Origin: Candidatus Zhuqueibacterota bacterium
GTDB lineage: Bacteria; Zhuqueibacterota; Zhuqueibacteria; Residuimicrobiales; Oceaniaggregativiventaceae
Direction of reading: 5' to 3'
Length of the DNA: 64,000 bases
Assembly: GCA_014728085.1 (NCBI GenBank)
Contig: WJMF01000020.1
Span: 74,608-138,607, forward strand
A program made the position numbers and the translations under genes. Position 1 is the stretch's first letter, and the number at the start of each line of letters is the position of its first letter. Below, one piece after another: positions 1 through 64,000 of the stretch. Below the pieces are notes generated by a model that was not told the DNA's origin, ran no database searches, and saw only the letters and a program-made list of their open reading frames with translations.

Positions 1-1155
1 CGAAATGTCGGAAGTGAGCTTTACTTGCGAACTCCAGTCTTTATAACCATCCTTGGACAGGGGGACGACGTACATATCACGGGAATTACGATAGGAGGCA
101 AAAAAGCGCAAGTCGCCGAGATAATCGCCGACAATTGGCACCGGCCCGCCAAAACTCATATCAACATCATAATCCGGCACCTGAATGTCCAGCTGGCGCC
201 GATGTTCCCACAAAAACAATCTTTGTGCGGCATGAGGCGTAAGGTCGTTGTCCGGATTATTATCCTGCAGGGTCTTTTGTGCTACGGAATTAAACCCCTC
301 AAAGGGGATATATTGCTTTAATGTATATTCATCCCACGCACCGTTACCGGTTCCGGTCCAGCATACCTCGTCATCGACATAGGGACGGATCCAGAAGGAT
401 TCGGGCGAATGCGGTGAATGGCCGAAATGTTTTTGCGCCACCGGACTGTATCGGCCCAGCATGCTAAAGGTGTACCCCCTTTTCTTTCCTTCCTTGGTGA
501 CCACGTTGATCACACCGGAACGAATATTACCATACTCGGCGTTGAAGCCGCCGGTTTGAATCTTGATCTCCTCCACCGAGGTATAACTCACGGCGGTGTA
601 CGGCGTATTGTCGCGCTCATCGCGAAGTGTAATACCGTTGACCACAAAAGCGGTTTCGCTTGAACTGCCGCCGCGAATGGTCATACCGCGAATACCGGCC
701 TGGGTACCGACGATAGAGGTCACACTAACAGCCGGCAATGACTCCACCTCTTCCATACTGAGATTGGCCTGACTCGAAGAAATATCCTTCACCACCACCG
801 GCCGTTGTGCCACCACAACAACCTCTTCACCTTCCAGAACCTCCTGTTGCAGTTTCATATCGATCGTAGTGGTCAGATCTATTTTGACGGTTATATTTTT
901 TACCAGATAAGAAGAGTAACCAACATATGTTGCCTTGAGATCATACTTTCCGGGAGGAACGTTGACAATTACATAATAGCCTTCGAGGTTGGTTGCAGCC
1001 CCCATTGTGGTTCCTTGCAGAATAACATTAACCCCGGGCAAGGCTTCACCGGTCTCGGCATCGGTAACCACCCCCGCGATTTTACCTGTGGTTGCTGCCT
1101 GAAGCAGTGAAACGGAAATCAATACCCCTAGAATAATCCGAGGAACTTGCCTCAT
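1..1155 (-). CDS. TonB-dependent receptor, N-terminal part (CarboxypepD_reg-like domain plus plug); the C-terminus runs off the window start
   Basis: The reverse strand from ATG at 1155 translates MRQVPRIILGVLISVSLLQAATTGKIAGVVTDAETGEALPGVNVILQGTTMGAATNLEGYYVIVNVPPGKYDLKATYVGYS... with no stop before the window edge. The same N-terminal architecture occurs in the full-length receptor at 35936. The plus-strand ORFs listed here are antisense artefacts. Confidence 0.75.
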   Translation of the reverse strand, partial: MRQVPRIILGVLISVSLLQAATTGKIAGVVTDAETGEALPGVNVILQGTTMGAATNLEGYYVIVNVPPGKYDLKATYVGYSSYLVKNITVKIDLTTTIDMKLQQEVLEGEEVVVVAQRPVVVKDISSSQANLSMEEVESLPAVSVTSIVGTQAGIRGMTIRGGSSSETAFVVNGITLRDERDNTPYTAVSYTSVEEIKIQTGGFNAEYGNIRSGVINVVTKEGKKRGYTFSMLGRYSPVAQKHFGHSPHSPESFWIRPYVDDEVCWTGTGNGAWDEYTLKQYIPFEGFNSVAQKTLQDNNPDNDLTPHAAQRLFLWEHRRQLDIQVPDYDVDMSFGGPVPIVGDYLGDLRFFASYRNSRDMYVVPLSKDGYKDWSSQVKLTSDIS

Positions 1156-1424
1156 CATAAATCCTCCCAAAAAATAAATCAGGACTTTGAACTTTTGCCA
1201 AAAAGCCGCATGCTCATCTACCGTTCTCGAATTTAGCTTACAGGTTTTCTCACAAAAAGTCAAGGATTTTTTTAACTAAAAAAGTAAGGATAATAAGCTA
1301 TTTTTTATTGATTTATAATGTTGCCTTTGTCATTAACTTAATAAGGCCAGGAAGAATAGCGGTTTTGCCTTGCCAACAAAAATAGTAAATTCATCTTACT
1401 AACAAACGCTTTTTAAAACCCGCC

Positions 1425-1658
1425 TTATCGGATCAGCTGAATCTGCTGGACGTGACGCCACGGCAAATCGATCTCGTCATCAATACCTGTTTGCATATAG
1501 ATCATATGGGTAACAATCACCTCTTCAACAACCCCCGTATCGTGCTGAGCAAAATCGAACGCGAATTTGCAGATAATTAAAAAAAAAGGATGGAATCCTT
1601 TGACAGCATCATCATCCCGGGCCATGACCTGCCATTCGAAAGCCGTTCGGGTCATACC
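1425..1658 (-). CDS. Hypothetical small protein (about 77 aa if it starts at the internal ATG)
   Basis: The ORF 1425..1793 is open, but its 5' third is encoded by a strong hairpin and A/T runs. Only the part from MTRTAFEW... looks protein-like. No family was recognised. Confidence 0.2.
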   Translation of the reverse strand, partial: GMTRTAFEWQVMARDDDAVKGFHPFFLIICKFAFDFAQHDTGVVEEVIVTHMIYMQTGIDDEIDLPWRHVQQIQLIR

Positions 1659-1716
1659 GTGCTGGAACAGAAGCCGATTAATGGATACGCTTTTCTTTCT
1701 CGACAATAAAAAAAAA

Positions 1717-1767
1717 CCCTTTTCCCTTCGGAACGAAAGAGGGAAAAGGGTTTTTAGGGGAGGAGGA
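1717..1767. terminator. Symmetric GC hairpin flanked by an A-run and a T-run (bidirectional terminator-like, or a leader attenuator)
   Basis: aaaaaaaaccctttt-cccttcggaacgaaagaggg-aaaagggttttt: a perfect stem with an A8 run upstream and a T5 run downstream. Confidence 0.4.
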
Positions 1768-2054
1768 AGATCAAGAGAAAAAGGTGGTTTCACCTTTTAC
1801 TATAGCAAAGCGCATGCCAGGCTTTATTAAAATTGCAAATTATTATTTATTATGAAATTAATAGATCAAACACTGTTTGCGCTTTGACGTTACGATTACG
1901 CTTTTGTGGTTAACAATGTTTGAATTTCAATTTGGTATCTCAGGTGCTATAAATTCCCGGCCGGTTAGGAAAAATGCAGTCTTGCATTTTATCTTACAAT
2001 AGTGTATGTTAGCAGACAAACGTTACAGTTATGTGTATATTACAATAGAAAATC

Positions 2055-3602
2055 ATGACACCGAGTAAAAAACCTGCTTCCCGGAACACAATCCTCACCA
2101 CACTCATAGAAATTCAGCAGGCTATGGGCCGTTCTGCAGAATTGCGGGAAGCGTTCAAGGCGGCTCTTCAAATTCTCTATACCTCCTATCCCATTCAATG
2201 TGGGGCAATTTTTCTGTCCGACGATAGCGGGGAAAAGATTCTCTTAAAAGCTTCCATCGGACTTGAAAAAGAACGATCAAAAGAAGAATATGAAATCGGT
2301 GAGGGATTAACCGGCAGAATCGCTGAAACCGGAAAGCCGATCGTTACTCCCCAGGTTAGTAAAGAGCCAATGTTTCTCAATCGCCTCTGTTCCTATAACC
2401 CGGCAAAAGATGCGGAATTGTCCTATATCGGTGTTCCGGTCTCGCTCGATTATAAAAATTACGGCGTATTAACGGCCTTGTTGACTTACAAGCCGGGAAG
2501 GAACCTGGAAGAGGCTCTGAACTTTTTTATGCTGGTTGCCTCCGCCCTCGTTCAGCCGATCAAATTGCGCGACGCAATCGCCCTCGAAAGACAACGGCTG
2601 ATCGATGAAAATGCGATGCTCAAACAGAAATTACAAAGCGAATACAGCTTTCATAACATCATCGGCAACAGCCATGAAATGAGAGATGTGTACGATAAGG
2701 TCAGTCAGGTCGCCCGCTCGGACACCACCGTCATGTTGAGAGGAGAATCCGGAACCGGAAAGGAACTCATTGCCCAGGCGATTCACTACAACTCACTGCG
2801 AAGCGAGATGCCGTTCGTCAGAGTAAACTGTGCCGCCATTCCCGAAACATTGATCGAAGCGGAATTTTTTGGTTACGAAAAGGGAGCGTTTACCGGTGCT
2901 GTTGAACGCAAGAAAGGTCGCTTTGAAGTGGCCGATGGCGGGACGATCTTTCTCGATGAAATCGGCGACCTCTCTCCGGCGACCCAGGTCAAACTCTTGC
3001 GGGTGTTACAAGAGAGGGAGTTTGAACGGGTAGGCGGTACGGAAACCATCAAAGTAAATATCCGCATTGTTGCAGCGACAAATCAGAATATCGAACAAAT
3101 GATCAGCGATAATCGCTTTCGCGAAGATCTCTATTACAGGCTGAATGTCTTCTCCATCTATCTGCCGCCTCTGCGGGAGAGAAAAGCAGACATTCTGTTG
3201 CTGGCGGATCATTTTATGCTCAAATATGGACGCAAGGAATCAAAATCTATCAAACGCATTTCAACCCCGGCCATCGATATGTTGATGCGTTATCACTGGC
3301 CGGGTAACGTAAGAGAACTTGAAAACTGTATAGAGAGAGCGGTCCTGCTTTGCGAAGACCAGGTCATACACAGCTACCACCTTCCGCCAACGTTGCAAAC
3401 GGCCGAAAGCAGTGGAACCCTGCCGACGCTCTCGCTTCAAAAAGCAGTGGCGTCATATGAAAAGGAACTCATTCAGGATGCCTTGAAGACGTCCAGAGGC
3501 AATCAAGCCAAAACGGCACGTCTTCTCGACACCACCGAGCGTATCCTGGGATATAAAATAAATAAATATGCAATAGATTGTAAACGTTTCAAGACCGCCT
3601 GA
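2055..3602 (+). CDS. Sigma-54-dependent transcriptional activator (GAF sensor, AAA+ domain, Fis-type HTH)
   Basis: Walker A GESGTGKE, the sigma-54-contacting GAFTGA motif ([16 protein letters not shown]), an FLDEIGDL Walker B-like region, and a C-terminal HTH ([21 protein letters not shown]). Confidence 0.9.
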
Positions 3603-3656
3603 AAACCGGATTCATCTGTTTTCACAACCATAGCAATATTGACCTGGGACTAGAAA

Positions 3657-4571
3657 ATGAAAAAACCAAAATTGTGGTGGCGGGCAATCCGGCCGTTTTC
3701 GTTTACCGTCAGTGTGATTCCACCCCTTTTGGGTGGGTTGATTGCTGCCCGCGACTATACCGATTTAAAATTCAACTGGATCTATTTCATCCTGACCATT
3801 GCGGGATGTGTGCTCGCGCATGCCGGCAGCAATATGCTCTCCGACTATTATGACTTTAAAAGCAGAGTTGACCGCAAGGGCACATTTGGTTCCAGCGGCG
3901 TTCTGGTCGCCGAACTCATGAAACCGGAACAGCTTTTAAAAGGCGCCTGGATCGCTCTCGGCGCGGCGGCTCTCATCGGCCTCTATTTTATTTTGGCATT
4001 GAACCATTCCCTTTATTTGCTGGGCCTCATGCTGGCAGGCGGTGGACTGGGATACTTTTATACGGCAAAGCCTTTTGAACTAAAATATCACGCCCTGGGA
4101 GATATTGCGGTATTTATCGCCTTTGGCTCTGCAATGAGCCTGGGAGCTTATTTTATCCAGACCCGGATGTTTTCGTGGACACCTGTGTTATATGCGCTTC
4201 CCATTGCCCTGTTGGTCGATGCTATTTTGCACAGCAATAATTTACGCGACATCCAGAACGACAAGGCTGTCCATATCACCACCTTTGCGGCCATACTGGG
4301 GGGCCACCGTTCAAAATGGTTTTATTATTTCCTCGTGTTTGGTGCCTACATCCTTACCCTGATTCTCGTTCTCTCTGCAGGGCTCTCATGGCTGGCATTG
4401 CTCAGCTGGCTTTCCCTGCCGCTGGCGCTCAAGTTAGCAACGATGATGGCCCACAAAGAAAATCTGGATGTCAGTCGATTTGCAGCAATCGATGCCTTGA
4501 CCGCACAGCTCCATTCGGCATTCGGATTGCTGTTTCTTCTCGGCCTCACTTTGGATTATTTTGTCCTATGA
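3657..4571 (+). CDS. UbiA-family aromatic prenyltransferase (MenA-like)
   Basis: Nine predicted TM helices. First Asp-rich motif SDYYDFKSRVD (MenA-like N/S-D-Y-x-D-x5-D) and second motif NNLRDIQND. Confidence 0.8.
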   Translation: MKKPKLWWRAIRPFSFTVSVIPPLLGGLIAARDYTDLKFNWIYFILTIAGCVLAHAGSNMLSDYYDFKSRVDRKGTFGSSGVLVAELMKPEQLLKGAWIALGAAALIGLYFILALNHSLYLLGLMLAGGGLGYFYTAKPFELKYHALGDIAVFIAFGSAMSLGAYFIQTRMFSWTPVLYALPIALLVDAILHSNNLRDIQNDKAVHITTFAAILGGHRSKWFYYFLVFGAYILTLILVLSAGLSWLALLSWLSLPLALKLATMMAHKENLDVSRFAAIDALTAQLHSAFGLLFLLGLTLDYFVL

Positions 4572-5209
4572 TAAAAATAAACCGGCGAAATGATCTTATC
4601 GTTGCGGCATCTCTACTCCTCGCTTTTTTGCTCTGGTTTGTAACCTTTGTTGTAAAACCAATGAATTTTTGGCTGATGATGTCATTCAACACCCTGCTGC
4701 TTGCAGCCATTTCATTGTATGGCTGCAAACCCGAATTTTACAAACCATCCGTCAAAGACCTGATCGGCGGCATTTTTTCAGGCTTGTTTTTATATGCCGT
4801 TTTTTGGGCAGGGAATGAACTATTGATTTTCCTTTCGCGTTATATGTATCTGTTTGAAAACCGTGCCGAGAATATCTCCGCCATTTATGCAAACCGCCAG
4901 TCCTTGCCGCCATTTCTGGTAGCGCTTTTGCTCTTCTTTCCAATTGGATTTGGCGAGGAACTCTACTGGCGTGGATGGGTACAAATGTATACGGCTAAAA
5001 AATACAATGCCGGTTTTGCCTGGGCGGGAACCATCGTTCTTTATACATCGGTTCATCTCTGTACGGGTAATCCCGTTCTGATTCTGGCCGCCCTGACATG
5101 CGGATTTTACTGGGGAACCTTATATCGCCTGACCGGCAGACTATGGCTGGTTCTCTTCTCTCATATGATTTGGGACCCGCTTGTTTTTGTGATAAAGCCA
5201 ATCATGTAA
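4568..5209 (+). CDS. CPBP-family intramembrane metalloprotease (type II CAAX protease / Abi)
   Basis: EELYWRG (EExxxR), SVHL (FxxxH) and SHMIWD (HxxxD/N) motifs in TM helices. Its ATG overlaps the UbiA stop (ATGA), which suggests translational coupling. Confidence 0.75.
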   Translation: MIKINRRNDLIVAASLLLAFLLWFVTFVVKPMNFWLMMSFNTLLLAAISLYGCKPEFYKPSVKDLIGGIFSGLFLYAVFWAGNELLIFLSRYMYLFENRAENISAIYANRQSLPPFLVALLLFFPIGFGEELYWRGWVQMYTAKKYNAGFAWAGTIVLYTSVHLCTGNPVLILAALTCGFYWGTLYRLTGRLWLVLFSHMIWDPLVFVIKPIM

Positions 5210-5226
5210 TAAAAGAGACAACGCTT

Positions 5227-6333
5227 ATGAAAATAGTGACCCTGCTCATCGTTTTGTTATCCTCTCTCAACGCCGCTCCACAATCTTTATCGCCGCTGGA
5301 ACGGCAGTTAAAGAAGGATATAAGCGACGGCCGTCTCGATTCCTATAACCACATCGAAGCTGCATTTATCCTGTCCGGCGTTAGAAATCACGACAGTCTG
5401 CAAACCTGTCTGCATTGGTACGATGATCTTATTCAAACCATAAAGACATTCGACATCGACCATTTTGAACGCGTTAATTCCGCTGCCAAAGTATTCTCCT
5501 ATCTGCATACCACCTGGTTAATAGACTATCGTGAACGGGCAACCACACTGCTGGATGTGGTGAGGAAAAAGCAGTACAACTGCGTCGCCGGAACCATTCT
5601 TTATAACCTGGTATGCGAGTCGCTTGGCTGGCACACGGAAGCATTTGAAACGCCCTCCCATACCTATACCATTTTCCCAAACTTTAGCCGAAATCTTGTT
5701 GTGGAAAATACCACCACCTATGGTTTTGACATACTCGAAAATCTAAACCAATATTCCCGATATCTTGCCCAATTTTACCCTTCCGAAAAGGTATACCAGA
5801 TCGGCCTTGACCGTCTCTACGAATATGAAAATTCCAAAGGCCGGGTGATCACCAATACTGAGCTTCTGGGATTGCTGGCCTATAACCGCGCTTATTTTGC
5901 TGAAGGTCAAAAAAATTACGATCAGGCCTATGAATTCGTCATCCTGGCGCAATATTTTAACAAAGATTCGAGATCAAACATAAATTTCGAAATAAACCTC
6001 TATAATGTTTGGGGAAAGCAACTGTTTGATTCGCGCAGATTCCACCAGGCGTTTGAGCTCTATGCCGATGCTTACTATAGATATTGGCAAGAAGAGGTGT
6101 TTGCCCACAATTGCAAGGCAGCTTTCTTCAATGCCGCCTCGCAAGATTGGCAACAAAAAAGATGGATTTCAACGATAAGGCTATTCCAGGAGATATATGA
6201 TCTGGATATTTTGCAATCCAAAGACCATTACCGCGCCACGCAAATGTTAAATAGCTGGGTACACTTTTTTGACAGGAACAGCAAGCCGAAGGAAAAAAAA
6301 GAGGCAATGGAGCTTTTACAAAATTTTCAATAA
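5227..6333 (+). CDS. Secreted transglutaminase-like (papain-fold Cys/His) protein with a TPR-like C-terminal region
   Basis: Signal peptide MKIVTLLIVLLSSLNAAPQS. The core YNCVAGTILYNLVCESLGWHTEAFETPSHTYTIF resembles the transglutaminase-core Cys...His spacing. Confidence 0.45.
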   Translation: MKIVTLLIVLLSSLNAAPQSLSPLERQLKKDISDGRLDSYNHIEAAFILSGVRNHDSLQTCLHWYDDLIQTIKTFDIDHFERVNSAAKVFSYLHTTWLIDYRERATTLLDVVRKKQYNCVAGTILYNLVCESLGWHTEAFETPSHTYTIFPNFSRNLVVENTTTYGFDILENLNQYSRYLAQFYPSEKVYQIGLDRLYEYENSKGRVITNTELLGLLAYNRAYFAEGQKNYDQAYEFVILAQYFNKDSRSNINFEINLYNVWGKQLFDSRRFHQAFELYADAYYRYWQEEVFAHNCKAAFFNAASQDWQQKRWISTIRLFQEIYDLDILQSKDHYRATQMLNSWVHFFDRNSKPKEKKEAMELLQNFQ

Positions 6334-6351
6334 TCCCCGCTATTCATCTGA

Positions 6352-6570
6352 CTAGTTGAATTTATTCCTCACCAGCCAGACAAAAATAAGATAGAGAAAC
6401 CACAATATCACAAACAGCCGGGCACCCAACCATAAATCCTTTCCCAATGTCCGAAATTCTTTTTTCAAGCCGCCCGGTTTGAAAAGATCGCCTTTGGTCG
6501 CAGCAACAAAGATTTTTTCAACAATGACAAATAGTGCAATAACAAAGAGAAAATAGAAAAAAATTTTCAT
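6352..6570 (-). CDS. Small hydrophobic membrane protein (72 aa, two TM helices)
   Basis: ORF only. It sits immediately upstream of the polyprenyl synthase on the same strand. Confidence 0.3.
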   Translation of the reverse strand: MKIFFYFLFVIALFVIVEKIFVAATKGDLFKPGGLKKEFRTLGKDLWLGARLFVILWFLYLIFVWLVRNKFN

Positions 6571-6585
6571 AAGAGGGGGATAGAG

Positions 6586-7557
6586 TTAAAATGTTCTGGT
6601 TTCGATTTGCTCCAACAAGGCGACGAGAATATCTTTAGCTACAGACGCTTTTATCAAAGATAAATTCCGGCGTGCCGCACCGAGCGCTTGCTGAATTTCT
6701 TTTTCCGCCGCATCGAATGTCCCGCTCTTTTTACAGAGCTGAATGAATCGCGCGAAATCCGATTGGGCCGGTGATTTTAGCGCCAATATATCGTTAAAGA
6801 CCTGTAACGCTTCGGCGTGAAGATGGTCACGGGCATAAGATACCAAAAATGTTTTTTTGCCTCCCCGCAAATCGCTGCCGATTTTTTTCCCCAACACGTC
6901 ATCCCGGGAAATCAAATCGAGAATATCATCCTGAATTTGAAAGGCAAATCCGATTCGGTTGCCATACTGTTCCAGAGCTTTGATTTGCTCCGCGCTGCCG
7001 TCTCCGAGATATGCCCCCAACTGACAAGACAATGAGAAAAGCCGGCCGGTTTTTTTAGCAATCATGTCGTAATATTCTTGTACCGATACCCCTTCCCGTT
7101 TTTCAAAATCTTTATCCAGAACCTGACCTTCACAAATTTCCAAAATGCCGCTGGAAAACTCACCGATCATATAGGGCATTTTTTTTTCATCGACAGAGGA
7201 TAAAAGCTCAAATGCTTTTACCAGTAGAGCGTCGCCCGTAAGAATTGCCGTATTCTCATTCCACTTTTTATGTACGGTCTGACGTCCGCGTCGCAGATCA
7301 TCCTCATCCATAATATCGTCATGCACAAGGGTAAAATTATGGACACATTCCAGCGCCACGGCGACATCAAGCAAAGAACGAAAATCACCCCCAACCGCCT
7401 CACAACAGGCAAGAAACAAAACAGGACGCAATTGTTTGCCACCGGAACTCGCTACATAACGGACGGGATCGTAGAGTGAATTCGGTTTTCTGTCTCTAAA
7501 AATGGCCGCCGTCCGTTCATTGAGGGCGTCACGATATTGTGAGATTCTTTTTTGCAC
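6586..7557 (-). CDS. Polyprenyl diphosphate synthase (IspB/GGPPS family)
   Basis: FARM motif LVHDDIMDEDDLRRGR and SARM motif FQIQDDILD. At 323 aa it is the same length class as IspB. The track start is GTG. Confidence 0.9.
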   Translation of the reverse strand: MQKRISQYRDALNERTAAIFRDRKPNSLYDPVRYVASSGGKQLRPVLFLACCEAVGGDFRSLLDVAVALECVHNFTLVHDDIMDEDDLRRGRQTVHKKWNENTAILTGDALLVKAFELLSSVDEKKMPYMIGEFSSGILEICEGQVLDKDFEKREGVSVQEYYDMIAKKTGRLFSLSCQLGAYLGDGSAEQIKALEQYGNRIGFAFQIQDDILDLISRDDVLGKKIGSDLRGGKKTFLVSYARDHLHAEALQVFNDILALKSPAQSDFARFIQLCKKSGTFDAAEKEIQQALGAARRNLSLIKASVAKDILVALLEQIETRTF

Positions 7558-7715
7558 GTTTTTGCTTTATTAAATCACTGTAAAAAAAGTGCCCGGCTAT
7601 TTTACAGATAAACCGGACACGAAAAATTTTGTACCTGTTTTAAAAATACAATTTGAATGGAAGACAAGCAAGCAAAAAATCAGGCCAGCCAATGACGGGT
7701 ATTATCGGTCTCCAA

Positions 7716-8297
7716 TTATAATTCCGGGAATCCCTTTGTGCCTTTTGTTACCGCCTGCTGAAATTTGGTTTGGTCAAAAATCGCATTTTTCAAAGAGGCT
7801 TCGCTGAGATCGGCTTTGGAGAAAGAAGCACCGGTCAGGTCACACCGCTCAAGATGCGCATTCTTGAGATTAACCTGCTCCAAAACCGTCTTTCGACAAT
7901 TGGCCCGTTTCATTCGCGCCCGCTCCATGTTGGAGCCGCTGAGATTGGCATTTTCAAGGTTTGATCCGAAAAGACTAATATGATACATATTGGCATTTTG
8001 AAGCGAGGCATTCTCCAGATTGCAATCCTGCAGATTAGCGTCTTGCATATTGGTATTATCCAGATTTGCTGCAAGCAGATTGCTGCCAAAGAAGAAAGAT
8101 CCGGTCAGGTTGGCCCCTTTAAGGTTAGCCCCCTCAAAATTCGCATTATTCAGATTGGCTTTTGATAAATTCGCCCCTTCAAGATTAATGCCCTTTAAAT
8201 TTTCATATGACAAATCGATGCCGCTCAGGTCATACCCGGCCAGAGATTCGCCGTTTCTGATTTTTGCAACAACTTGTTCCCTGCTCATCGAAGGCAT
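7716..8297 (-). CDS. Pentapeptide-repeat protein
   Basis: Long run of A(N/D)L(S/T/K)x pentapeptides (ANLSKANLNNANFEGANLKGANLTGS...). The start was reassigned to the ATG at 8297, which has a GGAGAG ribosome-binding site six nt upstream. The track M at 8303 is TTG. Confidence 0.8.
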   Translation of the reverse strand: MPSMSREQVVAKIRNGESLAGYDLSGIDLSYENLKGINLEGANLSKANLNNANFEGANLKGANLTGSFFFGSNLLAANLDNTNMQDANLQDCNLENASLQNANMYHISLFGSNLENANLSGSNMERARMKRANCRKTVLEQVNLKNAHLERCDLTGASFSKADLSEASLKNAIFDQTKFQQAVTKGTKGFPEL

Positions 8298-8308
8298 AAA
8301 CAACTCTC

Positions 8309-8647
8309 CTATTTATAACTCTCAATGGCTTGTTCGACTGATTTATAGTCCGAAAAAACAGAATCGAGCTTTGTAATTTGAATGGGCCGGCGCAACCTGT
8401 CATTGAGATTGGCCAGTCTCAAATCTCCGCCGCTGCTCCTCAAGCTGGTCAGAGCGCTGATCAATACGCCGAGGCCGGAACTGTTCATCCAGCTAACCTG
8501 CGACATATCGACAACGACATTGACGGTTTCATTTTTCAACGTCTTGTCGATAATTTTACGAAAATCGTCATTCTCCGTTCCCCCCATCAATTCCCCTTTG
8601 AGTTTAAGAACAAGAACATCATTTTGAACTGATTCCTGAATATCCAT
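8309..8647 (-). CDS. STAS-domain protein (SpoIIAA / anti-sigma-factor-antagonist fold; possibly an MlaB-like ABC accessory)
   Basis: VVVDMSQVSWMNSSGLGVLISAL is the typical STAS core with its phosphorylatable Ser region. Strong AAGGAGG ribosome-binding site. It lies 6 nt upstream of the pentapeptide gene and 16 nt downstream of the ABC permease. Confidence 0.8.
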   Translation of the reverse strand: MDIQESVQNDVLVLKLKGELMGGTENDDFRKIIDKTLKNETVNVVVDMSQVSWMNSSGLGVLISALTSLRSSGGDLRLANLNDRLRRPIQITKLDSVFSDYKSVEQAIESYK

Positions 8648-8662
8648 ATATATCCTCCTTAA

Positions 8663-9892
8663 TTATTCATGCCGAAGCGCGGCGATGGGATCAAGACGAG
8701 CGGCCTTGCTGGCGGGATAGACGCCAAAAAGAATCCCGACAAAAGAACAAAAAATCAGGGCGCCAAAAACCACAAATACCGGCACGGCAGCAGGCACGGG
8801 CGAAACCATGTCGACAAATTTTGCCAATGCCAGCCCAAGCACGATACCTATAACGCCTCCGACTTCACACAGCACGATCGCTTCCACCAAAAATTGCCAC
8901 AGAATGTTGCGTTTCTTTGCCCCGATAGATTTTCGGATACCGATTTCACGTGTTCTCTCGGTAACGGACACCAACAGAATATTCATAATACCGACGCCGG
9001 CGACCAGCAGTGAAATAGATGCTATCGCTATACTCACAATACGGGCAATCCTGGTTAAATTATTGAAAAAATCCACCATGGTGTCATTGGAAAAAATTTC
9101 AAAATCATTCTCTTCACCCGGCGGCACCTTGCGCACCGCACGCATGACGCCAATGGTCTGTTCCATGGTCGCATTGAACAATTCCGCGCTTTTTGCCTGT
9201 ACCGTGATATTTAAAGAGCGCTCCTTACCAAAGATATCGATAAACGGACCAATCGGAACCACCACATAATTGTCCCTGCTGTTGCCAAAAGCGCTGCCTC
9301 TCTCGGCAAAGACACCGATGACCTGAAAACGAACACCGCGTATCTTGATCTCTTTTCCTGGCGGAGATTGAAAGGGAAACAGCCTTTCCGCCACCTCCCT
9401 GCCGATAACGGCAACAGAGCGGTTAAAGTTCAGGTCCTGGGGCACCAAAAATCGGCCCTCTGCCATTGTAAACCCATTATTCTCCAAAAACTCGGGCGTT
9501 CCCCCGCAAATCGACACGCTTGGCAACGTTTTGCGATCCTCGAATCGAATCTCCTCTCCTCCGGAACGCCAATATTCAGCCCCGATGGCACGGGCAAGAT
9601 GAACGCGTTCCTTGAGCGCAAGATAATGGTCAAGAGTGATGTCTTTGCGGTTTCGGTATTTACGCCGCTCGTCACCGCCGGCATTGATCGCCGGGTATTT
9701 TTGCACCTGGAACGTATTGGCCCCCAATCCGCTTACCTGTTCATGAAAGCTGTTTTGCAATCCCTGAACCAGGGAATACATGGCGATGATGGTCATTACA
9801 CCAATGATGATGCCGAGCAGGGTCAATGCCGAGCGCATTTTGTTCGTCCGGATGGCGGTCAGGGCAATATTAAAACTTTCTCCGACTTGCAT
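8663..9892 (-). CDS. ABC transporter permease, MacB/FtsX family
   Basis: N-terminal TM helix, large periplasmic domain and three C-terminal TM helices (FtsX). Paralogue of the next gene. Confidence 0.85.
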   Translation of the reverse strand: MQVGESFNIALTAIRTNKMRSALTLLGIIIGVMTIIAMYSLVQGLQNSFHEQVSGLGANTFQVQKYPAINAGGDERRKYRNRKDITLDHYLALKERVHLARAIGAEYWRSGGEEIRFEDRKTLPSVSICGGTPEFLENNGFTMAEGRFLVPQDLNFNRSVAVIGREVAERLFPFQSPPGKEIKIRGVRFQVIGVFAERGSAFGNSRDNYVVVPIGPFIDIFGKERSLNITVQAKSAELFNATMEQTIGVMRAVRKVPPGEENDFEIFSNDTMVDFFNNLTRIARIVSIAIASISLLVAGVGIMNILLVSVTERTREIGIRKSIGAKKRNILWQFLVEAIVLCEVGGVIGIVLGLALAKFVDMVSPVPAAVPVFVVFGALIFCSFVGILFGVYPASKAARLDPIAALRHE

Positions 9893-9921
9893 GCTAGCCT
9901 CACAGGAAATAAAATAAAGTT

Positions 9922-11154
9922 TTATTCATAACGCAATGCTTCAATGGGATTGAGTTTGGCCGCCTTGCTCGCCGGGTAGATACCGAAAAAGATACCGATG
10001 ACGGTGGTAAAAGCCAATCCCAGGAATACAACCCATGGCGTGATTACAGCGGGAATAGGTGAAACAGAAGCGACGAGTTTTGCCAGTCCAACAGCACATA
10101 AAATACCGATAAACACACCGATGGCGCAAATCATAATGGATTCTATGAGAAACTGTACCATGATATCAAATCGCTTGGCGCCGATCGCTTTGCGAATCCC
10201 GATCTCGCGCGTTCTTTCGGTGACGGACACCAATAGAATATTCATAATACCGATACCACCCACCAGGAGCGAAATCGATCCGACTCCAATGGCAACAGCC
10301 CACAGAACACCGGTCAGGTCATTATAGGTGTCCATTAGCATACTTTGTTTGTTAATGGCGAAATTGTTTTCATCACCCCCGCTTAATCCGCGTATCCTCC
10401 GCATAACGCCGGCAAGCTCGATTTCCGCATCTTCGACCAGGTCCGGTGATTTTACCTTTACTTCCATTTGTACCGAGCGGTAACGCGTTCCAAAAATCGA
10501 GGCAAAAGTGTTGATCGGGATAAACACCCAGGTATCAAAATTATTGTTGAAAAATGAACCTTTTTTTTCCCGCACACCGATAACGCGCATTTTTCGGCCT
10601 TCGATCGAAACGCGTTTGCCGATAGGATCGGTATTGGGAAATAATTTTTGAGCCACTTCCCAGCCGAGAACGCATACCGAGCGACGATGATCAACATCCG
10701 TGGACGTAAAAAAACGGCCGTATTCAGGATAGGCATTTGAGGTGATCAAATAATCCTCTGTGGTGCCGACGACAATTGAACCTTCGAGCTTGCGTTCGCG
10801 ATATTGTATGTTACGTCGCGTATAGAGAGCCGGTGCCACAGCTTCCGCCAGGCGGGAAAGCTCTTTAACGCGTTCAGCTTCATGGATTTTGATGTTGGGC
10901 CGGTTACGATAGGCAAAATAAGTATCCCTGTCCATAAACCAGGAATATTTATCAATATAAAGCGTATCAGAACCGAGTGCGCTGATTTCCTCGGTAAAGG
11001 CTTTGTTCAGGCCCTGTACCAGTGCAACAATCGTAATAACGGTCATTACACCGATGACAATTCCCAAAGTGGTTAATATGGATCTCATTTTATAGGCACG
11101 CAAGGCCGTCAGCGCGATTTTCAGGCCTTCTCCTATATAAATTAAAATTCTCAT
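9922..11154 (-). CDS. ABC transporter permease, MacB/FtsX family (second copy)
   Basis: Same architecture as 8663..9892 and clear paralogy (IGIRKAIGAKR / IGIRKSIGAKK). Confidence 0.85.
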   Translation of the reverse strand: MRILIYIGEGLKIALTALRAYKMRSILTTLGIVIGVMTVITIVALVQGLNKAFTEEISALGSDTLYIDKYSWFMDRDTYFAYRNRPNIKIHEAERVKELSRLAEAVAPALYTRRNIQYRERKLEGSIVVGTTEDYLITSNAYPEYGRFFTSTDVDHRRSVCVLGWEVAQKLFPNTDPIGKRVSIEGRKMRVIGVREKKGSFFNNNFDTWVFIPINTFASIFGTRYRSVQMEVKVKSPDLVEDAEIELAGVMRRIRGLSGGDENNFAINKQSMLMDTYNDLTGVLWAVAIGVGSISLLVGGIGIMNILLVSVTERTREIGIRKAIGAKRFDIMVQFLIESIMICAIGVFIGILCAVGLAKLVASVSPIPAVITPWVVFLGLAFTTVIGIFFGIYPASKAAKLNPIEALRYE

Positions 11155-11171
11155 AAGACAGAAATCCTGTA

Positions 11172-11864
11172 TTAAAGTGCCAATTCACTCTTTGCTTCAT
11201 CCCGCTCAACATAACCATCGCGTAAGCGGATGATGCGGTCTGAATGTTCAGCAATATATTCTTCATGAGTCACCAGAATAATGGTATTGCCGGCATCGTG
11301 CAGCTCTTCGAACACTTCCATAATTTCATCGCCCGTCTTGCTGTCGAGATTACCTGTGGGCTCATCGGCCAGTATAATGGAGGGATTGTTAACAAGAGCG
11401 CGGGCGATAGCAACCCGTTGACGCTGTCCGCCGGATAACTCGTTGGGTTTGTGGTGCATTCTATCTGTGAGCCCGACGCGATCCAGCGCATTCTCCGCCT
11501 GCTGGCGTCGTTTAGAAGAAGGCGTTCCGTTGTATATCAAAGGTAATTCCACATTGTGAAGGGCATTTGCCCGGGGTAACAAATTAAAGGTCTGGAAAAC
11601 AAAACCAATCTCGCGATTCCGGATTTCTGCGAGTTGATCGTCATCCATATCACTGACATCGACATCATTGAGGAGGTAGGTACCACTGGACGCTGTATCC
11701 AGACAACCGATTATATTCATCAAGGTAGACTTGCCCGAACCCGACGGACCCATGATGGCCACATACTCGTTTTGCCCGATATTGAGATCGACGTCCCGAA
11801 GGGCATTTACCGAAATGCTACCGATCTCGTAAACTTTATTGATATCCTTTAGTTGAATCATCAT
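11172..11864 (-). CDS. ABC transporter ATP-binding protein (MacB/LolD type)
   Basis: Walker [13 protein letters not shown] signature [15 protein letters not shown], and Walker [12 protein letters not shown]. Confidence 0.9.
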
Positions 11865-11879
11865 ATAACTCGTCCTCTC

Positions 11880-13118
11880 TTAATCCAATTCGTCTTTCCG
11901 ATAGCCGATATCTTTGTTAACTTTTACCTCACTACCGTCTTTCAGCAACCGCGATAAGGCTTTATAGCTTCCGGAAACAACCATTTCATCTTCCTGCAAG
12001 CCGGAGACAATCTCAATGTTGGTGTCATCGCTGATACCGGTTTTGACCGGCCTGACATTGGCGATGCCCTCCTCCACCACAAAGACGACTTCAGTTTTTT
12101 CTTCCTTTTTTTCCTCCTCTTCGCCCTCTGAATCGGATTCTTTCTCTTCGGAAGAGCGTTTCGCAGAAACGTCGGCGCTGTCTTTTTTTACCTCCCGAAC
12201 CGTAACGCACTGAATCGGAACATATAGAATATCATGATGTGTTTCGGTCATGATATCAACCGTTGCGGACATGCCCGGCCTTAATTGTTCCACCGGCGAA
12301 GTGACGGCTACCTTGACTTCAAAATTTGTAACCTGTTCCTGTGTGCCCAGCCCCCGCGTTGTCGCCATATGAGCGATTTCGGATACCCGGCCGTTGAAAA
12401 ATGTGTCGGGGATGGCATCTACCTCGATATTGCACTTATCATCGATTTTAACATAGACAACATCATTTTCATCAATCTCGGCCAAAACCTCCATGCGATT
12501 TAAATCGGCAACGTTGAGAATCGGATCGGATTGGAACTGGGAGCCGACCGCGATCTCTCCCTCTTCTTTATAAACTTTAACCACCGTTCCATAGATAGGC
12601 GAAATCAGCCTGGTTTTTCGAAGATCGTCCATTGCCTGTTTCAGATAGGCTTCTGCCTGTTTAACCTGGCTCTCCGCAGACATGAGCTGAGCTTCTGCAG
12701 CATCCAGATCGGCCTGAGAGGTGAGGTCCTTCTTATACAGATCATTAATTCTTGAAAAATCAGCACGCGCTTTTTTAAGGGCAGCGAGAGCCGATAATTT
12801 CGACGACTCTGCCTGCTCAACGGCGGCCTCGTATCGCTGACGATCAAGCTCGACCAAAAGCTTCCCCTTGTTAACCGTTTCACCCTCTTCAACATGTATG
12901 CTCGTAATCTCCGCGGATATACGGGCGGAAATATCAACCTCCATCTCCGGCTGAACCTGACCCGAGCCGGATATCGTTCTTGTAATATCACCGCGCTTTA
13001 CCTCCACGGCAGAGATTTCAAGACCACCCGTTGACTGCTTGCGCAGATTAATAAAAATCATTACGGCAACGACGACAACCAGGATAATTGCAAGAATGAC
13101 TTTTTTCTGTTTCGACAT
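11880..13118 (-). CDS. HlyD/MacA-family periplasmic adaptor (membrane fusion protein)
   Basis: N-terminal TM helix, a long coiled-coil segment (AAVEQAESSKLSALAALKKARADFSRINDLYKKDL...) and barrel domains. Confidence 0.85.
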   Translation of the reverse strand: MSKQKKVILAIILVVVVAVMIFINLRKQSTGGLEISAVEVKRGDITRTISGSGQVQPEMEVDISARISAEITSIHVEEGETVNKGKLLVELDRQRYEAAVEQAESSKLSALAALKKARADFSRINDLYKKDLTSQADLDAAEAQLMSAESQVKQAEAYLKQAMDDLRKTRLISPIYGTVVKVYKEEGEIAVGSQFQSDPILNVADLNRMEVLAEIDENDVVYVKIDDKCNIEVDAIPDTFFNGRVSEIAHMATTRGLGTQEQVTNFEVKVAVTSPVEQLRPGMSATVDIMTETHHDILYVPIQCVTVREVKKDSADVSAKRSSEEKESDSEGEEEEKKEEKTEVVFVVEEGIANVRPVKTGISDDTNIEIVSGLQEDEMVVSGSYKALSRLLKDGSEVKVNKDIGYRKDELD

Positions 13119-13258
13119 TATTCAGCCTCATTTTTTAATACGTGTCTGTGTACCTGAACCACCGGCGAACGCAGCTGCAACAGGCCGGCACTTGCCGATT
13201 TTATACCTGCCGCTAAAGCGAAAATTTATACAATTTTTACTGCCGGTAAAACTCGTGT

Positions 13259-14668
13259 TTAATTTTCCTCCATACCCATAGCGGTTTCAAGTTCCGCTCT
13301 GGCAATCTTGGCCTCGTATTCTGCGCGAACATAGGCGCTTTGTGCCGATACCAGTTCAACTTGCGCCTGGGTCACTTCAAGCTCCGTTCCGGAACCCACC
13401 CGGCGCCGTTCTTGCTGCAAGCGCAAATTCTCACTCGCCGCTTCAATGTTTTCTTTGTTGATCTGCAAAAAATCGCGATAAGCTTCTAAATTTAAAAAGT
13501 ACTGCTTGACATCAACGGTCAACAGGCGTTTGGCCTCACGCAGGTTCTCCATAGCCATATCGTAATTAATTCTGGCTTTTTGAATAGCGGCCTTGTCGGC
13601 AAACCCCTTAAAAATATTAAGGTCGAGTTGAACACCGATGGTTGCGGTAAAATCTTCATTCAGATCGGTGCTAAAAACCCGCTCATATTGATCGTTATTG
13701 CGGCTGTAGGATATACTGCCGCCGATTGTGGGCATGTAACGCGCCTTTGCTGAAGCGAGATTATAGTAGTAACGTTTAACATCCATTTCCAGAGCTTTGA
13801 TGTTCTGATTTTCATCGATGGCGATTTCAAGAGCTTGGTCAAACGTGTACTCGGGAAAAATCGTCTCCGTTTCATCTTCCACAACCTCGACAGGCGTGCT
13901 CGGATCTATACCCAGGGCGCTGTTTAAATTGGCCCGGGCAATCTGGACCAAATTCTGTTGAGTAATATAATCCCGTTTATTGTTTCCCAGATTTACTCGT
14001 GCCTGATAGACCTCTGCCTGCGATGCCAGCCCGATATCCAGTCGCGTTTTGGCCTCTTCCACCTGCTCCTCGGCATAGTCAACCGCTTGTTTATAGACCT
14101 GTACCAATTTTATGGTTCTTAAAAGGTCATAATAGGATTTTTTTACATTCAGGATCACAGCAAGTCGGGTGTCCTGATAACTGTATTCGGAGGATGCTTC
14201 AATGGCTTTGGCGCCGCGAATGTTGTTGCTGCTGCGTCCAAAATCCCAGATATTTTGCGACAGCGATATTCGCGCACCATAGGAATTCCGTTCCGTGCGA
14301 TCCTGGGTGATGACCTGCTGTTCATAGATGACGTTTCCGGTTTCCGGATCCACCCCCCGGGGAACATCGGTCTTCATCCTTCTGGCACCCTGTATGTACT
14401 TTCCGGAGCTAATGCTGGAATTTATACGGGGTAAAACCGAAGACCAGGCAGAAGTAACATCCGCCCCGGCAAATTCGACACGACGCCCTGCATTGCGCAG
14501 AGTGGAGTTGTTTTCCAGTGCAATCTTGATACAATCCGGCAAATTGAGCGGCCTTTCATTCTGAGAATAAATTTCTTCCTCCTGAGAATAAACAGCGCCG
14601 CCCCATACCAGAATCGCTATGAAAATAATAATATAGTTTTTCAGCATACGCCAAACTCCCACAATCAA
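13259..14668 (-). CDS. TolC-family outer-membrane efflux protein
   Basis: Signal peptide and two repeated helical/beta halves typical of outer-membrane factors. It is first in the operon. Confidence 0.8.
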   Translation of the reverse strand: MIVGVWRMLKNYIIIFIAILVWGGAVYSQEEEIYSQNERPLNLPDCIKIALENNSTLRNAGRRVEFAGADVTSAWSSVLPRINSSISSGKYIQGARRMKTDVPRGVDPETGNVIYEQQVITQDRTERNSYGARISLSQNIWDFGRSSNNIRGAKAIEASSEYSYQDTRLAVILNVKKSYYDLLRTIKLVQVYKQAVDYAEEQVEEAKTRLDIGLASQAEVYQARVNLGNNKRDYITQQNLVQIARANLNSALGIDPSTPVEVVEDETETIFPEYTFDQALEIAIDENQNIKALEMDVKRYYYNLASAKARYMPTIGGSISYSRNNDQYERVFSTDLNEDFTATIGVQLDLNIFKGFADKAAIQKARINYDMAMENLREAKRLLTVDVKQYFLNLEAYRDFLQINKENIEAASENLRLQQERRRVGSGTELEVTQAQVELVSAQSAYVRAEYEAKIARAELETAMGMEEN

Positions 14669-14695
14669 ATTAATAGAATATTCAGATTATCGTCA

Positions 14696-15406
14696 CTAGG
14701 CTCCAACCAAACTTCCGATCGAAATGGAAACAACATAATACAGCACATACACCCCGATTACCCAGGGAACAACTTTTTTGACCTCGCGATTGCTCATGAT
14801 CGCAATTCCAATACAAAGCACCGCGATTCCCCAGATATTAAAAACTTCTACCTTGGATAAAAATTTGTATAAAAAACTCTCCGAAGATTGTAAAAACATC
14901 GCCACGCTAAAATGCACATCTATACTTTCTTTGGATAAAATAACAGGTACCTTGATATAGCCCCCCAGTAAATCAATAAAGGATTTATAAACGACCACCC
15001 CCAAAAGTTGTGAGTATTTGGCTTGTCCGCCGAGAATGATATTGGAAACAAACAACCATATACCTGCCAAAACAAAAAAAGCAACAAATGATCCGATCAG
15101 GGCCATCGGGTACATGAGAATTTTGCCAATGCCGAGATTTTTTTCAGCAATCTCTTCAGCCTGATCTTCCGCCATGCCCCTTTCCATCAGAGCTTCGACC
15201 GTTTTTTCCTTTTGAACATCCATGACCACAGGTTTGATCAGATGGGTCATTCCCACAGCCAGCACAGCATAAATGATCGCCGGAATCAGCCAGGCGGGTT
15301 TCACTTTTACAGCTTTGAAGGTTGCGCCAGGGGCGATGAAAACGTTAATGATGCGGGAAAAAAGTCCCATGCCCTGTTGTTGTTCAATAACTTGATTTTC
15401 TTCCAT
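14696..15406 (-). CDS. Yip1-family membrane protein
   Basis: Five TM helices, a glycine-rich N-terminus and Yip1/DUF1282-like topology. Confidence 0.55.
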   Translation of the reverse strand: MEENQVIEQQQGMGLFSRIINVFIAPGATFKAVKVKPAWLIPAIIYAVLAVGMTHLIKPVVMDVQKEKTVEALMERGMAEDQAEEIAEKNLGIGKILMYPMALIGSFVAFFVLAGIWLFVSNIILGGQAKYSQLLGVVVYKSFIDLLGGYIKVPVILSKESIDVHFSVAMFLQSSESFLYKFLSKVEVFNIWGIAVLCIGIAIMSNREVKKVVPWVIGVYVLYYVVSISIGSLVGA

Positions 15407-15504
15407 GATCCTACCCTCCAGTATCCTTTAAGTTACAATACCAGTTTAAAAGACGTAAAGCAGTTGAAAAAGTTTCAGGTTATATTGGATTATTCGGGAA
15501 AAGC

Positions 15505-16914
15505 TCAGATCAAATCTTTCTCAAGCTCAAGCAGATAGTCGAGAGCGGCATCGTGCTCGTTTGGAATATCCCCGTCTAGAATAGCTTCTTCGATCGCTTT
15601 CTTTAATTTCCCCACCAGCGGACCGGGTTGAAGATTACAAACCTTCATGATCTCGTCCCCCCGAACCGGAGATTGAAACTGGGCCAGACGATCTTTTTCT
15701 TTCACCTCCCGAATACGGTCCACCAGCTTGTCGAAATTGGAAAGGTGTCTGGCCACCCGCTTTGGATTGGCTGACGTGATATCAGCCCGACACAATGTTA
15801 TCAAATCATCGAGTTCGTCACCCGCCTGAACGATCAACCGGCGAATGGCAGAATCCGTTACCCCGTTTTCGGCAAGATGAATCGGGCGTAAATGCAATTT
15901 AATCAGTTTTTGCGCATAGTTTATCAGGTCATTGGAAACTTTAAGCCGTTTTCCGACGGGGACGATCAACCGGCTGCCCAATTCATCGTGTCCGTGAAAG
16001 GTCCAACCGGTTTCCGGTTTGAATTCCTTGGTCATCGGCTTGGCCAGATCATGAAAAAGAGCGGCAAAGCGAAGCCCGGTTTTTTCAGAAAGGGTCGCCA
16101 GGTTGTCGAGAACCTTGAGGGTGTGAAGAAAAACATCCTTGTGCTGATGCCTGCCCACCCGGTCAACGCCTTTTAATTGTTCGATTTCGGGGAGTATGGT
16201 CGAAAGGACGCTGGTTTCATCCATGAGCAAAAATCCCCGGGAAGGCTTTTCCGCAGCTAAAATTTTTAAGAGCTCATCCGTGATTCTCTCCTGGGAAATG
16301 ATTTCCAGGCGTTGCCGCTCCCGCCGTATAGCTGCCAGAGTCTTGGGTGCAATATCAAACTTCAGCTGAGTGGCAAAGCGAATGGCGCGGAGAATGCGCA
16401 AGGGGTCATCATAAAACGTTTTTACCGGCTCAAGAGGTGTTTCGATTCGTTTTTGCCGCAGAGCAGCGACGCCCTTGTACGGATCGATCAAATCACCAAA
16501 ACGAGCGCCGTTCAAAGCAATAGCCATGGCGTTTATGGTAAAATCCCTTCTCGCCAGATCGGTTAACAGATCTGCCTGTTCTACCACCGGCTTGCGGCTA
16601 TCCTGATGATAACTTTCCTTGCGGGCGGTTACAAATTCCAACGTCCGGTCTTCAAACGGGATCATCGCCGTACCAAAGCGTTTATATACAGTAACTCTTT
16701 TTAGATCGAAATGCCTGGCCAACGCTTCAGCCAGGAGAATACTATCGCCCTCAACGACAAAGTCTATATCGGTAACAGAACGGTCTAAAAAGAGATCCCT
16801 GACATACCCACCGACGACGTAGACATGAATACCTATTTGATCAGCAATGGTGCTGATCTCATGAAAAACGGGTTGCGCTTCAATGTGATCTGAAATTTGA
16901 TCAAGTGTAGTCAT
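15505..16914 (-). CDS. cca: CCA tRNA nucleotidyltransferase with HD domain
   Basis: Pol-beta-type motif GGYVRDLFLDRSVTDIDFVVEG, an RxxR head domain, and a C-terminal HD segment (FHDLAKP...HGHDELG). Confidence 0.85.
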   Translation of the reverse strand: MTTLDQISDHIEAQPVFHEISTIADQIGIHVYVVGGYVRDLFLDRSVTDIDFVVEGDSILLAEALARHFDLKRVTVYKRFGTAMIPFEDRTLEFVTARKESYHQDSRKPVVEQADLLTDLARRDFTINAMAIALNGARFGDLIDPYKGVAALRQKRIETPLEPVKTFYDDPLRILRAIRFATQLKFDIAPKTLAAIRRERQRLEIISQERITDELLKILAAEKPSRGFLLMDETSVLSTILPEIEQLKGVDRVGRHQHKDVFLHTLKVLDNLATLSEKTGLRFAALFHDLAKPMTKEFKPETGWTFHGHDELGSRLIVPVGKRLKVSNDLINYAQKLIKLHLRPIHLAENGVTDSAIRRLIVQAGDELDDLITLCRADITSANPKRVARHLSNFDKLVDRIREVKEKDRLAQFQSPVRGDEIMKVCNLQPGPLVGKLKKAIEEAILDGDIPNEHDAALDYLLELEKDLI

Positions 16915-17399
16915 TCTCTTCTGATATTTCGCTTTTTCACACCAACATCCTCCTGCAGGTTGCTCCTAAAGCTCGCACATGACGTTTTCTTCAAACGCTA
17001 AACAGCCCTGAACAATATGCGATGTTCTATCGCATCCGGAAATGGTTCACTCGAAGGAATATTAATTATTTGATTGGTTTTTGTCTTGTTTTTTTTAAAA
17101 AAAATAGTCATTATAATACTAAATAGACTTGTAAAGGGGGCTTGCTACTATTCAATATAGAATTCTGGGCCAGAAAAACAATCTTTTTCATTTTTGAAAT
17201 CTATTGTCTCATGAATGTACAAATGTTTCAGTAAAACACGACCATTTTTTATACCGTTTTCAAGACGTCAACATATCCTTGTCGTTGTTTCAAAAACTCA
17301 TGTTTACAATTGCAGAAAAAATCGATAGTTGCATCCCGGACGTTTACCGCTGGATCTGTGAGCGGATTTTTTTAATCCGGGATCAAACGCTGAATTAAA

Positions 17400-17415
17400 T
17401 GGCACTGTATTTGCG
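17400..17415 (+). promoter_or_regulatory. Sigma-54 (-24/-12) promoter candidate: TGGCAC-N5-TTGCG
   Basis: tggcactgtatttgcg has the correct GG-N10-GC spacing. It lies 68 nt upstream of the ATG of the large secreted protein. Confidence 0.5.
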
Positions 17416-17482
17416 TTGCACTAGCCAGTATGCCATATCGGCATCACGAGGCCGAATTTTGGTGAATCAACTGGAGGAAAAG

Positions 17483-20400
17483 ATGAAACCGAATTTCTAT
17501 CTATGTATATTGTTACTGTTGATCGGGTTTACCGCCCCGCTGCTGGCTCAGGAAGGTACCATTATCGACAGAACCACGGCAGACCCGGAAAAAAGCGGCT
17601 ATGCCCGTTGGATAAAACTGACCTTTCAAACCACACCGGGCGGCACCAACAATCTCAACGACAATTTTAACGGTGTCAAGTTTATGATCGACCTGAATCT
17701 CGACCGGGACGATAACGCGACAACACACACCCCCGGTGAGGTTTATGCCATTCGTGGCGATTCGATCAAGACGCACTTTAACAACTCTGGTGGTCAATTT
17801 GATCAGTATTTGTATTTACCCATCAGAGGGAATCACGATACCAACATTCGGCCACGCGTAAAACTGGAAACCACAGGTTCACTCAGAATCGGCGCTTTTC
17901 AGCTAACCATCCAAAACGATACCGGATATGAAACCTGCCGCGACGGCATCAAACCGAACCTGAGAATGGCGATTTATTATGATGACGGCAGTGGTTCATC
18001 CGGTCCCGAACCGCAAAGCCCGGGCAATACCACCGCTTTTGACGGTTATATCGACCGCATCGATATTATCTGGAGTGAACCCATGGATACAACCAATAAA
18101 GCGGTTAGCGGCGACATTTTTAATGGACTTGGCGATACAATTCTGCGAACGCAAACGACAGGTGGGTGGTACGATGACGAAAACCCCCTGACCTATGACT
18201 ATCAGAGATTTACATTTTACGTTATTTCGAGCACACCCAATACCGGTGTCTCCATCACCCTCACCTATCAGCCCCCCGTCAGCAGCCTGGACAAATTCAA
18301 AGCCAAGTTTCCTTATGATGGTGTCAATCGCTATGAAGCTGAAAGCCATTCCGTCACGGTTCAGGACAAGGCGGGGCCGGCAATTATCAGCGCAAAGACC
18401 GTCAGAGCACATGGTAAAAGACGTCAGCCTCTGGCCGACGCACTTACCAGCAAACGCGTACTGGTCACCTTTAGCGAAAAGGTCAATCGCGCCAATTTAC
18501 TCCTCGATGATCTGACCTTTACCGTTACCATCATGGGTACGCAGCAGGATATTTATGCCGTGCGCTTTCCCACCAGCGGATATAGTAAAACCTTTGAAAT
18601 TGAGCTGGATGATCCCTATTCAACCGAAAACGATACCGGCAGTATTCGTTATAGCGGCAGCTCCCTGGTTTCGGATATCAATGGCAATCTTAATGGCATT
18701 TCTACAGCCAACGAGCCACCCACGCGACCCGCTGCGGGCTATGGACGCCTGATATACATTTGGGATGGAATCCTGCCCAACATTATCCGCGTCCGTACCC
18801 GAGATGTTGCTTTGCCGGGCGAGCTGATCAACGGCGGCGCAAACGGATGGGGGGTGCTCGATTATGTCGATATTATTTTTGATCACACCATGGACACAGG
18901 GCAGCTCAGCACGAGCGGCTTTACTGTCGAAGGAGAAGGCATACAGGGCATCGCCGGGGTTGGAACCTGGTTTAACAGCACCACTTTTCGCATCCCCATA
19001 GCGGCAAGCAACCCCAAAATGCCCAATACCGGCGTATTGCCACAGGTAAAATATGAAAACCCGGAAGCGCCGAACGGCATGAGAGATAACACAAATTACG
19101 GCTATACCGAAGATGTTTTCTACAGCGATACGATGTTGTCGAACAGCAATTACCGCATCGTGGAAATCATCGATAACGCCGGTCCGGCCATATGGCGAGC
19201 GACCACCGCGAGTAAAAACAGCATTCGCATCACCTTTAGCGAAAAAATCAAAACCAATTTTCCCTCGAGCTCCAATTGGCCGACAAATCCCGCACATGCC
19301 TATACTTCACCAAAAAAATTCATCTGGTATGTAGACAATGTTGCCTCCGAGGATACAGGAACCGAAATTTTCTTTACCGGCATTCAGCCGAACTATCAAA
19401 ACAAAATTGTTTATCTGCACCAGACCGGAACGACCTGGACAAAATACGATAGCGGTGGAATCAATTTCACCGGCCAGGGTGTTGTAAGAGATATTGCCAA
19501 CAACGGCAACGATCAGTATGATAATGATACCAGTCTGAGCTCAAAAACAATTCTGGGATCGGATGTCAAGGTATACAGAGATACGATTGCACCAAATCTT
19601 GTTGCCGTTCAAACTGTAGATACCGATTTGAACGGAAAAATTGACGGCTATCGATTTGTTTTTGACGACACCTCTGCCGTTTACCCCAAAACCTCTTTTA
19701 ATACTGAAAACTGGTCGGTTATATCCTATTATACGCTGGAAACCAAAACCTTGCTTGGATTGGATGAAAGCGGCTATACCGTCGTCGGTTCTGATACCCT
19801 CTCGGTCTTGTTGCGTTTCGAAGAAACCCCGAATGACACGTTGAAAAAGAGAGCTTATCTCGGTGACACCGGCGATGTTCCCGATATCATTGTTGCGACC
19901 GGCCAGGGCCTTTCAGACTGGGCCGGCAATGTTATGGATCCATTGCCCATCGGTATAACCAAAGAACAGGACAAATCCGGTCCTGCCATCTGCAGCGCCA
20001 AAACCATCAGTCTCCAGGACGTCGATGTCTTTGTTAGTGAAGATCTTAAAGACAGCACCGTTTCCCGGGAGGATTTTCTGCTCAATATGGTGGTTCAAAC
20101 CCCGATTACAAGCACGTTGCCCATCATAACCGCCACAGAACAGACACCCGAAATGCACAGCAATCCGGAGGAGATCAAACATGGCCGCGTCACGCTTACA
20201 GTACCCCTGGTAAGTGCATGGCAGCCGGATTATGAAGGCTTTGTGGCATTTTCCTATCCGGGCGCGGTCTATGATCACGTCAGCAATGGTCCCGGTGTCG
20301 ATCCCATGATGGACAATCCAAATACACAGCTGGACACTATTAAGGTCGACGACAATGCCGCCAGTCAGTTCGATATTCATGTGAAAATACCCGGCAATCC

Positions 20401-21994
20401 GGTTAGCGGTGCCCCCTTTCAGGTAGAAGTGATTGCCCTTGATAGTGATGGAGAGATAGACCGAAATTTTCCCTATGAAATCTTTTTCTCCAGCAACCTT
20501 CCGACAAATGATATCTCCATGCCATACGGCCCCCATGCATTGGAGGAAGGCGTGGGGCTGTTCACGGTTACAAGTTGGGTGGAAACCAACAATCTCGTCT
20601 TTATGGTTTCCGTGAATAATGATAACTATTCAGGATATCACAGCCAATCCGCGCCAATCACCATAGAAGCCCCGGTAATTGATGCGCCGGACACACTGAT
20701 CGTTGAGGACTATCCCAATGACCAGGGAAGCCATGTCATTTTAAAATTCGATTATTCCGACAACCATCCGGGTATCGGCGAAAACAATTTGATCAGCTAT
20801 TATCAGATTTACCGCGAAGTCAATCACCAGGTTTTCCATTGGTACACACAACCCGCTATCGACACGACAGGAAGCTATGCTGATTCAATGATTATCGTGC
20901 TCAATACAGTTGATAACGAAGAATCCAACTTTTGGGTACGTGCCGTCCACGACCGCAATCGAAGCCTCGCCAAACGATTTGTTTCTCAGACAGACGATCA
21001 GGACGGCTATCTTGTTGCCGAAAGCATAGATCCGATGATGCTTTACAGCGAAGGAAAAATCAGCGAAGAGTACGGCGCCTATATGAAAACCCTGAACGCC
21101 GGACAATATTTATCCGCAACGGTTATGTCTCATGGCCGGGCCGTCGATAACATACAACCCAAAATGCCTGAAAATCTATTGGCCGCCAAGGAAGGCGTCG
21201 CGGTTAAATTGATGTGGAATAAAGTCCGTTTGGGTGTCAACAACACACCCGAAGGAAAACTTTACTATGAAATCTATGCCCACAATCAAAACGCTTACTT
21301 TAATCCGGATGAAGATGGTGAGCTGCTGGCAACCATCGAAGATACGTCGTTTACCATTCCGGACAATCGTTTGCGACGGTTTTATTGCATACGCGCATTT
21401 GACGGAGACAACAGGTCCGCTGTCTCAAATCGGGTCGGGAAATATGGATTCACGATGAATAAAAACAAAAACAGTTCATTCAACTATCTCTCTTTTCCGC
21501 TGGAGACCTGGGATATAACGGATGCAAAGAGCGTATCGCAAATGATTGAAAACCTGCAAGTCCTCTACAAACTAAACCCGGTGACCAACAGCTTTTCGAC
21601 CTATTATATCCCACAGATAGAGTATGGAACCAACTTTGCCCTTGAAACCGGGGCGCCGCTGCTGGTAAACAACGATAAAACCATTGCCGATACCTGGTTT
21701 TATACCGGTAAAATACCAGCGGTTGGATCGGTTAAATTCACTCTGAACAAGGGTGAAAAATCCATCTTTAATGAAATCATCGTCCCACTGGACAAATTTG
21801 ATATTACCAATGCCGATCAATTGGCCAATAATATCGGCGGCATTGAGATTGTTTACAAGCTCGATCCGGAAACCAATGCCTTCAGTAAATTCTGGATCCC
21901 GGACATCGGCTATGGCGAAAATTTTGCAATCATGCCCGGTGAACCGGTACTTATCAACATTAATCAAAATGCCCCGGACATGTGGCCTAACTAG
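17483..21994 (+). CDS. Very large secreted protein (about 1504 aa) with a signal peptide, repeated Ig-like/beta-sandwich-type segments and a tandemly duplicated C-terminal roughly 55-aa module
   Basis: GGAGGAAAAG ribosome-binding site then ATG at 17483. Signal peptide MKPNFYLCILLLLIGFTAPLLAQ. No enzymatic motif was recognised. Internal repeat YKLNPVTNSFSTYYIPQIEYGTNFALETGAPLLVNND / YKLDPETNAFSKFWIPDIGYGENFAIMPGEPVLININ. Confidence 0.7.
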   Translation: MKPNFYLCILLLLIGFTAPLLAQEGTIIDRTTADPEKSGYARWIKLTFQTTPGGTNNLNDNFNGVKFMIDLNLDRDDNATTHTPGEVYAIRGDSIKTHFNNSGGQFDQYLYLPIRGNHDTNIRPRVKLETTGSLRIGAFQLTIQNDTGYETCRDGIKPNLRMAIYYDDGSGSSGPEPQSPGNTTAFDGYIDRIDIIWSEPMDTTNKAVSGDIFNGLGDTILRTQTTGGWYDDENPLTYDYQRFTFYVISSTPNTGVSITLTYQPPVSSLDKFKAKFPYDGVNRYEAESHSVTVQDKAGPAIISAKTVRAHGKRRQPLADALTSKRVLVTFSEKVNRANLLLDDLTFTVTIMGTQQDIYAVRFPTSGYSKTFEIELDDPYSTENDTGSIRYSGSSLVSDINGNLNGISTANEPPTRPAAGYGRLIYIWDGILPNIIRVRTRDVALPGELINGGANGWGVLDYVDIIFDHTMDTGQLSTSGFTVEGEGIQGIAGVGTWFNSTTFRIPIAASNPKMPNTGVLPQVKYENPEAPNGMRDNTNYGYTEDVFYSDTMLSNSNYRIVEIIDNAGPAIWRATTASKNSIRITFSEKIKTNFPSSSNWPTNPAHAYTSPKKFIWYVDNVASEDTGTEIFFTGIQPNYQNKIVYLHQTGTTWTKYDSGGINFTGQGVVRDIANNGNDQYDNDTSLSSKTILGSDVKVYRDTIAPNLVAVQTVDTDLNGKIDGYRFVFDDTSAVYPKTSFNTENWSVISYYTLETKTLLGLDESGYTVVGSDTLSVLLRFEETPNDTLKKRAYLGDTGDVPDIIVATGQGLSDWAGNVMDPLPIGITKEQDKSGPAICSAKTISLQDVDVFVSEDLKDSTVSREDFLLNMVVQTPITSTLPIITATEQTPEMHSNPEEIKHGRVTLTVPLVSAWQPDYEGFVAFSYPGAVYDHVSNGPGVDPMMDNPNTQLDTIKVDDNAASQFDIHVKIPGNPVSGAPFQVEVIALDSDGEIDRNFPYEIFFSSNLPTNDISMPYGPHALEEGVGLFTVTSWVETNNLVFMVSVNNDNYSGYHSQSAPITIEAPVIDAPDTLIVEDYPNDQGSHVILKFDYSDNHPGIGENNLISYYQIYREVNHQVFHWYTQPAIDTTGSYADSMIIVLNTVDNEESNFWVRAVHDRNRSLAKRFVSQTDDQDGYLVAESIDPMMLYSEGKISEEYGAYMKTLNAGQYLSATVMSHGRAVDNIQPKMPENLLAAKEGVAVKLMWNKVRLGVNNTPEGKLYYEIYAHNQNAYFNPDEDGELLATIEDTSFTIPDNRLRRFYCIRAFDGDNRSAVSNRVGKYGFTMNKNKNSSFNYLSFPLETWDITDAKSVSQMIENLQVLYKLNPVTNSFSTYYIPQIEYGTNFALETGAPLLVNNDKTIADTWFYTGKIPAVGSVKFTLNKGEKSIFNEIIVPLDKFDITNADQLANNIGGIEIVYKLDPETNAFSKFWIPDIGYGENFAIMPGEPVLININQNAPDMWPN

Positions 21995-22024
21995 TAGATA
22001 CGTAAATCGTTTTTGAGGTGAAAA

Positions 22025-22987
22025 ATGTTAAATAAAAAATTATTGATCAGCCTGTTTCTAGTCGTCAGCGCGACGCTTGTTTTGGCACAACCGCAAATGT
22101 CCAAACTGGTATGGGGAACGGTAAAAAATCCGGACGGAAGCACGCCGGGCATAAAAGAAGTAAAATATACCAGTTACCTGTCCAGTGAAATCACGGATTC
22201 AACCGATGTCGATAGCACAACCAATAATGGAGGCTGGGCAATCGATTTAAATGATTTTAATAACACGGGAAGTGAATGGGGAGAAGGCGATACCCTGTTT
22301 GTTCTCTTTGAGAATATTGCTTCCGGCGGTGAATTCAACGGCGTCACGTCAGTGCTTAAACATATTGCAGGCTCGGAATCAGATTATCCGCAGCAAATTA
22401 GCGTCTATACCCTTCCGGTTGAATTGGTGACCTTTGCATCACAGGTTGAAAAGGGATTACTGCATGACAGGGTGATATTGTCGTGGAAAACCCTCGGCGA
22501 GTCCAATAATTTTGGCTTTGCCATCGAGCGAAGTTTTGATGGCACAAGGTTTGAAGAAATTGGCTTTATCGCCGGTGCCGGATCAACCAATACAGCACGG
22601 CATTATGAATACAAGGATGGCCAAATCACTCAACCCGGGATCTACAGCTATCGCCTGAAACAAATCGATAACGACGGCACCTTTACCTATTCCAGGGTGG
22701 AGGAAATCACTCTGAATACACCGGAACACTATGAATTGCTGCAAAATTATCCAAATCCGTTCAATCCGGAAACCACGATAGCGTTCAAACTGAAAGAGGA
22801 TACCCGGGTGAATGTCACCATTTTTAATGTCCTCGGCAGGGAAGTAGAGACTCTGGTTGATAAAAAGATGAAAGCCGGTACCCATCAAATTGTTTTTAAT
22901 GCCGGTACACTGCCAAGCGGAATGTATTTTTATCATATGAAAACAAGCGATTTTAATCATGTACGCAAAATGGTCCTGATCAAATAA
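22025..22987 (+). CDS. Secreted protein with a type IX secretion (Por) C-terminal sorting domain
   Basis: C-terminus ELLQNYPNPFNPETTIAFKLKEDTRVNVTIFNVLGREVETLVDKKMKAGTHQIVFNAGTLPSGMYFYHMKTSDFNHVRKMVLIK matches the T9SS C-terminal domain. N-terminal signal peptide present. Confidence 0.8.
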   Translation: MLNKKLLISLFLVVSATLVLAQPQMSKLVWGTVKNPDGSTPGIKEVKYTSYLSSEITDSTDVDSTTNNGGWAIDLNDFNNTGSEWGEGDTLFVLFENIASGGEFNGVTSVLKHIAGSESDYPQQISVYTLPVELVTFASQVEKGLLHDRVILSWKTLGESNNFGFAIERSFDGTRFEEIGFIAGAGSTNTARHYEYKDGQITQPGIYSYRLKQIDNDGTFTYSRVEEITLNTPEHYELLQNYPNPFNPETTIAFKLKEDTRVNVTIFNVLGREVETLVDKKMKAGTHQIVFNAGTLPSGMYFYHMKTSDFNHVRKMVLIK

Positions 22988-23674
22988 GGAGCCATTGCAG
23001 CTTTTGCATAAAAAAGGGGCTGTATTAAACGCTTTGAATATAGCCCCTGCAAATTTATATTTTATCATTTTTTGCCATAATTCTGCGGAGCGAGTTCCTT
23101 CCGCCCCTCCTCGCCGTGGATTTCAAGGCCCTCTTCTGACTTGCGAATAAGCAAAAAAAAATAAACAGAAAGCGGAAGAGCTCGCGGAGCCCGCGGAGGA
23201 TCACCCTCACACAATCTCCTGCCATAATTTGGCCATTAGTACTCATCGTTCTGTTCTACGTGATTTCGTTCTGATAACCCTTGCGGTTGAGATTGTGGGG
23301 GGGAGCCGGAGCGGCCCCGAAATATCTGGTATATGCATTATGGCATTCAAGATGCATATTTTTATCTATATAATGTGCTTTTACATACCCTGGTTGCGTT
23401 TCAACCAGAGTAGCGTCCGGACGGCAAATCCTGCAAGATCAAAAAAAAGCGGTAAAGTCACCAGGCTGCAGGGACTTTTGATACAACTCCTTTTTTGATA
23501 AATTGTTTTGAAATCCCCCTTTCCGTTTTTAGCCTGTTTGCGAAGACAATCTTCCGGGCTTTTCCAGGCTGTGCTCTTTTTCGTTCGCATTTTTATCATT
23601 TTTTTGCTAATTTGAATGATTATATAATCCTGAGCAATAAGATGAGAAAAGCGGTAAATAAAGAGGATGTGGCT

Positions 23675-24916
23675 ATGATACAGCCAAAACTTTACGAGAT
23701 CATTCCGGGAATACAAAACTATTCATGGGGAGGAACGGAATATATACCCTCCCTTCTTCATATTGACAATAAAGAAGAGAAACCATATGCCGAACTCTGG
23801 ATCGGTGTCCATCCCGTTGCACCGGCTAAGGTCGTTGTTGACGACCATTCAGTGTTGCTGCATGATTTTATTAAAAACAATCGCAAAACCCTCCTCGGTT
23901 CCGCCGGCATGGAAAGGGTCGGCACCACTCTGCCATATCTATTCAAAGTGCTCGATGCGCAAAAAATGCTTTCCGTTCAGGTACATCCCTCCAAACAACA
24001 GGCAGCAGAGGGTTTTGAGAGAGAGAACCAGGCAAATATTCCCCTTACGGCTAAAAATCGAAATTACAGAGACAACAATCATAAACCGGAAATTCATGTC
24101 GCGCTTACAGAGTTCTGGATGTTACACGGTTTCAGGCCACTGGAAGAAATCGACTGCTGGCTGTATAAAATAGCGGAATTTAACGCCCTTCTGAAGACGT
24201 GGGAGGGGGGTAATTTGTCGCTTTTGTATGAGACCATTATGACCATGCCCCAGGATCAAACAGATTCCATTCTTCAACCACTCGTCAAACGCCTGATGCC
24301 TTTATATCGTTCTCAACAATTGGACAAAGACGAACCGCATTTTTGGGCGGCGCGTGCGGCGGATCTGTTTCCCCTTCCCGGCAATCATCTTGATCGGGGT
24401 ATCTTTTCCATCTATCTGTTTAATCTTCTTCATCTCCATCCGGGCCAGGGGACCTTTCAGGGAGCCGGGGTTCCCCATGCTTACCTGCAGGGCACCAATG
24501 TGGAGCTCATGGCCAACTCGGATAACGTCCTCAGAGGCGGACTCACACCCAAACATATCGATGTGAAAGAGTTGCTTAAAATCATCAAAATTGATCCGAC
24601 CCTTCCGCAGATACTGGAAGGAAACAAAACTGCCGACCACGAAACGCTCTATCCCGCCCCGGTAAGGGATTTTAAACTCAGCAGACTGTTGCTGAAAACC
24701 GGCGACAACTATATCAGTCAAAATCAACACGGCCTGGAATGCATGGTGCTGACAGAAGGCAGCATCAGGGCAAAGGACGATTATCAGGAAATGTCATTGA
24801 ACAGAGGTAAAGTGTTTATGGCACCTGCAAATGTTGTTTACAGGCTGGAAGCAAAAACCAGATGTATTCTATTTAAAGCTTCAGCGTCTGGTGATGAAAA
24901 CACAGAAAAACCGTAA
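23675..24916 (+). CDS. manA: Mannose-6-phosphate isomerase, class I
   Basis: The YEIIPGIQNYSWGG, QVHPSKQQAAEGF and NHKPEIHVALTEFWMLHGFR blocks are typical of type I PMI. Start chosen at ATG 23675, which has an AAAGAGGA ribosome-binding site. Confidence 0.8.
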   Translation: MIQPKLYEIIPGIQNYSWGGTEYIPSLLHIDNKEEKPYAELWIGVHPVAPAKVVVDDHSVLLHDFIKNNRKTLLGSAGMERVGTTLPYLFKVLDAQKMLSVQVHPSKQQAAEGFERENQANIPLTAKNRNYRDNNHKPEIHVALTEFWMLHGFRPLEEIDCWLYKIAEFNALLKTWEGGNLSLLYETIMTMPQDQTDSILQPLVKRLMPLYRSQQLDKDEPHFWAARAADLFPLPGNHLDRGIFSIYLFNLLHLHPGQGTFQGAGVPHAYLQGTNVELMANSDNVLRGGLTPKHIDVKELLKIIKIDPTLPQILEGNKTADHETLYPAPVRDFKLSRLLLKTGDNYISQNQHGLECMVLTEGSIRAKDDYQEMSLNRGKVFMAPANVVYRLEAKTRCILFKASASGDENTEKP

Positions 24917-24939
24917 AAACCAAAAGAGGGCATTGATCT

Positions 24940-26184
24940 ATGAACATATATGCAATTATTATTCTGTCAGCACTGATTTTTGAATATGTTTTCGACCTAA
25001 TCACCGAAATTCTCAACCTCAAAGCTTTAGAAAGCGATTTGCCCGACGAGTTTAAGGATGTGTGGGACGAAGACCAATATCAAAAATCACAGGAATACAC
25101 CCGCGTGAATATCAAGTTTGGTATCATGACCTCAAGCCTCAGTCTGATATTAACCCTGGTTTTCTGGTTTGCAGGAGGATTTCAATACCTGGACAGCATC
25201 GTCAGGCAGTGGGAGTTGTCGATGATATGGAGAGGATTATGTTACATTGGTATCCTCATATTGCTGCGTTCCTTTTTTTCCCTTCCGTTCGCCATCTATA
25301 AAACATTCGTGATTGAAGAAAAATTTGGATTCAATAAAACCACCTGGAAAACGTTTGTATCCGACATGATCAAGGGACTTGCCCTTGCCGTTATTCTCGG
25401 CGCACCAATACTTGCCGGTGTGTTGGCCTTTTTCCAATACGCCGGTAACTATGCCTGGTTTTATGCCTGGATGGTAACCACTCTATTTACATTGATCATC
25501 CAGTATGTCGCCCCGCGTTGGATTATGCCGCTCTTCAATAAATTTGAACCGCTTGAAGAGGGAGAGTTAAAATCGGAAATCATGGATTACGCAGATTCAG
25601 TGGATTATCGGCTGGAAGGTGTCTATGTAATGGACGGGTCACGCCGATCCTCAAAGTCCAATGCCTTTTTTACCGGTTTCGGCAAAAATAAACGCATTGC
25701 CCTGTTCGACACGCTGATCGACAAGCACACCATACCTGAATTGCTAACCGTTCTCGCGCATGAAATCGGACATTTTAAAAAGAAACATATTCTAAAGGGA
25801 TTGATCATCAGTATCATCCATTCGGGTGTCGTGTTTTATCTGTTATCGATCTTTTTAAACCATAAAGGGTTGTACGACGCTTTTTATATGGAACATCAAT
25901 CCATTTATGCCGGTCTGATATTCTTTGGATTGCTCTATTCTCCAATCGAATTTATTTTATCCATTTTTATGCAGCTCTTTTCCCGCAAGCATGAAATTGA
26001 GGCGGACGAATTCGTCGTCCGCACAACAGACAAGGCGGAAAGTTTTATCAGTGCGCTAAAAAAACTCTCTGCCAACAACCTGAGTAATCTGAGACCGCAC
26101 CCTCTGTATGTGTTCTTTAACTATTCGCATCCTCCGATATTGCAGCGAATCAAACACATTAAAAAACTGGCAAAAAGCAGGTAA
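24940..26184 (+). CDS. M48-family zinc metalloprotease (Ste24/HtpX-like, type I CAAX protease homologue)
   Basis: Multi-TM N-terminus, an HEIGH zinc motif (LAHEIGHFKKKH) and a downstream E (EADEF). Confidence 0.8.
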   Translation: MNIYAIIILSALIFEYVFDLITEILNLKALESDLPDEFKDVWDEDQYQKSQEYTRVNIKFGIMTSSLSLILTLVFWFAGGFQYLDSIVRQWELSMIWRGLCYIGILILLRSFFSLPFAIYKTFVIEEKFGFNKTTWKTFVSDMIKGLALAVILGAPILAGVLAFFQYAGNYAWFYAWMVTTLFTLIIQYVAPRWIMPLFNKFEPLEEGELKSEIMDYADSVDYRLEGVYVMDGSRRSSKSNAFFTGFGKNKRIALFDTLIDKHTIPELLTVLAHEIGHFKKKHILKGLIISIIHSGVVFYLLSIFLNHKGLYDAFYMEHQSIYAGLIFFGLLYSPIEFILSIFMQLFSRKHEIEADEFVVRTTDKAESFISALKKLSANNLSNLRPHPLYVFFNYSHPPILQRIKHIKKLAKSR

Positions 26185-26195
26185 AAGCTCTTAAA

Positions 26196-26609
26196 ATGAT
26201 TGTTATCAATCGAAACACCGTAATTCATGAAAATGAAATAAAACTGACCGCCACAAAAAGTTCCGGTCCCGGAGGTCAGAATGTCAATAAAGTGAACACG
26301 CGGGTTACCCTTTCCTTTGATGTTCTGAATTCCAGTCTGACGGAAGAGCAAAAACATCGCTTGTACAGGCGACTGACCAGCAGAATCAATAAAGAGGGAG
26401 AACTAAAACTCAGCAGTCAGGAGCACCGGACACAGTCCGCAAATCGAAAAGCGGTTATCGACCGTTTTATTGAATTACTACAAAGCACCCTGCGGAAACC
26501 AAGGCGGCGTAAACAGAGCACCCTGCCGCAGCACGTTAAAGCGAAAAGAGTGGCTGCTAAAAAACATCGCGGTGAAATCAAAAAAATGAGACAAAAAGTA
26601 GAGTGGTAA
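26196..26609 (+). CDS. arfB: Alternative ribosome-rescue factor ArfB (peptidyl-tRNA hydrolase, YaeJ family)
   Basis: MIVINRNTVIHENEIKLTATKSSGPGGQNVNK with the GGQ motif and a basic C-terminal tail. Near-collinear with E. coli ArfB. Confidence 0.8.
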   Translation: MIVINRNTVIHENEIKLTATKSSGPGGQNVNKVNTRVTLSFDVLNSSLTEEQKHRLYRRLTSRINKEGELKLSSQEHRTQSANRKAVIDRFIELLQSTLRKPRRRKQSTLPQHVKAKRVAAKKHRGEIKKMRQKVEW

Positions 26610-26680
26610 AAATTTTCTTGTTATGTCTTTACACTCTCTTTTTGAATTGTACAGTCCAAAACCAAAATGGCGAGACCGAC

Positions 26681-27643
26681 ATGCAAACTAAAATCCAGGA
26701 AATTTATCAAGAGATCCAAACACCACATAAATATGGTATTGTTCTTAAACACCGGAATGGACACAAGCTGGATTGTCCCAGTATATTTAGATATGCGGAC
26801 AAATGGTACATGACCTATATCATTTTTGATGGCAATGGTTATCAAACGGCGCTGGCAGAGAGCGAAGATTTACTATATTGGCATGAAAAAGGTGTAATTC
26901 TCGGATTTAAAAATTCTACCTGGGACGCCAGTCAGGTCGGCGGCTATATCGCTCTTCAGGATTATCGTTGGGAAGGTTCCTATAAATTACTCGAATATAA
27001 AAATCGCTACTGGATGTCCTATTTGGGAGGTGCACTGAAGGGATACGAAACCGATCCGCTGTCTATCGGAATAGCCTGGACGCACACGCCGCATTTGCCC
27101 GAAGAATGGCACAGACTGGAGTGTAATCCGGTCTTAACCCCCGACCAACCCGATGCAAGGCCCTTTGAACGTGCCACCCTCTATAAAAGTCATATTATTT
27201 ATGATAAAGATAGAAATCTGGGGTACCCTTTCGTCATGTTTTATAATGCCCGGCAAAAAGGTAATTGGATTGAGAGAATCGGCATCGCGGTTTCTGAGGA
27301 TATGATAAAATGGGAACGGTTCGGGGAAAATGCCGTTATCGATAATGCTTCAGGAATTTCCGGCGACCCCCAGATCACAAAAATCGAAGACACCTGGGTT
27401 ATGTTTTATTTCGGCTATAAATGGAAACCCCAGGCGTTTGACACCTTTGCCATATCCAATGATTTAATCCACTGGACAAAATGGCAGGGAGACCATTTGA
27501 TTGCACCCTCTGAGCCCTGGGATGAAACATTTGCCCATAAACCCTTTATCGTCAAACACAGGGGAATCGTATATCATTTTTATTGCGCTGTCGGCAAAGA
27601 GGGACGAGTAATCGCGTTAGCGACGTCAAAAAAATTAAAATAA
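26681..27643 (+). CDS. Glycoside hydrolase with a five-bladed beta-propeller fold (GH130/GH43-like)
   Basis: The profile WYMTYIIFDG...YWMSYLGG...WVMFYFGYKW is typical of the GH130/GH43 fold. Family assignment is tentative. The track start at 26603 is GTG and would add a hydrophobic, lipoprotein-like N-terminus; the ATG at 26681 is the alternative. Confidence 0.5.
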   Translation: MQTKIQEIYQEIQTPHKYGIVLKHRNGHKLDCPSIFRYADKWYMTYIIFDGNGYQTALAESEDLLYWHEKGVILGFKNSTWDASQVGGYIALQDYRWEGSYKLLEYKNRYWMSYLGGALKGYETDPLSIGIAWTHTPHLPEEWHRLECNPVLTPDQPDARPFERATLYKSHIIYDKDRNLGYPFVMFYNARQKGNWIERIGIAVSEDMIKWERFGENAVIDNASGISGDPQITKIEDTWVMFYFGYKWKPQAFDTFAISNDLIHWTKWQGDHLIAPSEPWDETFAHKPFIVKHRGIVYHFYCAVGKEGRVIALATSKKLK

Positions 27644-27655
27644 TCCGTTCATTTT

Positions 27656-27943
27656 TTACTGCTTTTGAGCTTTACGCATCCGATAAACACCGCTTAGGGA
27701 ATAAAACGCAATAGCGATCCAGATAATGTTGACAAACGTTGAAGGAAATGCCCGGTAATAAAAAGTATTGACGATGAGAAAAACACTACCGAATATATTC
27801 AATATTTGATAAAAAAGTGCGTTGCCTTCAACCCGTCTGGTTGAAACGAGAAAGTAAGCGATTAAAATCAATGCTGCACCGATCCAGCCGACAATATCAA
27901 CAATTAAATTTATACTCAACGAATGCCTCTTTCTTTTAAACAA
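27656..27943 (-). CDS. Small three-TM membrane protein, CBU_0592-family-like
   Basis: IVGWIGAALILIAY...LNIFGSVFLIVNTFYYRAFPS...NIIWIAIAFYSL resembles that family. It overlaps the selD stop by 8 nt, so it is likely coupled. Confidence 0.35.
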   Translation of the reverse strand: MFKRKRHSLSINLIVDIVGWIGAALILIAYFLVSTRRVEGNALFYQILNIFGSVFLIVNTFYYRAFPSTFVNIIWIAIAFYSLSGVYRMRKAQKQ

Positions 27944-28973
27944 CGCGTATGGCCTGGTCCTGCAATTCCGTTACATGCCCCACAATCGGCGCCGAAATTT
28001 CAGCCCGGGAAAAAGCCTGCTGCAACAATTTTGCCTTTTTTTCGGAAACCGATATCAACAATCCGCCTGAAGTTTGTGCATCGTTTAACAAAAGTTGTTC
28101 GGTTTCTCCAATGTTCTCCGCATAATGAACATGCGGCGCCACAAACAGACGATTGGCGCGGGATCCGCCCGGGATGTGCCCGCCTCTGGCTGTTATTTTT
28201 GCATCTTCAAGAACAGGAATCCGGTTGAGCTGAAAAACCAACCCTGTTTTGCTCGCCTGCGCCATTTCGAGGGCATGTCCCAAAAGCCCAAATCCGGTAA
28301 TATCCGTACATGCATGAATGCCGATTTGCCGGCAAATTTCCGAGGCCTGTTTGTTCAATTCAATCATGATCCGACAAACTCTCTTTTCCATTTCTGCAGA
28401 ACCCTTGCCCGCTTTTAAAGCCGTTGTAATTGTACCGGTACCGATTGGTTTGGTCAGGAACAACAGGTCGCCGGCACGCGCGCCGCTGTTGGTAAGGATA
28501 TGATTCGGGTGCACCGTTCCGGTAACCGCCAAACCATATTTGAGCTCATCATCGGAAATGGTATGACCACCGATAATCGCTGTATTCCCCTCCCTGGCCT
28601 TGTCATACCCTCCCCGCAATATTTCAGCAAGAACATCCAGCGAAAAAATGTCTTTGGGAAATCCAACAATATTCAATGCCGAAAGAGGCGTTCCGCCCAT
28701 GGCATATATATCGCTGAGAGAATTGGCTGCCGATATTTGCCCATAAACATAGGGATCATCGACAATGGGCGTGAAAAAATCGACGCTTTGCACCAACGCC
28801 AAATCATCATGCAGCCTGATAACACCAGCATCATCTGCGGTGTTCATACCGACCAAAACCCGCGGGTCTGTCACTCCGGGAAGTTTTTCCAATGCTTTTG
28901 CCAACTCCGTCGGCGCCAGTTTGGAAGCTCACCCGGCACATTTTACTGTTTCTGTCAACCGTTTCTGCTTCAT
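27936..28973 (-). CDS. selD: Selenide, water dikinase (selenophosphate synthetase), a selenoprotein with in-frame UGA (Sec) at 28929-28931
   Basis: Body motifs DDAGV, VDFFTPIVDDPYVYGQISAANSLSDIYAMGG and others. The track ORF starts at a TTG internal to the true gene. Extending upstream in frame gives ATG(28973) MKQKRLTETVKCAG-UGA-ASKLAPTELAKALEKL, which aligns with E. coli [23 protein letters not shown], with U at the catalytic Cys17 position. AAGGA ribosome-binding site 8 nt upstream. Confidence 0.85.
28894..28928 (-). ncRNA. Candidate bacterial SECIS hairpin immediately 3' of the selD UGA (intragenic)
   Basis: mRNA GCUU-CCAA-A-CU-[GGCGCCGACGG]-AG-UUGG-CAA-AAGC forms an imperfect stem-loop of about 10 bp. 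Its apical loop lies 12-22 nt after the UGA. Confidence 0.4.
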
Positions 28974-29002
28974 GAAAAATCCTTATCGATAAAAAGTTAC
29001 CC

Positions 29003-30016
29003 TCAAGACACAACCTGTGCCTTAATCGCTCTAAACCCCGTATCAGAAATAAAAGAACAATGGGTTTCACCATAAGGCTTTAATTGGGCGCAACCGACAC
29101 GGCCTTTTTTGTCGACCGCGATGTATTTTACATTAAAATCAACACTTCCCTTGTTGATGGCAATAATGCGCTTCAGAGCCTCTTCGCAGGCCTTTTGCGG
29201 ATGCATTCCCTGGCGCATCAACTCAACCGTCAAAAAAGAACCACAGGTGCGAATAACCTCTTCGCCGCGTCCGGTTGCGCCGGCCGCGCCGACCCGATTG
29301 TCGAGATACAAGCCCGCACCAATGATAGGCGAATCACCCACACGCCCGGGTATTTTAAACGCCAGGCCGGAAGTAGTGGTAATACCAAACACATCACCGC
29401 CGGCATCTATTCCCAGAACATTAATGGTGCCGGTGGGACGCTGATAAGCTTCATGGCTATAGTCATCATCCTTCGGCGGCAGCCAGTCATCATTTTCACT
29501 CAGGTTTTCTTTCCACTTTAACCAATTCAGCCTGGCTTTATCCGTCAAAAGATTTTCTTCAACAAATCCATGAGCCACGGCAAAGCGCCGGGCACCATCA
29601 CCCACCAGCAACATATGATCCGTGCGTTCCATGACCAGGCGCGCCACCGAACAGGCTCGTTTGATCTTTTCCAGAGCCGCAACAGCGCCGCAATTATGAG
29701 TAGGACCATGCATTACACAGCTGTCCAAAGAAACCACTCCCTCTTCATTGGGAAGACCGCCGTATCCAACAGAGCTGTCCTCCGGATCGAGTTCTGCAAT
29801 ATTGGCACCCCGTTCTACCGCATCCATCATCGAACCGGTTTTCTCCCAGGTGTTCCATGCCGGACCCAGAACCTTTTCACCCCATTCCGTACCACGACTG
29901 CAGACAATTATCGGAGCGGCAACAGCCACAGGATCCGCGGAGAGCGTTTTTTTACCATTTAAGAGTAATACAGCCCCTGCCGCACCCTTGAAAAAATCTC
30001 TTCTTGAAGTCATCAT
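29003..30016 (-). CDS. Isoaspartyl peptidase / L-asparaginase (Ntn-hydrolase, plant-type asparaginase family) with a Tat signal
   Basis: Twin-arginine signal MMTSRRDFFKGAAGAVLL, then GTVGAV-type segments and an autoproteolytic GT nucleophile region (TGTINVLGIDAGG). Confidence 0.8.
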   Translation of the reverse strand: MMTSRRDFFKGAAGAVLLLNGKKTLSADPVAVAAPIIVCSRGTEWGEKVLGPAWNTWEKTGSMMDAVERGANIAELDPEDSSVGYGGLPNEEGVVSLDSCVMHGPTHNCGAVAALEKIKRACSVARLVMERTDHMLLVGDGARRFAVAHGFVEENLLTDKARLNWLKWKENLSENDDWLPPKDDDYSHEAYQRPTGTINVLGIDAGGDVFGITTTSGLAFKIPGRVGDSPIIGAGLYLDNRVGAAGATGRGEEVIRTCGSFLTVELMRQGMHPQKACEEALKRIIAINKGSVDFNVKYIAVDKKGRVGCAQLKPYGETHCSFISDTGFRAIKAQVVS

Positions 30017-30336
30017 ATCTATATTCCCTCATATGCAACTTTTGCTTTATTTTTACGTCTCAAAAAAAAGGATGAATTACACCTTAAAAATGTAGACGGC
30101 TTGAACATTGCATATATGTCGGTTCGAAACAGTTGGAGAATGAATTGAGGAATAATTCAAACCCTGAAATTGATCTACAACTTTGCCGGCACGGTGAAAG
30201 CTATACCATTCCGGTTGAAAAATATAGAGAAATTATTCTTTAAAGACAACAAACATTTCATTCCTTTTGCAACCTTTTTGTTTTTTCACAGTCTTAAAAG
30301 TAGATCGATCTCAGTCGTAAAAAGGATAATGCCTGA

Positions 30337-30525
30337 TTGCAGCTGCTAAAAAATGAAGAAAATATAGTCAGGGAAGCGATTGATGGCGATGAACATGCCT
30401 TCCGCCAATTGTTTCAGGCTTATCAGGACCCAATTTACCGTTTTATATCGCTTGCTGGGAGATAAAGAGGAAGCACAAGAGGCTGGCGTACAGTTGCTTA
30501 AAATATATAAATGAGAGTTGCTTCC
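30337..30525 (+). pseudogene. Decayed N-terminal fragment of an ECF (sigma-70 family) sigma factor, frameshifted and truncated
   Basis: From TTG 30337 the frame gives LQLLKNEENIVREAIDGDEHAFRQLFQAYQDPIYRFISLAGR*. After a -1 shift it continues DKEEAQEAGVQLLKIYK*. Joined, these match ECF sigma region 2.1-2.2 (…[37 protein letters not shown]). Nothing beyond region 2 survives. Confidence 0.45.
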
Positions 30526-30552
30526 ATAGATTTGTTTTGTCCCATAAAAAAA

Positions 30553-30578
30553 AGGGAGACAAACGTTGTCTCCCTTGT
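30553..30578 (-). terminator. Rho-independent terminator of the tRNA operon
   Basis: Perfect 8-bp stem gggagaca/tgtctccc, followed on the minus strand by a U8 run (forward cccataaaaaaaa). Confidence 0.55.
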
Positions 30579-30579
30579 A

Positions 30580-30656
30580 TGGCGGGGCCGACGGGACTTG
30601 AACCCGCGACCTCCGGCTTGACAGGCCGGTGTGCTAACCAACTGCACTACGACCCC
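30580..30656 (-). tRNA. tRNA-Asp (anticodon GTC)
   Basis: The reverse complement GGGGTCGTAGTGCAGTTGGTTAGCACACCGGCCTGTCAAGCCGGAGGTCGCGGGTTCAAGTCCCGTCGGCCCCGCCA folds as a cloverleaf with CCA encoded. Close to E. coli tRNA-Asp. Confidence 0.9.
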
Positions 30657-30685
30657 GTAAACACTAAACATTTCAATAATAACCG

Positions 30686-30761
30686 GGTGGGCCGTACTGG
30701 ATTCGAACCAGTGGCCTCCTGCTTGTAAGGCAGGCGCTCTAAACCAGCTGAGCTAACAGCC
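30686..30761 (-). tRNA. tRNA-Val (anticodon TAC)
   Basis: The reverse complement GGGCTGTTAGCTCAGCTGGTTTAGAGCGCCTGCCTTACAAGCAGGAGGCCACTGGTTCGAATCCAGTACGGCCCACC has the anticodon loop CTTACAA. Confidence 0.9.
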
Positions 30762-30783
30762 CGAAATCGTTAACCCCTCGATT

Positions 30784-31032
30784 CTATTTGCTTTTTTCAG
30801 ATGATCTTTGCGATTTGGGCTTGTAGAATATTGCCAACGGGACAAGTATACAATATCCCAGAATCAAAATAAGCGGTGCCACAGTTAAAGATGCCTGACT
30901 ATCCGCCGGTCCCTTTGCCAAAAAGAAATAACCCACGATAATCGTAATGATCGCAATCGCAAATATCTGAAAATTCCGACTCGTAATACCGAGTGGCTTC
31001 TCTTTTTTCTTATTTTTAGCTTTATCTTTCAT
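30784..31032 (-). CDS. Small two-TM membrane protein, DUF3098-like
   Basis: Lys-rich N-terminus, then FQIFAIAIITIIVGYFFLAKG...LILILGYCILVPLAIF. This pattern resembles Bacteroidota DUF3098. Confidence 0.4.
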   Translation of the reverse strand: MKDKAKNKKKEKPLGITSRNFQIFAIAIITIIVGYFFLAKGPADSQASLTVAPLILILGYCILVPLAIFYKPKSQRSSEKSK

Positions 31033-31154
31033 TTTAGCCTACAAATATAACCAAAAAATCAATTCATGTCAAGTGATTTATAAATACCACTCCCCGATAG
31101 AGGCTATCGATCGCAGCTGTACAAAAGAAAGCACCTGCATGGGTAACGAGCCCC

Positions 31155-34100
31155 CTATACCCTTGCCCGCCTTTTCGTCAATAAATCATGAACCCCTGAA
31201 TACACCACAGGGATCAATACCAGGGTAATCAGTGTCGATACGGTCAGCCCGCCAATCACCGCCCGTGCCAGCGATGCCTGGATCTCACCTCCGGCTCCGG
31301 CACCAAAGGATAAGGGCAGCATTCCGAGTACGGTTGTCGCTGTTGTCATGAGAATGGGCCGTAATCGCAGCCGGCCGGATTGCAGTACCGCATCGCGTAC
31401 GCCCAGGTTCTGCTCCCGGCGCATTAGATTGATATAGTCCACCAGCACAATCGCATTGTTGACGACAATGCCGATGAGCATCACAATCCCCATCAGGCTC
31501 TGAATGTTGAGTGAGGTTCCGGTCAGCAGCAGGGTCGGAACCACTCCGATAATCGCCAGCGGAACCGACACCATCACGATAAGCGGATCCAAAAATCGCT
31601 CGAATTGTGCTGCCATCACCATGTAAATAAGAATCAAAGCCATAACAATAGAGAGTAAAAAATCCTTTTGTGCTTTCTGTTGTTCTTCATATTCGCCGCT
31701 GAATATCAGGGAAAAATCTTTCGGCAAGGCAAAATTTCGCAGCTGATCCTCGAGTTTTTGTACAACATCGCCCAGTGCGGCACCGCTCTGCAAATTTGCC
31801 GTAATGTAAATCACACGCTGCCCGTCAACCCGGTCGATGTCAGTTGGCGTTCGCCGTCTTTCAGTATAGACAATGGAAGATACCGGTATAACCTGCCCGG
31901 AAGCGGTACGCACAGAAACATTATTCAAATCCAGCGTGCTCAGACGGTCTTTCGGCTGCAAGCGAACAACGATCGGAAACTCTTCACCACCGTCCCGAAA
32001 AACGCCCGCACGCCTGCCACCGACATTGGTTTGAACGATTTCGGCAACCTGGCTTACGGATAGACCCAATTCTGCAATCTTTTCGCGGTCGATGATTAAA
32101 TTTTGCTGCGGCCTGCCCTCCCGACGACTGATCCGTACATCAGCGACTTCCGGCACTTCTTCCATGGTTTTTTGAATTTCCTGCGCCAATTGATCTGCCA
32201 GCGCCAAATCATAGCCCCGCAACTCTATCTCCACTGCAGAAGCACCACCGGAACCAAACAAACGCCGTAACATCCATAGACCGGATTGTGCATCCACCCG
32301 AATTTCAGCACCCGGAATACGTCCGGATACATGTTTCCGAATACGATCCGCCAAAACAAAACTGTTGATAGTGCGTTCACTTGCACTCTTTAATGCAAGC
32401 TCGACCTCCGCATCCCCCGTTCGGATCTCGATGGAAATGTGTTTGAGCTGATCTTCCGGTGTCACTTCCCGCACCAGTCGTTCCAGCTCGTGCAAATAGC
32501 GATTAACAACCGCAATATTCGTCCCCTGAGCCATTTCCAGTTCCACATCAATTTCATCGGCATCGGTCTGTGGGGCAAGCTCCATGGGAATGAATCCCCA
32601 CAGCAACGACATGGTGATTAATAGCACGACCGTAATACCGACGACGATTTTTCGATGCCGCATCGCACCAGACAAGAGGTGGCTGTATCCGGCTTCCACA
32701 TAGGCAAACCAGTTATCGAAGCGTTTCTCACTATTTTTGGCGGTTTTTCTGCTTTCCCGAATCGTTAAAAATCGGCTGCTGAGCATCGGCACCAGCGTCA
32801 GGGCCACCAATAGTGAACACAGCAAAGCAAAGACCACAACGAGCGCAAGTTCCCGGAACAACATTCCGGAAATCGTTCTCATAAACACCACAGGTAAAAA
32901 AATTACAATGGTGGTAAGCGTGGAAGCGATAATTGCACCCGCGACCTGTCTGGTACCGGTCAATGCGCTCTCTTTCAGAGAGTGCCGGTTTTCCCGCAAC
33001 CTGACAATATTTTCCAGAACCACTATAGCATTATCCACGATAAGACCAATGCCAAGCGCCAATCCACCAAAACTCATCTGATTCAGGGTCAGATCATTGA
33101 AAAAAAGCAGGCCAAAGGTGGCGATAAGCGAGATCGGAATAGACAATGCAATGATAAAAGTGGTAGAGCCGTTTCGCAGAAATATATATAAAACCAAAAT
33201 GGCCAGCAACCCGCCCCACAGGGCGGAATTCTGCACATTATTGATGGAATTCTGGATAAATTCACTCTGGTCGATGATCATCAGTAGTTGAATGTCATCC
33301 CGTTCCCGGTTGATCTGATCCAGAGCTTTACGCACCTCCCGGGCCACTGCAACCGTGTTCGCACCCGACTGTTTGCGAATGCCCAGGCGCAACATGGGCT
33401 GACCGTCGACCTGCACGATCCGGCTGATGTCTTCATAGCCATCCACCACGTCGGCCACATCTTTAACGCGAATCGGCTTGCCGTCGATGACGGTAATGAT
33501 GGTGTTGGCAATCTGATCAGTCGTCTGAAATTCTCCCAACGTACGAACATACATATCACTCAGACCCTCGCGCATATCACCGCCCGGAAGGGTGACATTT
33601 GCGCGCTGCAGGGCCATGCGTACATCTGCAGCGGAAAGCCGGCTCGATGCCAGACGGTCCCGTTTGAGCTGTACCTGAATTTCGCGGTAAACGCCACCCC
33701 AAACATCCACAGAACCGACGCCCGGGAGCTGTTCAAACCGCTGCGAAATTTCCCGATTCAGGATGCGGGTCAGTTCTTCCATATTGCGCCGTGAACGAGC
33801 ACCCAAAATCACCACAGGAAAATTATCCGGATCGAATTTCCACAGTCGTGGCGGTTCAACCTCCGGCGGAAAATCATCGCGAATACGGTCCAGCGCCGCC
33901 CGTACATCATTTGCCGCTTCATCGATATTGGTCCCCTGCGTGAATTCCAGGGTCACTCTACTCCGCCCCTCCCGGGAAGAGGAGCGTATTTCTTCGATAT
34001 TCGGCACACTGGCGACCGCGTTTTCAACCCGATCCGTAATGATCGTTTCGATCTCCTCGGGGCCCACGTTTTCATAAACGGTCCATACACTTAACAATGG

Positions 34101-34226
34101 ATATTCAATGGACGGAAGTAAATCTATCGGCAAAAAGCGAAAACCCATGACCCCCAATACAATAATGATGAGAAAAACCATCGTCGTGGCAATGGGTCGA
34201 TCGACTGCTAATCTGGTAATATTCAT
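31155..34226 (-). CDS. RND efflux transporter permease (AcrB/HAE1 family)
   Basis: 1023 aa with 12 TM helices and two large periplasmic loops. Conserved RND TM4/TM10 regions. Confidence 0.9.
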   Translation of the reverse strand: MNITRLAVDRPIATTMVFLIIIVLGVMGFRFLPIDLLPSIEYPLLSVWTVYENVGPEEIETIITDRVENAVASVPNIEEIRSSSREGRSRVTLEFTQGTNIDEAANDVRAALDRIRDDFPPEVEPPRLWKFDPDNFPVVILGARSRRNMEELTRILNREISQRFEQLPGVGSVDVWGGVYREIQVQLKRDRLASSRLSAADVRMALQRANVTLPGGDMREGLSDMYVRTLGEFQTTDQIANTIITVIDGKPIRVKDVADVVDGYEDISRIVQVDGQPMLRLGIRKQSGANTVAVAREVRKALDQINRERDDIQLLMIIDQSEFIQNSINNVQNSALWGGLLAILVLYIFLRNGSTTFIIALSIPISLIATFGLLFFNDLTLNQMSFGGLALGIGLIVDNAIVVLENIVRLRENRHSLKESALTGTRQVAGAIIASTLTTIVIFLPVVFMRTISGMLFRELALVVVFALLCSLLVALTLVPMLSSRFLTIRESRKTAKNSEKRFDNWFAYVEAGYSHLLSGAMRHRKIVVGITVVLLITMSLLWGFIPMELAPQTDADEIDVELEMAQGTNIAVVNRYLHELERLVREVTPEDQLKHISIEIRTGDAEVELALKSASERTINSFVLADRIRKHVSGRIPGAEIRVDAQSGLWMLRRLFGSGGASAVEIELRGYDLALADQLAQEIQKTMEEVPEVADVRISRREGRPQQNLIIDREKIAELGLSVSQVAEIVQTNVGGRRAGVFRDGGEEFPIVVRLQPKDRLSTLDLNNVSVRTASGQVIPVSSIVYTERRRTPTDIDRVDGQRVIYITANLQSGAALGDVVQKLEDQLRNFALPKDFSLIFSGEYEEQQKAQKDFLLSIVMALILIYMVMAAQFERFLDPLIVMVSVPLAIIGVVPTLLLTGTSLNIQSLMGIVMLIGIVVNNAIVLVDYINLMRREQNLGVRDAVLQSGRLRLRPILMTTATTVLGMLPLSFGAGAGGEIQASLARAVIGGLTVSTLITLVLIPVVYSGVHDLLTKRRARV

Positions 34227-34251
34227 AAATCGGTGTCCTGCTGATAAATCG

Positions 34252-35571
34252 CTAGTTTAAAACGGTGTCCTCAAGCGCTGCCTGTTGTTCGCGCATGACT
34301 TCCTGCATTAAATCCTGACGCTGCAAATTTTGAAGCTCTTCTACCCAGCCCCATTCAACCGGACGAACGCGGGCCTTCCCCGGTTCGCCACCAAACAGGT
34401 TCTGCCCCAGTGTAATCACCCAATCGCCGGATTCCACCCCCCGTACGCCGGCTTGCATCCTTCCTCTGGCGATGATTTCCACGGGTACAAAGCGAAATGA
34501 AATCGGAGGGGTAAGGGCTATCGACTCGTCGGTATTCTGCGCAGTGAGTGAAGCCACTTCATGGCCGAGTGTGTCCTGGCTGACATAAACACCGGTTTCA
34601 CCGGTATTCGGATTTTCATATAACGCGCTTTGCGGAACCAGCGTCGCCTGTTCGCTTTCACCGTAATGAATGTCCACGGTCACAAACATGCCCGATTTCA
34701 GGCGCTCCTCAGGATTTGCTATATCGATTTCAGCCTCCGTACTGTGGGTTACAGGATGCAAAAACGGAGAAATTCGCCTCAATGGCGCAGAGGTGACACC
34801 AAAGGCGAGGTTCTCGGAGAAAATCTCGGCCCGCTGACCGGGTTCGATATAGTTGAGCATCCGGTCGGTCAGCACCACCTCAATACGAACATTGTCGAGT
34901 TGCCCGAGCGTGAACAGACGGCTATTGCCGTCGACCATCATTCCCATCTCTGCATTTCTGCTGCCGACGGTTCCGGAAACCGGTGCTCTGATGACGGTCT
35001 GAGCCAATGTTTCTTTGCGCTCACTCGTTGTTGCCTGCGCCTGCTCCACCCTTGCTTTTGCCAGCTCCAGATCGGCTTCTGCTGATGTTGCCTCGGCTTG
35101 TGCGGCTTCCAGCTGTGCGGGGCTTGCCAGCGCCTGATCTGCCAATGTTTGCATACGCGTTAATTCAGCCTTGATTTTTTTCAGCTGCGCCTCCGCCTGT
35201 TTCACCTGCGCCACGGCAATCTGGTAATTTGCCTGCGCCTGTCGCAGCCGCTCCTGAAATTCATTGTCCCGCAATGTTACAAGTATTTGTCCCGCTTTCA
35301 CCACATCACCATTTTGAACATATACCGCCGTTATCGGGGCGCTAAGCTCGGGGTAAATCGCTATCTGATTCTCAGCCCGAACCACACCGGTTAACCGCTC
35401 TGTCAGCGGCAGAACACCATATTGCGCCTGAATGGCTTCCACCGCCGGAATCAACTGATTTTCCCGATTGGAACGGGATTCTTCGGAATCGCTCGAACAA
35501 TTGACCAGCAATCCAAAGAATAAAAACACGAAAGGAAAATAGATAAAATTAATTTTAATCGCTTTTTTCAT
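34252..35571 (-). CDS. RND efflux periplasmic adaptor (AcrA/HlyD-family membrane fusion protein)
   Basis: Lipoprotein-like signal (LVNCSS), coiled-coil hairpin (QAEAQLKKIKAELTRMQTL...) and a beta-barrel C-terminus. Confidence 0.85.
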   Translation of the reverse strand: MKKAIKINFIYFPFVFLFFGLLVNCSSDSEESRSNRENQLIPAVEAIQAQYGVLPLTERLTGVVRAENQIAIYPELSAPITAVYVQNGDVVKAGQILVTLRDNEFQERLRQAQANYQIAVAQVKQAEAQLKKIKAELTRMQTLADQALASPAQLEAAQAEATSAEADLELAKARVEQAQATTSERKETLAQTVIRAPVSGTVGSRNAEMGMMVDGNSRLFTLGQLDNVRIEVVLTDRMLNYIEPGQRAEIFSENLAFGVTSAPLRRISPFLHPVTHSTEAEIDIANPEERLKSGMFVTVDIHYGESEQATLVPQSALYENPNTGETGVYVSQDTLGHEVASLTAQNTDESIALTPPISFRFVPVEIIARGRMQAGVRGVESGDWVITLGQNLFGGEPGKARVRPVEWGWVEELQNLQRQDLMQEVMREQQAALEDTVLN

Positions 35572-35935
35572 CGAACCTCTTATGCATTTAGATGTTTGCG
35601 TTTATTCCGACTCCGCCACTCGTCAGTTCAGAACGGTAAAATGCCTCGTGCCAACAGATCAGTAACACACCCCTGCATACCTTTTAAACTGCAGCTAAAG
35701 CTTTACTTTATTCGGCTTGGAAAGTTGAATAACTTGAAATTTAATTGATACTTTTTTTAAATGCAAATCTTTATTTTTCGGATCAGGATCTGCGTTCGGT
35801 GTCGATCCGCAGGTTATTAAAATATGACAAGCAAGAATTTTTGCTGTATCTTAATACATTCTTAACAATTCCTTAACATTGGTTTCTTAATATGGCTGCA
35901 AATCTTTTTACGAATTATAAATAAGGACTGAAATC

Positions 35936-38665
35936 ATGTTGATGAAAAAAAGTATCCTTGTTGTGTTCATTGTTTTAGCTCTGCTGACACCCCACCTGCT
36001 CTTTGCCGACGGTACCGGTCGAATTACCGGTAAAGTGATGGAAGAGAGTTCCGGATTACGGCTTCCCGGCGCGAATGTGGTTATTGAAGGAACCAGCCTT
36101 GGGGCTGCTACCGATGTTGAGGGAAAATACATTATTCCACGGGTACCCGCAGGATCCTATAGCCTCAAAGTAACCTACCTTGGATATGAACAAACCAGCC
36201 GCCAGGTTCAGGTTATGCCCAACGCTGTTCAAACAGAAGATTTTGAACTGGAACAAGGCGTTATCAAAGGTGAAGAGGTCGTTGTCTGGGGAGCACGTGC
36301 CAAAGGACAGGCCCTGGCGCTGAACCAGCAAAAAAATGCTGCCAACATAAAAAATATCGTGGCTTCCGATCAGATGGGACGGTTTCCGGATGCCTCGGCA
36401 CCGGAAGCGGTACAACGTATACCCGGCATTTCTGTTCAGCGCGATATGGGTGAAGGTCGATATATACAAATCCGCGGCGGTTCGCCGCAAATGACATCGG
36501 TTACCTTTAATGGCGAACGGGTCCCATCTCCGGAAGGCGATGAGCGCCAGATTGCGCTCGATGCTGTTCCCGTGGATATTCTGGAAGCCATCGAGGTTTC
36601 AAAGGCCATCACGCCGGATATGGATGCAGACGCAATCGGCGGTTCTGTAAACCTGGTCACCAAAAGAGCACCGGATCAAACCCAGTTTACGGTTGAATTG
36701 GGAGGCGGATATGCGCCCATCCGTGAAGATTATTCCCCGAACGGTTCGGTAACCTTTGGTAATCGATCTGGAAAATTGGGATACCTTTTCTCCGCTTCAG
36801 CCAGTCGCCGTAATTTTGGTGCAGATGACCTGGAACCGGATTATGAACTGAACGACCCCGGTCTGGCGGATGATCAACTCGAAGAATTACAAGTCCGCCA
36901 CTATACATTGTGGCGCTCACGCATAGGCGGAACCGCTATGCTGGAATATAATCTCAATCACAACTCCCGTCTTTATATCAATGGTGTCTATGCAGAAATG
37001 CAGGACGAAGAACAACGCAGAAGAACAATACATGCCGTTGCGGAGGGAGATTATAATGCAGACGGAAGCGTAACCGGTGGCGAAGTTGTCTATACACACA
37101 AGAGCAGACATGAAAATTTACGTTCTGCGAATATAACCGCCGGCGGAGAACATCTTTTATCTTCCGGTATCGGGCTTGATTATCATCTGACCGTCACCCG
37201 GTCGGAAGAAGACACCCCCTTTGATGCCGAAATCGAATTTTTGCTGGAAGACGTCGATTTCAATCCGAATATCAGCGATCCGGATAACATTCGGGCCAAC
37301 CCGCAAAGCAGCTTTCAAAACGGAGAATTTTTATTCGATAAAATCGAACCCGCTTCCAGTCTGACCAGAGACGATGATGTTGTCGCTGCCTTCAATACGA
37401 ACATTCCCTACCGCTTTGGAAAACAGGCGTCCGGAAAACTGAAAATGGGGCTCAAGTTCAGAAATAAAAAGAAAGATCAGGACGTTATTGAGGCTGAAGC
37501 CGAACTGGCGGATGGAGCTGCAGACATCATCCTGGGCAGAAACATCGGCAGCAGTTTCAGCAATGAAGGCTATGTGCCCGGCAACTATCCCTTCCCCAGC
37601 AATGCCACCGAACCGGATGAAGTAAACGATTTTATCGACAACAATCGCGCCTCACTGGAATACGAAAATGTTCTGGAGGCAGAGACAGAGGACTTTATCG
37701 TCAAAGAACAGACCATGGCTGCATATATCATGACAGAATTGAACATTAATCCTTTGTTTATGATTCTGCCTGGTGTTCGTATTGAAAGAACCGCCGTGGA
37801 TGTAGAGGGCTATACCTATGACCCGGATCTCGAAACGATATCCGAGAACAGCAGTGAAACGGACTATACAAAGGTCTTTCCAATGTTGCACACGCGCTAT
37901 CGTCTGACCCCCAATACCAATATTCGCGCTGCTTTTACCACTGCCCTTGCGCGTCCCAATTTTTATGATATGGTTCCTTATATTATTATCGATGATGACG
38001 ACCGGGAAATTGGTAATCCCGATCTTGAACCCACAACGTCGATGAATTATGATGTGATGATCGAGCACTATGATCGTACCATTGGTATTATTTCTGTGGG
38101 CGCCTTTTACAAAAGCATCGAAAATCCCATTTTTACATACACATTCGACAATGAATTTGGAGGTGAAACCGAACAACCAGGCAACGGCAAAGCAGGAAGT
38201 ATTTCAGGGTTTGAGATTGCCGTTCAAAGACAGTTAAAGTTTTTACCCTTCCCGCTCGATGGAATCGGTGTTTATGGCAATTACACCTATACCAGCTCGG
38301 ATGCCACGCTCCCCGGAGGTCGTGAAGCCCAGTTCCCGGGACAGCCGGATCATGTCTATAACCTGGCCCTGAGTTATGAAAAAAGAGGATTTTCCGGGCA
38401 GCTTAGCCTGAATTATCATGATAAATTTATTACAGAGTTTGGCAGCGATAGTGAAGATTCACCGGACTCCGATGAATGGATCGACAAGCATTTGCAGATC
38501 GATTTTTCAGCCAGCTATCAGATTATGCCGAGCTTTAATGTCTTTCTCGAACTGGTCAATATCACCAATGAACCCCTTCGGGCATTTCGCGGCTATACAG
38601 AACGGCCTATTCAGATGGAATATTATAAACCCTGGAGCCGATTGGGCGTGCGATACAGTCTTTAA
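35936..38665 (+). CDS. TonB-dependent receptor (CarboxypepD_reg domain, plug, 22-strand barrel)
   Basis: Signal peptide, then GRITGKVMEESSGLRLPGANVVIEGTSLGAATDVEGKYIIPRVPAGSYSLKVTYLGYE and plug motifs. C-terminal barrel ending ...LGVRYSL. Confidence 0.85.
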   Translation: MLMKKSILVVFIVLALLTPHLLFADGTGRITGKVMEESSGLRLPGANVVIEGTSLGAATDVEGKYIIPRVPAGSYSLKVTYLGYEQTSRQVQVMPNAVQTEDFELEQGVIKGEEVVVWGARAKGQALALNQQKNAANIKNIVASDQMGRFPDASAPEAVQRIPGISVQRDMGEGRYIQIRGGSPQMTSVTFNGERVPSPEGDERQIALDAVPVDILEAIEVSKAITPDMDADAIGGSVNLVTKRAPDQTQFTVELGGGYAPIREDYSPNGSVTFGNRSGKLGYLFSASASRRNFGADDLEPDYELNDPGLADDQLEELQVRHYTLWRSRIGGTAMLEYNLNHNSRLYINGVYAEMQDEEQRRRTIHAVAEGDYNADGSVTGGEVVYTHKSRHENLRSANITAGGEHLLSSGIGLDYHLTVTRSEEDTPFDAEIEFLLEDVDFNPNISDPDNIRANPQSSFQNGEFLFDKIEPASSLTRDDDVVAAFNTNIPYRFGKQASGKLKMGLKFRNKKKDQDVIEAEAELADGAADIILGRNIGSSFSNEGYVPGNYPFPSNATEPDEVNDFIDNNRASLEYENVLEAETEDFIVKEQTMAAYIMTELNINPLFMILPGVRIERTAVDVEGYTYDPDLETISENSSETDYTKVFPMLHTRYRLTPNTNIRAAFTTALARPNFYDMVPYIIIDDDDREIGNPDLEPTTSMNYDVMIEHYDRTIGIISVGAFYKSIENPIFTYTFDNEFGGETEQPGNGKAGSISGFEIAVQRQLKFLPFPLDGIGVYGNYTYTSSDATLPGGREAQFPGQPDHVYNLALSYEKRGFSGQLSLNYHDKFITEFGSDSEDSPDSDEWIDKHLQIDFSASYQIMPSFNVFLELVNITNEPLRAFRGYTERPIQMEYYKPWSRLGVRYSL

Positions 38666-38747
38666 TTCCTAAACAAATCATGATATGGGTGGGCGTTTTG
38701 TTTTCATTGCCCGCCCATTTTTTTACATAACCTGTATGGAGTTTTCA

Positions 38748-39809
38748 ATGAAAAAACAACTCTACCTCTTTGCAACATTCACACTTTTACTTTTGCTGCT
38801 GCTTTCCTGTAGAGAAAAACAGGCTGATCACCAACGGATTAAACCCTTATTCGTGACGGAAAAAGTAAAACACGACAGCGATGATCCGGCTATCTGGATC
38901 AATCCAGCCGATACCAGCAAAAGCCTGATCATCGGAACCGACAAGAACAAGGATGGCGCTCTCTATGTGTTCGATCTTGAAGGAAAAATTATCGAGGACA
39001 AGGTCGTGTACCCTTTGCAACGCCCCAATAATGTCGATGTTGAATATGGTTTTATGCTCAATGGACAGGAAATAGATATTGCTGTTACGACCGAACGACT
39101 CACAAACAAACTTTTAATTTTCAAACTTCCGGAGATGCAGGCGATCGACAATAGCGGAATAAACGTCTTTGCCGGAGAAAGCCGGCGGGCGCCTATGGGG
39201 ATTGCACTTTATAAAAGAGCTTCGGATCAACAAATTTTCGCCATTGTTGGGCGAAAAGAAGGTCCGACGGATGGAACCTACCTCTGGCAATATCTTCTCA
39301 AAGATAACGGCGATGGAGCTGTTGTTGCTGAAAAAGTCAGGGCCTTTGGAGAGTGGAGCGGCAAGAAAGAGATCGAGGCCCTTTGTGTTGACGATGAACT
39401 CGGTTATGTCTACTATTCAGATGAAACCGTTGGTGTACGAAAGTATCATGCAGACCCGGATCATAAAGATGCCAACCGTGAATTGGCCCTTTTTGCCACC
39501 GAAGGGTTTGCGGAGGATCATGAAGGAATATCCATACTGGATAGCGGTGACGGAAAAGGATATATTCTGGTTTCGGACCAGCAGGCAGATGAATTTCATA
39601 TATTCACGCGCGAAGGCAGTGAACAGAATCCGCACGACCATCAACGGGTCAAAGTGGTCAAACTCTCAACCCATGAAAGTGACGGATCGGAAATCACAGC
39701 CTGCAGTTTTCAGCAAAAATTTCCCGGCGGTTTATTTGTCGCCATGTCGGATGACAAGACCTTTCACTATTACGCCTGGGAGCAATTGATCGGAAAAGCC
39801 GGCAATTAA
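38748..39809 (+). CDS. Beta-propeller phytase (3-phytase, BPP family) lipoprotein
   Basis: Lipobox LLLLLSC. DDPAIWINP motif, then TDKNKDGALYVFDLEGK. Collinear with Bacillus PhyC-type phytases. Confidence 0.75.
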   Translation: MKKQLYLFATFTLLLLLLLSCREKQADHQRIKPLFVTEKVKHDSDDPAIWINPADTSKSLIIGTDKNKDGALYVFDLEGKIIEDKVVYPLQRPNNVDVEYGFMLNGQEIDIAVTTERLTNKLLIFKLPEMQAIDNSGINVFAGESRRAPMGIALYKRASDQQIFAIVGRKEGPTDGTYLWQYLLKDNGDGAVVAEKVRAFGEWSGKKEIEALCVDDELGYVYYSDETVGVRKYHADPDHKDANRELALFATEGFAEDHEGISILDSGDGKGYILVSDQQADEFHIFTREGSEQNPHDHQRVKVVKLSTHESDGSEITACSFQQKFPGGLFVAMSDDKTFHYYAWEQLIGKAGN

Positions 39810-39822
39810 GCCGGCTTTTTCT
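39791..39822 (+). terminator. Rho-independent terminator after the phytase gene
   Basis: gaaaagccggcaattaagccggctttttc: a 9-bp stem, 5-nt loop and T-run. Confidence 0.5.
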
Positions 39823-39886
39823 TCCAGATTCGGAGTCAAGTCGGGAACTTTCCTGTTTCAGGGAAAATTTTTTGCAGCTAATACTA

Positions 39887-40108
39887 TCTTATGATCATCA
39901 TCTTTTTTGCCAATGTTCCGTCGGGAGTGGAGAGTTTGTAAAAATACAGGCCCGTCGCAACCGCTTTACCTGAAAAATCGCAGCCATTCCACCTGATTTC
40001 GTGTTTGCCCCGGCAAGCACCGGCAAACAAAACCGTCACCAAATTCCCCTGTATATATTTACCGTTCTGGTAATGCTGAACAAAATTTAGAGTTGCATTT
40101 TTGCGACT
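39887..40108 (-). pseudogene. Remnant of a T9SS C-terminal sorting domain (last 74 codons of a lost secreted-protein gene)
   Basis: Minus-strand frame *SRKNATLNFVQHYQNGKYIQGNLVTVLFAGACRGKHEIRWNGCDFSGKAVATGLYFYKLSTPDGTLAKKMMIIR* matches the distal half of the T9SS C-terminal domain (…G.H.I.WNG.D.SGK.VASGIYFYRL…KKMILLK). It lacks the PNPFNP start, has two upstream in-frame stops, and directly abuts the activator gene start. Confidence 0.5.
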
Positions 40109-40138
40109 CTATGGCTATTTTATTATAAGAATGCCAGC

Positions 40139-41545
40139 ATGACGTTTAACGTCAACAGAACTGTATACAATATGGTTGAAATGAAAACAAGTTTAGATCA
40201 AGACGTAACAAGAATTATACTGGAAAGTATATCCGATGGTGTCTTTACCGTCGATCACGACTGGCGTATAACTTCTTTTAATCGCGCAGCGGAAAAAATT
40301 ACCGGTATTCAGCGCCGGGAAGCAATCGGTAAAAAATGCTTTGAGGTCTTTCGTTCAAACATGTGCGAGACGGACTGTGCTCTGCGCCGGACTATGAGGG
40401 AGGGTAAACCCTTTATCGATACAAGCACTTATATTGTCAATGCTGACCAGGAACGAATTCCGGTAATTGTCTCCACCGCGCTTCTCAGGGATAAAAAGGG
40501 CGCTATTATCGGTGGTGTTGAGACATTTCGCGACATGACCATCATCGAGGCATTACGCCGCGAGCTGGATGGCCGTCATCAAATCGGAGATATGATCAGT
40601 CACAATGCAAAAATGCAGGAAATTTTTGCTATTCTGCCTCAAATTGCTGAAAGCGAAAGCACTGTTTTGATTCAGGGAGAAACAGGTACGGGTAAGGAAA
40701 TACTGGCGAAAGCAATTCATGAATTCAGTCCACGTAAAAACGCTGATTTTGTCGCCATAAATTGTGGCGCCCTTCCGGATTCCTTGCTGGAATCCGAGCT
40801 TTTTGGCTATAAAAAAGGGGCTTTTACCGGTGCCGTGCATGACAAGCCGGGCCGCCTGGCTGCGGCTGAAAGCGGCACGCTTTTCCTCGATGAAATTGGC
40901 AGCATCAGCCCCGCATTTCAGGTACGCCTATTGCGCGTCCTGCAGGAAAAAACCTATACCCCTCTGGGGAGTAACAAATTCAAGAATGCCGACATCCGCA
41001 TCATCGCTGCAACACACGACAATTTAGAAACCCTGGTGGATCAAAATCTCTTTCGAAAGGACCTCTTTTATCGCATTAATGTTATGAAACTGCAGCTCCC
41101 ACCGCTGAGAGAACGCAAAGAAGATATTCCCTTGCTGATCGAGCACATAATACACCGCCTGAATCACACCCGCAATAAATGTATCCAGGGTATCACTCAG
41201 GAAGCACTGGCCCTGCTGATGGTTTGTGAGTATCCCGGCAATATTCGGGAACTTGAAAATATCATAGAACATGCCTTTGTGCTCTGTACCAAAGAAGAAA
41301 TAGATATTTCCTCTCTGCCGGAGAATATACATCCCGGCTCTGATCCGCAATCAACAACCTCTGTAAAAAAAGCCCTCGAGATAGCCGAAGCAGAAACGAT
41401 TTTGCAACTGCTGAAACGCAATCACTATAATCGCTATAAAACAGCGCAAGACCTCGGCATTCATAAAAGCACACTCTTTCGAAAAATTAAAAAACTGGGA
41501 ATTAACCTGCCAAAAATCGATGGCCGCTCGACACACTCGCGCTAA
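40139..41545 (+). CDS. Sigma-54-dependent transcriptional activator (PAS sensor, AAA+ domain, Fis-type HTH)
   Basis: N-terminal PAS domain (ILESISDGVFTVDHDWRITSFNRAAEKITG...), Walker A GETGTGKE, GAFTGA ([14 protein letters not shown]), and an HTH (YKTAQDLGIHKSTLFRKIKKLGI). Confidence 0.9.
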   Translation: MTFNVNRTVYNMVEMKTSLDQDVTRIILESISDGVFTVDHDWRITSFNRAAEKITGIQRREAIGKKCFEVFRSNMCETDCALRRTMREGKPFIDTSTYIVNADQERIPVIVSTALLRDKKGAIIGGVETFRDMTIIEALRRELDGRHQIGDMISHNAKMQEIFAILPQIAESESTVLIQGETGTGKEILAKAIHEFSPRKNADFVAINCGALPDSLLESELFGYKKGAFTGAVHDKPGRLAAAESGTLFLDEIGSISPAFQVRLLRVLQEKTYTPLGSNKFKNADIRIIAATHDNLETLVDQNLFRKDLFYRINVMKLQLPPLRERKEDIPLLIEHIIHRLNHTRNKCIQGITQEALALLMVCEYPGNIRELENIIEHAFVLCTKEEIDISSLPENIHPGSDPQSTTSVKKALEIAEAETILQLLKRNHYNRYKTAQDLGIHKSTLFRKIKKLGINLPKIDGRSTHSR

Positions 41546-41578
41546 CAATGCAATCTTGCGTTTATAGCGATTAATCAA

Positions 41579-41594
41579 GTCGCAAATATGCGAC
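41579..41594. promoter_or_regulatory. Perfect 16-bp palindrome GTCGCAAATATGCGAC, a candidate enhancer (upstream activating sequence) for the adjacent activator
   Basis: A dyad about 85 bp upstream of the -24 element, which is typical placement for an enhancer-binding-protein site. A second partial dyad TGCAATCTTGCG sits at 41549-41560. Confidence 0.35.
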
Positions 41595-41679
41595 CCTGTT
41601 AAAATTTTAATCCAGACAGCAAAATTATAAATTATTAAAATACAGCTGGATAACCGCCTTCTCAACAGAGGCGAATGAT

Positions 41680-41695
41680 TGGCATTGTTGTTGCT
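41680..41695 (+). promoter_or_regulatory. Sigma-54 promoter: TGGCAT-N5-TTGCT
   Basis: tggcattgttgttgct has the canonical GG/GC spacing. It lies 30 nt upstream of the ATG at 41726. Confidence 0.6.
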
Positions 41696-41725
41696 TATAA
41701 TCCAATGAAAAAGGGAACCAAATCC

Positions 41726-42103
41726 ATGAAAGTAGGCATTACAGTCTGGCAAAACCGGATTTCTCCGGTATTTGATGTCGCTAAACACGTCAAGGTAATT
41801 CGGCTCGATAACAACGCCGTCCAGATCAAGGATCTGGAAATGACATCTTCGCTGCCGCTGCAGCGCGCAGAGCTTCTTTCAAATGCCGGTATCAAGGTCT
41901 TAATCTGCGGAGCGATATCCGTTCCTTTTGCAAAAATGATTGCCGGCAGAAACATTAAAGTCATTCCTTTTATTGCCGGCGAGTTTTCAACTGTGCTCAA
42001 TGCCTATCTGAATAGCAATCTTGAACGCCCGGAATTTAATATGCCGGGATACCGGCGGCAACGTCGCCGGCGTTTTCACGGTGGCAGACCAAATGGTAGA
42101 TAG
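41726..42103 (+). CDS. NifX/NafY/NifB-C-terminal-like protein (dinitrogenase FeMo-cofactor-binding fold, PF02579-like) with an Arg-rich C-terminal tail
   Basis: MKVGITVWQNRISPVFDVAKHVKVIRLD...AELLSNAGIKVLICGAISVPFAKMIAGRNIKVIPF fits the family profile (ISP.FG.A..F..........L...GV.VLI.G.IG......L...GI.V). Tail RRQRRRRFHGGRPNGR. Confidence 0.7.
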   Translation: MKVGITVWQNRISPVFDVAKHVKVIRLDNNAVQIKDLEMTSSLPLQRAELLSNAGIKVLICGAISVPFAKMIAGRNIKVIPFIAGEFSTVLNAYLNSNLERPEFNMPGYRRQRRRRFHGGRPNGR

Positions 42104-42141
42104 AGAGATGAACCCGAAAACAATATAAAGGAGGTGAACAT

Positions 42142-42357
42142 ATGCCGAGAGGTGACGGAACCGGCCCCCGGGGACAAGGGCCGCAAACAGGACGCGGGAT
42201 GGGACCTTGTGGTGATAACAATTCTCCGCAAGCGAACAACAATCCAAATCCCAATGCTGGATGGGGTCGACGCCTTATTAATGGATTAAGCAATGCGTTT
42301 GGCCGCCGTCGCGGCCGTGGTCAGGGTCAGGGTCAGGGCCGCAAAGGTAATGATTAA
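42142..42357 (+). CDS. Small Gly/Arg-rich protein, DUF5320-like N-terminal motif only (71 aa)
   Basis: Strong ribosome-binding site AAGGAGGTGAACATATG. MPRGDGTGPRGQGPQTGRGMGPCGDNN then an N/P-rich linker and GRRRGRGQGQGQGRKG. No C-terminal coiled coil. Confidence 0.6.
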   Translation: MPRGDGTGPRGQGPQTGRGMGPCGDNNSPQANNNPNPNAGWGRRLINGLSNAFGRRRGRGQGQGQGRKGND

Positions 42358-42385
42358 TTATAACCTATTGGAAAGGAGGCATATC

Positions 42386-42742
42386 ATGCCCGCAGGAGAT
42401 GGGACAGGTCCCGCAGGAATGGGACCGATGACAGGCCGTGCTGCAGGATATTGCACCGGTTATGGCGTGCCCGGTCATATGAATCCGGGTCCCGGACGCG
42501 GTCGGGGATTCGGCCGCGGTATGAGAATGGGATTCCGCGGTGGCCGGGGGCCGATGTGGGGGCACGGATATTCGCCATATTGGTACGGAGCCCCTGTAGC
42601 ATATAACACACCCGCAACCGCAGCACCAACAGCACAACAGGAAATCGATGTCTTACGATCGCAGGCAGAATATTTTGAAAATATGCTCAAAGAGATCAGC
42701 CAGCGCATCGATGAACTGGAAAAACAAAAGACCGAGGAATAA
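42386..42742 (+). CDS. DUF5320-family-like protein (118 aa): conserved MPxGDGTGPxGxGPxTGR..C N-terminus, RG/GY-rich middle, C-terminal coiled coil
   Basis: Ribosome-binding site GAAAGGAGGCATATCATG. MPAGDGTGPAGMGPMTGRAAGYCTGYG...GRGRGFGRGMRMGFRGGRGPMWGHGYSPYWYG...EIDVLRSQAEYFENMLKEISQRIDELEKQK. Confidence 0.65.
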   Translation: MPAGDGTGPAGMGPMTGRAAGYCTGYGVPGHMNPGPGRGRGFGRGMRMGFRGGRGPMWGHGYSPYWYGAPVAYNTPATAAPTAQQEIDVLRSQAEYFENMLKEISQRIDELEKQKTEE

Positions 42743-42750
42743 GCAGGAAC

Positions 42751-42774
42751 GGGATTGCCTAAAATGCAATCCCG
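42751..42774 (+). terminator. Hairpin terminator after the DUF5320 gene
   Basis: GGGATTGC-ctaaaat-GCAATCCC: a perfect 8-bp stem. The downstream U-tract is weak. Confidence 0.4.
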
Positions 42775-42845
42775 CTTCTCCTTAACAGTAAAAACAACCC
42801 TGCAGCTGAGATCAATACAAAAAAGCATACGAAAAGGCGGCCAAA

Positions 42846-43556
42846 GTGACCAATCAAAAAAAAACAAAAACGAGTAAAGCAAAAATAAATTTCATCATCG
42901 ACGTTGTTCTCCTTATCCTGCTCTTTCTGATTGGCTCCATCGGCATTTTGATAAAATATGTGCTGCTTTCAGGACAAGAAAGCTGGGAAAAATATCACCA
43001 AAAAGTAGAACTGCTCTTATTCGGTTGGGATCGGCATCAATGGGGAACCCTGCATTTCATTCTTTCCGCGATTTTCATAGCACTGATCTTGCTTCATATC
43101 ATCTTGCACTGGAGCCAGGTGAAATGTCTCTTTAAACTTACCATTGCACCGAAAACAGCGCGTATTATTCTAACCAGTCTGTTTCTTTTCATCTGTTTGC
43201 TATTGTTGCTCTTGCCCTTTGTCTTGCCGATTGAAATCAATGTTGTCCCGACCGGCCAGGGCAGACAACACATACTCGAATCTGAAAAGAAAAAGTCCGG
43301 ACCGGAACCGCAAGGAATGGAGCAAAATCATTCCCCCAATCAAAAACATCAACCGGAAATCCAAGGCTATATGACCCTGGAAGATGTGGCAATTCAATAT
43401 GGAATATCTGCAGACACGCTGAAAAAACATCTCGGCATCGCTCAGAAGGTGCCAAACAAAAGCCGCCTCGGACATTTACGACGGCAATATCATTTTAAAA
43501 TGAGCACAATAGAACGCTTGATTCAGAAAAAATTGAACAACCCATCATCTCCTTAG
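42846..43556 (+). CDS. Membrane protein (three or four TM helices, DUF4405-like N-terminal region with a soluble C-terminal domain)
   Basis: TM helices with HW/HxxxH features (LHFILSAIFIALILLHIILHW). GTG start at 42846. Confidence 0.45.
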   Translation: MTNQKKTKTSKAKINFIIDVVLLILLFLIGSIGILIKYVLLSGQESWEKYHQKVELLLFGWDRHQWGTLHFILSAIFIALILLHIILHWSQVKCLFKLTIAPKTARIILTSLFLFICLLLLLLPFVLPIEINVVPTGQGRQHILESEKKKSGPEPQGMEQNHSPNQKHQPEIQGYMTLEDVAIQYGISADTLKKHLGIAQKVPNKSRLGHLRRQYHFKMSTIERLIQKKLNNPSSP

Positions 43557-43740
43557 AACAATAATCAAAGCAGAATCATCGACAACAAACTCTCTTTCCA
43601 GACACACTGTTAAATTAACAATTCTTTCATATAATGGCAAAATAAAAGGACCAGGGCCGAATTTTTGGTTGCGCTTTATTCTCTTTTATAATATAATAAG
43701 AATAAATAACAGTCTGAGGATAACATTCGGGAATGAAAAA

Positions 43741-44457
43741 ATGCTGCGCGAATGGCGCATGAAACTCAAGAATTTCCGGCGGCGTATCACCTATTCGGAA
43801 ACCTTTACGGCTATAGTCGCCGGTATGGCCACAGCTCTTTTCTATCTTTTGACCAAAACGCTGAGAATGGAATATGATTTTGATCCGGAATTCACAAAGC
43901 TGGATCGTCAAAAAATCTGTTATGGCTTTTGGCATGGACGTCTCTTCCTCCTGGTCACCAGTTTCGGGGATTGGAACGTATGCATACCAACCAATGAAGC
44001 ATGGGCCGGAGATATTTTAACCAAAAGCCTGCGCCATTATGGCTTTGTTCCGGTACGGGGATCCAGCCGCAGCGGTGGCGTAAGAGCACTCCTCAACATG
44101 AAAAAAAAGATGACAGAAGAAAAATGTTCAGGCGCCATCGCTATGGATGGCCCCAGTGGACCAATTTATAAAGCCAAACCCGGGATTCTCTTTCTGGCTG
44201 AAAAAATGGGCTACCCAATTGTACCCCTGACCGCAAGCGCGGAAAAAAAGTGGGTGTTAAAATCAACCTGGGACCAGTTTGAAATCCCAAAGCCTTTTTC
44301 CCGCTGCTGTGTGGCCATGGGAAAACCCATTTACGTTACTCATCCTGCACAAAAAATTGAGCTCGAGGAACTGGAACAAATCATGCTGGACTGGCTCGTC
44401 ACAATCGATAAACGCATGGGGAATACCACCACTATTAATATGCTTCAAAAGTCATAA
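43741..44457 (+). CDS. Lysophospholipid acyltransferase-family protein (DUF374)
   Basis: ICYGFWHGRLFLL...GGVRALLNMKKKMTEEKCSGAIAMDGPSGPIYKAKPGILFLAEKMGYPIVP is the typical DUF374/LPLAT core. Confidence 0.6.
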   Translation: MLREWRMKLKNFRRRITYSETFTAIVAGMATALFYLLTKTLRMEYDFDPEFTKLDRQKICYGFWHGRLFLLVTSFGDWNVCIPTNEAWAGDILTKSLRHYGFVPVRGSSRSGGVRALLNMKKKMTEEKCSGAIAMDGPSGPIYKAKPGILFLAEKMGYPIVPLTASAEKKWVLKSTWDQFEIPKPFSRCCVAMGKPIYVTHPAQKIELEELEQIMLDWLVTIDKRMGNTTTINMLQKS

Positions 44458-44616
44458 TGCAAAACGGTACAAATCCGTGCTACAACACGAATTCTATCAC
44501 ATCGGCCACCCGGGATTGATGAGGCGTCTATTGGGATCAAAAGCATTGGCTTGTGATCAACTGTCATCCTTCTGGATAACCACAACCGCAGTAATGGTTA
44601 CAAGCCAACCGGCCGT

Positions 44617-45768
44617 CTAAAATTCCACCTCTACCGAATATACATTTGGCACACCATTCCGGTCGCTGCTGAACATGATCATCTTGCCCTGCGGATGGAA
44701 ATGCGGGTGCGGATGGGATTCCTGTGACTCCCAGCTGGACTGATGTCGGAATAATTTTTCCACCTTGTCAATCTTTCTCTCTTTTATCGTCAACAGTGTT
44801 AAAATCATCCCGTCATATATATCGGTCACCCAATGACGATTGTCTTTATAAAGCTGTGAATGTGCATATCTGACCGGAGCCGCACATCGCCAGGGATCAC
44901 TGCCGTCAGGCTTACAACTACCGATAAATTGTTTCCCCTTGTGAGGACCATATTTGTAACGCGCGGAAAATCCAATTCTGGATCCATCATAATACCAAAA
45001 CTCGTGTGTTCTGTGAATACCGAACGGTTGCGGATTTACCGGGCCACCGGCAGTTCCATTGATGTTGAGCCACCAAATACGGATCGGGGTGTATCCGATC
45101 ACACCTGCATCTTCTTCATCGCTGTGATGCTGCCAGCAATAGCTCAACAAAGAGGAATCCATCGGGTTTGCCTGTAAATGTCCGATAACAAAACCGTACG
45201 GAGGAGAAATTTGTGTCATTTCACCTGTCTCCGCATCAACCTTGAATATGGCATAGGGACCAATATTACGGGGATTCATTTTATCACCAATATCGGCAGA
45301 AACGAGAATGTTTCGAGCGTCACAGCTCACGGTCATAGAGTAAGGAACAAAAGGCAATGTTTTTATCGTCTCACACTCCAGCGATTCGGTGTCAAGCGCT
45401 TTGATTCGGTTCCCATTTACATACCAGAGTGTTTGATGCTGCGGCCAGTGCCAGACCAGATACGGACGGATCGTCGTCTCATCCGTCATCTGAATCATGT
45501 TACCGGTTAATAAATCCAGATTATAGAAATTGGGGACACCATTTCGTTCTGAAATGATGATGGCGTGCTGAGAGTCAATAAAGGTTTCGATATTAAAATA
45601 AAGATGCCAGCTTTTGGCTTGGTGATCGGTCCATTGGGTAATTCTATGTCCATACTCCTGATCAATCCAGGTTGAACGTTCAGAAGGCCATATTTTTCCA
45701 ATGTCTGCAGCAGCAAGGAATTGCCCGTATAAAAAGAAAAGGATAAAGAAAGAATAACAGATTTTCAT
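44617..45768 (-). CDS. Secreted beta-propeller protein, oligogalacturonide-lyase (PL22)-like
   Basis: Signal peptide and His-rich HPHPHFHP metal-site-like motif, with a TolB-like C-terminal blade (MIMFSSDRNGVPNVYSVEV). Family call is tentative. Confidence 0.4.
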   Translation of the reverse strand: MKICYSFFILFFLYGQFLAAADIGKIWPSERSTWIDQEYGHRITQWTDHQAKSWHLYFNIETFIDSQHAIIISERNGVPNFYNLDLLTGNMIQMTDETTIRPYLVWHWPQHQTLWYVNGNRIKALDTESLECETIKTLPFVPYSMTVSCDARNILVSADIGDKMNPRNIGPYAIFKVDAETGEMTQISPPYGFVIGHLQANPMDSSLLSYCWQHHSDEEDAGVIGYTPIRIWWLNINGTAGGPVNPQPFGIHRTHEFWYYDGSRIGFSARYKYGPHKGKQFIGSCKPDGSDPWRCAAPVRYAHSQLYKDNRHWVTDIYDGMILTLLTIKERKIDKVEKLFRHQSSWESQESHPHPHFHPQGKMIMFSSDRNGVPNVYSVEVEF

Positions 45769-45862
45769 CTTAAAACCTTTGATGTTTTCATATTTTTAAA
45801 TAAATTACAAATTATAACGAGTATGTCAATTCTTTATTACATAAAACCATAGGGGTTTTGTT

Positions 45863-46582
45863 ATGAAAAAATATATATCTATTCTGCTGTTTGGCCCTCT
45901 GATTGTTATAAACAGTTCCTGTGATATCTTTTTAAAAGAGGTTTCCGAATTTACCATGACGATATATCCGGATTCCATGCAGGCGATTGCCGGGCAAAAA
46001 TGTGCTTTTCTCATCCAGGCGGAAAACAGAATCGACGGTAGAGCAATGAAAGATGCCATTAGTATCTCCGCAAACCCATCCACAAACGTAACCATTAACC
46101 CGGGCTCATTAAAAAGCGGAGAAATCGCTGAGATTACCATTACCCCCTCTTCAGCGGATATCAATAAAACACTTTACTATAAAATAAGAACAAAACGGGA
46201 AGGTTTTGAACAGGAAGAGACAATAGGCGTTAAAGTGGTGAGCGGTACGGATCAATTCGCCGGTACAGCTGTCCAGATAAGGGACCGGTTTGTATCCTAT
46301 CTGGAAACCTATCAATCCCATTTGGGTATCACCGGTAACACAGAGTGGACGGGAACGATCGTAACCCCGAATTTGACCGTGGTGTCCAATTATCTTTTCT
46401 TTTCCGACAACTGGGAAATGGGAGTAACCTGGCACGTCACGGTTGCGCCAAACGATTGGGCCAAAATTTATCTTCGACGCCGATATTCTGAAATCAGGCC
46501 ATCGCATGCATTCAGGATTTCTTCTCTGTCTGCTGCCGCTTCTCCTGTCCCCTCATCCGTTCCCTACAATGTCATTCGATAA
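45863..46582 (+). CDS. Hypothetical lipoprotein
   Basis: AGGGG ribosome-binding site. Signal peptide with an SSC lipobox. No recognised domain. Confidence 0.4.
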   Translation: MKKYISILLFGPLIVINSSCDIFLKEVSEFTMTIYPDSMQAIAGQKCAFLIQAENRIDGRAMKDAISISANPSTNVTINPGSLKSGEIAEITITPSSADINKTLYYKIRTKREGFEQEETIGVKVVSGTDQFAGTAVQIRDRFVSYLETYQSHLGITGNTEWTGTIVTPNLTVVSNYLFFSDNWEMGVTWHVTVAPNDWAKIYLRRRYSEIRPSHAFRISSLSAAASPVPSSVPYNVIR

Positions 46583-46603
46583 CGCTTAATCGGGAGAAAT
46601 CAA

Positions 46604-47551
46604 ATGAAATTTGTCTGTTATCTGTTTATTGCAGCCTTGGTTCTGTTCCACTGTTCAGCACAGAACAATGATAACGATATTCTTATCGGCGCATCCCTGT
46701 TGACCATGCAGGACGATTTTTATATCACCCTCGATAAAGGATTACACGATACGGCGGCAAAAATCAAAGAACACCATGTCATTATCCAGTCACGCAATGC
46801 AGATCTGAAACTAAGCAAACAAATCAGTGATATCGAAGATTTTATGATGCAGAATGTCGATCTGCTTATCGTCAGCCCGGTAAGCATAACCGCATTGGGT
46901 CCGACTCTGGATGAAGCACATTCCCGCGGTATTCCGGTAATCACCGTCGATATTCGTTCCGAAACGGGTCATGTAGATTGTCACATCATGTCCGATGACG
47001 TCAAAGCCGGCGAAATTTGCGGTGAATTTGCCGCCGAACTGTTAAATCAAAAAGGAAAAGTCGGTGTCATCACTCATCCCGTTCTTACATCCGGAATAAA
47101 CCGTGTACAAGGATTTCGAAAAACCCTGGAGAAATATCCCGACATCCAGATCATTAGCGAGCTGAATGCCGAATCGCGCCGGGAAAAAGCCATGTCGCTT
47201 ATGGAAGATATGCTTATTTCGCATCCGGATGTTGATTGTGTATTGGGTATAAATGACATCATGACGCTGGGAGCCATGGCCTCCATTGAAGGTGCCGGAA
47301 GAACCGAAGACGTTAAAGCCATTATGATTTGCGGTGGACAAAAGGAAGCCTTTGATCGCTTTAGAGCCGACGATCCCTGTCTTAAAGGAGCAGCACTGGT
47401 TTTTCCCTATATCATCGGCACCACCGCCGTTGAGAAAGCAATGGACCTGTTACAGGGTAAAAACGTACCAAACCAGGTTCTCGTTCCGGTTAAATTGCTG
47501 ACCCATGAAAATGTCGATATCCTGCAAAAGGAATGGAGTAAACAGGAATAA
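46604..47551 (+). CDS. Sugar ABC transporter periplasmic substrate-binding protein (RbsB/Peripla_BP_4-like)
   Basis: Signal peptide, then LIGASLLTMQDDFYITLDKGL...GIPVITVD...GINDIMTLGA, the ribose/galactose-type binding-protein fold. Confidence 0.75.
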   Translation: MKFVCYLFIAALVLFHCSAQNNDNDILIGASLLTMQDDFYITLDKGLHDTAAKIKEHHVIIQSRNADLKLSKQISDIEDFMMQNVDLLIVSPVSITALGPTLDEAHSRGIPVITVDIRSETGHVDCHIMSDDVKAGEICGEFAAELLNQKGKVGVITHPVLTSGINRVQGFRKTLEKYPDIQIISELNAESRREKAMSLMEDMLISHPDVDCVLGINDIMTLGAMASIEGAGRTEDVKAIMICGGQKEAFDRFRADDPCLKGAALVFPYIIGTTAVEKAMDLLQGKNVPNQVLVPVKLLTHENVDILQKEWSKQE

Positions 47552-48503
47552 CCCGAACCTCTTAGCCGCGGAGAATCAAGTGCGAAAACTGTTGGGCAGT
47601 TACGGTATTTTAATTGTCTTGTTCGTTATGATTGTCATCATGTCTTTTCTCTCTCCCAGATTTTTATCCTGGTCCAATTTTCTCAACATCAGCCGGCAAA
47701 TATCGGTGATGGCGATTGTCGGCGTAGGAATGACGTTCGTCATTCTGAGTGCCGGTATAGATCTTTCCGTTGGGTCGATTGTTGCGCTCTCCGGCATTAT
47801 GCTCAGCTTTTCTTTTCAAAAACTCGGGCTGCCCATCACCATCTCGATTGCCATCGGTCTGGCAACCGCTTTGCTTGTCGGGATCGTAAACGGGCTTTTG
47901 GTCGCCAGAGCCGGCATTCCTTTCTTTATCGTTACGCTTGCAACCATGGTCATCGGCCGGGGGCTTTGCTTTATCATAACAGGCGGATATCCCATTTCCC
48001 AACTGGGAGAGACTTTTCAGACCGTTGGCCGCGGCTATCTGGGTACCATACCCGTTCCGGTCCTCATAACCGTGGTTGTTTTTCTATGGGCCTGGGTGTT
48101 ACTGAATAAGATGAAATTCGGCAGATACGTCTTTGCGATCGGTGGCAATGAGGAAGCGGCAGAACTGGCCGGTATTTCCGTACAAAAAATGAAAATCTGG
48201 ATTTATGGCTTTTGTGGATTTTGTTGCGGTATCGCTGCACTTATTCTGACATCAAGGATGAATTCCGGTGATCCGAATATGGGAACCGGTATTGAACTCG
48301 ATGCCATTGCAGCCGTTGTTATCGGCGGTACAAGTATCACCGGTGGTAAAGGCTGGCTCGGCGGCACTCTGATCGGCGCCTATATCATTGGAATACTGAA
48401 TAACGGCCTGAATATGCTCGATATCTCGGCCTATTATCAAATGGCCATAAAAGGCCTCGTTATTATCCTGGCAGTGTTTTTACAGCGCAAGCTGGGAGAA
48501 TAA
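47505..48503 (+). CDS. Sugar ABC transporter permease (RbsC/AraH family)
   Basis: Ten TM helices with the conserved block MAIVGVGMTFVILSAGIDLSVGS. The true start may be the in-frame GTG at 47580 rather than the ATG at 47505, which overlaps the binding-protein gene. Confidence 0.8.
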   Translation: MKMSISCKRNGVNRNNPNLLAAENQVRKLLGSYGILIVLFVMIVIMSFLSPRFLSWSNFLNISRQISVMAIVGVGMTFVILSAGIDLSVGSIVALSGIMLSFSFQKLGLPITISIAIGLATALLVGIVNGLLVARAGIPFFIVTLATMVIGRGLCFIITGGYPISQLGETFQTVGRGYLGTIPVPVLITVVVFLWAWVLLNKMKFGRYVFAIGGNEEAAELAGISVQKMKIWIYGFCGFCCGIAALILTSRMNSGDPNMGTGIELDAIAAVVIGGTSITGGKGWLGGTLIGAYIIGILNNGLNMLDISAYYQMAIKGLVIILAVFLQRKLGE

Positions 48504-48522
48504 TCGCTGCCGTTCCCCAGGG

Positions 48523-49965
48523 TCAAACCGGCCACTCAACAATCGCCCCGTTTGATTTTAACCTTTGGCGCAAAAGCGCGGTATCCACCTGATCAAAGCG
48601 CTTGCCCTCCCCGATAACCTGCAGGGTAGCCGTTCCCGCTGCCTCACCCATCGCCATGCAGGGAGCCATGACCCGCAAGGGCCCCAGGACCGGTCGTTCC
48701 ACACTTGCCGCGCGTCCGGGACAAATCAAATTCCCGACAGGCGCCGGAATCATGATGCGATAGGGAATAGCGATTACCTCGCTTCTTTTGCCATGCCCGG
48801 GATTGCAACTGGGGTGCTCGGGGTCCGGAAGATCCCAGCCATAGGCGCTGTACCCGATAGTGTCGGCAAAAACGTTTTGCCGGTTCAAATCCTCTACCGA
48901 CAATCTGTAACGCCCTTTTATTCGGCGTGACTCCCGGACGCCCAGGAGAGGGGCGACCGCTTTAATGCGTGCGTTTTCAAAACCCGGAAAATGCTTCCGC
49001 ATGAGCCGCAACAATTCAATCGTTTCCTGCCGGCCTTTGATTACCCCCTCTGTAACCGACTTTGCGTCTGTGCCATCAATTCCAACCAGACGCGAGGTAT
49101 TGATCATAAACACATCCTGCTTGTCGATCTGAGTGGCGATAAAAATATCATAGGGAAATGTCCACTCTCCCCGCTTTCGCAGGGAGGCGATTTTATCGCG
49201 GAAACGCCTGGCATTATAGTTGTGAATAAAAGCGCCCAATTTATCGCGATCAACATTAGAGGCATGAAATTGCAACGTGGCGGCTGCCACGCCTCCATCA
49301 CCCTCCCGACCCTTTTCAAAATCACAGCCGCTACGGGCGGCAATATCGGCATCGCCTGTGGCATCAACAACCGCATTGACGGGTACAGCCTGCAAGCCGC
49401 TCTTGTTATAGAGAATCAAATGCGTAATGCGGTCACCATGCACCACGGGCTCCACAGCCTGCGTGTAAAACAGAGTTTCCACCCCGTTTTCGGCACACAG
49501 TTCATCCAGATAAGCAGCCATATGATAGGGATCAAAGGGTATGCCGGCAGTCAGCATGCCACGCCCCCAGCCATGTGGTGACAAACGTCCATCTGGATCG
49601 TCTTCCGGAATGAGCGCAAAACCGCGTCTGTGCGCTTCGTGGCTCATGGTACGGAAAATCCCCCCCACCGCCCAGTGCAGGCAATCCGTGGTTCGTCCTC
49701 CCAACCAGTGAGAAACCAATCCCGACGTTGCCATACCACCTAATTGACCCTGCCCTTCAGCGAGAAGAACTTTGAGACCCGCTCTCCCGGCAGCCAGAGC
49801 TGCGGCCACACCCGCGGCCCCGCCGCCGCAAACGATCAGATCGTAGGACTGAGTCATTGGAAGTTTTTTCTGCAACGTAAATGTCGATGCCTGATTCCCC
49901 TCCCTGGGTAACGAACAGGCCATCATTCCAGTGGCTGTAAGGCCGAGAAATTGACGTCGATCCAT
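48523..49965 (-). CDS. FAD-dependent oxidoreductase (PF12831-like) with a Tat signal
   Basis: Tat signal MDRRQFLGLTATGMMA. FAD-binding motif DLIVCGGGAAGVAAALAAGRAG. Confidence 0.75.
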   Translation of the reverse strand: MDRRQFLGLTATGMMACSLPREGNQASTFTLQKKLPMTQSYDLIVCGGGAAGVAAALAAGRAGLKVLLAEGQGQLGGMATSGLVSHWLGGRTTDCLHWAVGGIFRTMSHEAHRRGFALIPEDDPDGRLSPHGWGRGMLTAGIPFDPYHMAAYLDELCAENGVETLFYTQAVEPVVHGDRITHLILYNKSGLQAVPVNAVVDATGDADIAARSGCDFEKGREGDGGVAAATLQFHASNVDRDKLGAFIHNYNARRFRDKIASLRKRGEWTFPYDIFIATQIDKQDVFMINTSRLVGIDGTDAKSVTEGVIKGRQETIELLRLMRKHFPGFENARIKAVAPLLGVRESRRIKGRYRLSVEDLNRQNVFADTIGYSAYGWDLPDPEHPSCNPGHGKRSEVIAIPYRIMIPAPVGNLICPGRAASVERPVLGPLRVMAPCMAMGEAAGTATLQVIGEGKRFDQVDTALLRQRLKSNGAIVEWPV

Positions 49966-50032
49966 ATTTCTCCCTCTTACCTAAATTTATGAGTCCTTCC
50001 GTGGCGTGGACAGAAAAAAACCGGCTGCGTGC

Positions 50033-51094
50033 TTATTTTGAATGAAAGCGAACAAACTCTGCAATATCCATGGCCTCTTTTTCGTCCTGACACCAGATTT
50101 TAAAAAATACATTGCGATTCTTCAACATTTCAATATGTGCCCGAAGCTGATCGCTGTCGGCATCGAGCATCAAATTAACACCACCCGTAAGAGACATTAC
50201 ATGATCCAAATCCTCTATGGGGGAGACGGTCTTGGGGTCATGAGAAACCTGTAAAAGCGAAAGCGGCTTTAACTCTGACAACCGCGGAACATAGTGCATT
50301 TTTTCATTATGAATGTGATACATAACATAATCATAATGCTTAACCAGTTCCTGTTCATAGGGAAAGCCAAATTCCCTGTATACCCCCGGTGAACATAACA
50401 TGGCCGCATCGTTTGACACATGGGCCAGAGTTTTTGCAGGCAGCCAGGACTCGGGCATCCAAAAAATATGACCGCCTCCAACCGTATCCGACCACGCTAA
50501 TAAATAACGATAATACCACTGGATGGCTTTAACGAGAAATTTGGACAAGTCGTGCAAAAAGGCTTTCTCGAGAACAACATCCGTAAAAAAGGCATTGCCT
50601 CTGAGAGCGTTGGCAATATCCATAGGCATCATGGTGCCCCGAACCGACAAGAGGAAGGTTCCGTCCTTCCTCTTGTGCAGATGCCGGTATCCCCTTTCCA
50701 TATAACCGAACCATTCTGATTCTTCCGTTGAGACGAGTTTCCGCAAATCATAAGGAGAATGCAACACAGGTTCGGCTAAACAGGTGTCTTCCTGAAGCTT
50801 AACCGGCTGCCCCAGCCAGGCGCTGTGCTCTGCGATGCCAAATCGAGGACAAATAGAGGGAATCGTATCATCTTTGATCTTTTCTTTAACAGACCACTTT
50901 TCCCGGGCAGTGTCGAGTTGTTCATCCAGATAAGATTCGAGTTCGATATTCAGGTCATATTCATACAAGGGTTTGGCAGCCGGCGCCTTGAACGGAACAT
51001 GGCAGTCCAGCAAAAAATGACCCGGAGAATCGGCGTTATAAAATTTTTTGCAATTTCTGACCACACGGTCGAGTCTCTCTTCCAGTTTGCTCAT
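50033..51094 (-). CDS. Hypothetical cytoplasmic protein (possibly URO-D-like TIM-barrel fold)
   Basis: ORF of 353 aa with no secure motifs. Confidence 0.45.
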   Translation of the reverse strand: MSKLEERLDRVVRNCKKFYNADSPGHFLLDCHVPFKAPAAKPLYEYDLNIELESYLDEQLDTAREKWSVKEKIKDDTIPSICPRFGIAEHSAWLGQPVKLQEDTCLAEPVLHSPYDLRKLVSTEESEWFGYMERGYRHLHKRKDGTFLLSVRGTMMPMDIANALRGNAFFTDVVLEKAFLHDLSKFLVKAIQWYYRYLLAWSDTVGGGHIFWMPESWLPAKTLAHVSNDAAMLCSPGVYREFGFPYEQELVKHYDYVMYHIHNEKMHYVPRLSELKPLSLLQVSHDPKTVSPIEDLDHVMSLTGGVNLMLDADSDQLRAHIEMLKNRNVFFKIWCQDEKEAMDIAEFVRFHSK

Positions 51095-51097
51095 TTC

Positions 51098-52882
51098 CTA
51101 CCCATCCTGATCATCTGTTTTCCGCTGTAATGATTCGAGAAAATCACTCACACCTTTAAACGTCGCAATGGCAATGTCGTCAGCATATTCATCCGCCTGC
51201 ATGATCATCTCATCTTCCGGATTGGACATGAAGATTCCTTCGACAAGCACGGAGATTATATCGGTGGCGCGGGTAACGTAAAAGGGCGTAAAGACACGTC
51301 CAAAAGGAGCCAGCCCCAAATCGACAAGATGCGGATAAATAGCCCAGGCCAGCCCCCTGCTGTAGTGATTGTAATAATAAACGCTGGTTCCCCTTACCCG
51401 TATTGGATCACTGGAAGGCCCGATTGAATTGTTGTGCAAACAGAGAAAGATATGGGCATTTTTTAATCTGGCGATATCCAGTCGCGCCTGCAGAGAAAGG
51501 GTTGTATCGGCCTGGCGGGTCAAAAACACCTTTGCTCCGGCTTGCTCGAATTTGCGGTAAAGAGCCCTTGCCATTTTAAGATTAATCTCTTTTTCCATGA
51601 TACCGGTTGAGCTGACAGCGCCCAATTCTTCGCCCCCATGTCCGGCATCAATAACAAAAACGACATTTTGCAGGGGATTGGCGGGTGCAGGGGGAATGTA
51701 AGGCGGCTTGCGAATCGCCAAAATCAATCTATGGTCGTCATACTCCAGCGTATACCCCCATAGCTGTTTCTCTTCCAGTTCGACAATAATTTTTAACATA
51801 TCGCTGCCTTCCTGCGTCCAGGATATATTTGAAATGGGGGTTTCATGATTGGGATAGGTTATCCATTGATATCCCTGACGCGCGCCAAACAACGTCAGCT
51901 CCAGCCTCAAAGGATGATCATATTGATGAATCAAAAAAGGTAAGGGCTGCCCGATAGCCATAATCAACCGGTACCACTCTTTATTCTGAGAAAACGACGG
52001 TGTAGAAACTTGGGCTTTGGGCAATGGTGTACCGACGGGCAAAAGGTGGACATCCATGGCATTAATATAAGCAAAACGGTTTCTGCTCAGTTTAATTTTG
52101 TTCCGCCCCCCCACTCTGCCAACAATATGCAGGTACACAGAATCCGGTATTCCCCCGAGAATGGTACCCCCTTCACCTGCATTCCACAAATAGGTTTTTT
52201 CTCTGGTCATGCCCACCAATGGCAAAACATCCGTCATCACATAAAGCCGGCCGGAAGGCTGGAGTTTGACCTTTTCTCCGTCCACCCCTTTGAATTCAAC
52301 AGTGATCGCCAGATTTTTATTTGCATTTGCATCATCAACTTGTACAACCCCGTGATATATCCCCTCAACCCCGTTCGTCCTGGATGGCGGTAATTCTGTC
52401 ATCGGAATATTCTTCATCCCATCTTCTATGCTGAACACTGCCCTGCCACCCGGACTGGCCATCATTCGCACGTTTAATTTATCTCCCGGTAACAGCCAGA
52501 CATCGCTCCCGGGTTCAAGGCTGGCGGTATCTATCCTTGTCGGTAGTTGCGAAAGCGTTTCTGGCCTGGCAATATGAAAAACCCGCAGGGTATCTTGAAC
52601 CGTAGAATCTGCAAGGGTGCTCGAAAACAGAATTTCATTCCATCCCGGCTCTAAATCAATACGGCTGACAAATGCACCGTTTCTGAAAACGACAACGGTC
52701 TCTTTGTTTATAGACAGCGCTGCTTTTGGATGAGTGCTTCCTGCAAGCCTTAACCGGTCAACATAAAACGTGTCGTTGGATGCCGGATAGGTCACATTGA
52801 TAAAAAGGTCCTGGGTAAAGGCATTCATTCCCAAAAAGTGTAGTAGAAAAAAAAGAAATAATAATTCTTTTCTCCGCTTCAT
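51098..52882 (-). CDS. N-acetylmuramoyl-L-alanine amidase (Amidase_3 domain at the C-terminus, long N-terminal region)
   Basis: Amidase_3 core VVFVIDAGHGGEELGAVSSTGIMEKEINLKMARALYRKFEQAGAKVFLTRQAD...CLHNNS. Start set to ATG 52882 (MKRRKELLFLFF... signal peptide), which has an AAGAGAG ribosome-binding site. The track start is TTG. Confidence 0.75.
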   Translation of the reverse strand: MKRRKELLFLFFLLHFLGMNAFTQDLFINVTYPASNDTFYVDRLRLAGSTHPKAALSINKETVVVFRNGAFVSRIDLEPGWNEILFSSTLADSTVQDTLRVFHIARPETLSQLPTRIDTASLEPGSDVWLLPGDKLNVRMMASPGGRAVFSIEDGMKNIPMTELPPSRTNGVEGIYHGVVQVDDANANKNLAITVEFKGVDGEKVKLQPSGRLYVMTDVLPLVGMTREKTYLWNAGEGGTILGGIPDSVYLHIVGRVGGRNKIKLSRNRFAYINAMDVHLLPVGTPLPKAQVSTPSFSQNKEWYRLIMAIGQPLPFLIHQYDHPLRLELTLFGARQGYQWITYPNHETPISNISWTQEGSDMLKIIVELEEKQLWGYTLEYDDHRLILAIRKPPYIPPAPANPLQNVVFVIDAGHGGEELGAVSSTGIMEKEINLKMARALYRKFEQAGAKVFLTRQADTTLSLQARLDIARLKNAHIFLCLHNNSIGPSSDPIRVRGTSVYYYNHYSRGLAWAIYPHLVDLGLAPFGRVFTPFYVTRATDIISVLVEGIFMSNPEDEMIMQADEYADDIAIATFKGVSDFLESLQRKTDDQDG

Positions 52883-52974
52883 ATAATTTACTCTCTTTTT
52901 TAAAAAATTCTCTGTTAGGAAATACAGAATCAACGGATATAACCGGCATGATTAAAAACGTCAAAGATACCGGA

Positions 52975-53766
52975 TCACGGTTCACGGATCGGAGAAGTTG
53001 CGGTAGCGTCGCCAGAACCCTGAGATACTTTGCGCGCTTTGAAAACCATCAATCCACTGTGATAATCATAGGGTCGCGCATCAAAACCGCCATAAATCTG
53101 TTCCACGCAAAAACCGCACAGCTTTAAAAGGGCTTCCATCTCGTAACGAAAAACATAGCGATAGCTGTAATTTCCCGTTATCGTTTGGTTTTCATTTCCG
53201 ACTTTGTAATCATTCTGGATATAAAAGTGCTGTTTAACCGGATCATGATTGATTTTCGTTTGTATGGTTACTTTTTCATTGCCTTCCGCTCTGGTTTCGG
53301 AAAATTCATCCTGCCATACAGAGCCGGACAACAGGGGATAAAGGGGGACGACCACATCAAAAAGTAAAATCCCGTCATCTTCAAGGTGCTGGTAGAGCCT
53401 TTTCAGGGTTTGAATCTGATCAGACTGAGAGAGGTTATGCAAAAAAACGCGGAATGGCATCATAATGAGGGGAAACGTCATGTTCAGACACACCGTACGC
53501 ATATCAGCACAGCAGCAATGAACAGAAAGCGGCGCCTGGCGCGAACATTTTTCCAGCAACCGCCTCAGCATGGGAATAGATGAATCAATTCCGTACACGG
53601 TCACACCCTGCTGCGCCAGAGGAATAGCGATACGGCCGGTTCCGATACCAATTTCCAATAGTCTGTCAACATTCACAGCATGCCGCAGATAAAAATCAAT
53701 ATCATCAGATTTAAGGCCATATTCATCATCATAATAAGCGGCCAGAATTTCCAATGTGTCCTTCAT
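52975..53766 (-). CDS. Class I SAM-dependent methyltransferase
   Basis: Motif I LEIGIGTGRIAIPLAQQGVTVYGIDSS, and motif II/III regions. Confidence 0.75.
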   Translation of the reverse strand: MKDTLEILAAYYDDEYGLKSDDIDFYLRHAVNVDRLLEIGIGTGRIAIPLAQQGVTVYGIDSSIPMLRRLLEKCSRQAPLSVHCCCADMRTVCLNMTFPLIMMPFRVFLHNLSQSDQIQTLKRLYQHLEDDGILLFDVVVPLYPLLSGSVWQDEFSETRAEGNEKVTIQTKINHDPVKQHFYIQNDYKVGNENQTITGNYSYRYVFRYEMEALLKLCGFCVEQIYGGFDARPYDYHSGLMVFKARKVSQGSGDATATSPIREP

Positions 53767-53840
53767 ATGATTTTCCCGTCCGGGTAAAAAAAAACCGCTG
53801 ACAGCGTATCACTGCAGCGGCTTGTAAATTCGGTGTCCGT

Positions 53841-54398
53841 TTAAATCTCCATGATATCTTCTTCTTTTTTGATCAGCAGTTCTTCGACCTTGTTGGTGTA
53901 CTGGTCTGTAATCTCTTGAATGGTATCCATTGATCTGTGTAACTCATCTTCAGAGATATCATGATCTTTTTCCGCTTTTTTAAGCTTGTCGTTGGCATCC
54001 CGCCGGACATTGCGAATAGCGACCTTGTTTTCTTCAGCAATTTTTTTCGCAACCTTGACGAGATCTTCGCGCCGCTCCTGGGTTAACTGGGGAATCGGTA
54101 TACGTATGACGATATTATCGTTAGAGGGATTAAGCCCCAGGTCCGATTTTAGAATGGCTTTTTCAATTTCTGTCAGCATTGGCTTTTCCCACGGTTGAAT
54201 CACCAAAAGCCGGGGTTCCGGAGCACTGACGTTTGCAACCTGGCGTATCGGCATCTTGCTGCCGTAATAATCGACCACAATACCATCCAAAAGTGCGGGT
54301 GATGCCTTACCGGTTCGCAATTTGCCGAATTCATTGCGGACATTTTCAATTGTCGTTTCCATACGACGCCTGGTTTCTTTAATGGTTTCATCAATCAT
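53841..54398 (-). CDS. frr: Ribosome recycling factor
   Basis: MIDETIKETRRRMETTIENVRNEFGKLRTGKASPALLDGIVVDYYG is collinear with E. coli Frr. ATG at 54398. The track M at 54407 is GTG. Confidence 0.9.
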   Translation of the reverse strand: MIDETIKETRRRMETTIENVRNEFGKLRTGKASPALLDGIVVDYYGSKMPIRQVANVSAPEPRLLVIQPWEKPMLTEIEKAILKSDLGLNPSNDNIVIRIPIPQLTQERREDLVKVAKKIAEENKVAIRNVRRDANDKLKKAEKDHDISEDELHRSMDTIQEITDQYTNKVEELLIKKEEDIMEI

Positions 54399-54399
54399 A

Positions 54400-55158
54400 T
54401 TATCCACCCATCACTTTAGTTCCAATTTTCTCACCACAGACGATCCGTTTTAAATTACCGGGTTGATTCAAATTATAAACAATTATCGGTAATCGGTTTT
54501 CCATACACAGGGTAACGGCCGTGGTATCCATGACCTTCAGACGCTTGTTTACAACCTCCATATAGGTCAGTTCTTTAAACATGACGGCGTCATCGTGTTC
54601 CATCGGATCTTTGTCATAAACGCCGTCGACCTTGGTCGCCTTGAGAATAGCGTCGGCTTCAACTTCGATGGCTCTGAGCGCAGCAGCCGTATCCGTGGTA
54701 AAATACGGATTACCGGTACCGCCTCCGAAAATGGCAATTTTGCCGTTATTCAGATGTGAAAGCGCGCGCCGTCTGATGAACGGCTCTGCGAGTTCTTCCA
54801 TCTTTATTGCTGTCATCACGCGGGTTTGGACATCATAGCGTTCAATAAAATCCTGCAAGGCAAGAGAATTGATCACCGTTGCCAGCATACCCATGTAATC
54901 GGCGGTTACCCGATCCATTCCCCTGGCACTGGCTGAGAGTCCGCGAAAAATATTTCCGCCGCCGACGATAACGGCAATTTCAACACCAAGATGAGCAACC
55001 TGGCTGATCTCCTGCGAAATCCGGTCAACCACGATGGGATCAATACCCAAACGCCCTGTATCGCCCATCAACGCTTCGCCGCTCAGTTTGACCAGAACGC
55101 GCTTGAATACCAGTTTTTCTTTTTCTTTCTCGATGCTTTCAGATTGCTCTTTGCTCAC
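54400..55158 (-). CDS. pyrH: UMP kinase
   Basis: [14 protein letters not shown]...GIDP...[11 protein letters not shown]...[19 protein letters not shown] are the hallmark PyrH blocks. Confidence 0.88.
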
Positions 55159-55208
55159 TCGCTATCCTGTGGCTAAACTCTACAACGGCTAAAAAACGAT
55201 TAAATCGT

Positions 55209-55802
55209 CTATTCACCCAATTCGTAACGAACAAACCTTTTGATGACAATATTCTCACCAATCGTGGTGATTTTTTCTGTTAAAAGCTCCTGAATCGTCT
55301 TATTCGGATCTTTTACAAAACTCTGTTCCATCAAACAGGCCTCTTGAAAATATTTTTCAAGTTTTCCGGCAACAATTTTTTCAGCAATATGGTCCGGCTT
55401 GCCTTGTTCCTTAACCTGACCGAGATAAATTTCTTTCTCCTTATCCACGACTTCCTGCGGCAGGTCTTCGCGTTTCACGACCAACGGCTTTGCCGCTGCA
55501 ATCTGCATCGCCAGGTCTTTTACAAAGCTCTGAAATTCATCATTCCGGGCAACAAAATCAGTTTCACAATTGACTTCCAGCAAAACGCCCAGCCGGCTTC
55601 CGGGATGAATATATGCCTGTACAATACCTTCCTTGGTTTGCCGGCCCGCTTTCTTTTCTACCTTTTCTATACCTTTTTTACGCAGATAATCTATAGCCTT
55701 GTCCATATCGCCGTTGGTTTCCTGCAAAGCGCGTTTGCAATCCATCATGCCTGCGCCGGTCTTTTCTCTTAGATTTTTAACATCAGCTGCGGAAATCGAC
55801 AT
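55209..55802 (-). CDS. tsf: Elongation factor Ts (short form)
   Basis: MSISAADVKNLREKTGAGMMDCKRALQETNGDMDKAIDYLRKKG matches the EF-Ts N-terminal UBA-like domain. ATG at 55802 with an AAGGAGA ribosome-binding site. Confidence 0.9.
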   Translation of the reverse strand: MSISAADVKNLREKTGAGMMDCKRALQETNGDMDKAIDYLRKKGIEKVEKKAGRQTKEGIVQAYIHPGSRLGVLLEVNCETDFVARNDEFQSFVKDLAMQIAAAKPLVVKREDLPQEVVDKEKEIYLGQVKEQGKPDHIAEKIVAGKLEKYFQEACLMEQSFVKDPNKTIQELLTEKITTIGENIVIKRFVRYELGE

Positions 55803-55834
55803 CAAAACAATCTCCTTAATACTAAAATTATATT

Positions 55835-56620
55835 CTATTCCTTCTTTTTTTCATCTCGATTTTCATCCCCGCTATCTGCCGTCGCCGTTTCCAACTGTTC
55901 CTCTGCTTGCCCTTCCACCATTTCTTCTACTTCTGTGCGGCCGGCTATGCCATCAACGATCGCATCTGCAATAGAATGAGTAATCAAATTGATGGACTTG
56001 AATGCATCATCATTGCAGGGAATGATATAATCGATAGGGTCCGGATCCGAATTGGTATCAATCATGGCAAAAACCGGTATATTTAACCGGTTCGCCTCAT
56101 TTACCGCGATTGCTTCTTTTTTAACATCTACGAGAAACACAGCGTTGGGCAAATGATTCATATCGCGAATACCGCCCAAAACGTTTTCCAGCTTGTCTTT
56201 CTCGCGCTCGATAGACAGAATTTCTTTTTTCGCCAATTTGTCATAAGTGCCATCGGTGGCAAGCTTTTCCAGATTTTTAAGCCGCTTGACACTCTTTTTG
56301 ATGGTAATAAAATTGGTTAATGTTCCACCCAACCATCGTTCGGTAACGTATGGCATACCGCAGCGATCCGCTTCAATTTTTATGATATCCTTTGCCTGTT
56401 TTTTGGTACCGACAAATAATATTGTACCACTATTTCTGGCAATCGAAGCGATCCGGTCGCTTGCCTCGCTGAGATGGGCCTGGGTTTTTTTCAGATCAAT
56501 AATATGAATGCCATTTTTCTCCATGAAAACGTACTTTTTCATCTTTGGATTCCATCTCCTGGTGAGATGACCAAAATGACACCCGGCAAGTAATAAATCC
56601 TGAAGTGATGGTGTAGCCAT
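55835..56620 (-). CDS. rpsB: 30S ribosomal protein S2
   Basis: MATPSLQDLLLAGCHFGHLTRRWNPKMKKYVF... Start reassigned to ATG 56620, which has an AAAGGAG ribosome-binding site 7 nt upstream. Acidic C-terminal tail. Confidence 0.9.
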   Translation of the reverse strand: MATPSLQDLLLAGCHFGHLTRRWNPKMKKYVFMEKNGIHIIDLKKTQAHLSEASDRIASIARNSGTILFVGTKKQAKDIIKIEADRCGMPYVTERWLGGTLTNFITIKKSVKRLKNLEKLATDGTYDKLAKKEILSIEREKDKLENVLGGIRDMNHLPNAVFLVDVKKEAIAVNEANRLNIPVFAMIDTNSDPDPIDYIIPCNDDAFKSINLITHSIADAIVDGIAGRTEVEEMVEGQAEEQLETATADSGDENRDEKKKE

Positions 56621-56719
56621 GGTATACTCCTTTATATGGGGTTTGTCCTCCATCCTCCCGGTATTGTAACCCGCATAACGATAACGGGCACCCCTTGCAG
56701 AAGAGGATGTGTGTTTTGT

Positions 56720-57112
56720 TTATCGTTTCGAAAATTGAAAGCGTTTTCGAGCCTTGGGTTGGCCGTATTTCTTACGTTCAACCATGCGGGGATCACGCGT
56801 CAGAAAACCGTTTTTCCTCAACAAAGGACGAAGATCTTCATTGGCTTTTACCAATGCACGTGCAATTCCCAACAGCAAGGCACCCGCTTGCCCTGACAAG
56901 CCGCCACCATTAACAGATGCATGAATATCATATTTCCCCAGGGCATCTGTAACCACAAGAGGCTGCTCTATAACCATTTGCAGGGTTTCGCGCTTGAAAT
57001 AATCCAATAACTCCTGGCCGTTGATCTCAAACTTGCCCGTACCCGGTGCCAAACGGACCCGTGATATGGAGGTCTTTCGACGACCAGTTGCATAAAAATG
57101 CGTTCCTTTCAT
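56720..57112 (-). CDS. rpsI: 30S ribosomal protein S9
   Basis: [13 protein letters not shown] ... C-terminal [12 protein letters not shown]. Confidence 0.9.
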
Positions 57113-57153
57113 TTTAACTCCTTTAGTTCCAGCAATTTATAAAATAATAAACC

Positions 57154-57582
57154 TTATAATTCAAGTTTTTCAGGTTGCTGTGCCGTATGCGGATGATCCG
57201 GAGAAGCATATAGCTTCAATTTCTTCAACATCTGTCTGCCCAACTTGTTGTGGGGCAACATACCTTTTACCGCCTGTTCCAGAACAAACTCCGGCCGTTT
57301 TGCCATCGCGCGGTCGTACTGAATGGATTTTAAACCGCCGGGATAACGGCTATGCCGGTAATAAACCTTTTGCTCCGCTTTTCGTCCGGTTAAGCGTATC
57401 TTGTCAGCATTGACAACAATCACAAAGTCTCCAACATCCATATGCGGTGCCCAGATGGGCTTGTGCTTACCGCGCAATATCGTTGCAACTTTACTGGCAA
57501 GACGTCCCAGAACTTGTCCCTCTGCGTCAATCACATACCATTTCTTTTCAATATCGCCTATTTTCGGTGAATACGTTTTCAA
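57154..57582 (-). CDS. rplM: 50S ribosomal protein L13
   Basis: [44 protein letters not shown] start with a GAGGAG ribosome-binding site. Confidence 0.9.
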
Positions 57583-57664
57583 AACTCTTACTCCTCTGTT
57601 ACATTTTTACATATAGCCTTAAAATATATAAAAACAGATCAAAATATGCAAGTATTTTATTAAA

Positions 57665-58960
57665 TTATAACGCCTGCCAGAGCTTGCCACGATTAATAAC
57701 AGCCCGAATCCCGCCGGTCAGCTCCATGCCGTCATACGGGGTATTGCGGGACAGAGACTTTTGCCTGCCCGCATCAACCGTCCACGTTTTGGACGGTTCA
57801 ATAACGCTCAAATTGGCCCGTTTCCCCTCCTTGATCTCCGGAACATCCAGCCGTAAAAGCTTGCGGGGAGCAATGCTCATTTTATAAAGAGCCTCCTCAA
57901 GTGACAAAATGCCACTGTTGACAATCTCCGTTATAATCACCCCTACCATTGTTTCAAGACCGGTAATGCCAAAGGGTGCCGCATCGAATTCCACATCCTT
58001 TTCTTCAATCGAGTGAGGCGCGTGATCGGAAGCGATGACATCAATCGTACCATCTGCAAGCCCGGCTTTGAGCCGCTCTATAATAGCCGGGGGGCGCAGC
58101 GGTGGATTCATTTTAAGATTGGTATCATACTGGATCAGATCTTCATCGCTGAACATGAGATGATGAGGCGTGACTTCGCAGGAGATGGAAAGATGTTCAT
58201 CCTTGGCGCGTCGCACCATTTCCACGCTCTTATCAGAGCTGATATGCGCAATATGCAAAAATCCGCCACTGAATCGAAGCAAACCGATATTTCGGGCAAC
58301 CATAACATCCTCAGCGGTTGTGGGAATACCGGCAACACCGAGTCGGGTGGACATTACACCTTCATTCATGTGCCCCCCGGCAGCGAGTGCGAGCTCTTCG
58401 CTATGATCGATGATCACTGTCTCATACATGGAAGCATATTCCAGAGCGCGCCGCATAACGCCGCTGTCCGCAACGCTTGCACCGTCATCGGAAAAGGCAA
58501 CCACTCCTGCCTTGGCCAGCTCTCCCATTTCCGTAATCTCTTTGCCGGCGCGTTCTTTTGTAATGGCTGCAACCGGATAGACATCCACCAGCTGAGACCG
58601 CGCCCGATCAAACAAAAAATTTACAATCTCCTGATTGTCGCAGGGAGGATCAGTATTCGGCATTGCCGCCACTCCCGTAAACCCTCCTGCCATCGCTGCC
58701 GCACAACCGCTTTCCACGGTCTCTTCATCCTCGCGCCCCGGTTCCCGCAAATGAACATGCATATCGACAAGCCCGGCAACGATAATGCAATTGCTGATAT
58801 CGATGATTTCACCCCTGAATTCACTCTCGTTTATAGTTCCGATAGAATCGATTTTTTCACCTCGAATCACAATATCGGCTTTTTGACGCCGGGAGTGGAT
58901 CAAATCGACAACTTCACCATTGCGCAAGCAAACAAGATCGCTTTTTCGTAATGTTTTCAA
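57665..58960 (-). CDS. pyrC: Dihydroorotase (multifunctional-complex type)
   Basis: DMHVHLREPG metal-binding motif, carboxylated Lys region, and DHAPH. Likely TTG start with a GAGAGGA ribosome-binding site. Confidence 0.85.
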   Translation of the reverse strand: MKTLRKSDLVCLRNGEVVDLIHSRRQKADIVIRGEKIDSIGTINESEFRGEIIDISNCIIVAGLVDMHVHLREPGREDEETVESGCAAAMAGGFTGVAAMPNTDPPCDNQEIVNFLFDRARSQLVDVYPVAAITKERAGKEITEMGELAKAGVVAFSDDGASVADSGVMRRALEYASMYETVIIDHSEELALAAGGHMNEGVMSTRLGVAGIPTTAEDVMVARNIGLLRFSGGFLHIAHISSDKSVEMVRRAKDEHLSISCEVTPHHLMFSDEDLIQYDTNLKMNPPLRPPAIIERLKAGLADGTIDVIASDHAPHSIEEKDVEFDAAPFGITGLETMVGVIITEIVNSGILSLEEALYKMSIAPRKLLRLDVPEIKEGKRANLSVIEPSKTWTVDAGRQKSLSRNTPYDGMELTGGIRAVINRGKLWQAL

Positions 58961-58989
58961 ATTTATATCCTCTCTTCAAGTCAGTCGCC

Positions 58990-59928
58990 TCAGGAAGACT
59001 CTTCCCCGCCCTCGTTACCGCTCAATAAATACAATACAGCCATCCGCACAGCGACACCGTTGGTCACCTGCTTGAGAATAACGGAATTCTCCGAATCCGC
59101 TATATCGCTATCAAGCTCCACCCCCCGGTTAATCGGACCGGGGTGCATAATGGTTATGACCTTGTCCATTTTTTCCAATCGCTTTTTGGTTACGCCAAAC
59201 TCGGTATGATATTCCCGTATCGAGGGAAAAAGCCCCTTACCCTGCCGTTCCAGTTGAATGCGCAAGATATTAATAACATCAGCCCATTCCAGGGCCGCAT
59301 CGACGGAATAAGAAACCTCCACCCCCATTTCGTCTATTCCATAGGGCATCAGGGTTTTTGGTCCGCAAACCATCACCTCAGCACCCATGGTTAATAACCC
59401 GAAAATATTTGAACGAGCCACTCTGCTGTGCGCCACATCTCCCAGGATTGCCACTTTCAGGCCCCCAAGCTTGCCATATTTTTCCCGCAGAGTCATCATA
59501 TCCAGCAAGGCCTGGGTGGGATGCTCATGCATGCCGTCTCCGGCATTGATAATTGCAGCATCTACGCACTTTGTCAAAAACAAGGGAACACCGGCGGCGG
59601 CATGCCGCACGACCACCATATCGATATTCATCGCTTCGATGTTGCGAATGGTGTCTTTAAGCGTTTCTCCCTTGGCAACCGAGCTGCCGGTTTTGGAAAA
59701 ATTTACCGTATCAGCGGAGAGACGCTTCTCGGCCAATTCAAAAGAAATCCGGGTCCTGGTGGACGCCTCATAAAAAAGATTCAATACCGTTTTTCCACGC
59801 AATGTCGGGACTTTGGGAATAGGGCGCTTCAGGATCTCTTTAAAAGATACTGCATTGTCGAGTATGAGATGAATATCATCCTTACTCACCCCTTCCAGAC
59901 CAAGCAAATGTCTGCTTTGCAACCCCAT
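58990..59928 (-). CDS. pyrB: Aspartate carbamoyltransferase catalytic subunit
   Basis: STRTR motif (EASTRTRISFELA), HPTQ, and HPGP (IMHPGPINRGVEL). Start ATG 59928 has an AGAGGAGG ribosome-binding site. Confidence 0.9.
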   Translation of the reverse strand: MGLQSRHLLGLEGVSKDDIHLILDNAVSFKEILKRPIPKVPTLRGKTVLNLFYEASTRTRISFELAEKRLSADTVNFSKTGSSVAKGETLKDTIRNIEAMNIDMVVVRHAAAGVPLFLTKCVDAAIINAGDGMHEHPTQALLDMMTLREKYGKLGGLKVAILGDVAHSRVARSNIFGLLTMGAEVMVCGPKTLMPYGIDEMGVEVSYSVDAALEWADVINILRIQLERQGKGLFPSIREYHTEFGVTKKRLEKMDKVITIMHPGPINRGVELDSDIADSENSVILKQVTNGVAVRMAVLYLLSGNEGGEESS

Positions 59929-59930
59929 GA

Positions 59931-60491
59931 CTATGCCTCCTCTTTGGGTGCTTCGACCAATAATACACAATCCTCGCCATCGGTTTCCAAAAGCCGGACC
60001 TGTACCTCCTCACCGATTGAGGTAGGAATGCTTTTCCCGACATAATCCGCGCGGATTGGCAGTTCCCGGTGACCGCGATCGACCAATACAACAAGCTGAA
60101 CGCTGGAGGGACGGCCAAAATCCATCAGGGCATCCAGGGCGGCGCGCGAGGTTCTGCCGGTAAACAACACATCATCAACCAAAAGTACATCCCTGTCATC
60201 AATTTCAAACGGAATATCGGATATCTGAACTTTTGGCTGGCGTAACCGTTTGCGAAAATCATCACGGTAAAGGGTGATATCGAGAATGCCCAAAGGCACA
60301 GCCTTGCCTTCGATCTTTTGGATCGTTTTTACGATTCGCTCGGCTAAAACCGCCCCCCGGGTCCGGATGCCTACAACCAGCATGCGCTCCGTACCCTTGT
60401 TTCGCTCAATCATCTCATGCGCCAACCGGGTAATGATTCGTCTGAGATCATCGTGATCAATCACCTCGGCCTTGATTTTCAATGATTCCAT
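59931..60491 (-). CDS. pyrR: Bifunctional pyrimidine operon regulator / uracil phosphoribosyltransferase PyrR
   Basis: PRTase motif VLLVDDVLFTGRT. PyrR-specific N-terminus MLVVGIRTRGAVLAERI. Confidence 0.85.
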   Translation of the reverse strand: MESLKIKAEVIDHDDLRRIITRLAHEMIERNKGTERMLVVGIRTRGAVLAERIVKTIQKIEGKAVPLGILDITLYRDDFRKRLRQPKVQISDIPFEIDDRDVLLVDDVLFTGRTSRAALDALMDFGRPSSVQLVVLVDRGHRELPIRADYVGKSIPTSIGEEVQVRLLETDGEDCVLLVEAPKEEA

Positions 60492-60504
60492 GCTTGACTC
60501 ACTT

Positions 60505-60610
60505 TTTGATAAAAAAAATCCTTCCCTGCAACGCGGCGGAGAAGGCCTTCCTCTATTCCCTTGCCGCCTCGCAGGGTCAGCTTAAAGGGATCTATCTGCG
60601 TTAATTTTAC
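60505..60610 (-). promoter_or_regulatory. PyrR-binding leader / transcription attenuator upstream of pyrR-pyrB-pyrC
   Basis: The leader RNA (minus strand) contains CCCUGCGAGGCGGCAAGGG, which resembles the PyrR binding-loop consensus UCCAGAGAGGCUGCAAGG. It is followed by the hairpin CCUUCUCCGCCGCGUUGCAGGGAAGG and a U8 run, immediately before the pyrR start. Confidence 0.45.
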
Positions 60611-60723
60611 GAATTCAAAATCATTTTTGCAAGTCTTTTTGCAATAAAATGCCTTGATTATTATACAGATTATGATTAGAATATTTGGAAACAAAACCTA
60701 TTTCATTGCAGGAGAAAGCATCG

Positions 60724-62130
60724 ATGCGATTACGATTAAATCGCTGTACGATGTTAATCCTTTTATCTTGCGCCTTCACGGCAAAGGCGGATAGTATACC
60801 GGTTCGGTATAGTGTCGGCGTCGATCTGTCCGCAATACGCCTGGCAGGAGGAGAAAAAGGATCGACACTTGGACCGGCTTTAGCGATGCATCTTTCCTAT
60901 TATGTTCATCAACAGGCATTGATTACCTATAACTTTTCGTATGGACGGGTCAAACCAAGAGCAAGAAACAGCTATTTTAATGCCGATCCGGCTTTTGACC
61001 TTCAGACCATCTTGCTGTTACAATCGATAGAGTTTGCCTACAAGCTAAAACCATGGCGAAAAATCACTCCTTTTATTGGAGCCGGAGTCGGCTTGCTCAT
61101 CTGGGATATCCGAACCCCCGGAAAAGGCGGATTGTTGGCGAAAGGATTCTTTCCGGGATCCAGCCTTCACGACGGCCCGGCACTGAACGCCACGCTGTCG
61201 ATAAAATCCGGCGCCGCGGTTCCGCTTTCCCGTCATTTCAATGTCGATTTTTCACTCCGCTTTACCCATCTTTTCGATCAAAGAGAAGACAATATCGGCA
61301 CAAACGACACCAACAGCAGCCTTTTTAACGTTCTCATCGGACTCGAATACAAATTCCTCGGCCCCCGCGACACCGATGGGGACGGCATCCTTGACAAAGA
61401 TGACGGTGATCCGTTGCGCGCAGAGGATATGGATGGATTTAGAGATGATGACGGCATCCCTGACCCTGACAACGACCAGGACGGCGTTCCGGACATTATC
61501 GATAAAGCCCCCCTGCAACCTGAAGATATTGATGGTTTTGAAGATGAAGATGGTGTTCCGGATCCGGACAATGACTGGGACGGTATACCTGACGTCGAGG
61601 ATGGAGCCCCCAATCAGCCGGAAGACTTTGACGGCTATCAAGACGATGACGGTATCCCTGACCCTGATGACGATGAAGACGGTATTCCCGATTTGATCGA
61701 CCGGTGTAAAAATGAAGCGGAAACCTATAACAGCTATCGCGACGATGACGGCTGCCCGGATGAAAAACCGGAACCCATAACCGGAAAAGGAGAACGCATC
61801 ATCCTGCGCGATATCCAGTTTGAGCTCGATAGTGCCGAACTGACACGGAAATCTTACACCGTACTCGATGTCGTATATGAATCTCTGTATGCCAATCCTG
61901 AAGTTGAAATTGAAATTCGCGGATATACAGATTCAACCGGCGATGAAGCGTATAACCAAAAACTTTCCACCGCCAGAGCAAAAGCGGTGAGGAGTTATTT
62001 GCTGCAAAAGGGCATCGACAGCTATCGAATAAAAGCCGTTGGGTATGGCGAAAAAAATCCCATAGCCGACAATGCCGCTGAACAGGGCAGAGCACAAAAC
62101 AGAAGGATTGAATTCTTTAGACTGGAGTAA
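60724..62130 (+). CDS. OmpA-family outer-membrane protein with multiple thrombospondin type-3 (Ca-binding, Asp-rich) repeats
   Basis: Signal peptide MRLRLNRCTMLILLSCAFTAKA. Repeats DTDGDGILDKDDGDP / DDDGIPDPDNDQDGVPD / DEDGVPDPDNDWDGIPD. C-terminal OmpA_C domain (...TDSTGDEAYNQKLSTARAKAV...). Confidence 0.8.
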   Translation: MRLRLNRCTMLILLSCAFTAKADSIPVRYSVGVDLSAIRLAGGEKGSTLGPALAMHLSYYVHQQALITYNFSYGRVKPRARNSYFNADPAFDLQTILLLQSIEFAYKLKPWRKITPFIGAGVGLLIWDIRTPGKGGLLAKGFFPGSSLHDGPALNATLSIKSGAAVPLSRHFNVDFSLRFTHLFDQREDNIGTNDTNSSLFNVLIGLEYKFLGPRDTDGDGILDKDDGDPLRAEDMDGFRDDDGIPDPDNDQDGVPDIIDKAPLQPEDIDGFEDEDGVPDPDNDWDGIPDVEDGAPNQPEDFDGYQDDDGIPDPDDDEDGIPDLIDRCKNEAETYNSYRDDDGCPDEKPEPITGKGERIILRDIQFELDSAELTRKSYTVLDVVYESLYANPEVEIEIRGYTDSTGDEAYNQKLSTARAKAVRSYLLQKGIDSYRIKAVGYGEKNPIADNAAEQGRAQNRRIEFFRLE

Positions 62131-62144
62131 GAAAGGATACAACA

Positions 62145-62492
62145 ATGAAGCACCCCCTCGGTGACAGGTTTAAACCAGGTGAGGTCCTGCTTGCCGTCAT
62201 CAATGAAACACCTGCATTTTTTTTGCGGATTGAAAATATCATTGCAGATCGTAAACCCGATTGGTGGCGATTGGAGTTTCTTGTTCTGACACTCCCCCTG
62301 GTACAAACCACCTGGATCGTAGATGACGAACAGATAAGAGGAGCACCCTTTACTATGGCCGGCAAACCGGTCCGAATGGAGCGAGTCAAAGCGCCTGAAT
62401 CTTCTGAAAACCCGCAACAAAAAGAAAAAATCAGCAAAGACGATCAAAAACAGGCGAATGTCATATCTCTCTTCGATCAGAAAAATAAATGA
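62145..62492 (+). CDS. Hypothetical protein (115 aa)
   Basis: AAAGGA ribosome-binding site 13 nt after the OmpA stop. No recognised family. Confidence 0.35.
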   Translation: MKHPLGDRFKPGEVLLAVINETPAFFLRIENIIADRKPDWWRLEFLVLTLPLVQTTWIVDDEQIRGAPFTMAGKPVRMERVKAPESSENPQQKEKISKDDQKQANVISLFDQKNK

Positions 62493-62535
62493 TACGACGA
62501 TAATTTCCGATCAGGAAACACTCTGGAGATGAAAA

Positions 62536-63651
62536 ATGAAAAAGCTTTTAATTTTATCTTTATTCCTCATTCTCGCAAGCTGTGCTGAAAAACCACAAAA
62601 AGAGCTCAAGACCCGCAACTGCAAGAACGTCATTTTTATGATTGGTGATGGTATGGGCACAGGTCATATTTCTGCTACCCGAATTGCTACCGTGGGGCCG
62701 GATAGCGCCTTGACGATGGATACCATGCCCTACACCGGATTCGTAAAAACGCATTCCGCCAACCGCTTGATTACCGATTCTGCAGCATCCGGCACGGCAA
62801 TGTCCACCGGTTATAAAACCGACAACGGTGTTATAGGACTAACCCCGAATGGCACTCGAGTCAAAAACATCGTAAAAGCCTGCCAGGAAATCAACATGGC
62901 GACAGGCCTGGTGGCGACTTCATCCATTACCCACGCAACCCCGGCGTCGATGGCAACCCATGTCGAGAGCCGCAATCAACAGAATGAAATTGCCAGGCAG
63001 CTCATCGAAAATAAAGTAGACGTATTGCTCGGTGGCGGACTGGGATTTTTTCTGCCGCAGTCACATCCTCTGAGCAAAAGAACCGATGACCTCGACATTC
63101 TCAGTACAGCAAAGGAAAGCGGTTACGATATTGCACAAACCAGGGAAGAGCTGCTCAACAGTCAGGCAAAAAAATTACTCGGCCTTTTTGGCCCGGTCAG
63201 CATGAAAACAACCGAACCGGAGCCTTCCCTCGCCGATATGACAGAAAAAGCGCTGAAAATTCTTTCCGGACGTAAAACCGGATTCTTTCTAATGGTCGAG
63301 GGTAGCCAAATCGATTGGGGCGCACACGACAATGATTTTCAGGAGGTGTTGAGACAAACACGGTTATTCGATGAGGCCATAGCAGTCGCGCTTGATTTTG
63401 CCAAAAAAGACAAACACACTCTTGTCATCGTCACGTCAGATCACGAAACCGGTGGTCTGGCGGTCAACAAAGGCGACCGCGACGGCAAGAACTTGGTCGC
63501 AGGATGGACATCCGGTTCCCATACGGCAGAAATGGTACCCCTGTTTGCATATGGACCGGGCGGGCAGCGGTTTGTTGGCCTTTTTGACAACACAAAAATT
63601 CCACAAAAATTTGCTCAACTCATCGATTTAAAGGATTTTCCCCAAGAGTAA
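62536..63651 (+). CDS. Alkaline phosphatase (PhoA family, short form)
   Basis: Lipoprotein signal (ILASC). NVIFMIGDGMG metal site. Active-site Ser block TDSAASGTAMSTG. DHETGG and AGWTSGSHTAEMVP. Confidence 0.85.
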   Translation: MKKLLILSLFLILASCAEKPQKELKTRNCKNVIFMIGDGMGTGHISATRIATVGPDSALTMDTMPYTGFVKTHSANRLITDSAASGTAMSTGYKTDNGVIGLTPNGTRVKNIVKACQEINMATGLVATSSITHATPASMATHVESRNQQNEIARQLIENKVDVLLGGGLGFFLPQSHPLSKRTDDLDILSTAKESGYDIAQTREELLNSQAKKLLGLFGPVSMKTTEPEPSLADMTEKALKILSGRKTGFFLMVEGSQIDWGAHDNDFQEVLRQTRLFDEAIAVALDFAKKDKHTLVIVTSDHETGGLAVNKGDRDGKNLVAGWTSGSHTAEMVPLFAYGPGGQRFVGLFDNTKIPQKFAQLIDLKDFPQE

Positions 63652-63707
63652 AAAACCTTATCGGTCTCTTTTCTCACCTAACGGCTTTTATCGAAAACTG
63701 CATCAGG

Positions 63708-64000
63708 CTAGGGCGAGTGCTCCGATCCGCACTCGCTCTCGCCGTATTCAATTTCTACCGTAATATGCGATATCTTCATCTTTTTTGTTAATGCCCTCAC
63801 CCTGCCCTTGAGACCGATGACCTCATCGCGGGAGATGTTTTCGTCCACGACCAAATGGGTCGTCAATACATGATGCTCACCGTCCAGCGACCAGATATGT
63901 GTATGGTGTATTGACGAAACATGGTCCAACGCTTTGAAGCGCTTTTCAATCGCATCAATATCGATGTTTTCCGGAACTGCCTGCAAAAAGAGAGCAAGGG
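63708..64000 (-). CDS. Cation diffusion facilitator (CzcD-like) transporter, C-terminal cytoplasmic domain; the gene continues beyond the window end
   Basis: VSSIHHTHIWSLDGEHHVLTTHLVVDENISRDEVIGLKGRVRALTK is the CDF C-terminal domain. The frame stays open to position 64000. The track M at 63986 is internal. Confidence 0.6.
   Translation of the reverse strand, partial: LALFLQAVPENIDIDAIEKRFKALDHVSSIHHTHIWSLDGEHHVLTTHLVVDENISRDEVIGLKGRVRALTKKMKISHITVEIEYGESECGSEHSP

What the first reader, a model, noticed from the sequence alone, without database searches (positions are those of the whole stretch)
40139..42774. Sigma-54-controlled module: PAS activator, palindromic enhancer, -24/-12 promoter, then a NifX-like protein and two tandem DUF5320-like Gly/Arg-rich proteins
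The sequence shows a complete regulatory circuit. It has a PAS/AAA+/HTH enhancer-binding activator (GAFTGA present). It has a perfect 16-bp dyad GTCGCAAATATGCGAC at 41579-41594. It has a textbook sigma-54 promoter TGGCAT-N5-TTGCT at 41680-41695. Three tightly spaced genes with strong ribosome-binding sites follow, closed by a perfect 8-bp hairpin at 42751-42774. The first gene matches the NifX/NafY/NifB-C fold, which binds FeMo-cofactor or iron-sulfur cluster precursors in diazotrophs. Nothing else nitrogenase-like is in the window. The other two genes carry the MPxGDGTGPxGxGPxTGR..C N-terminal signature I associate with DUF5320, which, to my knowledge, has no assigned function. Homologues of both families are reported as neighbours in anaerobes and archaea, but the pairing has not been explained. 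A dedicated PAS-sensing sigma-54 activator implies a tightly signal-gated function, possibly a metallocluster or redox-related carrier system. This is the best candidate for an undescribed system in the window.
Basis: partly seen in the sequence, partly recalled or inferred. Interest (0 to 1): 0.75.

Follow-up and report, generated by a model that had tools for sequence, protein, structure and literature searches.

The report
Redox-gated sigma-54 orp-like iron-sulfur module
This is a stripped-down version, in an uncultivated KSB1 bacterium, of the "orange protein" (orp) gene system of sulfate reducers: a redox-sensing sigma-54 activator switches on a NifX-fold protein and two small DUF5320 proteins that most likely bind or store iron-sulfur material, so the circuit is already known but its cargo proteins are still poorly understood.

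Summary
The dyad has 6-bp arms around a 4-bp spacer and is not a perfect 16-mer. The hairpin has a 9-bp stem. A second copy of the dyad lies upstream of the activator gene.

The module is not an undescribed system. It is an orp-type locus, as studied in Desulfovibrio vulgaris. The activator carries the OrpR Cys triad (C-x-E-x6-C-x3-C). It is 60% identical to the activator that heads a complete orp cluster in Desulfonauticus.

In genomes with an OrpR-type activator, 56 of 70 assessable loci have the same NifX-like subfamily ("NifXw") directly downstream. Of 63 such activator-NifXw pairs, 52 keep a -24/-12 site and 39 keep the palindrome, against 0.8% background for each.

DUF5320 is very probably the family of Orp5. 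The published DvH orp2 operon starts M-P-Y-G-D, the DUF5320 signature. Orp5 is a subunit of the ORP complex, and a homologue is reported to bind [2Fe-2S].

The window variant lacks the MinD/Mrp ATPases and the canonical orange protein, and it sits next to a DUF4405 haem-b cytochrome gene.

The likely function is anoxia-gated handling or storage of anionic Fe-S material by polycationic, single-Cys proteins, resembling IssA. This function is inferred, not shown.

The parts
40092..40107 (.). Second copy of the activator-binding palindrome (GTTGCA-TTTT-TGCGAC), 32 bp upstream of the annotated ATG of the activator gene. Probable autoregulatory site.
   Evidence: one of only two exact matches to RTYGCA-N4-TGCRAY in the window; it is the one conserved island in otherwise diverged DNA upstream of the activator gene in relative L001. 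In DvH the OrpR site overlaps its own sigma-70 promoter and forms a negative loop (PMC3897727). Here only a weak 7/12 sigma-70-like match overlaps the site, and the scan did not report it.
40139..41545 (+). OrpR-type sigma-54 enhancer-binding protein. PAS at about aa 27-134, with C67-x-E69-x6-C76-x3-C80 (nt 40337-40378). AAA+ at aa 153-318, with GAFTGA (nt 40817-40834). HTH_8 at aa 413-453. The true start may be 40172 or 40181.
   Evidence: Pfam; 60% identity over 432 aa to the Desulfonauticus activator that heads a full orp cluster; 119 of 120 PAS homologues keep the Cys triad. In PMC8359166, C52, C61, C65 and D/E54 of OrpR are tied to its [4Fe-4S] cluster.
41579..41594 (.). Upstream activating sequence GTCGCA-AATA-TGCGAC, starting 101 bp upstream of the start of the -24/-12 promoter motif.
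   Evidence: the same palindrome type (1 mismatch or fewer) occurs in 39 of 63 homologous spacers against 0.8% background. Distances to the promoter cluster at 101-105, 111-116, 135 and 144-149 bp; it is a conserved footprint against L001.
41680..41695 (+). Sigma-54 promoter TGGCAT-N5-TTGCT. The transcription start is expected near 41706.
   Evidence: a sigma-54 site (1 mismatch or fewer, GG and GC intact) occurs in 52 of 63 homologous spacers against 0.8% background; footprint.
41726..42103 (+). NifXw: a 125-aa protein of the NifX/IPR003731 fold, from the subfamily that follows orpR-type genes. Invariant motifs are W-x2-RISPVFD, CGAIS (C61, its only Cys) and MPG. The tail is arginine-rich (8 Arg in the last 21 residues).
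   Evidence: PF02579, 31.4 bits; pLDDT 90; all 14 PDB matches with E<1e-3 are PF02579-fold proteins; family motifs and cationic tail; synteny; 983 clusters at E<=1e-30.
42142..42357 (+). D1: a short DUF5320 protein of 71 aa, pI 12, with 19 Gly, 10 Arg and one Cys (C23). It has the N-terminal motif only and no coiled coil.
   Evidence: PF17253, 47.8 bits, model positions 1-55; composition; conserved in L001. In other organisms the same motif is fused to the C-terminus of NifXw.
42386..42742 (+). D2: a full-length DUF5320 protein of 118 aa. It has the invariant N-terminal motif MPxGDxTGPxGxGPMTGRxxGyC, then a Gly/Arg/aromatic/Pro-rich cationic middle, then an acidic amphipathic C-terminal helix.
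   Evidence: 86.3 bits; invariant columns; residues 1-75 have 23 G, 7 R, 10 aromatic, 9 P, 1 C and pI 10.3; more than 4000 homologues.
42750..42774 (+). Terminator-like hairpin: 9-bp perfect stem, 7-nt loop, weak U-tract.
   Evidence: a 13-bp hairpin followed by UUUUAUCUU sits at the same place in L001.
42846..43556 (+). DUF4405 membrane protein (predicted haem-b cytochrome with conserved His residues) carrying a conserved C-terminal soluble domain. It is a possible accessory of the module. Co-transcription is uncertain because of the hairpin.
   Evidence: PF14358, 43.1 bits; the same neighbour occurs in L001/L002, and it lies inside an orp-like operon in L003/L004; conserved His residues. It is absent from the 80 OrpR-centred genome loci. 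PMC11334425 shows that DUF4405 binds haem b and is related to ferrosome FezC.

Best explanation
The locus is a reduced orp-type module from a candidate division KSB1 bacterium.

Regulation
- Shown by sequence and comparison: an OrpR-type activator gene is flanked by two RTYGCA-N4-TGCRAY palindromes. One lies 101 bp upstream of a -24/-12 promoter. The other lies just upstream of the activator's own gene.
- Inferred from D. vulgaris OrpR: the protein sits on these sites whatever its redox state, and its PAS domain holds a [4Fe-4S] cluster on the Cys triad. At low redox potential the cluster is intact, and the AAA+ domain remodels sigma-54 RNA polymerase so the operon is transcribed. On oxidation the PAS domain blocks activation. 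Binding at the upstream copy damps the activator's own expression.

Cargo (inferred)
- The operon makes a NifX-fold protein (NifXw) with one invariant Cys and a polyarginine tail.
- It also makes two DUF5320 (Orp5-type) proteins. Each has one invariant Cys inside a strictly conserved Gly/Pro-rich N-terminal motif, followed by Gly/Arg/aromatic cationic stretches.
- D2 adds a C-terminal helix that would let it oligomerise.
- Together these proteins most likely bind, hold or pass on anionic iron-sulfur material, either clusters or a thioferrate-like polymer. The NifX domain and the Cys residues would act as nucleating ligands. The cationic segments would act as counter-charge, as proposed for the IssA tail.
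- The neighbouring DUF4405 haem-b cytochrome could supply or remove electrons. This last step is speculative.
For: Regulator
- Domain architecture.
- The Cys triad with E at +2 has the spacing of OrpR C52/E54/C61/C65 (PMC8359166). It is kept in 119 of 120 PAS homologues.
- 60% identity to the activator of a complete orp cluster. That cluster's canonical PF02579 gene matches D. gigas ORP (2WFB) at 2e-18.
- At least 591 species-level genomes carry this PAS type.

DNA sites
- Window statistics.
- Conservation across phyla, with 11-bp spacing classes.
- Footprints against a relative.
- The site's core CGCA...TGCG resembles the DvH OrpR site GGGCGYRTTTTGCGCCC (PMC8359166).

Cargo
- NifXw follows the activator in 56 of 70 genomes.
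- The NifX fold is confirmed.
- CGA[IV]S occurs in 120 of 120 homologues, and 97 of 111 have a cationic tail.
- NifXw occurs fused to the DUF5320 N-terminal motif plus a Gly/Arg tail in at least 11 homologues.
- DUF5320 genes cluster with PF02579 genes in 46 of 64 loci and with MinD-ferredoxin ATPases in 24 of 64.
- The first gene of the DvH orp2 operon (DVU2105, Orp5) starts M-P-Y-G-D, matching the DUF5320 invariants M1, P2, G4 and D5.
- Orp5 is a subunit of the ORP complex, and its homologue binds [2Fe-2S] (PMC6345978).

Iron link
- Tandem DUF5320 genes lie next to a DtxR-type repressor and an iron ABC transporter.
- FUR-family regulators occur in 4 DUF5320 loci.
- Dde_3197-3199 are listed among the most strongly regulated genes together with feoA and flavodoxin (PMC10533852).

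IssA parallel
- IssA is an IPR003731 domain with a 70-aa tail holding 15 Gly, 7 cationic, 14 aromatic and 11 Pro residues and the only Cys. The tail is proposed to wrap thioferrate (PMC5524996).
- D2 residues 1-75 hold 23 Gly, 7 Arg, 10 aromatic, 9 Pro and 1 Cys.
Against: - No biochemical data exist for these proteins or this organism.
- I could not obtain the sequences of DVU2105, DVU2106, DVU2107, Dde_3197 or IssA. Identity with OrpR therefore rests on a proxy (Desulfonauticus) and the published motif. Identity of DUF5320 with Orp5 rests on five published N-terminal residues.
- The window has no MinD/Mrp ATPase and no canonical orange protein. The known ORP complex therefore cannot form from local genes.
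- NifXw, D1 and D2 have one Cys each, too few for a conventional cluster site within one chain.
- AlphaFold did not dock the DUF5320 motif onto the NifX domain in a natural fusion; pLDDT there is 50-58.
- The window palindrome has a 4-bp spacer, whereas the DvH site has 3 bp between the CGCA and TGCG cores.
- No IHF consensus lies between the activating site and the promoter.
- rpoN is not in the window.
- The physiological role of the DvH ORP complex is itself unresolved; cell division has been proposed.
Confidence: 0.6

Rival explanations
1. The regulation is the same, but the cargo handles thiometalate-type Mo, W or Cu sulfide clusters rather than iron-sulfur material. The model is the orange protein, which holds [S2MoS2CuS2MoS2]3- without covalent bonds.
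For: The orange protein of the same gene clusters binds a Mo-Cu sulfide cluster (PMC6345978). In a Smithellaceae genome, a minimal activator-NifXw-DUF5320 unit lies next to an ABC transporter with a TOBE domain, which is ModABC-like. The cationic-tail logic applies equally to any anionic metal sulfide.
Against: NifXw is not an orange-protein orthologue: it gives no sequence match to 2WFB at E<=1 and forms a distinct subfamily with an invariant Cys. The regulators found next to DUF5320 genes elsewhere are iron sensors (DtxR, FUR). No Mo or Cu transporter was recognised among the window genes that were scanned. The Orp5 homologue is reported to bind [2Fe-2S].
Confidence: 0.15
2. The proteins act in cell division or cell shape, as was first proposed for the ORP complex. 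The DUF5320 coiled coil would serve as a structural adaptor.
For: Loss of OrpR in D. vulgaris causes morphological defects. The ORP proteins are described as putatively involved in cell division, and MrpORP is polar (PMC8359166, PMC6345978).
Against: The MinD/ParA-like ATPases that motivated that idea are missing here. The remaining proteins have metal-cluster features and iron-related neighbours. The division phenotype in DvH may be indirect.
Confidence: 0.08
3. D1 and D2 are RGG/RG-type proteins that bind nucleic acid or form condensates and are made under anoxia. Their link to NifX-like genes would be regulatory coincidence.
For: Gly/Arg-rich low-complexity sequence. The only PDB sequence matches are weak ones to nucleocapsid and ribosomal protein tails. 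The region is predicted to be disordered.
Against: The first 53 residues are far too conserved for generic low complexity, with 22 invariant columns that include a Cys. The genes are linked to PF02579 and Fe-S ATPase genes across phyla. The motif occurs fused to the NifX domain. Orp5 co-purifies with the ORP complex.
Confidence: 0.07
4. The NifX-like protein is a chaperone for nitrogenase FeMo-cofactor.
For: PF02579 membership. Structural similarity to NifX and NafY.
Against: No nif gene was found among the window genes examined. NifXw is a separate subfamily and is tied to orpR in organisms regardless of diazotrophy. Its closest structural matches are non-nif archaeal and Thermotoga proteins.
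Confidence: 0.01

Closest known systems
orp gene cluster and OrpR (DVU2106) of Desulfovibrio vulgaris Hildenborough
   Same: A PAS/AAA+/HTH sigma-54 activator carrying the C-x8-C-x3-C triad. A palindromic binding site upstream of a -24/-12 promoter, and another at the activator's own promoter. A small NifX-family gene directly downstream of the activator. A DUF5320-type small protein (Orp5 starts MPYGD).
   Different: The window has no Orp3/Orp4 MinD-ferredoxin ATPases, no MrpORP and no canonical orange protein. It has one operon rather than two divergent ones. It has two tandem DUF5320 genes. The loop motif is GAFTGA rather than GAFTDA. The palindrome has a 4-bp rather than a 3-bp core spacing. 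No IHF consensus is present. The phylum is different (KSB1). A DUF4405 cytochrome gene lies next door.
IssA iron-sulfur storage protein of Pyrococcus furiosus (PF2025), and the uncharacterised 'IssX' clade
   Same: An IPR003731/NifX-fold domain combined with a cationic, glycine- and aromatic-rich, single-Cys, disordered segment. An anaerobe-specific protein. A proposed electrostatic grip on anionic iron sulfide.
   Different: In the window, the long Gly/Arg/aromatic segments are on separate polypeptides (DUF5320), and the NifX domain keeps only a 21-residue Arg tail. DUF5320 has a strictly conserved N-terminal motif and a coiled coil, neither of which is described for IssA. Control is by a sigma-54 redox sensor rather than a sulfur-responsive archaeal regulator. 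Homology of the IssA tail to DUF5320 was not tested.
Orange protein (ORP/Orp8; D. gigas, PDB 2WFB)
   Same: The same fold (Foldseek E 8.7e-5) and the same type of gene cluster.
   Different: No detectable pairwise sequence match. NifXw has the invariant CGAIS Cys and RISPVFD motif and a polyarginine tail. The orange protein binds its Mo-Cu cluster without Cys ligands.
NifX / NafY / NifB C-terminal domain
   Same: The fold and the Pfam family PF02579. All are carriers of complex metal-sulfur clusters.
   Different: No nif context and a separate subfamily. The Pfam score is only just above threshold (31.4 against 26.3).
DUF4405 / FezC haem-b membrane cytochromes (flavinylation-associated and ferrosome-associated)
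   Same: The downstream gene is a PF14358 member with conserved His residues. FezC is linked to iron storage organelles.
   Different: No apbE or fez genes were seen here. The protein has an extra conserved C-terminal soluble domain. Its link to the operon is positional only and is limited to two lineages.

Membership tests
OrpR-type sigma-54 enhancer-binding protein | PAS sensor + sigma-54-interaction AAA+ domain + Fis-type HTH | tested here: met
   PAS_9 60.5 bits, Sigma54_activat 227 bits, AAA_lid_14 94 bits, HTH_8 31 bits.
OrpR-type sigma-54 enhancer-binding protein | Three conserved PAS cysteines (C52, C61, C65 in DvH) plus D/E two residues after the first | tested here: met
   The window protein has C67, E69, C76 and C80 with identical spacing (sequence). 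119 of 120 PAS homologues keep the motif. The definition comes from PMC8359166.
OrpR-type sigma-54 enhancer-binding protein | GAFTGA-type loop for contacting sigma-54 | tested here: met
   GAFTGA at 40817-40834. DvH OrpR has GAFTDA (PMC4641369).
OrpR-type sigma-54 enhancer-binding protein | Direct sequence similarity to DVU2106 | not tested
   The DVU2106 sequence could not be obtained with the tools. The proxy is 60% identity over 432 aa to the activator of the Desulfonauticus orp cluster.
OrpR-type sigma-54 enhancer-binding protein | Binds a [4Fe-4S] cluster and activates only at low redox potential | not testable with these tools
   Needs anaerobic purification, spectroscopy and reporter assays.
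OrpR regulon architecture | Imperfect palindrome upstream of a sigma-54 promoter, and a second site at the regulator's own promoter | tested here: met
   The core is CGCA-N4-TGCG here and CGCA-N3-TGCG in DvH.
OrpR regulon architecture | IHF site between the activating site and the promoter | tested here: not met
   No WATCAANNNNTTR match with 1 mismatch or fewer lies between 41595 and 41680. The spacer is AT-rich, so bending by other means is possible.
Sigma-54 promoter | GG at -24 and GC at -12 with the spacing of TGGCAC-N5-TTGCW | tested here: met
   Exact match at 41680-41695. Conserved in 52 of 63 homologous spacers.
Sigma-54 promoter | The organism encodes RpoN, and transcription depends on it | not testable with these tools
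   A six-frame regex for the RpoN box found nothing in the 64 kb. The rest of the genome is not available here. A second activator plus -24/-12 pair in the window suggests that the organism uses sigma-54.
ORP complex gene cluster (Orp3, 4, 5, 8, 9) | Two MinD-like ATPases with ferredoxin inserts (Orp3/Orp4) | tested here: not met
   No GKGGxGK[ST] Walker A motif in six frames of the 64 kb. No hit to the MinD-Fer4 profile.
ORP complex gene cluster (Orp3, 4, 5, 8, 9) | Mrp/NBP35 ATPase MrpORP (Orp9) | tested here: not met
   The only link is a weak NCBIfam match of NifXw to the C-terminal Di-Nase part of the MrpORP model (23.7 bits, cutoff 450).
ORP complex gene cluster (Orp3, 4, 5, 8, 9) | Canonical orange protein (Orp8) | tested here: not met
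   NifXw does not match 2WFB by sequence. The canonical-type profile finds nothing else in the window.
ORP complex gene cluster (Orp3, 4, 5, 8, 9) | Orp5-type small protein | tested here: inconclusive
   DVU2105 begins M-P-Y-G-D, matching the DUF5320 invariants. Only five residues are available. In the background, 25 of 12095 non-DUF5320 ORFs start with MPxGD.
PF02579 / IPR003731 (NifX, NafY, NifB-C, ORP, IssA domain) | Pfam score above the gathering threshold, and the fold | tested here: met
   31.4 bits against 26.3. The model has pLDDT 90. All 14 significant PDB matches belong to this fold.
IssA-type iron-sulfur storage protein | IPR003731 domain followed by a cationic, Gly- and aromatic-rich tail that holds the only Cys | tested here: inconclusive
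   NifXw has a 21-residue tail with 8 Arg but few aromatics, and its one Cys lies inside the domain. The IssA-like composition is found on D2, in trans. It is found in cis only in fused homologues.
IssA-type iron-sulfur storage protein | Forms thioferrate nanoparticles | not testable with these tools
   Needs electron microscopy, X-ray absorption spectroscopy and Fe/S analysis.
DUF5320 (PF17253) | Pfam score above the gathering threshold | tested here: met
   D2 scores 86.3 bits over model positions 1-99. D1 scores 47.8 bits over positions 1-55. The cutoff is 27.
DUF4405 (PF14358) haem-b cytochrome | Pfam score above threshold and conserved His residues in the transmembrane helices | tested here: met
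   43.1 bits against 26.7. H51, H64, H70, H84 and H88 are invariant in three homologues. Haem binding itself was not tested.

The most novel reading that the evidence does not exclude
DUF5320 proteins (including Orp5) are free-standing counterparts of the IssA tail. Together with the Cys-bearing, polyarginine-tailed NifXw domain, they nucleate and wrap a thioferrate-like or polynuclear iron-sulfide store in anaerobic bacteria. OrpR-type activators allow this store to be built only when the cytoplasm is reducing. The orpR-NifXw pair, found in at least 591 species-level genomes across many phyla, would then mark a widespread and so far unrecognised bacterial iron-sulfur storage and delivery system. 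The Desulfovibrio ORP complex would be its ATPase-equipped elaboration.
Probability: 0.2. Interest if true: 0.8.

Novelty: new variant of a known kind. Interest (0 to 1): 0.45.

Why it matters
Fe-S cluster supply and iron storage in strict anaerobes are poorly understood, and the role of the Desulfovibrio ORP complex has been open since 2011.

This locus and its relatives show three things:
- The conserved core of the system is not the ATPases or the orange protein. It is the redox-sensing activator plus a particular Cys-bearing, polycationic NifX-fold protein, often accompanied by DUF5320.
- DUF5320, a family with thousands of members and no literature under that name, very probably equals Orp5. 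It therefore already has pull-down and [2Fe-2S] data behind it.
- The chemistry of these proteins parallels IssA, the only known iron-sulfide storage protein.

Together these turn a vague "conserved hypothetical" cluster into a specific hypothesis that can be tested.

For the window itself, the finding is a correct annotation: a reduced orp-like module, not a wholly new system.

Tried and rejected
- Nitrogenase link: rejected. No nif genes were found, and NifXw is a distinct subfamily.
- Orange-protein orthology of the first gene: rejected. It gives no match to 2WFB at E<=1.
- IHF site between the activating site and the promoter: none found.
- Known RNA elements in 39800-43700: none in Rfam at E<=1.
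- PDB sequence search with D2: only low-complexity matches.
- AlphaFold model of a natural NifXw-DUF5320N fusion, run to look for docking of the motif near C61: the motif stayed at low confidence, so the result is uninformative.
- Fetching DvH, G20 or IssA sequences: not possible. Fievet 2011 is not held. OrpR supplements are not held.
- Checking whether Orp7 (which starts M-I-V-H-A) is a NifXw member, by matching its N-terminus among 505 fetched proteins: no match, so this stays unresolved.
- A sigma-70 promoter overlapping the upstream palindrome: only a 7/12 match, and the scan did not report it. Autorepression is therefore inferred from position, conservation and the DvH precedent only.
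- DUF4405 as a general member of the system: rejected as general, since it is absent from all 80 OrpR-centred genome loci. It is kept as a lineage-specific neighbour.

Full report
**What is in the sequence**

The region 40092-43556 holds, in order:
- a palindrome (40092-40107);
- an activator gene (40139-41545);
- a second palindrome (41579-41594);
- an exact sigma-54 promoter match, TGGCATTGTTGTTGCT (41680-41695);
- three short genes with strong ribosome-binding sites (41726-42103, 42142-42357, 42386-42742);
- a hairpin (42750-42774);
- a membrane-protein gene (42846-43556).

The activator has PAS, Sigma54_activat, AAA_lid_14 and HTH_8 domains. The first small protein hits PF02579 at 31.4 bits (cutoff 26.3). 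The next two hit DUF5320 at 47.8 bits (N-terminal half only) and 86.3 bits (full length). The membrane protein is DUF4405.

The promoter consensus occurs twice in 64 kb against 0.21 expected. The palindrome consensus RTYGCA-N4-TGCRAY occurs exactly twice, both times beside the activator gene, against 0.12 expected; no shuffle reached two.

Four details need correction:
- The dyad has 6-bp arms and a 4-bp spacer. It is not a perfect 16-mer.
- The hairpin stem is 9 bp, with a weak U-tract.
- The NifX-like gene starts at 41726.

The window comes from a candidate division KSB1 bacterium. The proteins are 100% identical to GF407_01380 and GF407_01390.

**What it is**

NCBIfam gave a weak pointer to MrpORP, which led to the literature on the Desulfovibrio vulgaris orp system.

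In that organism the PAS-type sigma-54 activator OrpR (DVU2106) binds imperfect palindromes. With sigma-54 and IHF it drives two operons that encode the Orange Protein complex. It also represses its own sigma-70 promoter through an overlapping site (PMC3897727). OrpR senses redox potential through a [4Fe-4S] cluster in its PAS domain. This needs C52, C61 and C65, with a conserved D/E at position 54 (PMC8359166).

The window activator has C67-x-E69-x6-C76-x3-C80, which is the same spacing. 119 of 120 PAS-domain homologues keep the motif.

The window activator is 60% identical over 432 residues to the activator of Desulfonauticus submarinus. That activator heads a complete orp-type cluster:
- activator;
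- a divergent NifX-like protein, 42% identical to the window protein;
- DUF5320;
- a canonical PF02579 protein that matches D. gigas orange protein 2WFB at 2e-18;
- a MinD-ferredoxin ATPase;
- an Mrp/NBP35 ATPase;
- a second MinD-ferredoxin ATPase;
- a second PF02579 protein.

**Conservation across genomes**

Most are Desulfobacterota. Myxococcota, Planctomycetota, Verrucomicrobiota, Lentisphaerota, Gemmatimonadota, Zixibacteria, Kiritimatiellia, Sumerlaeia, Acidobacteriota and Hydrogenedentes also appear.

I built profiles from the session's own hits and searched the 80 retained loci with them.
- In 56 of the 70 loci with enough downstream sequence, the gene directly after the activator belongs to the same NifX-like subfamily as the window gene. 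I call this subfamily NifXw.
- Of 57 loci with at least 6 kb downstream, 40 carry MinD-ferredoxin and/or Mrp ATPases, 17 carry none and 19 carry DUF5320.
- Only two of these loci (L063, L079) have NifXw plus DUF5320 and nothing else.
- None has DUF4405.

The activator-NifXw spacers, 63 including the window, keep the regulatory DNA.
- A sigma-54 site with 1 mismatch or fewer and intact GG/GC occurs in 52 of 63. Background is 0.8%.
- The palindrome with 1 mismatch or fewer occurs in 39 of 63. Background is 0.8%.
- Palindrome-to-promoter distances fall into classes about 11 bp apart (101-105, 111-116, 135, 144-149 bp). This fits face-of-helix phasing.

Against the closest relative with diverged intergenic DNA (L001), only the palindrome, the -24/-12 element and the ribosome-binding site are conserved in the spacer. 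The upstream palindrome is likewise the one conserved island in front of the activator gene.

The regulatory reading is therefore well supported. Sigma-54 dependence, Fe-S binding and redox gating in this organism are inferred from the DvH experiments, not shown.

**The cargo: NifXw**

- The AlphaFold model is confident (pLDDT 90; residues 1-104 above 90; tail about 55).
- All 14 PDB matches below E 1e-3 are PF02579-fold proteins: PH0822, TM1816, MJ0327, TM1290, Ta1041, ORP, NifX in the NifEN complex, MTH1175 and NafY.
- It is not an orange-protein orthologue. The only pairwise PDB sequence match is MTH1175 at E 0.49, and none is to 2WFB.
- The subfamily is defined by W-x2-RISPVFD, an invariant CGAIS cysteine, and MPG followed by a polycationic tail. 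CGA[IV]S occurs in 120 of 120 homologues. 97 of 111 have at least 5 Arg/Lys in the 22 residues after MPG.
- The subfamily is large: 983 50%-identity clusters at E<=1e-30 and 3017 at E<=1e-10.
- Longer members carry one of two C-terminal additions. One is a DUF5320-type N-terminal motif plus a Gly/Arg/Lys tail. The other is a Gly-rich linker plus a Cys-rich CxCPxCG...CPKCG ribbon.
- The window's adjacent NifXw and D1 genes therefore correspond to a single fused protein elsewhere.

**The cargo: DUF5320**

- The family has more than 4000 detectable homologues.
- Its first 53 residues are strikingly conserved. Invariant positions include M1, P2, G4, D5, T7, G8, P9, G11, G13, P14, T16, G17, R18, G21 and C23. 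A Gly/Arg/aromatic region and an amphipathic acidic helix follow.
- 93 of 120 homologues have exactly one Cys.
- A DUF5320-centred scan of metagenome contigs gave 64 assessable loci. Of these, 46 have a PF02579-type gene within 3 kb, 24 have MinD-ferredoxin ATPases and 17 have a second DUF5320 gene in tandem.
- Where no OrpR-type activator is present, iron regulators appear. A DtxR-type repressor and an iron ABC transporter lie next to tandem DUF5320 genes in a Kiritimatiellae genome. FUR-family proteins occur in four metagenome loci.

**Link to Orp5**

Figure S1 of PMC3897727 prints the DvH promoter regions.
- The first gene of orp2 (DVU2105, Orp5) starts ATG CCA TAC GGA GAT, that is M-P-Y-G-D. 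This matches all four testable DUF5320 invariants.
- Orp5 is one of the five proteins of the purified ORP complex. [quoted passage not shown] 2016).
- DUF5320 is therefore very probably the Orp5 family. Only five residues were available, so I rate this as probable rather than shown.
- The first gene of orp1 (DVU2107, Orp7) lies directly after orpR, in the position NifXw occupies everywhere else. It starts M-I-V-H-A, and I could not confirm its family.

**How it probably works**

- Shown by sequence and comparison: an OrpR-type regulator, its two sites, a sigma-54 promoter, and a conserved operon of one NifX-fold and two DUF5320 proteins.
- Inferred from DvH: transcription occurs only at low redox potential, and the regulator represses its own gene.
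- Inferred from composition, fusions and neighbours: the three products bind anionic iron-sulfur material.

The model for the last point is IssA of Pyrococcus furiosus. IssA is an IPR003731 domain with a 70-residue tail holding 15 Gly, 7 cationic, 14 aromatic and 11 Pro residues and the protein's only Cys. The tail is proposed to wrap anionic thioferrate. An "IssX" clade with Gly-rich, high-pI tails remains uncharacterised (PMC5524996).

D2 residues 1-75 hold 23 Gly, 7 Arg, 10 aromatic, 9 Pro and 1 Cys, with pI 10.3. D1 has pI 12. The NifXw tail has 8 Arg in 21 residues. This is a resemblance in chemistry.

Each of the three window proteins has a single invariant Cys, so any cluster would have to be shared between chains. 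The C-terminal helix of D2 would favour oligomers.

AlphaFold gave no confident docking of the DUF5320 motif onto the NifX domain in a natural fusion. This neither supports nor refutes the idea.

**DUF4405**

The downstream gene encodes a DUF4405 protein with five invariant His residues and a conserved C-terminal soluble domain. DUF4405 proteins bind haem b and are related to the ferrosome protein FezC (PMC11334425; ferrosome preprint).

The gene follows the module in the KSB1 relatives. It lies inside an orp-like operon in another lineage. It is absent from the 80 OrpR-centred genome loci. A conserved terminator-like hairpin separates it from D2. It may give the module a redox partner at the membrane, but this is speculative.

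**Comparison with what is known, and novelty**

The regulatory circuit is a member of the known OrpR type. The cargo is a reduced variant of the orp cluster: local genes cannot form the known ORP complex, because the ATPases and the canonical orange protein are missing.

The searchable literature does not state:
- that the activator-NifXw pair is the conserved core across phyla;
- that DUF5320 is the Orp5 family (one search found no relevant paper using the name);
- that these proteins parallel IssA.

I rate the finding as a new variant of a known kind, with moderate interest.

Noticed in passing
window 1804-1819 (-) and 2055-3602 (+): This looks like a second sigma-54 circuit. An exact TGGCAT-N5-TTGCT match on the minus strand faces the gene that starts at 1158 (its N-terminus looks like the CarboxypepD_reg type of a TonB-dependent receptor). 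It is divergent from a GAF-domain sigma-54 activator gene (GAF_2, Sigma54_activat, HTH_8).
   Followed up: partly
window 17399-21994 (+): A 1531-aa ORF has no Pfam match at E<=1e-5. The next ORF (22025-22987) carries a type IX secretion C-terminal sorting domain.
   Followed up: no
window 43290-43556 (C-terminal ~85 aa of the DUF4405 protein); L001 9139-9870; L003 10936-11640: The DUF4405 proteins next to orp-like genes share a conserved soluble C-terminal domain (G-x-MTL-x2-VA ... LG ... LG-x3-R) with no Pfam match. Its role is unknown.
   Followed up: partly
P0090, P0033, P0054, P0104, P0113 and about 15 more; L005 8001-8600: Many NifXw homologues end in a Gly-rich linker plus a Cys-rich ribbon (GPxGxCxCPxCG...H-x-RG-x-PC...CPKCG) that no Pfam model covers. 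This may be the 'several cysteines' form studied as Dde_3197.
   Followed up: partly
L007-L086, spacers between the activator and NifXw genes: Distances from the palindrome to the -24 element fall into classes about 11 bp apart (101-105, 111-116, 135, 144-149 bp). Several loci have two palindromes 22-34 bp apart.
   Followed up: partly
L087 5701-7369: In a Kiritimatiellae genome, two tandem DUF5320 genes directly follow a DtxR-type iron-dependent repressor and an iron-siderophore-type ABC transporter. No OrpR-type activator is present. A 269-aa PF02579 protein, a radical SAM/SPASM protein and a Cys/Met-metabolism PLP enzyme lie downstream.
   Followed up: no
L091-L170 (neighbours of DUF5320 genes): ARMT1-like/DUF89 phosphatase genes (7 of 125 neighbour ORFs), metallo-beta-lactamase-fold genes (5), FUR (4) and DUF134 (3) recur next to DUF5320 genes. 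Lactamase_B also follows several orp clusters (L003, L005).
   Followed up: no
L090 11540-12028: One protein combines a weak DUF5320 match with a 2x[4Fe-4S] ferredoxin domain. This is another fusion that ties DUF5320 to Fe-S proteins.
   Followed up: no
Supplement of PMC8351635 (Fig. S2 legend): The reference for the 'IssA clade' is given as Methanobacterium thermoautotrophicum (Q72A89). However, Q72A88 is DVU2109 according to PMC6345978. Q72A89 may therefore be a D. vulgaris protein, possibly the orange protein DVU2108. If so, that tree places ORP in the IssA clade. I did not verify this.
   Followed up: no
window 39884-40042 (-): A short ORF ends in GLYFYKLSTPDGTLAKKMMIIR, which looks like the end of a type IX secretion sorting domain. 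It may be a gene remnant or the tail of a longer, frameshifted gene. I did not test this.
   Followed up: no
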